Positions 1-64,000 of a stretch of DNA of 64,000 nucleotides are shown one piece after another (the stretch's first letter is position 1; each line of letters starts with the position of its first letter). The notes below the pieces were generated by a model that was not told where the DNA came from, searched no databases, and worked only from the letters and a program-made list of their open reading frames with translations. Position numbers and translations under genes: made by a program. Where the stretch lies: assembly GCA_964036045.1 (NCBI GenBank), contig OZ038378.1, positions 200,322,001 to 200,386,000 of the forward strand, read 5' to 3'. The DNA is from Eutreptiella sp. 'Long Island Sound 2002' (taxonomy: Eukaryota; Protista; Euglenida).

Positions 1-576
1 AACTGTCCCCACGTAACTGTCCCCCGTGAATTGTGCGCCCCCTGGTCGTGAGGGTCAGGTCACATCCTCCGGGGCCCACCCCGGTGTATCTGCCTCGGTT
101 GGGGACACGTGCTTCAAGGAGGGAGATCGGTATGTGTCAACGGGGGAAATGCGGAGGTTATTGGGGCCGTACAAGTCATGAAGGGGGCGTTCCTGCGCAG
201 CGCGCGCACAGCGCGGGCGCAGCGCCCAATAGTCAGGGTTCCCGTGACCACCCGGAAAACCACCCACCAGCCGGGGAGCTGCGTCCACGGGGCAAAGACA
301 GCCGATTTAGATTGAGAACTGACAGCATCGTGGCGTTTGCAGTGCGAAACATGGTTTGTTTTAACTGAGTTTTTGGACTGAGTAGGACTCTGGGGCAGTC
401 TTGTTACCGCGGTCACCTTGGCCATCGGGGAACACGGGTCCAAAATAGCCTACTTTTCGCACAGCGCGTGCCCAGCGTGCGCCCAAAGCGCTCCATACGT
501 GCACGACCTGGTCCGCGGCTGCGGGTCCAAGTGACATTTCTGATACACAACGGAATTCAGTCCGCTGACTTGGGTA

Positions 577-812
577 CAGGCCTTTGCTTAGTGATACTGG
601 GGGGGGGGGGGGGGTCAAATTGGCCCCCGGGATTTTGGCTGACCCACCCACCCACCCACATCAGAAAATTTTTCCTCAGGAAAAAAATGAAATTTATCAA
701 AGAGGCCCGAACTTGGAGGTCGATTTTAGGTACACAAACTTTTTTTTGGCCTCTGACCCACCCACCCACCCCCCCCTGCGGTATACTATCAACCAGACTA
801 AGCAAAAGCCTG
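577..812. mobile_element. Non-autonomous hAT-type MITE, family A copy 1
   Basis: TIRs CAGGCCTTTGCTTAGT (577-592) and ACTAAGCAAAAGCCTG (797-812), 15/16 match; perfect 8-bp TSD CTTGGGTA at 569-576 and 813-820; near-identical copy at 13502-13724. Confidence 0.92.
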
Positions 813-3003
813 CTTGGGTAACCGTGTGACAGTGTTCCATGTGTGAGTGTTGCCGCGAAGGCTACGCGGCGGGGCAGCCATGCCACAGGTACCCCAGGCA
901 AAGGCAACGCCCACCTCTCGCACCCTTGCCAGCCCCCTCCACCTCGATCAGAGCCTGGCTGACAGCCCCTTCCGGTGCGTGCAGAGGTGGTGGCCCCCCT
1001 TGCGCACACAACGGCAAAGGCCCTGAAGGTTGCGGAACCATGTCTGCTCCAAGAGCGCCCACACCTCGTGTCAGCGGCTTGTGAGGGTACAGCAATTTTG
1101 TATGCAACGAGCAAGACTAGGACCCAGCTCGGTCCTAGTCGTAAGTCTTGATTACGTTTGGGTTAGGTAGCAGGAGGTCCATCCTGAAGCCAGCAGCACG
1201 GCTGCCCCAGGTTTGCCAGTTGGTACTTCTGGGTAAACACCCTTTGCTGCGTTTTGTGGAAGTGCGTGTCTAGGAAGAGAGAGGGGTTTTGGCATGTCGC
1301 CTTGGTGTGTTGTTCTCGTGTGGCCTGTGCAGGAGGATGCAGTGGCGTTCTTGGTACTAGAGAGTCATTTACCGGCGTTGCACTGTTCCTCTGTGGGTGT
1401 GTGTTGGGGGATGGCCCCACCCCACCCCACCCCAGCCCGTCGCTTTTGCTCGTGTTGTGCCTGTGGTAGTTTACCCACCGGCAATCGTCAGCCTTCAAAA
1501 GCATGTGATGATGGTATATTGGACAACTTCAGTGCATCGGGTAGAGGGCCAGTCCACAGCCAGGGACCGCTGCAGCGCCACCGCAGCCAACAAGCCCCGT
1601 TGGGATTTGCTGTACCCCAGCACAAGACAGCGCTGTCGTCGGAGATGTGTGACCCCCTCTCCGGTTTTACATGTCCATTGGTCCGGGTTTGGGCGTGGGA
1701 CCAGGAAGCCCTCCGGCAAAAAGTGGCGGTGGCACCGAGATGAGGGCAGGGGGGTGAGCATGGGGTGAAGGTTATGAACGTGCAGAAGGGGCTCAGATCA
1801 ATGGATGATGGATGAAAACGCACGTCGTGTGCCGCGGGTCAACGGCTGGTGATGGCCTAGAGCCCAAAGCCCGAGGCTGGCGCAAGAAGTGCGACGCATC
1901 CGACGCGCACAACGTGGCGTGAGGGCCCGCACTGCGCACCAGCAAGCGCAAGGGCCGGCACCGCCACACGACGGCACGAGGGCGTCCCTGGGCCGCGGCA
2001 GTGACGGCGGCTGTGGCGACCGTCGGGTGCACGGGCCACTGCACAGTCCCCACCTGCTGCCCTCCGCACCCGCTGACACGGGGTCAGGGACGGGGTCGCA
2101 AAAACGAGTGCTGCTGCCCGGCCTGTGGAGGCGCACGCGGCCAGCAGGAGCGGAGAATGCCCTGCGAATCCATTTTGATGGACTGTTTTCGTTTGTCCAA
2201 TATCAAAGAGTGTTTGCATGTTTCCGTGTTTGGGCACCGTGCACCCCTGGCCCTGGGAGTGTCTTCATCCGCCCGTGGGAGTGTCCGCGTGTGCGGATGG
2301 GTGGTGCGGAAAAACCGCGGATTCTGTGGGGTCCCCCCGATTGGAAGCCTGTCTATGGTGGTCGGCGAGCACGCGTCAGCACAAGGGACAGAGAGCGGGC
2401 TGGTCAGTGACCATGGGAGACCATGGGTACCTTTCTGTAACGAGCGAGGGACGAGGGATGTGATTTCGCGCATGGAGCGGCTTTTGGAGGGAAGAGGTTT
2501 GCCCGACGTCACCTCTTCTGAAACAAGATTACGTTTTCGGTTTTCGGGCACTTCTATGAGAAGTCACTACAGGAAGCCTTTTGAAACGGGGGACTGTTGT
2601 GCATTTTATCTGCCAAAAAGGTAAGAGGGTTCGAGTTGTGAAGGTGCCGTGCCCTGATGTAGTCCGCCAGCGGTGTGCGAAAGGCTGCCGTCGCGCCGTA
2701 ACCACGGGACCCGTACATCCACACCAGGCAACATGCGTCACCCCCGCCCCGGGCCCAAAGGGCCCTAAACGGTGCAAGTGCCGTCCACAGTCGTGGGATC
2801 AGGGACGGAAGACGGGACGAGGAAGACTGCAACCGCCACTCCTGTGCACTCCGACAGCGTCCACAAGCCACACAGCCCCTACGGGGGACTCTCGTCGGCA
2901 TCCGCCGACCCGAACCCCCCGCCCCGCCCCCACTTTGTTCATCATTTACCGGGTACAAACAGTTTCGTCTGGAAAAGGTTCTGCGGTGCAGGAGACTTCT
3001 TAC

Positions 3004-3255
3004 GCCGGCGGCGGCAGGGGCGGATGCTCCGGGAGAGCGTTGGTGGGTTCAGCTGCTGGTGCAGCCACCGCCTTCGGTGTCGGGATTGGGGTGGTCCGTA
3101 GTGCCGCCGCCGCGGCCTTGGCACGGGCTAAGTCCTGTTGGCAGTTTTCCAGCGACTGCAACGTCTTCTCGGTGATGGTGGCGGAGGCCCAGCCCGAGGT
3201 ACTAAAATACATGATGATGAACAACGTCAGTACACTGACACTGCCCCATAGCACC
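3004..3255 (-). CDS. Internal exon of a probable type II membrane protein (TM helix, short coiled coil, Pro/Ala stalk)
   Basis: Acceptor TTTACAG at 3256 and donor GTAAGA at 3003; open frame VLWGSVSVLTLFIIMYFSTSGWASATITEKTLQSLENCQQDLARAKAAAAALRTT...PPLPPP. Neighbouring exons not firmly assigned (candidates ~2428-2519 and ~4790-4850). Confidence 0.6.
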
Positions 3256-3550
3256 CTGTAAAGGGATGTGAAGGGCTGTGGAGGGCTGCTGAGGGTTCTG
3301 GAGTTGGGTGTGCTCCAGCGGTCTACCCTTTCGAACGTCCCTTACACCTCTGTAACCCTGTCCAGATTCCCAGGGCCCTTTTAAATCCTCGACAATCCGC
3401 CACAACTCTGTACAATCCATTTACCCCTCAATCCGTTTTCCACCTTTCCAGCCTTGTGCCATCCTCTTCAACGCTGCAACACCCTTTCCGACTCTCCACA
3501 ACACTGTACAAAGCCTCCCCACCTCCCCACCCCATCTCTCTGTGCGTGCG

Positions 3551-3594
<44 letters not shown>

Positions 3595-5164
3595 CGCCCA
3601 TCCGACTCATGCCCTGTTCTTTCACTTCTGTTTTAATTGGACGCCTTTGGCCTGACAAGATTCGTTTAGCGAGCAGTGCTGTGCTCTGTATTGCCCGTTC
3701 GTCTCGCTGGGACATGTTCAGTTGGCCGCAGCCTGAAGGTCATGTACTCGTGAGCCTGGCGGAGGTCTTTTTCCTTGGGATGGCCTATGCCTTCCCCAAG
3801 ATATTCTGGGCCCAAACAACCACTTGGATGTGTGTGTGCGTGCATGCCACCACCCGCCACCCCCTTTCCACACACACCATTGACCACCGGGGTCCATGCA
3901 CACTTCTTGGGTTCCATGGTTTGCCTTCATGCGGGGATGTCAAGTCCCCCCCACCGACCGCCGGTTCAGCCCCTCTACAACACTGTCCAACTCTCTCCGG
4001 CCACCCGTGCTCCACAGCTCCCACCACGGCAACAGAGTGTGAATGTGTGTGTGTGTGTGTGTGTGTGTGTTTACAACCCCTCTTGTCAGTGCAATGTTCG
4101 CAGTATTGTCCCACTCATCCTGTCAAACTGAATTGCCATTCCTGTGAAAACCATGTTAGGCCATGGAAGGGGCTTGGCTGCTTTTTTCCGTAATGCACCT
4201 CCGCCAGTGCCGTAGGCACTAGGTGAATGTCTCTGTAAAACAACTCCGGTTCCATTCAAATAATTTCGCATTGTCTCGCTGGTGCCCTACCCTGGCACAT
4301 GTGGGACTTGGTGTTCTCTTTATACAGCGTGTGTATGGGTATGTGTGTGTGTGCATGTGTGCGTGTTTGTACAGGTTTACGTGTAGCGAAGACTCCACTT
4401 GTGGCACTGATGTGGGTGGTGGGATGACAGAGAGCACCGTCATGGCCACAGGTGAGTGTAATCCACTCAAAGAGGATTAGTGTGCGGACATAGAGCAAAG
4501 TTGCAACCTCAAACAGCAATGGATGCGAACACTTGCACCAAGAATACACCGTATCTTGGGCCACATGGCTCAAACTCCGATTCCGCGGCCACCTAAGACC
4601 CCGCTTTTTGTGGTTTCCATTTATGGTGTGATATATAGAACCAAATGGACGCCCAAACCCCCGTACAAGTACCCACCGGCCTGCGCCAAGCTGCAAGCTC
4701 CAGCCCATACATGCAGGTGCCAAAATGGGTCACCGGGGTCCACCAGAGGCAAAAAAACGCAATGATCGTCGACCACGTGGGATGCTTACGCAGATTCTGG
4801 GGCTTTTGGGGGCCTTTTGGGGGCGCTTCTCCAACATATTATGGAGATGGGGGAGTGTTTGCGGCACGCGCCACTTCTACGGCGTGTTTTCCCGGAGCGG
4901 CCTAGGCTTAGCCCCCTCCTAAAACGGCCCCTAAGGAGAGAAAACCCCTTGGTGGTAAGCACAGTTGCTTGGTCAGAATAGGTGGCCAAATCTCCGCGCC
5001 CCACGCGCGCGCCACATCAGGTGCTCCCCCATAGAGGGCACCGCATGACTTTGACACGGGGAAATCAAGACGCACAAGGAGTGTACCAACCGTTACCCAA
5101 AGGCACCTCCGGGCCTCCTTAGGGGGGGGGGGGTCCAGGGGAGGGGGGGAGGGGGTCCAGGGGG

Positions 5165-5560
5165 GAGCCCCCCTGTGTGACATTCCGTCTGGTTGTTGCT
5201 CCTTTACGGGGCCCTGGACGGTCACCCGTTCTTCCCTTCGCATGTTGCGTCGGGTCGCTACTTTCTGTCGGCCGCTGCGGCCGGTGCTCTTGCTGGTGTC
5301 GTTTCCGCGTTCGCGGAGCCCAGTAGTTGGCGTGTTGGGACTGTGCTGAATGTGGCATGGTGTGCCGTTTGCGTGTCAGCGGCGCCCAATAGTTGGCGTA
5401 TTGAGGATGTGCTGGTTGTTGCCGGGGTCGTTTGACTGTGTTTGCTGTCCACACACCTCTGTCCACAGGCCGTCCATCGCCTGCCTCGCTGTGTTTCTGT
5501 GCGGCCCAGGTGCCCTGTTCCTCCACGCGCTGTCCGGGCCGTCCACCATATGTTCTTTTA
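5165..5560. repeat. Interspersed repeat (unclassified)
   Basis: Its 5' part (CCCCTGTGTGACAT...TACGGGGCCCTGGAC-GTCACCCGTT) recurs at ~49962-50025; no TIR or TSD identified. Confidence 0.55.
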
Positions 5561-5850
5561 CCCCTCACGGTTGGTCTGCCCCTGATGGGCTCCCACTCCT
5601 GTTGCGCAAACAGCCCATCTGGGCTGCGCCCCCCCCCCCCCCCCCGCAACAACATACCCAATCCACAGGGAACAGAAAAATTATTGGAGAATGAACAACT
5701 CAGCACATGGAAATGTCATGTTGTCGGCCGTAAACAAAGGAAATTCATCCTCGAATGTCAATTCAGGGTTCCCACATCTGACCAATACACAACAACTACA
5801 ACAAAGCGGGACATTCACCATCTCATGCCAAATGACAGTGATCTTTCTTG

Positions 5851-6115
5851 TCAGTCAGAATTAGACTCGCCTGAACTGGAGCCTCCATCGGTAGTGGAAT
5901 TGGAACGGTCGCGTGTGGCAATTTTTTGTGCCACAGCTTCAAACTCGCACAGTGTGGCCATTGGTACGCTCAAAAAAAGTGTGGCACATGCCTTTTGTGC
6001 CTCGTTGTAGGCTTCTTGTCTTTTCCGACTGGTGGTCCTATCTTTAAACCTAAAATAGAGCAGCGCATCAATTACGTCTTGGCGTTTTGCGCATGGCGAT
6101 GGTTGGACCGGGGAG
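5851..6115 (-). CDS. Possible terminal exon, perhaps of the coiled-coil gene
   Basis: Acceptor TATTTCAG at 6116, open to TGA at 5851-5853 (AKRQDVIDALLYFRFKDRTTSRKRQEAYNEAQKACATLF...). Phase is compatible with a GTCCAG donor near 6950; the link is not proven. Confidence 0.3.
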
Positions 6116-7149
6116 CTGAAATACACTAAGAACGAGCGTTGGGGCATGGTGGTCTGCAAGACAAGGTATATGGAGCACATGTGGAGCAACACGTACACAG
6201 TATATGGCATGCGCCGAAGGCGCCGAAAATGTTTTTCCCATGACTAAAAAAAGTTCCCAAAACCCAGGTTTTGAGGTGCACTTGAGCTGAGGGGGGAGGG
6301 GGGGAGGGGGGGAGGCCCCCCCCCCTTGCCGGAATGAAAATTAAAGAAAGTCCCTGGGGGGGGCTTCAGAGAGGGGAGCAGGATTGGACCTCCTCCTTGA
6401 GTATGAATGTGCAAGGCCAATACACCAAAACATGGCCATACTTCTTGCTGTATTTGTGCTTCGTCAGTTTGGACTCAAGTTGGAGCTTGAAGAGGGTCCT
6501 GGTGAAGATATCGAAAAAAAAACTGAAAAAAGAAGCTGGTGTGCACTCCGGCTGTGCAATGTACTACACAATGTTTGTCCCATCCCCCCATCATAGCACA
6601 ACGCCTGCTCTTCTTGATCCCCTACATCCTCGGGTGCTCTTCCTGATGACATAGCCATTTCATTGTGTTCCACGTTGTGCATTTCGATTCATTTGGCGTT
6701 TTGATTGTGGGAAAGGGTTGTCATCGGGTGAGTGCTTGGGTTCAGATGACAAACGGTCCTCAGAGCATGAGGTCAAGCTGGACGCTACGTCAGTTGGTGT
6801 CAGAGTCAAATTTGGCGCCCAGTTTTTTCCGGCTGCTTTGGAAGGGTTGGCAAGGGGGGGGGGGGGGCTACCCCTCTCCCGTTTCAAGGGCAGCCCCGGG
6901 TTGGGAGAGGGCAAGATGTAGAGAAAGGTTGGAGGCAATGGACAGGGCTGGACCTCTTCATCTGTTTGAACCCAATCTGCATGTAGAAAGGCACAGGTTC
7001 CCGCGAAGGCCGACTGGGGGTGGCTGGGGGCGCCTGAGGGCGGGACAATATTTCCGTCGGCACTTCTCCTGTGCCCTCAGTGGTGGGCGGTGGGGCACGC
7101 GGTTTGGGGATCAAGGGCTTAGGGACGAGGCTGTGGGCAACGGCGGCGG

Positions 7150-7300
7150 GGGTGGCAGCAGAGGCAGGGGATGCGAGCTCCGCGCGCTTAAGGCGCAGTT
7201 CGACGGCGCGGAGCTTTTCCAACTCCTGTGCGGCCGTGCTTAGTTCGGTCCGTGCGCCCCTGAGCTGCGCCTCTTGCTCCTCCTGTGCGGCCTGCAATTC
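7150..7300 (-). CDS. Coiled-coil protein exon 8 (3' boundary uncertain)
   Basis: Acceptor CCATTAG at 7301, phase 0; ELQAAQEEQEAQLRGARTELSTAAQELEKLRAVELRLKRAE; the frame stays open to 6884. Confidence 0.7.
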
Positions 7301-8654
7301 CTAATGGCGACACACATCAGGCCAAAGGTGGTGCAACACTTTGCTTCCCCTTCTCGAAACCTGAACTCTGGTGAGCCACACATGAAAATCGGTGCCATGC
7401 GAACGTCCAAAGAGATCCCAGGCAACAAATTGGTGGCACCGGGTGAATAGCAGCACGCCAGACGTGAGTGGCAGGGACGTGAATAGTGACACCCTGCTGA
7501 GCCCCCTCCCCCCAACACTTCATGCCCTGGAACCTGGGGGCCTGGTGTTACACGTCCGACATCGGTGGTCGAGAGCACTCTCCAAACTTCACTGCCATAC
7601 GAACAACTGAATATGAACCATGCCCCGGCATGGAAGGGGCGCCCAGGGTGGAAGTGGCACCTGTAGGCGGACGGGCTCCCTAAAATACGTTTCCGCGCCG
7701 TCTGCAGACAAACAATGCAGACAAATCCCCCTGAAAACCCGAAGTAGTGTGCTCACCTAGAAATGCCCACCAGCACACTTACTGAGCCTTTGGGGGAATG
7801 GGTGCACGGTGCGTGCACGGTACGCACCGTTTGGGGCAATTACCCAGGGCATTGTGAGGGGCCCAGAACAGTAGCAGGAACCCTCTCATTTGCACTGCCG
7901 GGGTTGTAGAAGACAGGGGTACCGGAGCAAACCCAAGACAACGACATTGTGTTGCTGAGCTATAGACCAAGGAATAGCATGTACAATGCAATCCTGAGGG
8001 CATGCAGGGTGAACTGGGGCACCAGCTCAGCAACACAGCACCTCATGGGGCAACAGCAAAGCAAAACAATTGCGTCAGGTAAGTTGTCTAAATGAAAAAG
8101 ATGTACGGTGCGCACACGGTGCGCGCGCGGTGCGTCCTGCTCCCCCTGTATGGCAGCCTCTGGACAACTTGCAGCGTCACACATTTACGGCATAACACTG
8201 GGTGATTCGCTGCAGACACTTTCTCGAACAGGTGCAGATGGCGGATTTGGTATTCGCAGGCGGTGCTTTGCAGGGGTGCTTTGCCATCAGTCATTTGACA
8301 CGTTTGTCCTACTTCCTTCAGCCTTCTCCATTTCCCTGTTTCCTTCCCGCCCCTCCTCGACCCCTAAACCCCTGGCTGATGGCTTCTTCCCGTTTCCCCC
8401 TTCAAACAATTATCTGGGCACTTTGGTGCGCAAAATCAATCATTATCCTTGCGACAGCCATGTTTGCCTGTCCCTGTACTCTCCGATATACGTTGGGGTC
8501 GATTGCGGCGCCCTGTCAGCGACTGTGAGACCATATCTCATTTCCCGTGTGGTCCTCCCACTGGTTTTGAGCTGCCCACAATGTCATCATTCTGATGTGG
8601 TGCGGGGGGGGGGGGGGGGCACAAGGCCTCGGTATTAGATTGTTTGCCTTGGTA

Positions 8655-10640
8655 TTAGATTGTTTGCCTTTGGCAGCGCCTATTGGCCTCTCGCCACTGC
8701 TCATTCTGACCCTCTGTGGGTCCGAACGTGTTTTGGTTGTGTCAACGGAGCCCCTGGATGAATGGGGGGGGGGGATATACCAAAAGAGCATCAGGGGAAG
8801 TGGTGTGTAACAGGTGTACGTATAACGGGTGCACCGTTTTCAAGTCCGTCGGGACATATGCGGCTGGCGGAGGGACGGAACTGCACGAAGACGGTCCTTG
8901 TTTCACAACAACCAGGGGCTTCAGGAACCGCTTCACTCGCAGGCACATGGCTTTGCCGCATTGTTTTTTGCGTCTGGCGGCCCCCAGCGCGCCTCACACA
9001 AGATGAGGGAGGGCTGTATGCCGAGGGGGGTTTGGCATGACGCTCGGATGTATTGCTGTCTGCAGCTGGCGGCGCCTATTGGCCTCTTGCCACTTACTCT
9101 TGTCCTGTCCGCCGAACCACTCCTCCATCGGTAGCGGCGCCCATCGGCCTCTCACCCTCCAGTGCCCTTGCTCTCCCTGCCTTACCTCCCAACACCCCCT
9201 TCCTTTCCCTCCGTCGCTTGTGCCAACGGAGCCTCCGGACTCTCCCTGTCTCACAGCTCTGTGTCGGGTCCACACGGAGGAGGGCAACAGCCATTGCCAT
9301 TGGCCAGGTCCGTCCAGGCAGACACCCCATACAAGCGGTGGGGGAACCCTCCCCAACAGCGGCTATTGGGCCCCGGGATGTCCACTTGCAGGGCCACTTC
9401 CCCGCAGGGGGCACATGCCCAGGGAGGGGGAAGGGAGATGAAGGCTGCGTAGGTGTGCCAGTTGGTACTTCTGGGTGCACGCATGGGTGTGGGTTTGTGG
9501 GAACAAATTGTGTCCACTGTTGGCACTGGGCCACTGGGGTGAAGTGAGAGTGGGGCATTCGTGCTCCTACTCACACACGCTGCTCGTGCCCCTCAACGTC
9601 CCTGCCACACCCGCACCGGCAATGCCTCCGATGCGGCCATCCCCATGAGGGTGCTCACCACCACCAACGTGAGGTGTGTGACACAAGGCCAGGGGTTCCG
9701 GGTCACGAAGTGTTACCCATCGGTGGTCGGCGGTGCGCAGCAGTTCCAGGCATTGTACCATTGGCCCTGTTTCCCATGTTTGCATCCATTCACCACACCC
9801 GCGGCAACGCCTTGGCCCCTGCGACGGGCCGATACCCCGTTGTGGGGGGCGGCAACAGGGAAGTGTTAGAGGGGGGGGGAGGGGGGTCTGGGATCCAAAA
9901 TTTTGGGGACCAGAAATGGCCCAACAAGATTCTCCATATTGTAAATTCGTTCTGTCCCACAATGGTCACTTGAGTCTGGAGAGGGGGGAGGGATGGATGG
10001 ATGGATTGATGGCTTGAGCGTTGCGGGGGCGGTTCTCCGGGACCCAGGCGTGAAGCTCTGGCTGCTCAACGGCCCGACCAGCAGTGCCTATCGGCTTTTT
10101 CCTTCGAAGGGCAAAGACAGCCACCGGGACCCTCCCGGCGGCCTGCTGATGGGGCAATCTGAAGTGTGCGAGCGCCCCCTCGTGCACCGAACGTGAGTGT
10201 ACCGATGGCGGGCAACTTCAAGCAGCCCGGGACCCCTCGGACTGCCGCAAAACGTCAGGGCAACTTGAAGCACCCAGGGCCGGCTGGAGCGGGGGGGGGG
10301 CGTAAACCCCCCTCCTACGGTGGTGTACGGCCATTCCAGTACCTTTCCCTTGGGGGGGGGGGGGGGTTGGCATGACGCCATGGTGTGATGATCTCGTCTG
10401 CAGCTGGCGGCGCCTACTGGCCCATCGCCATTCGCTGCCCTTCCCTTGGACCCTTTCCCTCCATAGGCGGTGGTGCCCATCGGCTTCTCACCACCTTTTG
10501 ACCTTCCTCTTCCTCCTTGCCCTAACCTTCCCTCTCCCCTCCCCTTTCCCTTCCCTTGGCCTTTCCCTCTGTAGGCCGCGGTGCCCATCGGCCTCACCAC
10601 ACTCCTTCCCTTCCCTTTCCCTTGGTCGGTTGTGCCAACG
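8655..10640. repeat. Three copies of an interspersed repeat (family B) at ~8655-8760, ~9034-9240 and ~10369-10640
   Basis: Shared motifs GGC(G/A)GCGCCTA(T/C)TGGCC and TGTG(C/T)CAACGG; copies 2 and 3 both begin GGCATGACGC after a G-rich run and contain CTGCAGCTGGCGGCGCC. Confidence 0.7.
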
Positions 10641-10677
10641 GGTGTGTGTGTCTTGGGGGGGGCGGGGGAACTCACAC

Positions 10678-10974
10678 CCGGATCTCCTGCGCCTTGTCCT
10701 CAAGGTCTCGCCTGGTTCTCTCGCAGTCCGCGTCGGCACGCCGCAGCCGGTCCTCCCGGTCCGCGAGCGCATCGTTCGCGGCACTGAGCCTGTCCTCGAG
10801 CCGCCGACGCTCCTCCGCGTGGCTGCGCTGCGACTCCTCCGCGGCCTTCACTTGGAATTGCCACTGCAGGCGCTCGGACTCGCGGTCCTCGATCTCCTGC
10901 TCCCGCTGCCCCACGGCCTCCGTCAGCGCGGCAATCTCCTCCTCGTACTTCTGCAGCCGCGTCTCGTACACCTC
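10678..10974 (-). CDS. Coiled-coil protein exon 7
   Basis: Acceptor CCACGCAG at 10975, donor GTGTGA at 10677; 297 nt, phase 0/0; EVYETRLQKYEEEIAALTEAVGQREQE...EDKAQEIR. Confidence 0.85.
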
Positions 10975-12918
10975 CTGCGTGGGTGCGGGCGCGGGGGTGC
11001 GTGTGCGATGGGTATGGACTGGGGGCTACGGATGGGGGTGGGGGTGCGGGCAGTGGCGCTAGAATGTCAACCCAAAAGAGAAGCTTCGGAATGAGCTCCA
11101 GTGCCTCTTAGAGGCGCAGCGGTTTTGTTTTCTCACAGGTCTTGCTGGCACTGGCATTCACCTGGAATCATTGTTCTGATCCTGCATGTCCTTGGGTGCG
11201 AGGTGAAATGAGTGATCTGCAATGGCATGAGTGGCACAGTGCGAAGTGGTAGATACACGTGCCAAACCCGCGGATTCAAACCCCCACTTGGGGCCCGCTT
11301 AGTGCGACCAAGCAATAGCAACGGATGGACGGCTACCCTCCAACCGCCATTGAGTGTCCTCCAGCCGTACACTGGTTGGCCATCGGCTGCGGGTCGGTTT
11401 CCCGTCGGACCGTCTTCGTTTGCGCTCGAAACGACATCGGCCCCAGGCTGTCTCCGGAGGTGGTGCTTTCAAATATTGAAATGGCTCAAATCTCAATGAC
11501 GAGAAGGGCAATTTATGCTTCGTCGATCAGGCAAAGGCGACGAAGACGTTGGCAGACGTCGGGGGTCGTGGCCCACTTGGGTCACTGACGCCGGAAGAGA
11601 ACCGATAAACTACATCGGGTGACAAACTGTAGACACGGGCCACGCACAGTGTGATGTCAGGCTCGGCAATCGATTGACATGGCGATTGATGGGACGTAGG
11701 ACGTCGGACGATGATCGGTGGCTTCCTGGTGGTGTTTGGGGCTGGGGGGGGGGGGGGGGCTGGGGCAGCGACTGTCAGAGGGTGACCGACGACTGTTGGA
11801 CGGTAACCGACGGCGGGCCTTTAAGGGCGGTTCTTGGTGCAACAAAAAAAGCAATTGCAAGTGTCTTGAGGGACCGCCCTGCTGTGACACGAAGTGTACG
11901 TTCACAGCATGACTCTTAGCATGACTCTTTAATGATGATTGTGTGGGAGGGCATCAGGAGCTACGACGAGATTTTTGGCACAACTCGACTATCCCGGTCA
12001 GCAGTGCCAGGTTCATGTGCCCGTCGCGTTTGCCACGAAGTTGCTGCCCTGCACATCATACAAAGACGGTGTTCATAGCACGGCAAGGCCTGGGGGGCGC
12101 ACTCCTTTGGCCTTGAACAAGTAGTCTGCCATTCCTGGTTTCATGTAAATGCACCCACACCTGCACCCGGACCTGCAATCTACATCAACGCCCACATTCG
12201 CATCCATACCAAAGCCCGTACCACTGGGATCCTGGGGCACCAGCTCAGAAGCACCTCACATTGCAACCGCACTGCTTGGATCCTCTGCAGTGGGTGGCAG
12301 GAGGGAGGAGCGGTGCATGGAACGAAACGAGGAACGCAAAATGAGTGGGTGGGGCAGGGCCCGAAAAGCAATTACAGTGCAAAAGAGGTTGCGTGCCAAA
12401 ACTGCCATTTTATCTGAGACTACCTTGAGACAACCGCCAACAGCCATCAACTGGTCATTGGTTGACCTGGAACTGCTGGAGGTTGGCTGCGAACCGTCGG
12501 CGGTTGAGCGGGACTCCTGCAGCTCAGTGATCAGAAACACCGGCATGCACGGGCTGCCATTCCGGTCCCAGCTTGCCTCTCTGACCTGCGGAGGAGGTCC
12601 TGAGATGGGTCGTGTCGGAACCCGGAGGGGCCACCCATGCCGCGGGCGAGGCAGAGCCGCACAAGACCGGGCCCTGCGTATGGCTGTCGGCGGTTGGAGG
12701 TTGATTGCCGGCAGTTGGCAACTCACCGGCGGTGGTTGGCTCATCGGCGGTTGGAGACTGATCGAAAGCATCTGGTAATCAACCGCCGGCGCTTTGCGGT
12801 TGACCGCCGGCACTGGCCCCGAACTTTCCTGAATTACAAACACAAAATTCGTCTCCTTCAGGCAACCCCCGGGGCGCCGCTTCTGGGAGAAGCCCCCACC
12901 CCAACAGCGGCCCCAGGC

Positions 12919-13173
12919 CAGAGTTCCACTTAACGGGGGTGGGGGGGCGCCACCCCCCCCCCTCTTGTGGTCCCGAAGTGATGGAGGGTAAACCGCCGAG
13001 TCTAAACTGACTCGCACCGAAGGCGCCAGAGAAAAAATTTGATTGGCCGAAGGCCCGGAGCAAAATTTGGCCCAATCACGTAAAGGGGGAGGGGGGTCTG
13101 AGAAGGGGGGGTTGGATGGTCTGGCACCCCCCCCCCCCCCTCTACTGGTGCTGACTTGTTAAGTGGAAGTCCG
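12919..13173. mobile_element. hAT-type MITE, family C
   Basis: TIRs CAGAGTTCCACTTAAC and GTTAAGTGGAAGTCCG (13/16); perfect 8-bp TSD CCCCAGGC at 12911-12918 and 13174-13181; related internal motif (GC(G/A)CCGAAGGCGCC) at ~6204. Confidence 0.88.
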
Positions 13174-13214
13174 CCCCAGGCCCCGCCCTCGCCCCGGACT
13201 CGGGGGCCCTCGAC

Positions 13215-13379
13215 CTGCGCGTGGAGGAACTCCGAGTTGGCCCGCTGCGCCTCGGCCCCGCGCGTGCGGGTCATGTCCTGCACACGCTCCAGAAGGCGGT
13301 GGTGCTCCTCCGCCATCCCCCGCTCTCGCTCCTCGAGCATGTTGACTTGCATCTCCAGTTCCTGAATACGGTCCTGCGC
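13215..13379 (-). CDS. Coiled-coil protein exon 6
   Basis: Acceptor TGCCTCAG at 13380, donor GTCGAG at 13214; 165 nt, phase 0/0; AQDRIQELEMQVNMLEERERGMAEEHHRLLERVQ...FLHAQ. Confidence 0.85.
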
Positions 13380-13501
13380 CTGAGGCAGAGTGAGGGGGGG
13401 TGGGGGGCAGGGCGCGACGGGGGCAGGGCGGTAGAGGAAGAGAGCGAGGAAGAGGGAGGGGGCGGGTGAAAATGGCTCAAGGCGCTACGGTTGCACGGCA
13501 C

Positions 13502-13724
13502 CAGGCCTTTGCTTAGCGATACTGGAGGGAGGGGGTCAAATTGGCCCCCCGGGATTTTGGCTGACCCATCCACCCACCCACATCAGAAAATTTTTCCTCA
13601 GGAAAAAATGAAATTTATCAAAGGGGCCCGAACTTGGAGGTCGATTTTAGGTACACAAACTTTTTTTTGGCCTCTGACCCCCCACCCCCGGTATAGTATC
13701 AACCAGCCACTAAGCAAAGGCCTG
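13502..13724. mobile_element. hAT-type MITE, family A copy 2
   Basis: TIRs CAGGCCTTTGCTTAG and CTAAGCAAAGGCCTG; perfect 8-bp TSD CACGGCAC at 13494-13501 and 13725-13732. Confidence 0.93.
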
Positions 13725-14658
13725 CACGGCACCCTGTGGGGGTGCTCGCGGTGGGGGTGGGGGTGTTTGACGTACCGCACGCGTCCGCTCTTCCCCCGGA
13801 TCCGTCCGACTTTTCCTTTTGCACTAGGACAAGCGGAGACTTGGGAGGTTTGGGGGGTGACAGGGGCAAAGGCGAGAGGGAGGACCAGAAGGTGAAGATG
13901 CAGGGGTGACGTCGGACCGAACGTGCAACGCCATCCCCCACCTTCCCTTGGGCCCGGACAACACGCAAAATGGACAGCCCAACGCACATCCTGTGCACCG
14001 CTTGCGCTGCGTCTGCGAGTGGCCACACAGGTGCACTGCGCGGGCGCTGCGCTGACCGCGCCGCCCTTCTGAGGCAGGACCTGCGGCACCGCAGTGGTCG
14101 CGGACGGCGGTTGGCACTTCACCAGCGGTGGTCCCTGGCCCACAGACGGGGGTGGGCAGGTCATGGCACAGGGCACGAGCGTGTGGGTGCAGATGTCCGT
14201 GGAACATCTCGCGGGGCAACGCCGACGCGGGGGATGGGCAGAGCAGCGGGTCTGGCCTGGGGACGCAGGGGTCCAGGGCGCAGGCGCAGAACGCCTGGGT
14301 TCATCGCCCAAACCCGGGCATACCAGCCGCCGAGACACGGGGGCGGTGGGCTGCCCACGGGGGAGTGCTCGGGGTCGTTGGTGGACCAACGCCACCGAGG
14401 GACAGCAGCACAAGCAACGGGAGCGATCCGAGCAAGTCAACAGAATGGGGCACTGCTCGGGGCCCCATGGGTCAATGAGTAGACGAAACGCATGACGGGG
14501 GCGGGGGTCATCTGGATTTGTGAGGGTGCGGGGGTTCACAGGTGCAGGGTACACACACATGCACACATGCAGAACTCCAATCGTGGCAACCCGGTTGATG
14601 CATATGTACATCAGCACACGAATGCGCTTACACCTCCGCATCCACGTACACATGCATG

Positions 14659-14731
14659 CACCTACACCTACACCTACATACACCTACATGTACACCTACA
14701 CCTGCACCTGCACCTGCACCTGCACCTACAC

Positions 14732-14810
<79 letters not shown>
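14659..14810. repeat. Compound hexamer microsatellite (CACCTA)n-(CACCTG)n-(CACATA)n
   Basis: Directly visible intronic tandem array. Confidence 0.95.
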
Positions 14811-15433
14811 TGCATGACACGCACGCAAACACACACACATATGACAAGAACCGCAAGAACGCAAACCAAAGACAAGAAAGGCGGTCGAAGAAAACTCCTC
14901 AGCTACACTGGAGGTGAGACTGTGTGCATCAGTGACAGTATGCAATACACACTCTTTCTGATGGAACACAGTCCATATTACCGAGAATATCACATGTTTT
15001 GTGAAAATTGCTGGGGAACTCAAAGTTGAAGGTCTCGAGGCACCCACCCACCCACATCATGCACGAAGATCCACACACACACTATGCAATGGATCCAACA
15101 CAACAACCCTGGAGGCAACAGGGCACTGCACTGGACAGCTTCAGCTCGTCAGGCCAGCAAAAACAATGAGTGTGGCATTTCACACACACACACACACACA
15201 CCTACACACACACCTACACACACACCTACACACACATGCACATACACATGCACTTGTACGTGGTCGAAATTTGCAGCCCCGCTCATGCCAGACAACCTGC
15301 ACACCCACGCCCACGCCCGCAGTCCCAGCCCAACCCCACAACGCACACTCTCAGGGCCCCAGAGCCCATGCTCTCCACACAGCCCAAACCCCCTCCAGTC
15401 CCTCTTGCGGACGCCAACATGTGACAAAGGGAC

Positions 15434-15893
15434 CTGCACGACTTTCATGGCCTGCGCCTGCCCACTCATTTTGACGTCCTGCAGCTTCCGCTCCTCCTCC
15501 TCTTTGAACCGGTCGAGCTGCATCTGCAGGGCACCCTCCCCCTTCTGGTGCGCCTGGATCTGCTCCATGAAGCCGGCGATCTCGCTCTCTTTGCTCCGGA
15601 GCTGCTCCCGCAGCTCCCGCATATTGCGGTCGCGCTCCCCCACGTCTTTCCGGAGCGAGGCCATTTCCTGTTGCCAGTTCTTCACCAACTTTTGCTGCAT
15701 TGAAAGCTCCCGCGTTGCCTTGTCCAACTGCTCTTGGCTGTGCTGCAGCTCGGATTCCAAATGCTGGTACCGCAGCCCGGCCTCTGTGTCCGCCTGCGTC
15801 CCCTGATCCCCGTCGGAGGTCGCAGCCGCACTGCGGAGTGTTTCCATTTCTGCCGCCTGCACTCCCAAGCTGCCTTTCAGTGCCACCACCTCT
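15434..15893 (-). CDS. Coiled-coil protein exon 5
   Basis: Acceptor CCCGCAG at 15894, donor GTCCCT at 15433; 460 nt, phase 2/0; EVVALKGSLGVQAAEMETL...ERKLQDVKMSGQAQAMKVVQ. Confidence 0.85.
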
Positions 15894-16174
15894 CTGCGGG
15901 TAATCGCGCGCGCATGTGGCTGTGGGCGCGCATCAGGGCGAGGATGAGGGATGGTGCGGCTCAGGCGGCGGGTCGAGGCGAGGGCGGGCATGAGGGAGAG
16001 CAGTGGTTGCCGAAGGTCGGAGTGAGGGCAATAGTGAGGATGGGGTTCAGCACACGCAGGGTACGCGTAGGAGCAGGTGTTGTGGATAGGGGTCACGGTG
16101 AGGGTGAGAGTAGTGATGAGGGTGACTGCGAGGGCTCGGGCCAGAGGGAGGGTGTGCGCAGCGACGAGGCGTAC

Positions 16175-16684
16175 CGCTCCGCTGCGTCTGAGCGGCGTTG
16201 GCTGCCCGCGAGTTCGCCCTCAAGTCGCTGCGCGTCGGCCGTCAGGGCGGCGACGCGCTGCTGCAGCGCCTCGGCCTCAGCCGCCCGTGCCTTCAGCTCC
16301 TCCTTGACGCTCTTCTGCTCCTTCTCCCAATGTTTGGCCAACTGCGTCTGCAGGTGCAGCTCCTTCTCCAAATGCGCCGGGTCAGGGCCCCGCGGCGCAC
16401 TCTGGGCCCTGTTCGCTGCCAACTCGGCCTGCGCCTCCTCCAGCTCCCGCCTCAGGCCCTTTGCGGCGGCTGTATCGGCCTGGGCCTGGCCCCGTAGGGC
16501 ACTGACCTCCTCCTGTAGACTCCTGATGGACTCCACCAGCGCCTCGTCCTGCCCGCTCTCGGCCGCCAGCTGATTCATGAGGCGCGCGCGCTCCTCCCCC
16601 GCCGCCGCCAATTCGGCTTGAAGCCGCTCCACCTCCTCCCCCATCCCTCCGGCCTCCGCCTGGGCCACTTCCAGCTCCGCAATC
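16175..16684 (-). CDS. Coiled-coil protein exon 4
   Basis: Acceptor TCTCTCAG at 16685, donor GTACGC at 16174; 510 nt, phase 2/2; IAELEVAQAEAGGMGEEVERLQAEL...SQRRSDAAE. Confidence 0.88.
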
Positions 16685-17704
16685 CTGAGAGAGACCCCGG
16701 ACGCAAACGGGTCATGGACAAGTGAGCGGAAGAACGGAAAGAGAGATTGAGGCGGCGATGCAAACTGGAAGAGGGGAAGGCACGCTGCCGTCTTCACCTG
16801 CCCCCAACTGCCCCGCCCCTTCAACGACGGCACATGTAACCGACAGACACCGCTGCGAAGCGTTTCGCCGGCCCCCTCTGACCTGTGGTGGCTGCTGCTC
16901 AGCAGGAAGCAGGAGTCTCGGAGTCTGTGCACGCCCGGGATTGACACTGTTGGCGCGCGCGCGCGCGCGCACGCACGAAAAGCAGCCAGAGATGCATGGG
17001 CAGGGGCAGTGCGTCGGTTCCAAAGGCAGGAGCCGTGGTGCGGTATCGTCCCTAAGGTCTTGAGGATGTTGCCCCGTCTTCTCCTGTGATGTGCGCATCA
17101 CAGTGTCGGGCGAACATTGAAGTGGGAGAGGGAGAGGGCGAGGGAAATAGAGAGGCGGAGAGAGCGTGTGGGATGGACTTGCAACCAGCGTCCACCAGGT
17201 TTGCGACAGGATATCACTGAGTGGTACCTCTGCGTCTCACGGTCACAAAAATTTCTGTGGGCTAACCTGCTCAAACCCAGTGAGCGGGATGGCGGGCAGT
17301 GGCCGGACGACAAGGGGCGGCCCTCCCCCCTCACCGGAGGACAAGGTGGGTCTGAATGGCCCGCTCTACAGTGCAAAGGGAATGAGTGAAAGGAGTGGGA
17401 CGCCATGAGCCATACGTTCCTTGACCCCACCTCAGGCACCGGGGAAGGCCTTGCCATAGCCTAAAGCAGGGCTGAGAAGCGAAGCCCCTCTCCGGTGGCC
17501 ATGGCGCAGGTTTCGTCGGATTCTGCGACCTTTTGGTCTGGTATACTCGCCAATCTTTGTGGCCCATGCCACGGTCAAATTGGCACTGAGCCGCACAGTC
17601 TTCCCACCGGCGTCCCTTGGCTCACGAAACTCAGTCCCGCTCCCGGACACTCGTGGCATGTCCTACGTGGTTGGCATAAACTCCCGCCCCCAAAATGTAT
17701 ACCC

Positions 17705-18095
17705 CGGGGTATAGATTTCGGCAGAACGCCCAATAAGGCCAGGGGGGTATAAAGTTTTGTGTTGGCGGCATGGAACATTCAGATTCAGAATCCGATTTTG
17801 AACTGCATGAGGTAGACCCTGTGGTTGATGGGTTTTCTGATGACTGATGCTGTGGCCCATGCCTCCAGCAGTGTTTCGAATGTCAAGAAGCAAACCACAA
17901 TCACCGCCTTCTTCAAGTGAGTGACCATTGCAGTGGTGTTGAGATTGTACTCTGGATTTGTTCGTGTTGTGTTTCCTTGTGCAGGGCTGAAGGGGGTACA
18001 GATTTTGGCAAAACGCCCAATAAGCCTAGGGGGGTATAAATATTGGGGGGGTATAAATATTGGGGGGGGTACAAATTTTTGGGGGGGGGGTTTAG
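17705..18095. repeat. ~48-bp direct repeat pair plus 17-mer tandem (TATAAATATTGGGGGGG)
   Basis: GGGGTA(T/C)AGATTT(C/T)GGCA(G/A)AACGCCCAATAAG...GGGGGGTATAAA at ~17707 and ~17994; about three 17-mer units at 18035-18090. Confidence 0.7.
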
Positions 18096-18165
18096 CCCTC
18101 AACAAACGCACAACAGAGGGACGAGGGACGGATGCCACAGAGGAAGCACGTCGGGGTCGCTTCAC

Positions 18166-18359
18166 CTGCTGCCCCGTCGCTCCAGCTCCTGCTCGTCCCG
18201 CGATACACGGGCCTTCAGGTCCGCCAGGGCCTTGGCCTGCTTCTCCTGCCGCTGCTTCATGGACGCCTTCCACTCCTCCACCTTCCCCTTGAGTTCGGTG
18301 TGCGACGCCTGTTCAGCGGCGAGCGCCTGCGCCTGCACCTCCGCCTGCGCCTCCAGTTC
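18166..18359 (-). CDS. Coiled-coil protein exon 3
   Basis: Acceptor CCACGCAG at 18360, donor GTGAAG at 18165; 194 nt, phase 0/2; ELEAQAEVQAQALAAEQASHTELKGKVEEWKASMKQRQEK... Confidence 0.88.
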
Positions 18360-19208
18360 CTGCGTGGAGGCGAGGACATGGCTGACGAATGGGACGAACA
18401 GGAACACGCGCGCAGCGACCAGTGGTTGAGATGGAACAGGGCTGCTTGCAGCCCGACGCTTCAGGGGGCTACAACCACCACCACCAACAACAGAAGGGGT
18501 TTCCTAATTACTCCGCCCCAGCGCTTCGGGTTCTACTCTGCTGCCGCCATCTTTTGCATTGATACGTGCCCTCCCCAAATCAAGGCAACAAAATCAACGA
18601 TGGCCGCCCGGGGGGTGGCTTATGCCGCACGGCGACCGGAGGGCTGTGTCATGGGAATTCCAGTGGAGATCCTGTCCAATGCAGGAATTCACGATTATTT
18701 TCTGGTTCTCGGGCCCTCAGTCATATGCAGGGATGGTGGAGCTGACATTGATTGGACTTTAAGGCAATAAACATGAAGAAGCTAATCGTGCAGGACAACC
18801 TGTTGATCGGCGCTGCAGCTGCTGTTCCCTCGCCACGAAACAAACTTCTGTGCACCCTTGTGTATCATCACCCAAACTTGGGGTCCATTGCTTTTTTGGA
18901 AGTCTTTGCTGGCGATCACCGGTGAGTGAGCAACGATCGCCATGAACGCATACGTCTACAACCGCCACCCCCTACTTGATCTTGCACCAATACAATCCAC
19001 GTCAAATGGCAATATGGCTCACCCATGCCTTCGTGCAAACACGCGAATGTGCAGGTACAAAATGGGGGACCTCATTGTCCGATTCATCTTTTTTTCCTTT
19101 CCTTTCCTTGAAGCAAAAAGCGCGTCCGGCTGGTACAGCGGACTAAGCACATAGAACCGGGGGACTTTAAAGTCCATCGAATCCAGTGGGGCACGGCATT
19201 AACCGTAC

Positions 19209-19502
19209 CTGCAGGCGTGCGCTGGTCGCCGCAGCGTCATGCCCCGCAGAGGCGGTCGCTCCTAGCTCTTGCGAGAGGCGCTCTAGCTGCTGCTGGAGCC
19301 CATCAATCACCTCCTGTTTGGAGGTTCCCACAGCCCGCAGCTCCGTCAGCTCGACGTCGAGTTGCATGCGCTGCGACTGGTGGTCCGCCACAAGAGTCTC
19401 CACTTCCGTTCGATGGGCGTGGGCTTTGGCGACAGCATCCTCTTGCAACAACCGCAACTTCTCCTTGTACTTCTTCTGGTCGTCGAGGCGCGTCTTCTTG
19501 AC
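19209..19502 (-). CDS. Coiled-coil protein exon 2
   Basis: Acceptor TTCTGCAG at 19503, donor GTACGG at 19208; 294 nt, phase 0/0; VKKTRLDDQKKYKEKLRLLQEDAV...SARLQ. Confidence 0.88.
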
Positions 19503-19509
19503 CTGCAGA

Positions 19510-19615
19510 ACAACAACCACAACAACAGCAATTGTAGCCACTGCCACCAACCACCACCGCCGCCGCCGCCGCCACCGCCGCCGCCACCACCACCACCACA
19601 ACAGCAGCAGCAGCG

Positions 19616-19673
<58 letters not shown>

Positions 19674-19674
19674 A

Positions 19675-19705
<31 letters not shown>

Positions 19706-19712
19706 ACAAAAA
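19510..19712. repeat. Compound trinucleotide microsatellite (CCG/CAC/CAG/CAA)n
   Basis: Directly visible; lies immediately upstream of the exon-2 acceptor on the minus strand. Confidence 0.95.
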
Positions 19713-20693
19713 CAAAACTCAAGCGGGGCACCAACCTGCCCATACAGCTACAAGCATCGGGGAGGGACACTAGTCTTCGTGAGCCCGGGTTTGCCCCCAA
19801 CTCGCTGCACGTGCAATCGATGCTTGTGTTGGTCGTTCGCAACAAGTGTGTCAAACGCAATGCCAAAGGCAGCGAGCAAAGGCATATTTGCCCATCCCTA
19901 AACCCCGTGTAAGTGCCAATGTTTTGCCCGCTAAGAGATCATAGTGATAGAGGCGTACCCCGAATGGTACAACACAAGCGGGCCGTAGCCACCCAACCAT
20001 CCACCCAATGGCCTGCCACAAAGCCACAAAGTGCTAGCCATGCACCTCCAAGCTTGCGGTTGAATAATTCACGGTTGAAAAGGAATTTCTCTTCCGATAT
20101 TCCGTCATATTTTGAACTGTCACGTCAAAGGTAGTTTGGTGGGAGCTCGTTGTTTCTGCTCTTATCCTTTCAATTTCGGGTTGTGGTCCCTTCTTTGTGA
20201 AGAAGAATCGCCCCCTATGCTTTTCCGGTGGTGTATGGTTTCTTGCCACCACAACTGAGAATCGAGAGGAGATGTGTTTCACGGATAGGGAACACAAGGG
20301 CGTGGATGTTGAACTGAGTGGAAGGCACTATGCTTGAGAATTTCTCACAGAGAGTGTCACTTGGCCCCCTTCCTATCCATAGTCGCCTGGCAGCGGTTTG
20401 TCGCCCCATGGCTGGCCGTGGACGGCTAGAAATGGTGGGGAAGACGAGAAAGAGTCGTGAAAATCCAAACGACAGGAACATAGAGCCCCCCGCCCCCTGA
20501 CTTTGTGGAATAGACTTGAAAAGCAAATTGACTAGGCGAAGGACCACTCTCCACTTCATCGGGTGCCGGCTGTTTACTTGAGACACGGCGGGCACGCGGC
20601 GGCACAAGAAAGGAACGCTGCCGTAAAGAGGACTGGCTCCATGTAAAGGGAGGTTCGTTTCTAAAGAGTATCAAGTGTGTTTCGGTGACTAAC

Positions 20694-20774
20694 CTGCACC
20701 TGCCATTCCTCAACTTTGGTCTTGTACGCAGCATACTCATCCTGCAACTGCTGCAACTCTGCAGCCTCGGACAT
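20694..20774 (-). CDS. Coiled-coil protein exon 1 (golgin/scaffold-like; at least 667 aa over exons 1-7)
   Basis: ATG at 20774, MSEAAELQQLQDEYAAYKTKVEEWQVQ, donor GTTAGT at 20693. All seven introns are GT-AG with mutually consistent phases; KVEEW recurs in exon 3. Confidence 0.8.
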
Positions 20775-23377
20775 GCGACATACAAGAGGCCCGACCGGCC
20801 TGGCTTGATGTTGTCTTGGAAAGCCCGTTAAGAATCAGGGGAAGTTGTTGGAGAGCTTGGGAAGGTCTGCAAAAAATCCATGAAGAAAGGTCACACACAA
20901 CACATGCCGAGTTCGTAAATTGCAAAAAGCAATAATTCACCATTTTGGGAGCTTCTTTTGTACATCGTAAACGCGCAAACAAAACATACGCCGAACTAAA
21001 ACCGAACAGCTCGTCTTTCCCCTCGGAGGTTTTGTGATCCACGGATTCCGCTGATCCTAGCCCACGCCCCCCGCCCCCTCGGATGCTACGGATAGCGCAT
21101 AAAAAACCCCAAACCCCATGGAAAATATGGATATCACCACACATGCAATGCGGCAAAGGCGACCACCCCTCCACCAATGGCACTCGAGACTGAAGCCACA
21201 CTTGATCTTTGTCCAACTTGCACGACGTCGGCACAAACCACAAACCCAACATTCAAAACTACCACTACAGGAGCTTACCCAGCCATGGAGGGGGGGGGGG
21301 GGGGGCTATGTCGTGTCACGGGGCCGCCGCTGTGTTATGTTAGGTGCCTAGTTAGCACGGCGCGCAAAGGTTTGTGTACTAGGATGAGTGGCACTTGTGT
21401 CACCTCTGTCACCTATGCCGGCTGACATTTTTCAATCGAATATTCGGGTTTGTAATTTTGACATTTTTCAATTGAATGCTTGGGTCAGATTGGGATGCGG
21501 TCGGAGCGAGGCATTCGCCGAATCCGAGAGGGACTAGGCAATCTGATCTACCCCAAATCAGTATGGTCTAACCCGCCCGCCCCCCCCCTACTAACGCCCC
21601 CCTACTAATGGATCGGATCATAGGTCGAACATGGAGGCACCTCCTTGCCTACCCTCCCAAAATGGATCGGGTTGCAAGGGCGAGCAGAAGCGTAACAAAG
21701 CTCCTCAAACAAAATGGCAACAATGCCATAAGGCTGGTGCAAAACGATGCATGGGAAGTGTGCTGATTCCAAATGAACACATTGTTCGGCGCGTGTGGAT
21801 GCTCCATGCCTGTACACACATGTGCTATGACAGCCATCACCTGGATGGCCGAAAATTTTATTCAGAAATCATGGTGTGAGTTTGGTTTTGTCGGCATCCC
21901 CATCATGCAAGCTTGCCTGTTGTGTTTGACGTTGAAGATCTAGTGCCTATGCTTTTGTCATGCTAATCGTTATCGTTGTGCATCGGTTGCAGGGGATTTC
22001 TTGGTCATGGCAATTCATTTGTGACCAACCTTCATTTGCTTGTTGCTCTCGTGCGCATATTACATACACCATTGTGACACCGAAGAATTTATGTACAAAT
22101 TCATGGAAAGCCCCCACTTTGGCTTTCTATCAGCCTATTGGCATCTGCCTCAAAACCGGTCCGAATTGAGTGATCTTGAATTGTGGATGACGTCCACCAC
22201 AAACATTTGATCATGATGGTGGGCTTGTTTCCGTGCCTTCGTCACTTTGTGTGCTTGCTTTCCGGAAGGCATAGTAAAACACATATGGGGGGGGGGTTCT
22301 CATGATCACGAACTGCTCACCACCAACTACCAACTACCATTTCACCTCCCCCCAAATGATAGGGTTACGTGGCTACGTGGTTACGTGGTTACGTGGTGGG
22401 TTACATTTTAATTTGCCCCCCCCCCCCAATACCTCCCTCATTATGGCCCCGAAACCTCTAAGGGTTACGTAGCCATGGCCCGATTATGGGTGGGCACAAT
22501 TCCCTCCCACTAGTTTTCTTCGGTTCCTCATACCAACAACCTATGCATGACCCTCATGCGCTTCCCTCCTAGGCAAGTGTGTTGCAATTTGTTCCTGTAC
22601 AATTGCGTGCTTTGTGGTGACATGTTCACTTCATGTTAATTTTCTTTTGGTGAATCAAGACCCTTGTTGTGCATCAAGAACTTTGTGGTGCATTCACAAC
22701 GTTGTCGTGGGCCTAGAAAGTGCCCCACTGCGTTTTGGGATAAGAAACTTGTCGTGCATCACATTAGGCGGTACGTGATGAACTGACACCACGGCAGCCA
22801 TCAGCGTGCTGCGCGCCATAAATCAATGGTCATCCATACATGGAGGAGGAGGGGATGTGAAACCAAAACCTGAATGCATAGCCTTTGGGTTCCAAAAATG
22901 CTAGGCTTGTCTAAGCTATTATTGCAGTGGTTTGCGAGTGAGCATATGAGGCGAAAAAGGTGGGTCATTAAGGCAGAATTGTCGTTGTCAATGTATCTTG
23001 CAGTTGGTGGAGGCTAATGTCTCACCCTCAACAAACACCAAAAATGGCATTGCCTGCATAGCAATGTCCAAAATATGCTCTTCAACAATGATTGTTCTTT
23101 AGGGTACATATTAGGGTGGTACGTGAGCCCCCCCCCTGCTTATGGTCGCATCCGGTCCGACGGTTGGCGTTATCACGGAACTAGGCCCCCGTGACTGGGC
23201 TTGTGAGGCAACACGCAAGACTCATCAGTGGCATGACAAGGAAAACATAGCCACAGTGAAAAAAAATGGACTCAATAGGCACAAACAAAGGCTCAAGTCC
23301 CAAGTCGTGACTCTTGACACAGCTTTTTGGCCTTTTGGATGCGCTTTTGACCTGCACAAAGATGGTGTTCTTCGTAA

Positions 23378-24234
23378 CTAAATTGACAATTTTTCGAATT
23401 CTTCATACTCGGCACGTTCGGCGTCTGTCAAGGCAGGTGCCAAACCCCAATTCGTGGTACCACACATAACATGGTAGTATTGACAATACTCGAATGGGGG
23501 TAGGGACATCCCATTGCCAAAAAACAAAGGCTAAAAGTATGTAACGACCGTGTGTGGCGCATCTTAGCCTAACCACGTTGCACATGGCACAGCACGACAC
23601 AGCGTCAAAATCGTTCAATCCATATTATGAAAAATTCAGGAGACGTCGTTCATGTGACGAATGTCGAGGGCTATCAGAAAACGCACAACTGGTATGTACA
23701 GCCGTACGGTGGGGTGGTGACTCCTGCCAAAGTCCTGGCACAGAAGAGTCGGTGCGGCTTCTATGGAAAAGTCGCGTACACTCCGATCGCCAAATCCACT
23801 TTTGGTGTTGAGTTCAATCTTGCACGCGATTTCCCCGAAAGTTCTCGTGAAAGCTCGGATTTTTCTGTGCGAATTATCTGGAGCTATTGACATATTCAGA
23901 TAGAAGACAACTAAATGGTTTCGTTCACGTGCTGATCGGTCTGCGAATCGCCTGAAATCGCATCTGGAGGTCCAATGTGTGCATATTGACAGTTTGATAG
24001 CCAAGTATGCAAAAATTTTTGACAGCCAAGTGCGCAAAAGAGAAAACCCAGTGGTGCACGAATTTTATCTGATTTTAGGCACGCGCCTGTTTGTGTGTCA
24101 AGACTGGCCCTCCTGCCTGGTGTTGTACCCTGGTTAGGTTGAATGTGAGGTGTGGGAGGCTTCACTTGGCTCCATTCTTCTTTTGAGGTAGTGCATCCTG
24201 GTTCAAGTTCCTCCTTTTGGCCGTTTTGCCGCAT
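23378..24234 (-). CDS. Putative 3-exon hypothetical protein (144 aa): 24234-24129, 23883-23708, 23530-23378
   Basis: Donors GTACAA (24128) and GTACGG (23707), acceptors CAATAG (23884) and TTTTAG (23531); phases 1 and 0 are consistent; ends ...GLAPALTDAERAEYEEFEKLSI-TAG. No homolog recognised. Confidence 0.42.
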
Positions 24235-24330
24235 GTGTAACGTATCGAGGGTGTTCAGGATCTCCGGGAGGGCTATGCGAGTTTTACTTGGCTAACGGTT
24301 GCCTCCTGCGGTCCAGGCTTTCGACAAATA

Positions 24331-25027
24331 ATGAGCGACTCAACTGCGAACCAGGTTGCGACACAACTGGAAATTGAGAAGGAACAGGAGCGCCTGTTGA
24401 AAGAACGCCTTCAAGGAGACCTGAAGCCAGCTCAAAAGAATGTCAAAAGCCACATGATCAAAAAGGTCCTTCTGCTTGTGCCACGACAACGCGAATGTTC
24501 ACGTTCTCAATTGCCGCCTCCGGTTGGCGACCAAACTGCGTGCTGCTGTTTGCAGAGCTTGTGGGGCCCCCCTTCGAAAGTTCAGGGAGCTTCCTGGGTA
24601 GTTCGCAAGGGTTAATGTGACAGATTCCAGGTGAATGCACTTTGTGCTGAAAGCATGCAGAATCACTGAACGCAAGTTGACAGCACCAGTGAGCGCTAAC
24701 GGCTGCATGGTCCACAATTTATGCACAAAAAGTGATGGCTCGTTGTCCCACTGGAGCTGGGCTGACTGCTGTGTGTCACTTATTTTGCACGTTTGCTTGA
24801 ACGACAACCGAACCATCATCCTGCTAATGCTGAATCCCTGGACCATCGTTTTGATTGCATAACTGTCCTTTTCTCAGGACCGCAAATTCTTTGATTCTGG
24901 TGACTATTTTACAAAAAACACCGAAGGTGCAGCTGAAGCCTTGCCCCACCCCTCCCTGCGGTTGTCGAGCGGCCAACCGCCCCCGCCGAAGCCAGGTGGT
25001 GCTGCTCCTTCAAGGGAGACTTCTTGA
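24331..25027 (+). CDS. ENSA: Endosulfine/ARPP19/Igo1-family PP2A-B55 inhibitor (94 aa); exons 24331-24465 and 24878-25027
   Basis: Splicing AAG|GTCCTT ... TTTTCTCAG|GAC yields ...EKEQERLLKERLQGDLKPAQKNVKSHMIKKDRKFFDSGDYF..., containing the family signature FDSGDY (Greatwall/Rim15 phosphosite). Not visible in the ORF track. Confidence 0.87.
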
Positions 25028-28000
25028 TTCCTTTGTGCTTGTATAACTTCGAACCTGCTGTCCGAAAATATGAAGCCCTTACCATTGCAAACCAATTGTT
25101 ATTACCGTAGCATTGCATATCGTTGACAGTGGTTCCACCAGCTCTAACCCATCCCCTGTGGCGCAGAATGTTTGACGGCGCGCTTCAGGGATCGCTTCGG
25201 GATGGCGTCTCAGACCCTGGGGAAGCATTATCCCGTGTACACATGAGGGACTGCAGAAATTTCAACGCCCTTCTGGAAGGGGGCACAGGTAGCGAAGCCC
25301 CACTGCTTCTGGGGCGTGGGAAGGGGGTTCCAGTCAGCATTTGAGGGCATCCCAGGGCCCTGGGTCTGATATTTTGCTGGCATCTGTGCTTCAACAGTGG
25401 TGCACGTGACTTGAGACATCTGCGGAATGCGATGCAGCACGTGCCAGGGCGGCACGGGGGCTTTGTTTTGTTTGTCGTCGGTACTCCTGCAAGCCAAACA
25501 ATATACTTATAATCCTCATGTCCTCCGCATGAACCCAACTAATATTAATCCCTGACTGCACCTCATCTCATTTTGTTTGCTAGCTCCGGATCGCATTTGG
25601 AGGAAAATACGAACGAGGATTGAAGCATGGTGTATAATATGCACTGCCTGCTTTCTTGTGCATGCGATCAACAAGTGTTGCGCAGAAACGGCAATATTTG
25701 ACAAACATGACCTCTGGATACTGCTCGGCAACTGGACCCGCAAGAAGGGATTTCTACGTTTCTTCTTCTGTCAGGCCAAGGACTTAATTGTTGTAAGTAG
25801 CGTGTCCACTTCAAGCAGCGATCAGCATGCACCGCATTGCACAAATCCATGACAAGGCATATTGAGATTTTAGTATGCCTGTAGAGTACAAGGCATACAC
25901 AGGTAAAATCACAGTGAAAACTCCTGATTAAATAATTCTACACTTAAATCCTCTGCCAGCATTCTATCGCGATGCGCGCATGTGCTGTGACTCAATTCAA
26001 CAAGCTACAAACTAACTAATGCAGAAAATACTCGGGTTTACTACACTCCCCTCACAAGCTCAGTGCTGAATAACACACACAACTGATGAACACAAGGATT
26101 TTGTACTCACAAACACACAAGTATGCCGAAAAATAATATGACACTCAGAACTCAACATACTGAAGTCAGAGGGGGGAGTGGGGGGGGGGGGGGGGCTGAG
26201 CAGAGCTCAGTCACTGCCACCAGGCTTAAATAGTTAGTATTATGGTGGTTCATACTCTGTGGACCCAACCCGGCATTCTTTTAGGGACCCAGCACAGAGC
26301 TGCACGGGGGGGGGGGGGGGCGGAGTGAGCAGCACTCAGTCACTGTCCCAGTCAGACTATACAACCCTCAACACAGGAAAAAAACCAAGCCCGCTACCAC
26401 AAGGGCAAGTAAACCCACCTATGCTGATGGGGGGTTAAAACTGATGGGCTTAACCTGACTGTGATCTGTATTGGTGCTCCAGCACCTCCCCAAGAAATCC
26501 TGCTGCACTGCAGCCGGGCGGGCTGCAGCCAGACTGAACCTCAGGCAATTGTTATTAAAAAGAACCCATCAAAAAATCATGCACACATTGGGTTAAAGAT
26601 TACAAAGATTAGAAAGTACACACATACAAAATTTCTGGTATCCATTCCACAGCTGCACTGACATCTTGCATTTCTACCACTGAGATCTCTGCAATGAATT
26701 TGCAAAACAACCAAAAGATGTTGTGCACCCAGAGGACCAAACACAGGCAGAGCATACCGTGGAGCAAAGCCAGCACAAAAGCAGCATTTCCTATCTTTGT
26801 CTGCAAACACTGCTGAGTGCTGAAACCCATTTAGTTTTTGCAGACGTCAATCTTCCGGATAATATATAATTACTTCACTCTTTGAAAATTATCATCGCTG
26901 CTCTGGTTTTTTGGTTTGCTCTGAGACTCCACTGATGCCGCTCTCTGAGGCTGGACGCGTAGATGAGGTGAGGCATAGGGTAAGGGTCAATCAGGAGAAA
27001 ATACACAACCATGTGTGGACACAACGCATCCACACAAAGCCAAAAAAAAAAAACACCACAACGCTCGAGGCATGTGAAAAAAATACTAGCTGAACAACCA
27101 ACCAATATGCAAACAGCACTTCTGAGCTAGAACGGCTACAACAAAGCACCACGACTGAAGGTGGGCACTGCACCCCATGGAGCGAAACAACACAACGGCC
27201 AGCCAACAAGCACATTTCTAGCTTTTTCATTCATGGGGTTACGTTGGTGGACTAGTCATTTTGGGCCTTGCGACTAAGCTAGCTACAGGCAGGCTTGCAA
27301 CAACAAGGGAACGGGGGCTGGATTCCACTTCAGCTTTCAGGATTTTCATTGCAACCGGCTCGTGCAAACCTTTAGGGGGTGGCGGCGGCTTCACGCCTAT
27401 GCCTACAGTGGGAAACTCCTGTAAAAATTAGCAACTGGGTCCAAGACTGAGCAAAGTTCAAGATGAACGGAGTCAAAGTCTGAACGGAGTTCACAACAGG
27501 GTGCGTCAAGATTGCATAGGCGTGCTCTTCTTAACTTGGAGTCAATGTCAACGGCTGTGGAGCTTGCAGCAGACAAGGAGCTGGTACAACAACCGCTCGT
27601 TGCTGCGCAACAACGCCACGCAGAAGAAGTGAAATGCGAGCGTAGGTGTGCTGATAAGGCTTTAAAGGCTTTGCATCGACGAATGCGTCTGCAGGAGGCT
27701 CTTGCGAAGGAACAAGAGAGTGCTGCATGTTGGCGAGGAACAAGAGAGTGCTGCGTGTCGGCGAGAAGAGGAGTTGGAGCTGTGCAACTTTTGAATGGGA
27801 AACTGGCGGCACGTGACTCCAGTGTTGCTGAGTTGCTTGTGATCACGTCGTGTACATAGGCGAACCACATAAATATAGACGCTCGGTGGTGCATGAGCCA
27901 TGGGCAGCCACAATGGGCTACACCGAGTGCCACAGCGGCCCACAAGCAGCCCTAGTTGTTCATGAATCAGCCACGGCCCCCCTGTATTATAGCCATATGT

Positions 28001-28289
28001 GGATAGAGCTGAACCGCATGGACCCGCAAGAATGTTGACATATTTTAAAAAATCGGAGAACATGCGCACTTTTTCACAGTGAGTAGCGCTCAAGTAGCCG
28101 TGGTGGCCACCAGCAGGCAAGTGGCCGTGCAACTGGCTTGGCATCACCGAGTAGAGCGGCACAAGGCGCGAACACGCAGGCCAATCAAGAGCTGTGCGAG
28201 GGGGCATGTAGACGAAATACGGCTAACGGAACATTACGACTGTTAAGCCAATTAATGCCATAATGTTCCAGAAGATGCGAGACTTGTTC

Positions 28290-28960
28290 CAAAAGACATG
28301 ATACATCTACCGGAACTGTAAAACAATTTGCTAGACGTTGTGGAACACTCCATACTGTTCCAAAAGACGTAATACGTTTGTCGGAACAGTATGGCAAAAT
28401 GTTACATGCAACATATAGTTCCACTAGATGCACCATTTACTATCCACACAATGGTTTTTTATTGTTTTAAATTTTCTGCTTTCATTTCCTGAGCAACTTT
28501 GCTGAGATTTCATTTTGGACATCTTTAACGTCTTTATTCAACTGTCGTGTAGGGATACCATTTTTTTGTACTAGCTTTTGTATTCCATCTAAATCATTTC
28601 TTCTTCCTTCAAATACTTGCAACAAGTCTCCAAATATAGTTTCCATCCTTCGCTGTCATTTGGTAGACAACTGTTGAACTCTTTCGGACCACTTCTCTGT
28701 TCCAACGGTTAGTATCTTCAAATAGTTTCTAGTGCTCCCTCATTTGTTTAAAAAAAGATATCAGATTTTTCAATTCAGCCCAATCAATCTATGATTGCAA
28801 ATAGTTTTTATGACTATGTATCATCGATGTCTGACTCACTGTCTCCAAATGCCGTTTAAGTTCTCGACAATCAAGCAGAACTAGTTAGAAAATATTCTGC
28901 CAGAGTTCTTGCAGCTCTTGGGTTGTTGAATCAATCACATGAAGACACATACATATGTCA
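28290..28960 (-). pseudogene. Possibly decayed hAT-like transposase fragment
   Basis: AT-rich, multiple stops; IDWAELKNLISFFKQMREH resembles the hAT W..L..L..FL..F motif and RLANCFTVPV resembles the C-terminal dimerisation region. Similarity is weak. Confidence 0.3.
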
Positions 28961-29087
28961 AAACAACACACATTAGACATGTCCCTTGCACATGGTTATA
29001 CATAACATAACATATGATAACATAATATAACGTAGTGGGTGGGTCTGGCCTGGGGTTGGTTGGTAGAGCTGGATCCTACGTCTAACT

Positions 29088-29524
29088 TAAGGTTCGGAAT
29101 CGGTTTTACCAATTAATCGGATAATCGGATTAATTGGATTAATTGGGTCTAGTGTGACAAATAATCGGTAAAACTGATTATTTTGAAAACTGGTATAAAC
29201 CAATTAATCGGAGAAGTTATGTATGAAAAAGAAATATTTCGTTGATACCTCATGAAATGTTTCTTATCAAAAACCAAAGGATTTTGCAAAATCACATGAT
29301 TTGGGATAAAAGTCAAAGGTTTAGCCTGTCTTTCACCTCTATTTTCACATTTACTATCCCTTAGGTAAAAGTTCACAGCTTTTCGGCAATAATTGCATTA
29401 TGTAGACACAACAATCGAAAATAACCGATTATTTTTATGTCATATAATCGGAATAATTGGTTATTTTTACACAAATAATTGAAAACAATCGGTTATTTTT
29501 GCATGAAACCAATTCCGAACCTTA
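29088..29524. mobile_element. AT-rich hAT-type MITE, family E
   Basis: TIRs TAAGGTTCGGAATCGGTTT and AAACCAATTCCGAACCTTA (18/19); TSD GTCTAACT / CTCTAACT (7/8); many subterminal AATCGG/CCGATT motifs. Confidence 0.88.
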
Positions 29525-30535
29525 CTCTAACTTTTTGTCATACTGTTGTCCTAGACGCAGTGCATCTTTTGGTACAACTCTTAAGTCTTATGGAACAGTA
29601 TAAGCTGTTCTAAAAACAGCAGTCTTCTTGTTCCGCTAGATGTATTTTGTCTACCATCTCCATTAGAGCGATCGACCATACCCTAGTGGTTAACCATGTG
29701 TGCTCTAGGGAGGAGGACCTGGGTTCCAACTCCACTACCCCGAAACTTTTACCAAATGTTTTCGCTTCAGTTTGAGAATATTTGAGGAATGCCCCTTGAT
29801 TTGGATACCATACACAGTACATTACGTTGTTTTCCGAGGTACCAAGAGTGTAAAAAGTTTCTATGAACCGAGGAGAGTGTCATTAGCTGGTTTGAAGTAT
29901 TTACTAAGGCAATTTCATGGGATTTGAGCCTTTTTCCTTGGTCCTACTAGCTGTGCTTGATCAACTAGTACTCCAAGGGAGAGTAAGAAAAAGCCACTGC
30001 CACATCTTTTGTGCGGGACAAGCCCTATTCTTTACGAAGTATTAAACACTAACACTTAATCATTTTTTCCATCCTTTTGAAGCATGAAAGTACAATTTTC
30101 AAAGTAACTAGCGGAACAGCGGAGGTATCTTCCTTGATGGAGGTATTACCGAAATAATCTAGGCACTTCATGCCTTTTTCCTTCAAGGTTAAGCCTAGTG
30201 GTCTCCCACCTCAAGGCTTGTAATGAGACTGTTGGTACCTGGTCTTCCCGTACCTCAATCTCACTGAATCACCCAAGCGGAGCACAACGCTATTGATGAT
30301 CGGATTATTTCGGCAAAGTGAACGGAGTCGGATACTGAACTATTGTAGTTCAGAAAATATGGCTTTGCATGCCTAAACAAAAGAAATGATATTTTAAGCA
30401 CAAAGCACATGTGTTAAAGTGCACAGCAAACAATCCGTATAGTTACAGGCTTGCTCTATGCACTTACGCTTTACGACTCCATCTTATCCTACGATCTGGC
30501 GCTTCCGCGATTTCAGGTATACACCTGCAATCCGC

Positions 30536-32384
30536 TTTCAGATCTAATTCTGAAATTACAGATCTAATTCTGAAATTAGCGCATTCTGCACTCTGCTGTG
30601 CCAATCCCATTACACTCCCCTCCTAAAATACTTCATACTTCTCAGTGTGTGGCTCAAAAGCATGAAGTGTTTGATACAAAATTATATGAGGTTGGCACTG
30701 CAAACTTTTGGCGCACAAAGTGCTGCCAAGTGCACACCTACACAGATACTACAGTGCATTAAGAAATGAAACAAAAGTTGGAGTAAATATCTGCTTTAGC
30801 CTTGTTGTGTTGTACTGATGTGTAGTACCTCGTGCCTGGTGCACTGTGCAGCCTAAGGTAAAATGCTTTTTTGCATCCACCAGTCAGTGGTGGTATGTGG
30901 GACTCAGCAATGCCACTACCCACTAAAACCCTTAGGACGTGGCGCCCGGGGCTGCCATGAGCCAATGGCGAAGCCTGGAGGGGTAGGTCTTTAGCCTGGC
31001 ATAATATAGCTTTAATACTAAAATTAAGCTTCACCAAATGAGGCCTTGAGTGGCCACAGGCCTGGTGCTTTCAAAGAGTGCCCAATGTTTTTCCTAGGGG
31101 AAAACCCAAGAGAAAACCGTGCACAGTTTTACTCACTCACCCTGCTGCTTGTTTAGGTTTCCCCAACAACAAACAAGCCAAGGTCCACGGCTCAGCACAA
31201 AAAAGACAGACAATGTCTGCTGTGCTCCTTGTGTGCTCTATTCAGCTGGCGCGTATGCTGCCAAACAGGGACTTCCCAAGTGCTCGGCCAATACCAAGCA
31301 GCCTGGGTGTCAGCACCCTGTGCTCTCACAATATGAACAAAAAAAGAAGCAAGCCCATATATTAGCGCTACAAATGAAAGCGGTTGGTGTCGCCTGAACT
31401 TTCAAAAGCGACGTTAAACAGAAAGTCAATTTTTACATCCAGGCTAAATCTGAAGTGAATTTGCGCCCCAGAGCCTTGCTATGGCGCAATTGAAACACCA
31501 GGCTTATAGAAGCTTCCTTACGGCGCTCGCTAGCGCCACACTCGCCCACTGAGCCTCAGAAGAGACTCGCAGCACAATAGCGCTGAGGTCGTCGCACTCA
31601 GGCTGCAGGACCTCCAACAGCGCTCACACAGCACATTGTTGTCGCACTTGGTGAGCATCTCGCTTGCCGCACAGCAGAACAGCGCTGAGGCCTGTCATCC
31701 TGCTTGCAAGACCTCCAGTAGCGCTCGCACAACACGCTGCTGCCACACATGGCGAGCATCTCGTTGGTCGCATAGCACAAAAGCGCTTAGGCCTTGTCAT
31801 CCTGCTTGCAAGACCTCCAATAGCGCTCGCACAGCACGCTGCTGCCGCACTTGGCGGCCACCTCGTTTGCCGCGCGTGTTTGTGCGCTCCGGCGTAGCTA
31901 ATGAGCTTGGTGAGCTTGGCGAAGAGCTGAGCCGCTGTTCCTGCGCAGCAGTGGGCTTTTGCACGTTACGGCGCGCCGCAGTGTCACGCACTGCTGGCTG
32001 GCGTCGCGCATTGGTACCAGCAGCGTCCTCATCTGGAATCCTTTTGCCCTGCACACTGGCGCCGCTCTCCAAATGCTGCACACGGCCACAGAGCTGCTCC
32101 ATGCGTCGTTCCAAGCTTCGAAAGCGCTGCTCGCGGTGGTCAGCTGCAGGAGGCATGCACAGCTCCTTCGAGCAAGTGAACATACTGCGCGTATTGTGCA
32201 GACTCAACATCACGTCGTCCCCAGCCCTCCTCCAACTCCAAGCGATATAGTTCGTTCTGGAACTCCCTTAACCGCTGTACGGCGTCTTCGCCCTCACGAA
32301 AAAAATGTAATGGGATTGGCACAGCAGAGTGCAAAATGCGCTAATTTCAGAATTAGATCTGTAATTTCAGAATTAGATCTGAAA
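30536..32384. repeat. 79-bp inverted repeat pair (30536-30614 and 32306-32384) enclosing ~1.7 kb
   Basis: 30536-30614 is the reverse complement of 32306-32384 with 1 mismatch. Confidence 0.9.
31570..31860 (+). repeat. ~102-bp minisatellite, about 3 diverged units, decayed 34-codon repeat
   Basis: GACCTCCA at ~31609, ~31710 and ~31812; one frame gives repeated (L/S)CLQDLQxRSHxTLLxHxxSIS with stops. Confidence 0.75.
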
Positions 32385-32424
32385 TTAGCGCATTCTGCAC
32401 TCTGCTGTGCCAATCCCATTACAT
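32305..32424. repeat. 120-bp near-perfect palindrome (47-bp arms)
   Basis: ATGTAATGGGATTGGCACAGCAGAGTGCAAAATGCGCTAATTTCAGA ... TCTGAAATTAGCGCATTCTGCACTCTGCTGTGCCAATCCCATTACAT, 1 mismatch. Confidence 0.92.
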
Positions 32425-32795
32425 GCTTAGATACTCAAAAGGTTCATCTACTTAATGTGGTTCTATTTTGTAACTAATTTTGAATTCAGTTGCCTAGCCA
32501 AGTTGGCCGAGCCATATCCTGTGTTTGGCCCAACCTACATGCCCCAGATTCCTAACGTACTCCATTGCATTCCAAACTGTGCACATGAAATGCTTATCAA
32601 TGTCTGTTGGGCCAGACTGTTGTCAGTTTTCACATTAAAACCATTTGCTTTGTTTATAAAAGACTAATGCTTTGTATTTAAGCCTGCTTTGTCCATGTGC
32701 AGCCCCTCTTTCCTACTTATGCTTTGATTTGGAAACATACTTTCCTAACTTGATTTGATCTGGTGCTTTTTGGTGCCTATCATTGCTCTACTACT

Positions 32796-33593
32796 AGTAA
32801 GAAAAAGTGCTTTTCCATTGCTTTGGGACATACTCTAGTTGTATTAGAGATGCACTGAGCATCCATGCATTTTTATCTTAGTATTGTTCCAGCCAAAAGT
32901 GGTGAGAACACATTTTGACCTATGGAACCAAACACCCAATCAGGATATGGAGTGGACCCCTTAATCCCCTTTCAATCAGAAGTAAAACATCTTTTCCTGA
33001 GTTGACTGAGCACTGACATACCTAAGGTAGAGCCTATGAATTTATCTATGTTTTTCCATGAATACTTATCTGCCCTAGTGGTATGCACCATAGGGGGTTA
33101 GGCACCTCTTTTTGAGAGGTCCTGGGTTCAATTCCTGGTCAGCCTAACTAAGTAGGAAGATCCCATGTGACATGGCAGTGACCTCATCGCCACATACCAT
33201 GCCACCTCAGCACATATGGGACCCAAAACAAAGAGTGCACATCTCCTAAGATGGCACTATGGAGAGAGAGTGATCCTGAGGCAGTTTTCTAACTCTTTTC
33301 CCAAAACATTTCAGCTATCTCTGTGAATATGCATTCATTTGTATCCTGAGTTGCAGTTTCTGTGAATATCTAATCATCTTTCACTGTTTACACTGCAGCC
33401 CTTCATGCTTTGATCCTGAATTACCTTCTCCTTGCATACTATTGGCTTGGGCTATCCTGGATTGAGTTGGCTTTACTGTATTTCAACAAACAAAAGCTTT
33501 TCATCATCCAAAACCAGCAGCAGGACACCCTACAGCAACAACAAGCAGCAGGAGAAGCAAAAACACAGTGCTGAAAACACTATAAACTTTTCT
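32796..33593 (+). repeat. 5' LTR (798 bp), AGTAAG...TTTTCT
   Basis: Differs from the 3' LTR by 2 substitutions and one AG microsatellite unit. Confidence 0.97.
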
Positions 33594-33605
33594 GGTAGCA
33601 AGAGG
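33593..33605 (+). promoter_or_regulatory. Primer-binding site (TGGTAGCAAGAGG), overlapping the LTR end by 1 nt
   Basis: TGG immediately at the LTR end; resembles the complement of the initiator tRNA-Met 3' end (TGGTAGCAGAGG) with one extra A. Cognate tRNA not verified. Confidence 0.7.
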
Positions 33606-33691
33606 CAGCCTGTCTCTGTGCACCGGCAGCGACCCCGCGCCGTACAACCAGTGCTCCGAGCAGGCAAACATAAGCAGAAGGGTGGATTAAG

Positions 33692-36193
33692 ATGGATCCA
33701 GGAAGAGTGGACGCCGATGTGAACACAGCGCCAGCGCCTGAGGCACCGGCAAGGCCGGCGCCTGACGCTGTACCTTCGGTGGAGCCCTTACATGGGCCAA
33801 TGGATACGGCGGAGGACTCCCTGGATGGCCTCCAGACGGCCTTCGGGGCCCTGTCGGTCAAAGAAGTGGTCTCTCAACCTCAGCCTGTGAAGAGGAAGAG
33901 AGGGAACGAGAGCGAGAAGGATGCTGGAGAAGGAGCAGACGAAGGAGAGGAGCAAGGGCAAGACCCGACGGATGTCCCTACCTTCGAAGGCGCACCAAGC
34001 GCTTCTGGCCTCCATGCATCACCCTCTCCCATAACCACCACACTCCCAGCCGCCGCTACATCCACTTCCACAACCAACCCGCCTATGGCAGAGGGCACAG
34101 GCTTTACTGGCATGCCTCACTACCCCGCCTATGGCATGGGCCCACCTACCACTGCGCTCCTTGAGGCAACTACTGCCAGTGAGCCGGTGGCTTCCAGCTC
34201 TGCGCCGCGTTGGTATGCGGCTGACCATCCCCATCCACTCCACGCCACTGGAACCTACATGGAAGTTCCTGGGTATGCTCCTGGGTGTGCACCTGGGTAT
34301 GCACCCCTGAGTGGGTTGAGGAGAGGACCAGAGTCTCTGGGAGGCAGGAGTAGAGGATCGGGAAGATCCTCCAACAGGTCCCTGACGCGGTCGGAGATCA
34401 ATGAGGTGCTCCGAGGAGCCACTTCGCAAATCGTGAGCGACCTCACGCAAGAGATCAGGGAGAAACTGCAGCCCCTGATGATCCCGTCCCATGCGTCACC
34501 TACGACGGTGGGAATGTCACCCCACCGAGTACAGGCTAACCACCTGGCAGCAGGGTTGACAAATACCCTGGGGAGCCTGAGGAGCCGACCGATGCCGACT
34601 CCTGCAGCAGTACCGAGAAGTCCATTCGTCCCGAGGACAGCCCAGCCGCCCTACAGCCACGTGACGAACTCGACGAGGGCCGAGCTGGACCAGCTGGGGC
34701 TGACAGCCCTAAGGGCTATGGTGGACGTGGAGCCTTATGGCTCCAGTGATCTAGGCGGAGACCCCTCCGATGATGGGCCGCCGTCGATGACTTCTTCTTC
34801 GCCATCGGATGACGAAGACCCTGAGGACCCCGAGGACCCCAAGGGTAAGAAGAAGAAGAAGAAGAAGAAGAAGACCCGACGCCCTGAAGGACGCCGAGCT
34901 CAGGAGGCGAAGGCTATTGCCACCTCCAAGATAGTGGTGAACCTGCCTGAGTTCACAGGCAAGGACCTCAGCGAGTTCGCTGAGAACTTTGGCCGGTTCC
35001 TACGACTGACCGGCCAAACCCACGCGAGTGGGCGAGTGAAGTGCGACCTGCTCCTGCAGTGCTGCAAGACGAAGTACCTGGAGAAGCAGGTCAGGCAGAT
35101 CGTCACTAACTCCGCCACCTTTGCCGACGTGTTGGTTGCCCTGGAGAGGCAGTACCCAATCTACGAGACAGACCTCTCCATCAGGGCCGAGATCCAGAAC
35201 CTGCCCGTCCTGCCCAACAACCCCAAACCCGGCAGGGTCTCCGAGCTGTTGGCGGACCTGGACCACTGGGCTGGACGGCTGACGCCCGGTTCCTACAGCA
35301 GCGACGACCTGCTGTTTTGGTTGTGCTCCAAGCTCCCCCGAGAGCTATGGGACGAGTGCCGTTTGACGGCTGAGCGCAAGGCTAGATCCCTCCGCTACGA
35401 GGATCTTTGCGTGCTGCTCCTGGAGATGGCGCTGGAGAAGGAGAGCGACCAACACCTGAACCACTACCGTCCTGGTGGTGGAGGTTCTGGAGGCAAAGGG
35501 TACCAAGGGTCCCGACCTGGGCAGGGGACTACCCCCAAACACGCCCACGCCCGCCTAATGGAGAACGTGAAGGAGCTATTCTGGTGTGATGCCAGAGATG
35601 AGCAGGGCCACCTGCAGCACGCCTCTGACTGCGAGCAGCGAGACTGCTTCGTCGTCCAGGGGAAGCAGCAGGAGAAGATCACCGGCGCCAAAGTGAAGCT
35701 GCCGGATCATTACCGCTGCACCATCACGTGTGCATTCTGCGGTAAGCGGAAACACTACGAGGACGAGTGCTACCATAAGCAACGCCTATCGGCGAAGCTT
35801 AAGGGGGAAGATCCTGGCAAAAGCTCAGGCAAAGGTGGAGGCAAGGCCAAAGGCAACGACTCCGGCAAGGGCAAGTCGAAAGGACGTGGTCAAGGTGGTC
35901 AAGACAAGGGTCAAGGTGGACGAGGAGGAGGCGCTAACCGCCAGAACGACCACAAGAACAAGGACAAGAACGGAGGTAACCCCAACCCTAATCCAGGGGG
36001 GAACTCCGAGCCCTCTGGAGGGCAGTCTGGACCTACCACACGCTCACAGACGCAGGCCCAGCAAGAACAAGGAGCCAAGCGTGAGCATGAAGGTGGAGAT
36101 GACGGCAACGCCAAGAAGAGAAGCCGTTTCATGAGGATGGCCCGCAAATTGCGGAACAAGGGGTTCGAGGTGACCTGTCCCGCGGAATTCTGA
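33692..36193 (+). CDS. gag: Gag (833 aa)
   Basis: Long ORF after the PBS; capsid-like region (LPEFTGKDLSEFAENFGRFL); CX2CX4HX4C knuckle CAFCGKRKHYEDEC at 35729-35770; poly-Lys stretch; Gly/Lys-rich tail. Confidence 0.93.
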   Translation: MDPGRVDADVNTAPAPEAPARPAPDAVPSVEPLHGPMDTAEDSLDGLQTAFGALSVKEVVSQPQPVKRKRGNESEKDAGEGADEGEEQGQDPTDVPTFEGAPSASGLHASPSPITTTLPAAATSTSTTNPPMAEGTGFTGMPHYPAYGMGPPTTALLEATTASEPVASSSAPRWYAADHPHPLHATGTYMEVPGYAPGCAPGYAPLSGLRRGPESLGGRSRGSGRSSNRSLTRSEINEVLRGATSQIVSDLTQEIREKLQPLMIPSHASPTTVGMSPHRVQANHLAAGLTNTLGSLRSRPMPTPAAVPRSPFVPRTAQPPYSHVTNSTRAELDQLGLTALRAMVDVEPYGSSDLGGDPSDDGPPSMTSSSPSDDEDPEDPEDPKGKKKKKKKKKTRRPEGRRAQEAKAIATSKIVVNLPEFTGKDLSEFAENFGRFLRLTGQTHASGRVKCDLLLQCCKTKYLEKQVRQIVTNSATFADVLVALERQYPIYETDLSIRAEIQNLPVLPNNPKPGRVSELLADLDHWAGRLTPGSYSSDDLLFWLCSKLPRELWDECRLTAERKARSLRYEDLCVLLLEMALEKESDQHLNHYRPGGGGSGGKGYQGSRPGQGTTPKHAHARLMENVKELFWCDARDEQGHLQHASDCEQRDCFVVQGKQQEKITGAKVKLPDHYRCTITCAFCGKRKHYEDECYHKQRLSAKLKGEDPGKSSGKGGGKAKGNDSGKGKSKGRGQGGQDKGQGGRGGGANRQNDHKNKDKNGGNPNPNPGGNSEPSGGQSGPTTRSQTQAQQEQGAKREHEGGDDGNAKKRSRFMRMARKLRNKGFEVTCPAEF

Positions 36194-39100
36194 CGGGGAC
36201 GCTCTGGTGGCACCCAAGACCTGGTGTTTTGGGTACGTATCCAACTAGGGGGACGCGAATACCTGGGGGTACTGGATACTGGCGCCACAATAGCTATAGT
36301 GGCCAAGAAAATTTTACCTTGTGGGAGCCTGAAGAACACCATGACCACCGCCGCTATACGCATGGGGGATGGACATGTGGTGCACAGCTGCGGGGACTGT
36401 GAAGTGGAGGTACCTATGGGCTCTCGAACTATCGCCCATCGGTTCTATGTGATGGACACTGAGGCCTTCGACTTTGTACTGGGTACTGACTTCTTCGTGC
36501 AGCACTCCCAGATACAATCCCTGACGCTGCAAGCGCCCTACCTCCTGTACGTGGACCACGGCAGTGGCAGAGAGTCTGTGCCACTGGAGCAGTCGGAACA
36601 TACCTCGAGTTACCTGAGACTATCGAAGGAGGAGCCCTCGAACATGATGGCGGCCTCCAAAATTGAGGACTATCAACTATTGGGGGAAGTCCTAGACCAA
36701 GGTCTGAAGGAGTTGGGTTACTCTCGAGAAGACCTAAGTGTGGAGCTGTTCGCCAGCGACAAGCAGCATGTACTGGACCTATACTGCAGCAAGGGGAAGA
36801 ACTGCAGCTACAAATTTTACTGGCCCTCTTTCGGGATGGCCTACGGGAACCCCAGATTCAGTGAACTGGGGAAGGTGCTGACCAAGGTGGCCTTGGAACG
36901 TTCCCGTATGGTCCTGTGTTCCCCCGATCGGGGAGCCCATGGGGGCAACGAGTACTGGCGAACCCTCCTTGACAAGCTGACTATCAGCTCTGTGCGGTTA
37001 CCTGATGAGGCCATCTACGTGCCTCTGGGACGCAAGACGCCTATTGGGAAGCCCGGATGGGGGAGTATGCTCAGCGTGGTGGACGGAAGTCTTACCACCA
37101 TTCCCTGGGAGGACCTGGACCCGACTATGGTCCAGGCTATACAACGTGAAAGCGATGGACTCGCCTTGGGTGACTTGAAGGATCGTCTACGACCTCAAGA
37201 TGCTGTTGAAACTACACCCGGAGGAGATGAGTACGTCGTGACTGACACCAACGCCCCCAACTCTCCCTGTCATGTACCTGTTCCTGATGGAGTCTCTGAG
37301 TGTGGTCTATCTGAGCTACCTAGCTCTATCCACTCAGACGACGAAACTGAGCACGACGCCTTCTTCGTGCAGACCGCGGTGGAGGAAGTGGAGAACGCCG
37401 AGTACGTCGCCCCACTAAAACCCCTACTCTCCATGAGGGTGGAAGACCCCGTGGATGAGGAGCTGGACCCTCGATCCAGGCTCAGGGAGTATGTGGATTC
37501 CAAGAGGAAGTTGGTGGCGAAAAAGCTATGCTACGCGAAGCCTACCCGCAGCTCCTGGCCACTGAAGCAAGGACGTATGGGAGACCTATCCCAACTGAAG
37601 GAGGACCTCGAACAGAAGATCACCACCTGGCAAAGGGAGGTAGATCTCAAGCTCATGAAGAGCGTATGGGGTGCCCATGTGAGGACCCCAGAAGAGGACG
37701 ACCTCTCGGAGGAATGTGTATGTGAATCCCCTCGAGCGTGCCTATGTTGCCATCGTCCACCGGAGATGGTCGAGCAAGACCTTCTATATGCCTACCAAGG
37801 GCTGAAGGATGCTACCGCGGGCGAAGAGTCGGTGGAGGACCACCTCCCGACGTCTATTCAGGGGGCAAGCAACTTACACTCCGACGAGGACTTGGAGGAC
37901 AAGATCAAGATATTGGACCCGCGGGTACAGAAGCTGATAAGGACCTATCTGGAGTTGTTCGGAGAACTACCCCCTCCAGCGTCATGTGACAAACTGGTAC
38001 AGATGGACCTCAAGCTGAAACCCGAGTTCGTGGGTCATAAGATTCGGAGGAGACCCTATCCAGCTCCTAAAGAGCAGGCCGACGAGATTGAGCGACAGAT
38101 ACAAGAGTGTATTGACGCTGGCCTAGTCCTGGAGTACAAGGACGGGGACTACCCCCTACACTGCAGCCCCTGTTTCCTGGTGGCTAAACCTGGGTCTACA
38201 GCCAAACGGCTGGTAGTGGACTATGGAGAGCTGAACAAGAAGACGCTGAACCACTCAGGGTCCATTCCCAATATGGAGTCTACCCTGGAGAAGATAGCCT
38301 CCTGTCGCTACAAGACCAAGATGGACAAGCGAAGTGGATTCTGGCAAGTGGACCTGACGCCCAACGCGCAGGAACTACTGGCCTTCATCACCCCTCAGGG
38401 GAGGGTATTCAAGTGGAAGGTCATGCCATTCGGCGTGGCTAACGCACCCGCTCTGTTCCAAGAGCTGATGAACAAGATCTTGTCCATCCTACGAAGGAGA
38501 CCTAAGGTGCAGGAGCTCATATCCCGTGGGGCCCAGATGGAGGCTCACATCGACGATGTATGCCTCGGGACCAATACCCAGGAGGATCACCTAATCCTCT
38601 TGGGTGAGTTCTTTGCGGTCTGCCAGGAGAACCACACACGACTCAAGCTGGAGAAGTGTGAGTTCATGCAGGAGACCATGCAGTATTTGGGGTTTGACGT
38701 TGGCTATGGGTGGTGGACCCCAGCGGCCTCTAAGGCCAAACCCCTGATGGATGCCAAGGTACGACACGAAGACCCCAAGAAAGGACTTCATGATGTACGC
38801 AGTTTCATTGGGGCGTGCAACTTCTATCGCCGCCACATCAAAAACTTCACCTACACCAGCGCTGTACTGACTGACTTGATCAAGAAGAGTACTACTTGGC
38901 GCTGGGGCCCACAAGAGCAACAAGCGTTTGACGAGCTCAAAGACAAGGTAGCCAACGCTAAGTGCTTGGGCGTGCCTAGGGCACAAGGGGAGATTATCCT
39001 GGTGACCGACGCCAGCAATGTGGGCGGTGGTGGAACGTTGTTCCAATGGCAAGCACTAGAGAAGGAGGAGTTCGACTCGGCCATTTCCCAATGGGGGACG

Positions 39101-41122
39101 GAAGGTCTCAACCGAGATGGAACCCTCAAGCACAGCTACCCTGACGACAAGTGGGTCCTAGTACCTCTGGGCCACTGGAACTGGAAGTGGAACCAGGCCA
39201 GGGGGAACTACTCCACCTATGAGCAGGAACTGCTCGCGGGTATGCTGGTGCTATCCTCACAAGCATGACTGTTGGGGAGTAACCCTGTGGTCTGGCTATG
39301 CGACCAAGAACCGGTTCGCAGTTTCCAGAAGGGCCCCCCACCTGAGAAGGCCAAGCTACGTCGCTGGTGGACCTACCTCAGTCAACTACGGCTGACGGTA
39401 CACCATATCCAGGGAGTGAAGAACGAGTGTGCCGACTACATCAGCCGCAACAACTTCGACGCCCTGATTGGTGCCCGGTCTGAAGCGCTGGCTAAGGAGG
39501 CGTTCAGCCGTATGGACGTACATCTGGACCTGAACATGACCATGATACGCCCCCTGGATGGACTCCAACAATCGGAGTACCTACAAGAGTTTGGGGATAT
39601 CTACCGGCGCCTGGAGAAACGCCTTGAACCCCTCCTGGTCAACCAAGACCAGTGGAAGCGGGACAAGAGCTACCTCTGGCACGAGGACCGCATCGTGGTA
39701 CCTAGTGACCGAGTCCCAGCGCTGCTGAAGTCGACCCATGAGTCCAGTGGTCATGTGGGTGCTGACCGTACCCTGAGGCTGTTCAAGCAGTGGTTCCACA
39801 CTACGTGGACTGACGACCAACTGCGGAAGACACTCCAGCCTATCTTGGACAAGTGCCCGTGCAGGTCCTGTAAACCAGGGGATATCAGGGACAGAGGTCT
39901 CTACTCGACCCTGCCCATCCCACACTGTGCCAACAGTGTTCTATACGTGGACTACACGGAGATGCCGAAGTTCGGGGGCTATGACTTCGCCCTCGTGGTA
40001 ACCTGTGGGTTGACCAGGTTTACCAGGGTGTTCCCATGTACCAAGCACATTACCGGGGAGGAGACTATCAAGATACTCCTGGAGGAGTGGTTTTGTGTCT
40101 ATGGGGCGCCCAAGGAGATCAACTCCGATGAGGACGTACGAGTACGCTCAGATACTGGCTGGTACAAGAGGGTCCTGAGATCCCTCAATGTCCAGGTGTC
40201 TACGGGGATTCCCTACTCTCACACGAGCAACCCCCTATGCGAGCGACAGATTCGTGTCCTGAAGGAGAACGTCAGGATATGGTGCAAAACTGAACGCACC
40301 AGAGACTGGGTGAGACTACTCCCCGTCATATCCTTGATGATGAACTCCCAAGAGAGTTCAGCTACTGGCTACTCGCCACATGAGCTATTCATGGGGCGCC
40401 CGGCGTGGTTCCTACATGCCCCCTATCCAGAGGACACCCATTCTTCTGTGGGTGAATGGGTCCAAGAGCAACAAGCGAAGGTGGACAAGGCCAAGGCTAT
40501 GCTCCAGAGAGTGAGGGAGCGTCAGTGGAACAAGAAGAACAAGCACCGTGTACCGGCCACCTACCAAGAGGGGGACTGGGTGCTGGTGCACCACAGTCGA
40601 CTACCCGCCTGGCCACGCTCTACCAGCGATGACCCATACTTCGGGCCGTACAAGATCCTATCTGTGGATGGACACCGTATCACCGTGCGGTGTTCTCCCC
40701 GTCTAGGGGGGACCCTGGTGTGCGCTGCTCAACACGTGAAGCGCTACCATAATCCTGAAGACCTCTGTGGGGAGGAGTGGGAACTGAACGACGAGGAAAT
40801 CGCCGCTCTGGACCTACAAGGGGCTGCCAGCCCTATGGAAGTTGAAGGTGAACTCCCCGACATGAACGCCGAGGAGATGGCTAAGGAGGGCTTCTACCTG
40901 GTGAAGTCTGTCCTACGCCACCGCTATCGCCAGGGTTGGCGCTTCCTCACCCTCTGGGAAGGGTTTGGAGTCGAAGAGGCCACTTGGGAGCCCTTCTCTG
41001 CATTTGTTCTACCTGAGGGACGCCTAAACTCAGTTCTGGTTGACTACTTGTCCCAGAACAACCTTGGTGAGTTGCTGAGGCTCGCTGAGACGCTTGCCTC
41101 CAAGACTAAAGCTAGGGACTGA
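36194..41122 (+). CDS. pol: Pol polyprotein: protease, MTase-like domain, spacer, RT, RNase H, integrase, chromodomain; one in-frame TGA at 39266-39268
   Basis: LDTGAT (36272); RT KRLVVDYGELN, KMDKRSGFWQ, MPFG, HIDD (38546); RH VTDAS and YSTYEQELLA; INT H..GH/CxxxxC, D-D-E (YVDY, NSDE, LCER) and GPY; chromodomain FYLVKSVLRHR...FLTLWEGF...ATWEP. Confidence 0.95.
36660..37110 (+). CDS. Dam/DIRS-like DNA N6-adenine methyltransferase-like domain within pol
   Basis: VELFAS (36740-36757), FYW, MAYGNPRF (NPRF 36848-36859), LGKVLTKV, RMVLCSPDRG and EYWRTLL follow the order and spacing of the DIRS-type MT pattern DLFAS..W..YxxPP(F/Y)..VL.K..ILxxPxW..W..L. Confidence 0.75.
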
Positions 41123-43350
41123 ACCTTACCCTTACCTGCCAAAGCGTATGTGTGAGTGTGCTAGTCCTAAGGTCCTGAGAGCAAGCCGCAGAAGTGGTGT
41201 CCTAATTATACCCAAGTCTGCGCCCTTGCTAAACCTGGAGGGTTGGCTTATTGATGCCACGGGGTACGCCCCGGGTCTCCCCTCCCCTATGCGCCCAATT
41301 TCTGTGCTGGCGCAAAACCTTGGGGGAATACCCAGAGTGTTAATCCAGGTATTGTTTTCCCTACCTATCTGTCTACTACAGGGAGGGGTGGCCAAAAGCT
41401 ATGAAGGCATGCAAAACGCCTGTTTGCTATGTGGCCAAAACACTGACCTAACCACTGTCACAGCCCACCAACCCAGCTAAAATTGCAGGAAAAGGGTGGG
41501 ACAGTGACACGCCCCCTACAGGTCCTACACACCCTACAGTGGCACCATCCTGGTGGGCGAGCACTGGGCAACTGGCTCTAGCCCCCACTCAGGACTACCA
41601 CTCCTACACGCACACTCTACTTGGCGTTGCGAAGAGGAAGGTCTCATGGGTCCTAGCGACCCACCTGTGAAATGACAAGAGAACACAGCGCTGCTAAGCA
41701 ACTGTGGCCTCACAGGGGAAGCCACAACGCGTTTCCCCTGCAAGGCCTTGGAGGGAAGGAGTGCTCTCGTGTGCAAGGCGCAGATGTCGATGGAGTCGGA
41801 CTCCCTGCTCTGCCACAGGCGGAGCGGAGTTACTTGTTTGTGTGATCTGCGCCCTTGTTTAGCAGGGCATAAAAAAAGCTGCTGCACCACTCACCCTACC
41901 TGCCCACCTGTAAAACAAAGGCATATGAAAGGGCGTTTGCGGCTGAGGAACCAAGGCACACTCCAGGTATTATACCCTTCTCAGTGTACCCTATAATACG
42001 CTGTCCGCAAACACGCTGCATGGAGCAGCTACCCTTATCAAGCAAACAAGCGTTAAGGGACTCCTCAGGTTCTCTTAAAGAACGTACCGAGGAGCCCCTG
42101 GGTAGCCTAAACAAGGTTTACCGTGCGCACTTCGCGTGGCCTACCCTTTAATGCGTGTGTGCATGCGCGACTATGCAATCACGTTGGGCAAACCTGCCCA
42201 TCTCCGCAACAATCTTGACTCCACCAGGGGGTGGCCCCGCCTGGGCGTACCTACCTTACCTACCGCTGGGAAGTGAAGCAAGGTGAGAGTACAAAAGGGG
42301 CGCACGCGAAGAACGTTGCTATGCACTTGTGTGTATGTCTAATCACCCTGATCTGACCGCTAATCATCTGCAATCTTTCTAATCAATCCCTCTACCGCGT
42401 CCTATCGTGGTTATCGTTGTTAACGCTGCTACACGACTCGTTCACGGAGACACGAGACGAGCAATGTGTATGCGGCATGCAAGACAGGCATACCTGTAGT
42501 TTATACCTGATTCATTGAAGTCTCTTCGATTGATTCTCGAATTCTTGAATTTTTGAAGCTTCTATTAGTGTGGGTGGAATCTGTATGTTTGTTTATTAAT
42601 GTGTGTCTCGTCATTTTCAAGACTACGTGATACATACGTTTCGCTAGGAGCCGCTCCTGCGCGCCGCCATTTTATGCGTATGAATTTCTGGATTTAAAAA
42701 ATCCAGAGATGACTATAATTTCTATAAAAATGTGCTTCCGATGCACAATTGGATTCTGCTCAGGTGTGTCGTTTCAGAAAAATTCTACGCCGTCATTTGA
42801 CGGATTTTGGTGTCGTCGCTTCGTTTTTGCGTGGATTCGTCCATATTCCTCCCATTCCTGCCTCTGCAGATACCCACGCGCAGCCTCGCTGAGTAGGCCG
42901 TGTTCGGGCCGAAACGCAGGTGCCTGGAGAGACTGAGCAGAACCAAGACCCCACCAAGGGGCAAATTTAATTTTCTTTCGACTCCCTTCGCCCTAAGACA
43001 GGTCACAGGTCGCCAGCAGGTTTACGAGAACCCATGCGAGTGTGTATAATGTGTCTTGCGTTTGGGTTGTGTCGACGCTGCGTCTTGGAGGGAGGGATGC
43101 ATATGCACATGTTTGGCATGCTCCCAATCTAACCCAACCAAGCCACAGGAGCCCCGGCAGCGCCAAGAGCGCTGAGTCTTCTGTAGGAAACTGTACAATC
43201 AGAGCAGCAAAAGGACGCCAGCCATGGTGAGCGCCCATTTTTCAGTGTGAGGGAGACTGTAGGTATTTTAAAGTAGGTGTGGAAACCAAGGAAAGGCCAA
43301 GAAAAATTCCCTTTTTCCTAAAATGCGACAGTGGTGGCCACCACAGCACA

Positions 43351-43357
43351 AGGGGGG
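43351..43357 (+). promoter_or_regulatory. Polypurine tract
   Basis: AAGGGGGG (43350-43357) directly precedes the 3' LTR start AGTAAG. Confidence 0.85.
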
Positions 43358-44157
43358 AGTAAGAAAAAGTGCTTTTCCATTGCTTTGGGACATACTCTAG
43401 TTGTATTAGAGATGCACTGAGCATCCATGCATTTTTATCTTAGTATTGGTCCAGCCAAAAGTGGTGAGAACACATTTTGACCTATGGAACCAAACACCCA
43501 ATCAGGATATGGAGTGGACCCCTTAATCCCCTTTCAATCAGAAGTAAAACATCTTTTCCTGAGTTGACTGAGCACTGACATACCTAAGGTAGAGCCTATG
43601 AATTTATCTATGTTTTTCCATGAATACTTATCTGCCCTAGTGGTATGCACCATAGGGGGTTAGGCACCTCTTTTTGAGAGGTCCTGGGTTCAATTCCTGG
43701 TCAGCCTAACTAAGTAGGAAGATCCCATGTGACATGGCAGTGACCTCATCGCCACATACCATGCCACCTCAGCACATATGGGACCCAAAACAAAGAGTGC
43801 ACATCTCCTAAGATGGCACTATGGAGAGAGAGAGTGATCCTGAGGCGGTTTTCTAACTCTTTTCCCAAAACATTTCAGCTATCTCTGTGAATATGCATTC
43901 ATTTGTATCCTGAGTTGCAGTTTCTGTGAATATCTAATCATCTTTCACTGTTTACACTGCAGCCCTTCATGCTTTGATCCTGAATTACCTTCTCCTTGCA
44001 TACTATTGGCTTGGGCTATCCTGGATTGAGTTGGCTTTACTGTATTTCAACAAACAAAAGCTTTTCATCATCCAAAACCAGCAGCAGGACACCCTACAGC
44101 AACAACAAGCAGCAGGAGAAGCAAAAACACAGTGCTGAAAACACTATAAACTTTTCT
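43358..44157 (+). repeat. 3' LTR (800 bp)
   Basis: Direct repeat of 32796-33593, followed by TSD CTACT. Confidence 0.97.
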
Positions 44158-44329
44158 CTACTTGGTGAATCATCATTTGTTTTGGGAAAAAACATCGTGG
44201 GTTTCTTCTGCATAAACAACCAAAGAACGTATTGTGGTAACCAGCATATCTTTCTTTTCGCCCTCAAAAACATATATTTTGTGAATTTGTACTTTGTGTG
44301 TGCCAAAAACCCACCGGGGAGGGTTTCTG

Positions 44330-44700
44330 ATGGTATGCTACGCACGGCATCTCTATAACACGCTAGTGGCATTCGCCGAGTCATTGTTCCTTGACGCAAT
44401 GCCATTGGAAGTGTTTGACTACGTGTACAAAGTCACACATTCCCTCCCTCAAATAGTCGTTGGAGTGTATAACGGCTCGCAACCCAGCAATGCAGTTCGC
44501 CGAGGCATGGGGTTTCATGGACGACTATGTTCCTCAACAAGCCCAGCGTGCCCAAGAAAGAGTTCTTCAACTACCATTTGCCGCTGAGACGTGACGAGCC
44601 GCTGAGCCACAACCGTTGCTGTTCTTGCATCAGGAAAAGCAAATCCGCCCCCGAGTAGAAAACTATGATGACCAGGCGGAGGTGAACTACCTGATAGCCC
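44330..44700 (+). pseudogene. Possible decayed non-LTR reverse transcriptase fragment
   Basis: Across frameshifts: LFLDAMPLEVFDYV (motif-A-like), VRRGMG, GFMDDY (YxDD-like), AEVNYL. Weak. Confidence 0.28.
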
Positions 44701-47069
44701 AGCTTCCCTGTTTGTCCTCCCACAAATTGGGTGAAGCTGAAGCAGTAGATGGGGGTGTACGTCCAGTTGTATTGCGCATATGCCACAGGTGTGGTAGTCA
44801 ACTGGACAAAAGAACGTCCAGTAGATGGTCAGACTCACATTGGGTTGGCCTCTGAAATAGGTACCAAAGAAAAATTACTTCCTCATTCAATGTGCCACGG
44901 TTGGCCAAGCTTTCTACAGCTGAAAAATTTCACCATGTCGCGCATCCGGTGGGAGGGCACACGCCCATTAAGGCCCAACAGTTGGTTGGACGGTACTGTG
45001 CGGACTGCATGATCACCTAGGTCACTGCCAACCTCCGAGATGACTCAAAGCAAAAGGTGCGCAACGCCCATCGCATTTCCACGGCGCCATCTGACGACAA
45101 ATGCCAGCAACTGAAGCAGAAGGGCAAAGGCCACAGGTTACCAATGTGGACACCAACCCTGCCGCCGTGTACCGACTAGTCGCAGAAAAAGATTACCTCC
45201 CGAGGTGTCTTGGGATTTGATTTGATTTCCCCCAACAGTACCCTCAAGGTTCTGGAGGGAGCGTCAGTGCGCAGGGCGGGTGCATGGCGCGCACAAAGCA
45301 ACTTTCTGGTGTGACTTCTGATTCCTACCCTTGTTTTTGGGGTGGATTCTACCCCTCGGATGGGTGAGTAGGTTGGTGGGTGGGATGGGGCAATTTGGGA
45401 TGGTTTCTCCTTATGGACTTGCACCTTTCTGGTTGGGGATATGCACAAGCCCACTTCCGTTACCTAATATCCCCCAATTTGCCTGGTATGATGCGCTTTA
45501 GGGCTACAAAGTGCAATCTATGTGTTTTGTGAACCAGGCATGCTGAGCTGGGTTGTGGGTTGTGTGTATGGAACGTCGAGAAAACTAAAAAGTTGACACC
45601 ACCGACCAAAAGCTGCTCTACAAATCAAAATTTGGCTTTTTGTACTCTTGTACGTGCGCGTTGTGTGTGTGCTTCGGCCACGTGCAGCGCCATACCTTCT
45701 CCAGTCACAACTTGGAAATGCAACAGATTGTAGTGACTTAACATTACCCAGCTGTGAACATTTCTAGCATGGTGCCAACTCACTGTGCATCCTGGTGAAG
45801 TGTATATGGAGCATTTCAGAGGAGACTGCGATTGAAAACTGCATCGCCTTTCCAAACGTGCTGCGCCTTGCCCTGCCCCTATTCAACCCCCACCTTTCAT
45901 GCTCAAGGCAATGCTCCGGACCTGGGGCTGAGTCGGGTCCTGCATTGGAAGGGGAAGGTAAGGGGGAAGGGGAAGGGGAGCTATGTTCATTCATTCATTG
46001 TCTAGCAGCTGAGCTCCCGCCTGGGGATGTGTTGGGAGAGATTGAAGGGAAATACAAAATGGTGTAACTGCAATGTAGAAGGTAAGTGGAAAGCGCGGAA
46101 TAGGGGCAGGCGGGGGCTGTCCCTGGGCTGGAGGGGTTGGAGTGTCAGGTTAGGGAGGTTCAGGGTGGTTACTGTCAGCGACAAAAACCCTTGAAGGGTG
46201 GAGGAGAACGGTCATCGCAGTAGCACGCGTAGTGATCCCGTTGCATCCGCATTTATAGCCATACATCTGGTGCACTGTGTGCTAAGCATCTTACTTGTCC
46301 TCTCAAGTGACGCTTCGTCGTATGCCGTTGGTTTCAAATGAGCAACGCACAGTGGGGGTGTTGCTGACGGCCGATTGTTTCGAAGAGTGTTGAGCGCCAA
46401 CCACAGGCACCTGTGTGGGAGGGGGGGGGAGGGCGTTCCACAAAGGCGCGTTGGGTAACCGCACAGCAGTGCCTTTGCTGTGCGAAGTGCGCGGTTCTCT
46501 GTGTCCCTCAAGAGTGAGGCAGCAAAGCGGCCGCACATTTCATCATTTGATCACAGACCGCCCCAGTCGGCCTTTGGTGAGGGGGGGCGGGGGAGGCCCT
46601 CGGGCCATCCGCTGCCCCAGAGGCACTGGGGGAAGGGAGGGCACGAAGGGGCCAAACACCACACCTTCACAGCGCGGCACGATCCCCCAAAAGGGGGCCT
46701 GGGCATTCTGTACTGCTGGGCCTTCTGCCCTCGTGGCGTCCACTGCACATGCCGCCTGCCCCAAGACCGGGGGTCCCGGAGGGCAAAGGGCTCGGCATTG
46801 CCACGAGCTCTCGCTTTTCGGGTCCGCGCCGCACCGAAGCCTCGGGGCCACGTATCCATTGGTTTTGGGAGCGGCGGGGGATGTGGTGGGCCTCGAGTCC
46901 AGTGGGCCCGCCATCGCATTATTCTTCGCCCCCTCTGGCGGAGTACCGGGGACTCCATCCGCCCGAGGCCGTTTGGTTTGGGAAGGCGGTGCTCCGTCCA
47001 GGCCATTGCTTAGTGCCCCCGGGTGCGGGGGTGGGGGGTCGTTTGGGGCCCCGGCAACACCCCCTCCCC

Positions 47070-47430
47070 CCCGCAACATCAGAAAAAATTTCCTTCTGGG
47101 GGAAAAACGAAATTTATTAGAGAGAGAAACAGAGGCCAGGAATTTTGTTTTGCTTCAAGTGAACATGGTCCTTCGGCTGCGAAGGTGAGTTCTCAGCGCT
47201 GGTATGTTACATTTTGGTGCAAGACCAGAGTCATGTGGCATCTCTAACACAGGCCCATCCCTCGCGAAGAGAGGGGGCACTGTCTTCTCCTGAGGACACT
47301 GCAGAGGAAGCCGCCTGGTCCCAGAGATGCCTTCACGGCAAAACGCCAACCAGAGAAATTTATCACAGAGACCGGAAATTGGTGGCTGATTTTAGGTACA
47401 CACACTTTTTTTCAGCCTCTGACCCCTGAT
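47070..47430. repeat. Two diverged fragments of the family A internal core
   Basis: ACATCAGAAAAAATTTCC...GAAATTTATT at ~47076 and GAAATTTATCA...GATTTTAGGTACACA...CCTCTGACCC at ~47355-47427; no TIRs. Confidence 0.7.
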
Positions 47431-47681
47431 TGGGGGGGGTGTGACCTAATTAAAAAACAGACAAATGCAAACCAGAGGTAATGCACTCCACAGTCAGGCA
47501 TAAGTGCATCTTTATTCTCTATGCCAAACCTGGTTGAACCTCAAGACACACACTGTGTCTGAAACAGAAAACAGAACATCATGTCTGACTACATTAGTCA
47601 GACAATCACAGTCAGTAGCTGTCAGTCACCCCCCCCCCCCCCCATCAGTGCGCCACACTAAGCGATAGCCTGGAGCCGTTG

Positions 47682-48511
47682 CTATGGGGCATGGAGCAGA
47701 CTCTGCACAGGGGCAAACACAGGGACGGTGCGGGGGCGCTGCCGCTCAGGAGTCCAGGGGTCCCCGTGGAACGGGGGCGGCCGCGCCCCATCCGCCGCCC
47801 CGCGGACGGCCGCCGCGCGCCCCCGCGTGCCCCAGGGCGACGCATCCGCCCCCGCCCGCAGCCCGTCCATGTACTGCCGCGCGTCCGCCAGCGCCCGCTC
47901 CGCCGCGGCCTGGGCGCCGGCGGCCCAAAGGCCCAGGTCGTCCGCACGCGCGTCTCGCAGGGCGAGGGGGTCCGTTCGGCCGGGCGCGGGCGACGCGGAC
48001 CGGGGGGGCGCCCTCGACGTCCCCCGAGGCCCAGCCGCGGGGGTCGGCGTCGGCGCGAAGCCGCTGGAGATGCGGACGATGTCCAGCGCCTCAACAACGC
48101 TGTATTGCCCGAGGCCGGCGCCGGGGCTGCCGGGCCCGGCGCCGGAGGTGCTGGGCGCCGCACCGGAGGGACCCTCCGAGGCATCGGTGAGGCCCCAAAC
48201 GGCACGGCGCGGCCCGGCCTCGGGCGTGCCGTACTGCGGGGGGGCCCAGGGCTCATGTTCGGACTGCGCAGTCCGGGGGGGAGGGGGGCCGGCGGCGTCC
48301 TGCAGGTGCTGGACCTGGGACGTGAGGTGGTGTACCGCGGCGTCGAGCTCCAGCTGTGCTTTCTGCACCGCCATCCGCGCGTCGGCCGCACTGTGGTACG
48401 CGGGGCTGGAGCACGGCGGACCCCCGGCGGCCCCCGGGACGAAGGGCCCCGCCGTGGGAGGCGGGTGGATGGGGCTGGCGGCGCACACGACGTCGGTCCT
48501 GAGGGGGCACT
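47682..48511 (-). CDS. Exon 2 of a 485-aa Pro/Ala/Gly-rich protein with short coiled coils
   Basis: Acceptor GCTTCAG at 48512; phase matches the exon-1 donor; MAVQKAQLELDAAVHHLTSQVQHLQD and AAAERALADARQYMDGL; TAG at 47682-47684. Confidence 0.72.
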
Positions 48512-49083
48512 CTGAAGCACCGGCGAAGGGGGGGAGGCAGCGGCACGGGCGATCCATGCAACCCCCCGCAAGCCATCGGTCCAAAAGGCGTGAAGGCGTG
48601 TGTGTGTGTGGGAGGGGGTTGACCCCAAAATGTATAAATCAAAAATGATCATCTTGCGGCGCTGACTGAGAGGAGCTGTGTAACGCAGTTGAGCTTTAGA
48701 ACTTTGACTTGTTGAACAACTCAGCAAAATACTGATTAACAGTGACAAAACACTGGGTGAAGATGTCAAGCATGCCCAGGCATGCGGCTCAGCGCATCAG
48801 ATATGAGATGGTGTGTGTTTTTGGTGGTCGAGGTCAAAGCTTACGCTCTGGAAGTTTCATCGCTTCGCTGCACGGGAGGCAAAGGCACCAAGGAGTTGGT
48901 TACATTGTTTGCATAGATGGGTCTCCTTCTCACAGGAACTCAAGCATCACAGGAAAATGGTCGGCCACAAAGGCCATCAAGAAGGGAACCGGTTTGCCAC
49001 AGCCTGGTGATTGCCTATGTTGTGGGCATGCTGATCTACTGGCGGCGGAAGGCATCTCTCAAATCTTTGGCAACCCACGGAAC

Positions 49084-49444
49084 CAGGGGGGTCCTTAAGA
49101 GAGAGAGAAAAGAAGAAAAGCGTTCCTATGCACAGTTTTCCCAAGAAGACCGCGTGTAGCTCATGTTCAACCATGGTTGGTGGCAGTTGGCGGTTGGCGG
49201 TTGGCGGTTGGCGGTTGGCGGTTGACAACTGGTGGTTGGTGGCGGTTGGTGGTAGTTGGCGGCGGTTGGTGGTTGGTGACTGGTGGTTGGTGGCGGTTGG
49301 CAGTGGTTGGTGGCGGTTAGCGGTTGGTCGCCGCTGGCGGTTGGCGGCGGTTGGTGGTTGGCGGTTGGCGGTTGGTGGTCCCTTGGGGCGGTCCTTAAGG
49401 GCGGTCCTTAACAAAAAAAATCTCGTTCCTAAAATACCCCCCTG
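49084..49444. mobile_element. hAT-type MITE, family D, with internal (TGGCGGT/TGGTGGT)n array
   Basis: TIRs CAGGGGGGT and ACCCCCCTG; perfect 8-bp TSD CACGGAAC at 49076-49083 and 49445-49452; diverged relatives at ~11760-11881 and ~12430-12868. Confidence 0.9.
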
Positions 49445-50281
49445 CACGGAACTCTTGCAGCCTTTCCATCAAACACAAAACGAGGCCATGGCACATATCC
49501 AATGCACTTCTACGGCATTCGCTGAGTTGCGTACCAAGTGCAATGAAGATATGCAGTCCACAGCCAACATCGTGGTCAATGGCAAACAAATCAAGCCTTG
49601 CTGTCTGTCTTGCATGCCACCTTCCTCACACCCAGGTGTATGGTGAGATGACAGTGGTGTGTGATGCAGCATTGTCCACTGAATGTGGGTGGGGCTGGCT
49701 GTGGCCCTCTTCTTCCAAAAGCCTGGGGGAGTGCCAGATAGTCAATCCACAGCCAAGAACTGCAACACACCACATCTGGTAGCCTTCGGCAAAGGTTTGG
49801 CTCACATGTGGCAGCCACCAGTGTGGGGTTCCCCTCGCGTCTGGCATCCATGGGCTTGTTGGTGCTCTAGCTCGACATTTTGAAAATGTTTCCTCAACAG
49901 ACCCGGTCCGGAAATTGACACTAGCTTTTGAAAACCTGGGGAGGGGGTTTGCAGCCACGGACCCCCTGTGTGACATGTAGTCCATCTGTGGTTTCTCTAC
50001 GGGGCCCTGGACAGTCACCCGTTTACTCATCACCGCATGATGCAGTTTCGATCTTCTCCTGAAGGTCTGCCAAGCCGCTGTCTTGACCCCATTTCTGTTT
50101 CTCCATGGCAGCGGGTTGTGGTGGTCCCAACCCGGGCCGAGGAGCTCAAAGGATTCTGGCTAGCAGGCCCGCAAGAGGTGGTGGCAAGCACCCCTTCAGG
50201 CATCATGTGAGATGGTCCTCGACCCCCTGCATGTCACAAGATGAACCGCATCCTCTGCTGGTGCTTCAAACACGTGATGCC

Positions 50282-50558
50282 CTATACTATACTATACTAT
50301 ACTATACTATACTATACTATACTATACTATACTATACTATACTATACTATACTATACTATACTATACTATACTATACTATACTATACTATACTATACTAT
50401 ACTATACTATACTATACTATACTATACTATACTATACTATACTATACTATACTATACTATACTATACTATACTATACTATACTATACTATACTATACTAT
50501 ACTATACTATACTATACTATACTATACTATACGATACTATACTATACCCTATACTATA
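50282..50558. repeat. (CTATA)n pentanucleotide microsatellite, about 50 perfect units
   Basis: Perfect from 50282 to 50531, then degenerate; flanked by the direct repeat AAACACGTGATGC (~50268 and ~50558). Confidence 0.97.
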
Positions 50559-52019
50559 AACACGTGATGCTCTTTGAATGCACCAGACCTCCTGCCACAA
50601 GTTGGTGTTCTTCAAATACATGAGACCCCTCCCCACAACTGGCGAATTGCCCATGATTGCTGCATCTGCATACCAGACGTGCATGTGTGGGGCGCTGGGT
50701 GACCTGTCTGCACCCCAACTTGGCGCTCTTTGAATCCTCAAGTTCTCCCAAGCAGGCCGAGCATCTGCACCAACACTTCTTGCCATTTGCCCCTGTCGGT
50801 GTTGTGAAACGTCGCCCTCTCACAACACCACCTTGCAACAATACCTGTGATCTGGTTCATGAAGTGTATAGCCTTCGCAAAGCAGTGCTCCAAATTAGAC
50901 GCCTCTGGGACGCCACCTCGGACGCCAAGTAGACGCCACCTGGCCCCTTTGTGTTGCATAATCTACCCACCATCATTGAGCTTGTACAGTGAAAAAGGGA
51001 GAGGGGCACAGGGCATGCACCTGCACGTGCCCCAGAGCGGGGCGCCTTGCGCTCCCAGCACCACTCGCTGTGTGGCTGTGTGGCCCCCCAGCGCCACTCA
51101 CCTGGGCGGGGCTTGGGGGGGGGGGAGGGGGAGGGTGCAGGAGGGACACGGGGAGAGGGAAGGTGGGACGGCTGATGGTACAAACAGACGGAGAGTGCTG
51201 ACCCTGAGGATCTCTTTCCCAAACATGCCACCACAACAAAGGCCGGGGGTGTGACCGCCCGGCGTAGGGCCTGGGGTGTAGCAGGGCACGGGGTTGCGTG
51301 GGCTTACACAGCACGGGATTGGGGTGCAGTGTGAGCGGTTGGGACAAGGGACGTAGGCATCTGTGGCCAGGGGATGTGGGGCGGGACGGCATGACCGGCA
51401 TTGTGGGATTCGTTGCACCGCACGCAAACCGCGTTCACCGTGTCCGGACCGTGGCACCTATGAGTGGTCAACCACCGGTGAACCATCCCAAGATGTGCCC
51501 AGCCAAACAGCCCATACAACCCCAGAAAACCTGAGTTGCAAGCACACCACCTGTCTTCCTGGGGTTTTTGTATGATTGCCAATGCTTCCCAAAGGCTTCT
51601 GGGTAGTTTTTGTTCTTTTTTCTTTTTTTTTTCTTGACTCAGACTCACAAAATCATCGTAAGTGCTCAGCCAGACGGGCCGGAACAGTAATGACAGTGTA
51701 AGTACAACATATGTTGTCCCGTGCGATTCCTGGATCGCATACCACCATTAGTGGCGGGACATATATTTGAAACTCATCTGTAGTCTGTCACTCACTCATG
51801 CAGTGCCAGAGACTGCCACACCATTGAGGCATCGAAAAGGGGAAAGAACAGTAAAGGCTTCTGGGTGGTTTTTGTTCTTTCCTGGAGGCCTCTTGATCGT
51901 TGTAATTATCACTGGGAGGGTCCCCAGATATACCCAAAGTTTGCACTGGGCCCGCACCGTGGCAAGAGCGCCCTCGTTAAAATGGAGGAGGGGGGGGGGG
52001 CTGGCCGCAAACGACATAC

Positions 52020-52647
52020 CTTCGGCCTCTGCCGCGCGGGCCCGTGAGCGCTGCAGTGCCGCGGTGGCTCTGGCCAGCAGCCGCTCGGCCACGTCGGGCC
52101 GCACCCGCGTGGTGGCGGACGAGGGCAGGCCCGGGCACAGAAGGTCGACCTCCGTTTGGGTGCGACTGTCTGCCGTCGTGTCGAGCGGCGCGGCGGCGGC
52201 ATGGCTTTGGGCACTGACCCCCGGGGTGGGCCCCTCAACGCCGGGAGGGCCCCCCGACACGGGCAGGGCGCTGGTCGCGGCCCCAATGGCACCAGCGCCC
52301 GCGGCGTCCCGGCCGCGGGGGCTGTGCCCAGCCTCGCGGACGCCGGTACCAACACCGTTTGGGCCAGCGCCGGGGCTGTCAAATTCGAGCTTCAGCCGTG
52401 AGCAGGACTCCCGCCCCACCGCAGGCGAAGGCGTTGCAGTGGGACTCCGCGGCGGCGGCGACGACAGCCTCGTTGGCGTTGCATACCGCCGATGGAGGGG
52501 CCGGTGCCGCGTCGTGCGGATGTACTCACAGTAGGCGGGCGTCGCCTCTTCGCGGGTGTACTCGGTGTCGGCCCCGTCGGGGCTCTGGTACCAAGTTTCG
52601 CGAAAGCCGGGGCCTTCGCGGACGCGGGTCATTGGTGGTGTGGCCAT
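52020..52647 (-). CDS. Exon 1 of the 485-aa Pro/Ala/Gly-rich protein
   Basis: ATG at 52647 (MATPPMTRVREGPGFRETWYQSPDG...), donor GTATGT at 52019, phase 1; 628+830 nt = 486 codons. Confidence 0.72.
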
Positions 52648-54407
52648 GCTGCGCGGCTAGAACCTGCTGCCCCAGCGGCATCAGCAACACACCGACCCCA
52701 CGGCGTGCATGCGTGGGCTGGAGATGAAAGACGCATGTGGTTAGGGCACTGGCATGCCTCGCAGTCTCTAATCTAGGCTGACAACGACAACGTTCATGCC
52801 ACAAGCCTCATACCCCCGCCCCCCCTTGTCCCAACACAGGCCAGGTTCTGGTTCAGGGGGCAAAAGTACGCAAACACGGGGTCACCGTGTTTGGACTACC
52901 ACGTGTTACCGTGTGGCACATACCACAGAACACATGCTGCAGACATAAGCCAACCTGACCCAAACATGACAACGCACTTCTCTTCATGTGCACATGTGTT
53001 CATGACCATCAACCGCTCACCTTGTGCAGAGGGACCCAAAACTCGAGCAGGCACAAACCCATTGTTCATGTACCGCTGGTATGTGACATGCAGTCCGGCA
53101 GTGAAAAAAGAATTGTCAATGACTACAGAAGGGCGTCCAACAGGCCAGCAAACACCCCAGAACAACAGAGCACATGGAATTACACCCACACCAACACTTC
53201 GCCACCCACACGGACCCTTCCTGCAGCCCGCACACCGCTACAAACCACACTCTCGATTGGATTGAAACCGGAAAAACGATGATTCGAAAAAAAAACCCAA
53301 ACGTGCGGAAACACGGTGTCGCAGGGTACGCCTCTGCGCAGTGGGCCACTTCATTGCCAAAAGACGTACTACCCCCCGCCCTCCATGCCAATGGCGCGGG
53401 CCATGATTCTTCATTCCTGTATGGGCGGGCCATTGGCAGAGGGGGCCATGCCATGCAGTACCCCTGAGCGTGCCATGACCAGGCGGTGTACTCGTCAAGC
53501 TCAGCTCTTGTTGTCGCTGTTGTGTTCACTTTTGGAGGATGGCAAGAAGCCCCAGGGCCACTTCTATCAGTCCGTTGGCTGCTGCAGGCGCAATGTGTAT
53601 ACCCTCCCACCCCGTCTCAGATACAGCCAGGCCCCAAATCAATAGGCCCTGTGCATCTTCGACAAGCTGTGTCCTTTATTCTTGAGGCCCCAGAACGCAA
53701 CTGGCTCCAATGCGTTTCATCGCCAGCCCACACCAAAATGAGGCAGCCAAAGGGGGAGTGCACAGTCAGTGAAATCACAATAGAAGCAGCACGACTGAGC
53801 AAACAACCGAAACTGCACACACATCGAGAAGTTTGGCTCACATTCAGATCCCAAATCAACAAGGTACACACACCCTCCGTATCTTGGGCAAGCCACATCT
53901 TAGAAAAGGAGAAAACAGGAGAGAGTTTCGGCAAAATATCCCTCCCCCCTACAAAACAAAATGCCACCCGAGCATCCTCTTCAGGTAGTATACAGAAGAG
54001 ACATGCAGCACTGTGTACTGTTTGGCGATGTCCACACGCAGCGCTTGGCATGCGGGGCTTACGCTCATGTGGGACAAATCTTGTACAATGCCCTACGAGA
54101 GGCAAATGGAGTCCACTGCCCTCCAACAGACAAATCTCGTGTACTGTCCTCCCAAGGACAAATGTTGCTTATCGTGCTCTGACTCTCTGAAGAGGCGGTC
54201 TCCCTCCCATAGACCACGCATATTGGTCTCCCATAGACAAATCCTGTACATGGCCCTGCCAGAGACCAATCATGTATACCACCTTCGCAACAACACACCA
54301 CCTGGACTGCCAAGGCCACCTGTGCACATTCACCATCACCATTGCATACGCAAGAACACACACGTCGGCTTTCGGACATTCATCCAGACGAGTGGGTTGT
54401 TCTCCTG

Positions 54408-54580
54408 CTTGCGCACCAATGTCTCCCACGTTGTTGCCAAATAGATGGAAAGTCAGGGTGTGCAGTGCAGGTGATTCCTTCAGCCCTGTCGCCCTGCGCT
54501 GGCACACCCATGTCTGCCATGTTGTTGTCCCCGCGCCACAAAGTCAGGGTGTGCCGTGCAGCTGAAGGACTCAGCCCCTT
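54408..54580 (-). pseudogene. Frameshifted leucine-rich-repeat fragment (2 RI-like LRR units)
   Basis: GLSPSAARHTLTLWRGDNNMADMG and GLKESPALHTLTFHLFGNNVGDIGAQA in different frames; DNA repeat AGTCAGGGTGTGC at 54451 and 54542. Confidence 0.6.
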
Positions 54581-54784
54581 ATCATCCGTCACTCGGTAAT
54601 ACTTGCTCCTGCCACACACAAAGCAGTGGGAACCAGAGGCGTCCCGTGCACGACCAGTGGGCCGGAAAACCATGTGATCATGTGTGATCTGGCAGATGGC
54701 TTTATCCCACACACTGTGTGCCGCATCGGCACATACCGTTACGGGGGCCAGGGGGGGGGGCGGAATGGCAGCCTGTGGTCCTCC

Positions 54785-54945
54785 GCCTGACCTAACAACC
54801 CCCCCACGTCAGAAAATATTTCCTCAGGCAAAAATGGTATTTATCAAAGGGCCCGAAATTGGAGGTCGATTTTAGGTACACAAACTTTTTTTTTGGCCTC
54901 TGACCCAAACCCCCCAACCCTCCAGCCCCCCCCCCCCCCCCCGGT
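54785..54945. repeat. Family A internal core without family A TIRs
   Basis: CAGAAAATATTTCCTCAGG...TTTATCAAAGGGCCCGAA..GGAGGTCGATTTTAGGTACACAAACTTTTTTTTTGGCCTCTGACCC, close to the 577-812 core. Confidence 0.85.
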
Positions 54946-56353
54946 ATACATAGGGCATGGTCGCCGTGGCCTGGGTGCGACTCTCAGACGAGCATATGAC
55001 TTGGTCATTGATGGCGTGACATCCCTGGGTGGCGCGAAAGGGGTCTGGCGCATTCCGGTTGCACCTTCCCAGGGAGGGCGTTCCACACATGCATGTCCTG
55101 GTGGGAGCCTACTTTGACCAATCCAACACAGCCCCTTTTGGGGTTTGGGGGAGGGGCTGGAGACGAGCTTTGAGGGTGGGGGGCGCCGAAATGGTGAGGG
55201 TGGGGTGCCGACCCTGGGTCCACAATTCAGTGGTCGCACTGCCCTGCAGGGCGACACGCTGTTGCAGACAGGTCTCTAAATAAACCCAACATGATACCCA
55301 ACAAATAAACTCAACAACCTTCTTCAATGGATGTGCCCTACTTCATGGGCGCTGGGCATGTGACGAAAGCGGTGCGCATTCCTAACCTCCTCATGCAAGA
55401 CACGAAGCATACGCTGAGCATCCACAGTGCGCATCGGTTCATGTTGACACTGGATGCAGGAAGCGCACACTATGTATGCCGACACAGCATCCAGACGTTC
55501 GCACCGGTCATATACGTGTTCATGGAACTGAAATGAAAAACCCTCGGAATCAAGGATCAGAGCTGTCGAATGCTACGATTGTCCCACAATACAATGTGGT
55601 AGCGAACATAGCACGTGGTGAGGATGAGCTAAATCTGATGCCAGCAAATGCAGCGGGAGCTGCCACGCCCACGCCCATAGGCCATGTTCATGGAACTGAA
55701 ATGTCCAACAGAATGTGGATGATTGCCCACACCAGCAGCCAGCAGCCCAAAATGCAGAATATGGACTCAAGAGCCCTGAGATGTCGGATATGTACTGTAC
55801 AATGTGTTCATTTGTGTAGCTTGACCAGCAGCAACCGGTGACAAGGGGTCATGTCAAGGCCCCCATGTGCCACAGTCATGGCGTGCATCCGCAACCTGGA
55901 CACCGGGGCCAAGCAGCCCTCAATCCTGGAGACAGCCCGGGCTATCCATGCCTGTGCCGTGGCACAGGCAAGAGATGCTTCTTCCCGATCACTGTCAGTG
56001 CACGGCGGCGGACCGAGAAATGATTGGGAGGCAGAGGCTGCTGCACCCCCGGACGGCTAGAGGGGGGAGTGGGGGGCGGGGGGCGATGCAGCGCTGCAGG
56101 CCAATAGCGCAACTGGGCGTGCCGCGGTGTACCAAGGCACGCGGCGGTACCGCGGCGCCATGGGGCATCCGGGCGAGCGATGCGATGCATGGCATTCAGT
56201 GGAGATAAACGGTCAGACCTGTTTGGCCAGGGGCCTTGGCACTCTAGACTGGCACTGTCCAAAGGATGCGCAAGTGCAGCAGTGCCTCGTTCCCCTGATG
56301 AACCCCAACCCTCTTTTTCTTCAGCGTTCAACCCGGCGTTTTGTTGCAGACCC

Positions 56354-57304
56354 TCAGAGGGCGCCGCAGTGCACCATCTCCCGCCGGAGCAGCTCGAGCA
56401 GCCGCTCCTCCGCCCCGCAGCTGCTGCCGAATGCAGGCGGTGGGGGCACTGGGGCCTCTGTGGGGGAGGAGGGGGGCGGCACCGGGGGTGACGAGAGCCA
56501 TTCCTCCGGGATCAGGACCACACCCTCGGCGAGATCGGGGAAGGGAGAGCCGTCGTTGCGCTGAGTGCCGGACTGATTGAGGGTCATGTGGTTGGGGAGC
56601 GCCGAGAGGGTGTCAAGGGTGGCGGTGACGAGACGGTGGCGCTTTTGCACGGTGTTGGGGATTTTGAAGTTCTCGCAGATCCAGTCCACAACTTTGCCCA
56701 CAGACCACCGCCGCGGCATAAACATTTTCTGGTGCTTGATCCCGAAACATCGCGGGAAATATGCGGCGAACTCCACGCGGTCATCCACATGGACGTTCTT
56801 GGGGCCCACGTTCGAAGTCCCCGAGCCTGTGTACAGTGATTGCAGCAACCCATGAAGCGCTCTCCTCGTCTTTGGGTCGGGAACCTTGTCCTTCTCCACG
56901 GGCACGGGGCAGGAGTGCTCTTCAGGGAGCCGGTGCTTCACACAAAAGTGCTGCTTGCACATGTAACAGCTCAGTCTGATAGGGTGTGACTCTTTGCAGC
57001 CCTTCACTGCACATGGGCGGCTGTTGGGGACCATGGCCGAATGCGCGCAGCCTCCGGCGATGTGGGCCTCTATCGCCGCGTTGCTGTCCTGCCCGGGCTT
57101 CAGGGGCACAGGCGTAGAGCACAGTGGGCAGATCGGGATGCTTCTGTCCACGGCGTTTGCACACTCATGCCTCGAACAGAGACGATGTTCTTCGCAAAAT
57201 TTCTTCGAACACTTGTTGCATGTGAAGATCATGTAATCTTCGGTTGGTTGGTGGCAACCTTCCGCTTCACACCGGCCGGCTCCGTTGTTGAATTGCGCCT
57301 CCAT
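56354..57304 (-). CDS. AN1-type zinc finger protein (ZFAND1/ZFAND2/Cuz1-like), 316 aa from ATG 57304, intronless
   Basis: Two AN1 fingers (CEAEGC..FTCNKCSKKFCEEHR..HEC; CAVKGC..CYMCKQHFCVKHRLPEEHSC), CPLC..VP..HI..C motif, C-terminal UBL-like region with WSVGKVVD. Confidence 0.93.
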   Translation of the reverse strand: MEAQFNNGAGRCEAEGCHQPTEDYMIFTCNKCSKKFCEEHRLCSRHECANAVDRSIPICPLCSTPVPLKPGQDSNAAIEAHIAGGCAHSAMVPNSRPCAVKGCKESHPIRLSCYMCKQHFCVKHRLPEEHSCPVPVEKDKVPDPKTRRALHGLLQSLYTGSGTSNVGPKNVHVDDRVEFAAYFPRCFGIKHQKMFMPRRWSVGKVVDWICENFKIPNTVQKRHRLVTATLDTLSALPNHMTLNQSGTQRNDGSPFPDLAEGVVLIPEEWLSSPPVPPPSSPTEAPVPPPPAFGSSCGAEERLLELLRREMVHCGAL

Positions 57305-60300
57305 GACTCTGCAGGCCAGAGTGCAAAGCAAATTGCCAACTTGGTCACACAAACCGCCGTGCACTTTGTGTCCAGGAAAAATTGGGCATTTTCTGGAGCC
57401 ACGATTTGGAGGGCTGCCAAATTATCCCCCACAATGTTAACGACTAGCCACCGCACTGATTTTGTTGAATTTGAAGGAGGTCGAAGACAGCCACTGAGGC
57501 CCCGGATGACATGGACCCAGGTTGAGGCCACAAGCAGGTTCACCCCCCGGTGTCAGCTACCACACAACAACCAACCCACAAATGAAAGCAGCCCCCCGTG
57601 GGGTATGGGAACAAAATGAAACAGCCAATTGTGTCCAACGCACACACACTGCACTGAAGCTTGGGGTATTGTCCATCACTGAGGGCTGACCAAAGTCAAT
57701 GTTTTCCCCTACTTACCTGAGGCACAACATAGGCCACGGTGTAGGAGTATTTGTGCTGTGCGCACACCGCGCGCTACTTTTGCGGCAAGTACATCCGGAC
57801 CGGACTGATTTCTACCCCTTCCCAAAATGGCCCAAAATGGAGAGCGAAACCTGTTGGCCACGGGAATTGCATTAACATCTTTTTTGCGTGTGTGTACCGG
57901 TGCTAGGCGTGTGCAGCAGCCCCCCAAAAAGCCACATTCACAAAGCACTTGGACAGCAGGTCCACAGAACAATGTACAGTCTCCATCTTGTGACCTGCAG
58001 CTTCACACGGGTCAGGTGTGTCCCCAAGGGGGGACACCACAGGGGGCAAGACTTGGTCGTAGACCATCCCATGTCTGTAGCAGCTACTACCATGATCCTG
58101 GTTGGAAAACCGGGGAAGTCAGGTCTTGTTGTCATGTGGTCATGTGTGTTAGTCAATTTCCTACATTCACACACCCATGCAGTTGGTTGCATACTACACT
58201 AGTATGTAGAGAAATAAGCAGTCAAACAGTCGTTGCAGGCAGAGGCCTAGCCACAAGACGATCTACAACTTCTTGGTCGGGCCAAACGGGTAAATCTCCA
58301 CGCCGCTTGCGCCGCGTCACGTGCTTCCCCTTAGAGCCTGACAGTCTTCCGGGGGGGGGGGGGGGTCGCCGAGCGATAATCTCCCAAGGGGGGGGGGATT
58401 GCAAGAGTACTTCAAGGCAAAGTGTGGCACCCTCCACTGATGCCGTTTTTTTGTGTTCCGGTGCTAGCCGTGTGCAGCAGCCCCGAAGAGGAGTTGAAGT
58501 TACGAGCGCGCATGGACAATGGGTTGAAAAACCCATTGAAAAAACCATGTCATACTACTTCCTTGCAGTCGGAGTCAGATGTCTATCCATCTAGCATCTA
58601 CTTGGGGGTGCAAAATTACCCTTTTTTGGGTAACTTAAAGGGTGGTTTGGGGGCACCACGAACACCTCCTTTTTTGTAACAAAATCTCAGGAATGTACAC
58701 GGACCCAAAATTGGATTTTATGCTTCACAGCATCCCTTCTAAAACTGCATCCACGTTGCAAACTCGTTTTACTGCGGATAGTAGGACTCGTCTGTAGACG
58801 GTGGAAAACACGAATGTGGGACAAAATGGTAACCTAAAAAGGCGTTGTTCCAAGGCACAGGCACACAACCCGGTACGTTGACCTGTTCGGAAACAATAGA
58901 AGACATTTCAGATTTTTTTTTTGAACCAAGCATATTTGGAATGCTCCAACCTGTAGCTTTCACCAGAACCTTTTTTTGGTCTAATTGGTCACAATGCCTC
59001 ACAGATCCAGGCCCTCCAAGTGTGCTCGACTATCCGCCCCCCTTCACACAGGCACACAGACGCAGAAACGGCAAGAGAGGTAGAAGATGACATCTGGAAG
59101 TGATTCGTTGTACATGGCATATGACCATTGTGTAGGCTGAACTTATAACATACATTTTCATTCGAATCGCGAGGTGCAACAGTCCTACATCCTACATCAT
59201 CACATGTATACATATATATGTGTATTAGTCAGAGTCAGAGTCAACCTCCTTAGCTTAGTGGGACCCACTAGCTTGGGTCCTTGGAGGGACAATCAGGAGG
59301 ATGAGCTCCCCTTGACCGGCTGGGCTTCCATCCAGCAAGGGGAAGGGCTTCATCCACGCCTTGGGGCGGTGCCCCGTGCCCCGCACGTGGTCCAGCAGCG
59401 TGCGGGCGACGTCAAAATTCTAAGGGGGAGGGCCCCCTTTGGCCTCTCCCCTCCCTCCCCCACCCCTGCCCCCATGGTCCCATTCCAGGAAGTGTAGGGG
59501 CTGGGGCACAAGCCCCCTTCCTCTTCTTCCGGGACCCCCCCCCCCCCATGTGCCCTCTTCCTCTTCCCCTTCACCCCTGTAGAGGACACAGGGGCGTCGG
59601 GGTCTGACTTAGACTCGATATCGGACTGAGTCTGGGGGGGGGGGGGGGGGGGCGAGTCGCGAGTTGGTGGAGAACCACCATCAGAACCATGTTCCCTGTG
59701 AGGGGGGCAAAGGGCACTGGCCCTTTGCCCCCCCCCCCCCACAAGGACAGGAGCGGTCACTCGGGTGGTGTGCCCTCTGGGCCCCCCCGTTTACGCGGGC
59801 AGTAGCACCGCCACCCGGGCCCTGAGCCCGGGCAGGCTCCAGGGCAGGGCAGCGCTCAGCGTGCCCTGGAGCCCCTCCTCCTGCCGTCCCTTAGCGCCGT
59901 GGGCGGATGGTCCAGTCCAAGACAGCACCACCTGTGCCTCAGGCAGTCATGGGGTGTGGACTCCCTAGTCGTGCGCCCAGGGAGCGCGCCCCCGTGCCTC
60001 ATGCAGTCGTGGAGCCGCTGGCAGCATGTCAGTGACCAGGAGGCGGCGTGTCCAGACCGAATACTCCCCCGGCGGGCTCAGCGTCAGGCTCCCATGGCCT
60101 TCCTGCCGGGGCCTGGAGCACCAGGCAACACACTACCCCCCACACGCGTCCCGCCCCCCCCCCCCCCCACACGCGCCTCCACCTCTAGCAGCCAAGGCCC
60201 GGTGGTGGCGGACCCTGGTACACACCAGACGACCTCACAGGGCCAGGCGCGGCACAGCCGTGTGACCCGTCAAGCCCCGCAAGCACCACTAGCATGCACG

Positions 60301-60706
60301 CCCCGCCCTCCCGCCCTGCGCGCGCCACACAAACAGGCACGGCGGCATCTCCCTCCCGTGTGTGCCACCACGGGGTACGGGGGCGGTCAACAGTCCGGCA
60401 GGCCTTGGGACCGGACAACCGCGATTCGCCTAGCCCCGTCGTGTCGGCACAAAGGCGAATGCAGACCGTGGGCCTGGGCGTCCGGCACAGGCCTTGACCC
60501 AAACCAAACCAAACCCCCCCCCCCCCACAGGTGGCAGCTCCTCTGCCACCTCCGCGATTTCCCTCAAAACAGTGGGCGTCCACCCAGTGCGCCGATGCTT
60601 CATGTTCCCAGGTACCTTGACCCAGGATGCACAAGCATCAAACATTGCCCTACACTCCCTTCCTAGCATGGCAAATCTGCTGAGGGGGGGGGGGGTGCCC
60701 CCATTC

Positions 60707-61426
60707 TCAGGTGGGGTGTTCGAGGTACCACAACACCACCCGCACTGCAATATACATACAATTTGTTTTATTGCAGTGCGGGGGGCCTGTGTGCAGGCCC
60801 ACCCGAACACCCCCGGCGCGAAGTTCCGCGCCAACTGACTTGGAGGCATTAGTGCCTGCAAGGTCAAAAATTTCAACCCCCCCAGCATGCACGGCCGCAA
60901 CCGGGCCGTGCAGCTGCTCTCCCCCCCCACCAGTCATGTCCCATTTCCCAAAAGGTGGCAGGGTGGAGGCAGGCATTTTGGGCAGGGGGGACTTGAGGAA
61001 ATGGCGCTTTCTGGCTTCCCCCCATGGGGCACGCATCTGCGCCAGCAACCCCTCTGCCTTTTTGTTGTGGGCAGTGGCAGCGTCCCTCAGCTTGCGCTCC
61101 TTCTCCTTAAGACCAGCCTCCCCCTGCCTCTTCCCCCCGCACGATTCCCTAACCTTAACCTCTGCGGCCTTAAATTTCCTCAACTCATCCTCAAACCTCG
61201 CCCTAAGTGCCCTTACCTCCTCAGCCGGCTTCCTGAACTGGGTTACCACCCAGTCGCGCACCTTGGGGGTTTCCCCCAAAAAACTGCAAACCCCCACACC
61301 ATTTTCCCGAATGGCCTGCTCCAGCAGGGCCATCGGGAAGGCGGGGGGGGAGGACCCCAAATTTTTCAACCCTCCCCAGGGTTGGCTTACTGGTGATGGC
61401 AGCCTTGGTCTACCAGGCCACCTCAA
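60707..61426 (-). other. Unassigned ORF (239 aa) with coiled-coil segment, possibly TE-derived
   Basis: AEEVRALRARFEDELRKFKAAEVKVRE...LKEKERKLRDAATAHNKKAE; no splice model or family recognised. Confidence 0.3.
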
Positions 61427-62254
61427 GGCTGGGGCTGAACGTGGCCTGGACTGCCACCGAGTCTCTGCTCTTCTTGGTGCAGAGGTGCAGGTAGTGCTGC
61501 ACTTGCACCGCTGCCACGGCCACGCCCACCACTGCCGCCACCAATGCTTCTGGAGCTCCTGCTTCTTCTGCCGCGGCCTCCTGTGGAACAGCGGCTTCTC
61601 CTGCTACTTCTTCTTCCACTGCTGCCCATGCTGCCTCTTCTGCAGCTGCTGGTGCTGCTTGGGGGGCGGGGGGTGCCCATAGGGGGGCCGACCCCGACGG
61701 CGATGGGGATGAAGAGGGGGACTAGGAGGCGGCCAGAAGGCGGCTGGAAGAAATTGTTGGCCCGAGTTGGAGCGCGCAGCCATGGCAGCAGAGATAGCAG
61801 ACATTTAGGAAAGTGGTCTTACCAAAATAGTGCATCCTTGGGGGGGGGGGGGGGGGGCTACAGGGATTGAGGCAAAGACACACACTTACCTTGTGGCTGG
61901 GGGTGTGGACTGTTCACCCTTGGCTTGCAACCAGGAGTCCATAACTCACAGTTTTGCCCGTTTTGGTGCAGAGTGGTTTGGCTTTGGGGCGGGGGCCAAA
62001 GAAAACTCTATACCCCACAGGGGGCCATGGGGGTGATATGTTGGCTGCAGGTCTGTCCTAAATACCCCGCCCTCGGGGAGGGGGTCACCACTTATTCCCA
62101 AACCCCCGAGGAGGCCTGGTCCCATACCCGCCACCCCTGAGTCTCCCCCATCACCTCAGTGACAAGCGTGCCACTGACAGTGGCTTTCAGCGCACTATGG
62201 CTGGTGGCGTGGGGTGCTTCACAGAAGGCGTCATTGATGATGACCCTTAACACG

Positions 62255-62989
62255 TCAAAGGGGATGTGTATAAAAGAGAGGGGGGGGGAACTGAACATTA
62301 CATGTGATAACTTTTTTACTACGCTTTTTGACCTTCGCATCTTTAAACCAAGACAACACATCACTCTGCGTCCACTTCAGCCCACGAATTATTGGCTCAG
62401 GGTGGGTTGAAAGTACAGACTTGAGGAGTTTATAATGGTCACGGAGACGTTCATCTGCCTCTTCGGCAAACGTGTGCCCTGTGTTATATTTGGGGTCAGG
62501 GCCAACTATACAAAGATTCCTATACGGAATGCCGTAACTTGTTTCGTGCTTGGAGGGAGTTGTCTTGCCAACGGCTTCCGTGGTGGTTAAAACCGGGATC
62601 TCAAACTTTTTATGCATGAGCATTGCCAACAACGTATCTTTCGGTGAAATGGCATACTGCTTAGGTGTGACTGTATCTAGAAAAACCCTTAACATTCGGG
62701 GCTCAATTGTCTCAGATGGCTTTTGCCTCAGACATAGTGCCGCCAAGGCATGTTGAAGACGGGACTGCATGTCCCCGGGTTCAGGTAATTCCACATTGAC
62801 AACGTCAGCATCAATCATCTCTGCCTCAAACTCCAAACTTCCTCTGTCTTGGGGGCCCGAAGAGGATGCACTGCCATGGCTGGCGTTGGACATGTCTATT
62901 GCGAATGCCGGAGCACAAAGTGCAATGTCACACAAGAGCACAAGGTGCAGAGAGGCGCAACCAACAAAATGGACACAGATCCTGTTCAC
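62255..62989 (-). other. Unassigned ORF (244 aa; likely start MSNASHG at 62893)
   Basis: Complex, protein-like composition over about 200 aa; family not recognised. Confidence 0.4.
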
Positions 62990-64000
62990 AAATATTTGTA
63001 AGTACTGGGATTGGCACGCAAAGCATGTGGAAGCAAAGAAAACCCCTGAATGCCTCCTCCTTGAGCCGGGGAGTAGCTCCAGGCAGGGATCTTCAGTTGT
63101 CTTACCGGAATTGGCCTAGTGTTATCTGACATAGGAAATGGAGATCCACGGAGTGTGCATTTGACAGTGGACACATGGCACACATCTTGTTCACAAATAT
63201 TGTTCATGGACCACCTTGCATGCAAAGCAAGCACCAAGCATCCAACTAAAGTTCCAATAGGTTCAAGTTCCACAGATGCCACCAAAATTTATTCCGAGCG
63301 TTCCATGGAACCTCGGCTTGAAGGTCCCTAGAACATTCCAAGCGATATTGGTTGCGTTTTGGGGCTCGAGCTGGCTGCTAAAACTTCCAAGCGGTTTTCT
63401 GGGGGTCGTACCCAGCCGTATCTAAAATGGGGGAAGCTACCCCACCGAAGCATATCGCACGCACCTCGCCGGGTATCCCCCAAAACTGCCCCCGGTGATG
63501 GAAGAATATTGCTGTCTCTTGCAATGTTCTATGCTAGGCACCGGTGGTACATGTGTTGGCATTGTATGAGGTGACTGCAGAGCGGGAGGACCGCGGGTCT
63601 ACAACATGCTAAAAGCAGCAGTGCAACTGCATAGGTTGTCTGGCATATGTTACCAATGGTGGCTAGAAAAGCAGGGACACGGTCAAGGCACCTTACCACA
63701 TTTGCCCATGTTGACCACATATTGGCCCGTCGTGACATGGCTTTGCCGGTCAAATGCCGTGGTGCCTGCATGTGTGGTGGATGGGATATCGACAGACAAT
63801 TCCAGGGCGGTGAACATTTCTCACACGAAGGCAGCTATGGCATTAGGCGTGGCTAGGTACTCGACAATCAAGAAGGCTGGTTCGAAATCGTCAAAAACGG
63901 TACGAGCGGTCCTGGGCTCCCCTAGGTAGGTTACGTAATTTGCCGCGACGAAGTCCGTGTTGGACATCAATGAAGCGAGGCATTTGTGGATGAGATCGAT

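Follow-up and report, generated by a model that had tools for sequence, protein, structure and literature searches.

The window, i.e. the whole 64,000-nucleotide stretch of DNA analysed here, harbours a Ty3/Gypsy-type LTR retrotransposon that inserted recently. It has a probable chromodomain, and its pol encodes a methyltransferase-like domain between the protease and the reverse transcriptase (RT). Judged from homology through its relatives and from a predicted structure, this domain is a descendant of the phage-Dam-like methyltransferase (MT) domain found in retrotransposons of eukaryotes (the DIRS MT or 'DAM-TE' lineage), making the element a DAM-LTR. The distinct clade to which it belongs has multiplied to thousands of copies within one assembly; its catalytic triplet reads NPR, and the domain is under purifying selection. 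The domain is probably retained for a role that depends on its fold more than on its chemistry. Taken as a whole, and including production of the Gag-Pol polyprotein by read-through, this explanation is given a probability of about 60%.

The LTR element spans 11.4 kb on the + strand (window positions 32796 to 44157). Its features are as follows, with all coordinates given as window positions.

32791-32795, +: 5' target-site duplication, CTACT (5 bp), also found immediately outside the 3' LTR
32796-33593, +: 5' LTR, 798 bp (blastn against the 3' LTR)
33593-33610, +: PBS-like sequence starting TGGTAGCA, adjoining the 5' LTR (direct reading of the letters)
33692-36193, +: gag, 833 aa, unbroken, ending in a TGA in frame with pol
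35729-35770, +: CCHC zinc knuckle in gag
36194-41122, +: pol, with protease (PR), DAM-like domain, linker, RT, RNase H, integrase (IN) and chromodomain (ORFs and Pfam)
36224-36508, +: aspartic protease with DTGA motif (Pfam gag-asp_proteas, Asp_protease_2, RVP)
36671-37135, +: DAM-like methyltransferase-fold domain of the phage Dam / DIRS MT type, with NPR at motif IV (phmmer, AF2, Foldseek)
37136-38140, +: DAM-to-RT linker, predominantly disorder or isolated helices, including an acidic segment
38183-38698, +: reverse transcriptase (Pfam RVT_1, E 2e-28)
38903-39247, +: RNase H (Pfam RT_RNaseH_2, E 2e-13; RT_RNaseH, E 6e-3)
39698-40219, +: integrase, H2C2 zinc finger and DDE core (Pfam rve, E 1.2e-7; Integrase_H2C2, E 2.3e-4)
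40892-41050, +: probable C-terminal chromodomain (Pfam Chromo, E 7e-3; Y/W/W pattern of the aromatic-cage type)
41123-43357, +: 3' untranslated region, without a long ORF and without a DNMT
43343-43357, +: polypurine tract at the end of the 3' untranslated region, with G6 as its last bases ahead of the 3' LTR
43358-44157, +: 3' LTR, 800 bp (blastn against the 5' LTR)
44158-44162, +: 3' target-site duplication, CTACT

Based on blastn, the LTR pair is 99.5% identical, with 2 mismatches and one 2-nt gap, in agreement with an earlier note on this DNA that called the element young. The same note also called it intact, which is right for gag, which is whole, and for the reading frame, in which no frameshift is found; pol, however, contains one premature in-frame stop. 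Pfam places the pol domains in the order PR, RT, RNase H, IN and chromodomain, with the integrase after the RT. The protease matches have E-values between 3.5e-4 and 4e-3, all under the Pfam gathering scores, and the Chromo match scores 16.7 bits where the cut-off is 25.1, with the Y/W/W cage-type pattern being recognized by eye. Gag has no Pfam match, nor does the DAM-to-RT linker at E<=10, for which the AF2 model has a pLDDT of 57 and a pTM of 0.23. Neither Rfam nor a tRNA scan gave any match in the window, and no further copies of the element or other DAM or RT genes were found within it.

As claimed in the earlier note, the peptide that drew attention to the domain lies in frame within pol, in the same + strand ORF as the protease and the RT. 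Its motifs VELFAS, NPRF and EYWRTLL start at 36740, 36848 and 36950, respectively. The domain, about 155 aa long, is well bracketed by the bounds proposed there (36660-37110), with the core of the structural model lying at 36671-37135 and base 36660 being off the coding frame. Its location between protease and RT also stands, as the protease occupies pol residues 1-95 and the RT residues 654-825, with no Pfam match between them. An exhaustive HMMER/phmmer search retrieved 373 relatives of the domain at E<=0.001, with E-values of 1e-15 to 1e-40 to relatives having NPPF or NPPW together with PDWG, which are 34-47% identical to it. In several relatives a protease is located just upstream of the domain. 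One relative from another metagenome (L006) has gag, PR-DAM and RT-RH-IN-chromo, the Chromo match after rve being weak.

Among the relatives, 16 of 42 match the Pfam Dam family (PF05869) at E<=0.01, with E-values down to 1.2e-6 and without any competing family. The best of them scores 28.0 bits against a gathering score of 28.1, so no relative attains the gathering score. The window domain itself gave zero matches to Pfam, Dam included, even at E<=10, whether the domain, the whole PR-RT interval or the stretch after the DAM was searched. The HMMER comparison with Pfam Dam suggested in the earlier note was thus successful for the relatives and negative for the domain. Because of this missing direct match and the scores of the relatives, membership in the Dam family rests on transitive homology combined with a structural match. 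The other check suggested there, AlphaFold followed by Foldseek, gave a confident fold: the AF2 model of the domain has a pLDDT of 88.8 and a pTM of 0.84, and its fold is of the class-I methyltransferase type, similar to that of phage Dam. In BFVD, 18 Foldseek matches were obtained at E<=0.001, led by phage proteins annotated as 'DNA N-6-adenine-methyltransferase' (TMq 0.63-0.68, E 6e-7 to 1e-5, probability 1.00). The nearest PDB structures are the adenine-N6 methyltransferases KsgA/DIMT1, PCIF1 and Erm. On the sequence level, searching the PDB with the domain (phmmer) or with a 42-sequence profile (hmmsearch) returned noise only.

Could the order of motifs be a chance likeness in an insert unrelated to methyltransferases? 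The domain's lack of sequence matches in Pfam and the PDB would fit such a reading. Against it stand both links of the sequence chain, from the window domain to its relatives and from these to Pfam Dam, and the independent match of the model to phage Dam structures, with E-values around 1e-6 and a probability of 1.00. A chance match was therefore rejected and is considered next to impossible. The claim of a Dam/DIRS-type adenine-methyltransferase-like domain in a Gypsy element is in this way supported by transitive PF05869 homology and by the fold match to phage N6-adenine methyltransferases. Its novelty is not supported, since LTR elements with DAM domains linked to PR and RT, chromodomain-bearing ones among them, and the 'writer plus reader' idea have already been described (bioRxiv 10.64898/2026.05.21.726589).

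The novelty lies instead in the NPR variant. In 74 of 79 family copies the catalytic triplet has an arginine where its second proline would stand, and the subfamily L003, with 76% nucleotide identity to the window copy, has NPRF as well. None of the 62 representatives at >=60% identity has NPP, while NPP(F/W/L) occurs in 33 of the 49 under 60%, counts that are to be read with many relatives being ORF fragments of decayed copies, which makes motif states of single sequences noisy. The phenylalanine after NPR is retained in the window domain, as are 25 of 30 columns conserved to at least 80% in the NPP group. Clade-wide, four columns differ from the NPP group, two of which are located in the catalytic loop; the residue preceding the triplet is changed too. 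The earlier note had suspected from NPRF and PDRG that the copy or family may be non-catalytic. This caveat is confirmed and goes further, NPRF being no defect of a single copy but common to the entire family and to sister subfamilies, while the unusual PD-x-G residue of the window copy is in the minority, occurring in 5 of 81 copies. In sister subfamilies, copies with further degraded motifs (KPRL, NLRV and NPYF) were observed, and these derive from visibly decayed copies such as L002, which is fragmented into numerous short ORFs.

Clustering at 90% illustrates the amplification of the clade, with 6186 member sequences in one cluster and 1049 in another. LTR identities of 99.5-99.6% were observed in two family copies. 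Besides the NPR family, the genome behind assembly ERZ25074135 has NPP families, namely those of P0123, P0190 and P0196. A word-indexed search of proteins with region 130-310 of pol found close copies only (70-98% identity), and the same type of search with a profile gave 1475 matches, all of them the family's own copies and none distant. To the Pfam Dam model the clade is invisible. Comparison of the window copy with L003 gave a pN/pS of 0.31 (95% CI 0.21-0.43) for the DAM core, an estimate based on a single pair of NPRF subfamilies with saturated synonymous sites, four related loci having been fetched. This value, far from the ratio near 1 that the earlier note named as speaking against its proposal, indicates purifying selection on the DAM segment. 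The linker between DAM and RT also has a pN/pS of 0.31 against L003. NG86 dN/dS is 0.21 for the DAM core versus 0.09 for PR and 0.07 for RT. The DAM reading frame is preserved across the 24% nucleotide divergence between the two subfamilies.

As a single copy, the element in the window is probably not functional because of its premature stop in pol and the minority residue at a conserved aromatic DAM column. In a sister copy, L001, which is 97.9% identical, RT through integrase are encoded in a single ORF. The in-frame TGA at the homologous gag end is present in two subfamilies, the window family and L003, and the Gag-Pol polyprotein would be made via read-through of this conserved UGA. As part of Gag-Pol, the DAM-like domain would be present inside the particle alongside the RT and the nucleic acids.

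Motif IV of amino-methyltransferases reads (D/N/S)PP(Y/F/W), which is the basis for the idea that NPR cripples catalysis. Since the whole clade has NPR in place of a near-universal NPP, catalysis is doubtful or altered; given how the catalytic loop has been remodelled, a canonical adenine-N6 methyltransferase is improbable, although an arginine in motif IV could also be tolerated or change the specificity. The changed triplet also makes the writing of 6mA less probable than the earlier note supposed. The preferred reading is that the domain is probably retained for its fold. Candidate roles would be the binding of the replication intermediate or of SAM, or the engagement of host 6mA machinery at new insertions, with the chromodomain alongside guiding integration. 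A comparable case may be METTL14, a non-catalytic methyltransferase-fold partner with EPPL for DPPW, in which selection likewise maintains the fold although the canonical motif IV has been lost; this is an analogy only. The further proposal that the most successful LTR family of the genome carries a Dam-derived domain which lost canonical catalysis long ago, by a change from NPP to NPR, and was then kept by selection is put forward tentatively, at somewhat less than even odds.

Alternatively, the domain may still be an active adenine-N6 methyltransferase of DNA or of RNA:DNA hybrids despite NPR. According to the model of the preprint, 6mA on the element's cDNA would then allow a host maintenance enzyme of the AMT1 type to keep new insertions in permissive chromatin, with the chromodomain as the reader. 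Several observations agree with this: the asparagine, the first proline and the aromatic phenylalanine of motif IV are retained together with 25 of 30 conserved columns, the domain is under purifying selection, and the family is the most prolific DAM-LTR family in its genome and was recently active. On the other hand, the second proline of the triplet is replaced throughout the clade and the preceding residue is changed too, while the preprint reports NPP 'in almost all' DAMs and negative heterologous assays even for canonical DAM-TE domains, with no gain of 6mA in E. coli (bioRxiv 10.64898/2026.05.21.726589). A still-active methyltransferase of this kind is considered rather unlikely. A related option is that the domain methylates adenines of RNA instead of DNA (m6A or m6Am), either in the element's transcript or in its genomic RNA. 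It is suggested by the closest solved structures, which are the RNA adenine-N6 methyltransferases KsgA/DIMT1, PCIF1/CAPAM and Erm, by a weak Pfam match to PCIF1_WW in one relative (E 2.8e-3) and by PCIF1-like proteins of giant viruses among the BFVD matches. However, the PDB contains no PF05869 member reachable by sequence, and it may be just that no closer fold than the RNA enzymes has been solved; the phage DNA Dam enzymes are far stronger matches in BFVD, and the objection from NPR applies here as well. This option is regarded as improbable.

The domain might also be a decaying passenger, i.e. a relic of a once-active DAM that drifts neutrally and has no present role. This would explain the non-canonical triplet, the KPRL, NLRV and NPYF motifs in copies of sister subfamilies and the minority residue of the window copy at a conserved column. 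It is contradicted by the pN/pS between the two NPRF subfamilies, which is similar to that of the protease, by the preserved frame and by the conserved columns that are kept, whereas the degraded motifs can be traced to decayed copies. A neutral relic was rejected on these grounds and is judged very improbable. If the further proposal made above, a domain kept by selection long after the loss of canonical catalysis, is correct, the benefit of a DAM to LTR elements can be non-catalytic, e.g. if the domain recruits or mimics the host's 6mA system or binds the replication intermediate. In that case, the published HMM-based census of DAM-TEs would miss whole 'pseudo-DAM' clades.

DAM-LTRs were first described in May 2026, including chromodomain-bearing ones and ones from Euglena; the preprint screened for DAMs with a threshold of E<=1e-5, covers five lineages and links DAM-LTRs to 6mA by correlation only (bioRxiv 10.64898/2026.05.21.726589). 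The window element resembles them as a Ty3/Gypsy-like LTR element whose pol contains a Dam-like domain and, like that of many of them, a probable chromodomain, the host here probably being a euglenid as judged from one neighbouring gene. It also shares the idea of a proposed epigenetic module riding in a retrotransposon. It differs in having NPR instead of their NPP and in a domain that the Pfam Dam model does not detect. Nothing is overturned by these findings, as the basic architecture and the idea of a writer combined with a reader are already in the literature. The NPR clade offers a natural contrast, because thousands of copies have a changed triplet and are still under purifying selection. 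This contrast addresses whether the DAM module acts by adenine methylation or otherwise. In addition, screens relying on Pfam thresholds undercount DAM-carrying elements.

Compared to phage Dam (PF05869), the domain has the same order of motifs, i.e. an acidic-L-F-A strand, about 30 aa, an N-P-x-aromatic loop after a strand and then a helix, and phage Dam proteins are its top structural matches. The identity is only 14-18%, and the window domain differs by its NPR, by the missing profile match and by lying within a polyprotein, unlike the free phage enzyme. The MT domain of DIRS1-like elements is likewise a Dam-like domain encoded in the pol of a retroelement (PMC3266345). However, these elements have the order RT, RH, MT, a tyrosine recombinase, inverted or split repeats and no target duplication (PMC3266345), whereas the window element has PR, MT, RT, RH, a DDE integrase, direct LTRs and a 5-bp duplication. 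A DIRS element was therefore rejected, based on the rve integrase, the direct LTRs, the duplication and the position of the MT upstream of the RT.

Cytosine-methylase retrotransposons, such as Gypsy-DNMT3 in streptophytes and SymbioDIRS-DNMT3 and SymbioLINE-DNMT in dinoflagellates (cited in bioRxiv 10.64898/2026.05.21.726589), are similar in having captured a DNA-methylation module. Their enzymes belong to the C5-cytosine family and are located at another position, and the window element has none. EpiLTR elements combine DAM, DNMT and chromodomain (bioRxiv 10.64898/2026.05.21.726589), in contrast to the window element, which has no DNMT. Such an identity was rejected, as no DNMT was matched by Pfam in gag or pol and the interval from pol to the 3' LTR holds no ORF of more than 128 aa. 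Within the 3' untranslated region, positions 41611-42166 are 78% identical to the matching region of another DAM-LTR family.

The element is a Ty3/Gypsy-type retrotransposon with a putative chromodomain and a Dam-like (DAM) domain between protease (PR) and reverse transcriptase (RT), i.e. a DAM-LTR.

Features of the element and of a neighbouring host gene
32796-44157, + strand: whole LTR element, 11,362 bp
Element ends: LTRs of 798 and 800 bp, 99.5% identical to each other
Both flanks of the element: target duplication CTACT, 5 bp
Directly 3' of the 5' LTR: primer-binding site, TGGTAGCA-type
5' of the 3' LTR: purine tract
33692-36193: gag, unbroken ORF with a CCHC knuckle
36194-41122: pol, with PR, DAM-like domain, long linker, RT, RNase H, integrase (IN) and putative C-terminal chromodomain
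56357-57304, - strand: ZFAND1-like host gene, intronless, with two AN1 zinc fingers, a C2H2 finger and a UBL

The only break in pol is one premature in-frame stop, with no frameshifts. Together with the near-identical LTRs, this indicates an element that is young, as the earlier note stated, but not fully intact, contrary to what it stated. A full-length copy at locus L001 (1962-13358), 97.9% identical, carries RT to IN within one ORF. The gag stop is a TGA in frame with pol, and a homologous in-frame TGA is found at the same place, the gag end, in a subfamily at 76% identity. As this TGA is common to both, read-through is the likely strategy for Gag-Pol expression. The DAM-like domain would be translated within Gag-Pol by UGA read-through and then packaged. 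Downstream of pol, the 2.2 kb leading up to the 3' LTR (41123-43357) contain neither a DNMT nor any ORF longer than 128 aa. Around 550 bp of this stretch (41611-42166) is 78% identical to the matching region of a different DAM-LTR family (L005 13675-14239), while the RTs of the two are only 69% identical, which points to a shared ORF that has decayed or to a non-coding module that is conserved.

Within the pol reading frame lies a well-folded, Dam-derived domain that is under constraint. The + strand ORF opening with the protease motif DTGA holds VELFAS (36740), NPRF (36848), PD-x-G (36920) and EYWRTLL (36950), placing the peptide quoted in the earlier note in frame in pol. Pfam assigns residues 1-95 of this ORF to the protease and residues 654-825 to RT, with no Pfam match in the ~550 residues between. 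Based on an AlphaFold2 model, the structured core spans 36671-37135; the originally proposed bounds, 36660-37110, bracket the domain, although base 36660 is out of the coding frame. The linker between DAM and RT (37136-38140, ~335 residues) has no family match and in the predicted structure consists largely of disorder and isolated helices (pLDDT 57), but is nonetheless constrained (pN/pS 0.31). It contains a short acidic 'AF-x-V-x-T-x-x-E-E' patch that is seen again in distant relatives.

In a direct scan, the domain itself matches no Pfam family even at E≤10, so the Dam profile search first proposed came back empty; neither phmmer nor the family profile matched a PDB chain. An exhaustive phmmer search against 1.84 billion representatives retrieved 373 relatives at E≤0.001, of which 214 also pass E≤1e-10. 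Canonical NPPF or NPPW, together with PDWG, is found in relatives at 34-47% identity. Among 42 aligned relatives, 16 match Pfam Dam (PF05869) at E≤0.01 (best 1.2e-6), none reaches its gathering score (best 28.0 bits vs 28.1), and no competing Pfam family was found; five have a retroviral-type protease upstream. The AlphaFold2 model, built from the relatives' alignment, is confident (pLDDT 88.8, pTM 0.84) and places the E-L-F-A strand and the N-P-R-F loop after strands, like motifs I and IV of class-I methyltransferases. Foldseek against predicted viral structures returned 18 matches at E≤0.001, the top ones being phage 'DNA N-6-adenine-methyltransferase' proteins (E 6e-7 to 1e-5, probability 1.00, TMq 0.63-0.68). 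In the PDB, its best Foldseek matches are all adenine-N6 methyltransferases (KsgA/DIMT1, PCIF1/CAPAM, Erm), at a weak E of 5e-3 and above. Transitive sequence homology and, independently, the predicted fold thus support a Dam-derived domain, in line with the kinship to adenine methyltransferases proposed earlier.

The earlier note also suspected that NPRF, in place of an NPP triplet, might mark this copy or its family as non-catalytic. With 79 to 82 close copies contributing to each column, N is found in 77, P in 78, R in 74 and F in 74 of 79. NPP is absent from all 62 representatives that share ≥60% identity with the window domain, and NPP(F/W/L) is the usual state below 60% (33/49). The L003 subfamily, 76% identical in nucleotides across pol, has NPRF as well, so the change predates the split between the two. 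As judged from these alignments, NPRF is not a lesion of the window copy but a family trait. The second residue doubted there, in PD-x-G, is a minority state of the window copy in an otherwise conserved aromatic column (5/81 copies; majority residue 66/81). Of 30 columns at least 80% conserved in the NPP group, 25 are kept by the window copy; four columns differ clade-wide, two within the catalytic loop.

Selection was compared ORF by ORF on the sequences as they stand. For the DAM core, comparing the window copy with L003 gives pN 0.177, pS 0.582 and pN/pS 0.31 (bootstrap 95% CI 0.21-0.43), next to 0.22 for PR and 0.31 for the post-DAM linker. Nei-Gojobori dN/dS is 0.21 for DAM, 0.09 for PR and 0.07 for RT, with synonymous sites saturated. 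Decay after insertion accounts for a small share of this divergence, as the two LTRs of the L003 element are still 96.1% identical. The low ratios between two NPRF subfamilies indicate that purifying selection was maintained on the domain after the change from NPP to NPR.

The (D/N/S)PP(Y/F/W) loop of amino-methyltransferases keeps the target amino group in place, and its aromatic residue stacks against the base. The clade-wide Pro-to-Arg change with an adjacent second change argues for canonical catalysis being altered or lost, and our preferred reading (probability roughly 0.6) is retention for a probably non-canonical or non-catalytic role. A DNA 6mA writer that is still active is possible, though clearly less probable. 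One preprint (10.64898/2026.05.21.726589) reports enrichment of DAM-LTRs in 6mA and expression in two ichthyosporeans, and in 6mA also in E. gracilis; in its assays, dam-deficient E. coli gained no 6mA from heterologous expression. An RNA adenine methylase is unlikely, and the altered loop counts against this activity too. That the domain is a neutral relic is more doubtful still, given the purifying selection, even with the loop changed, and a chance likeness of the motifs is scarcely credible beside the Dam and fold matches, Pfam's silence on the window domain notwithstanding.

A long-known feature of DIRS1-like elements is an MT domain of unknown function that follows RT and RH (order RT-RH-MT; PMC3266345). 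According to a bioRxiv preprint of May 2026 (10.64898/2026.05.21.726589), there are ~10,000 eukaryotic DAM proteins, mostly within retrotransposons, with NPP conserved in almost all. By its own account, it is the first to report DAM domains in LTR elements outside DIRS, and it sorts DAM-LTRs into five lineages, among them a Chlorophyta DAM-chromovirus clade and a chromodomain-bearing Euglena group. DAM is proposed there to mark reverse-transcription intermediates so that 6mA at new insertions is kept up by host AMT1. The architecture is therefore not categorically new, and of the earlier interpretation the Dam-like domain is supported and the novelty of a PR-MT-RT LTR element is not. That screen required a Pfam DAM match at E≤1e-5, which the NPR clade would fail, as the window domain has no match at E≤10. 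What is new is the variant: an NPR clade that is Pfam-invisible, hugely amplified and under constraint.

This amplification is seen in one 90% cluster of 6186 member sequences, further clusters of 1049, 281 and 218, and at least 1475 called proteins matching the family profile. All close and several distant relatives fetched (L001-L005) come from a single ENA assembly, ERZ25074135, with contigs up to several Mb. NPP-bearing DAM-LTR families co-occur in the same genome in protein clusters of 1-6 members (P0123, P0196, P0190). The PR-DAM arrangement is also found in unrelated samples; a 7.9-kb contig of JGI metagenome 3300002026 (L006) holds a complete element with gag, PR-DAM(NPPF) and RT-RH-IN-chromo, whose gag and pol occupy different frames, whereas those of the window family are separated by an in-frame TGA.

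At L003, 1.3-kb stretches (3013-4317 and 16305-17613), 83% alike and each with EF-Tu-like ORF pieces, flank the related element, whose insertion was into or beside a host segment that is duplicated. The only named homologues of the window's ZFAND1-like protein are two, both euglenid: a transcript of Euglena gracilis (44% identity) and a protein of Entosiphon sulcatum (38%). As judged from this single gene, the host is probably a euglenid distinct from E. gracilis. A window scan found no rRNA, tRNA or other Rfam matches. Just upstream of the element, 79-nt copies at 30536-30614 and 32345-32423 are 87% identical and 1.8 kb apart, with three repeats spaced ~100 nt between them (31592-31873); these may represent a further small repeat element or a satellite. 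GC content drops to 0.39 at 28001-30000, compared to 0.47-0.63 in the rest of the window.
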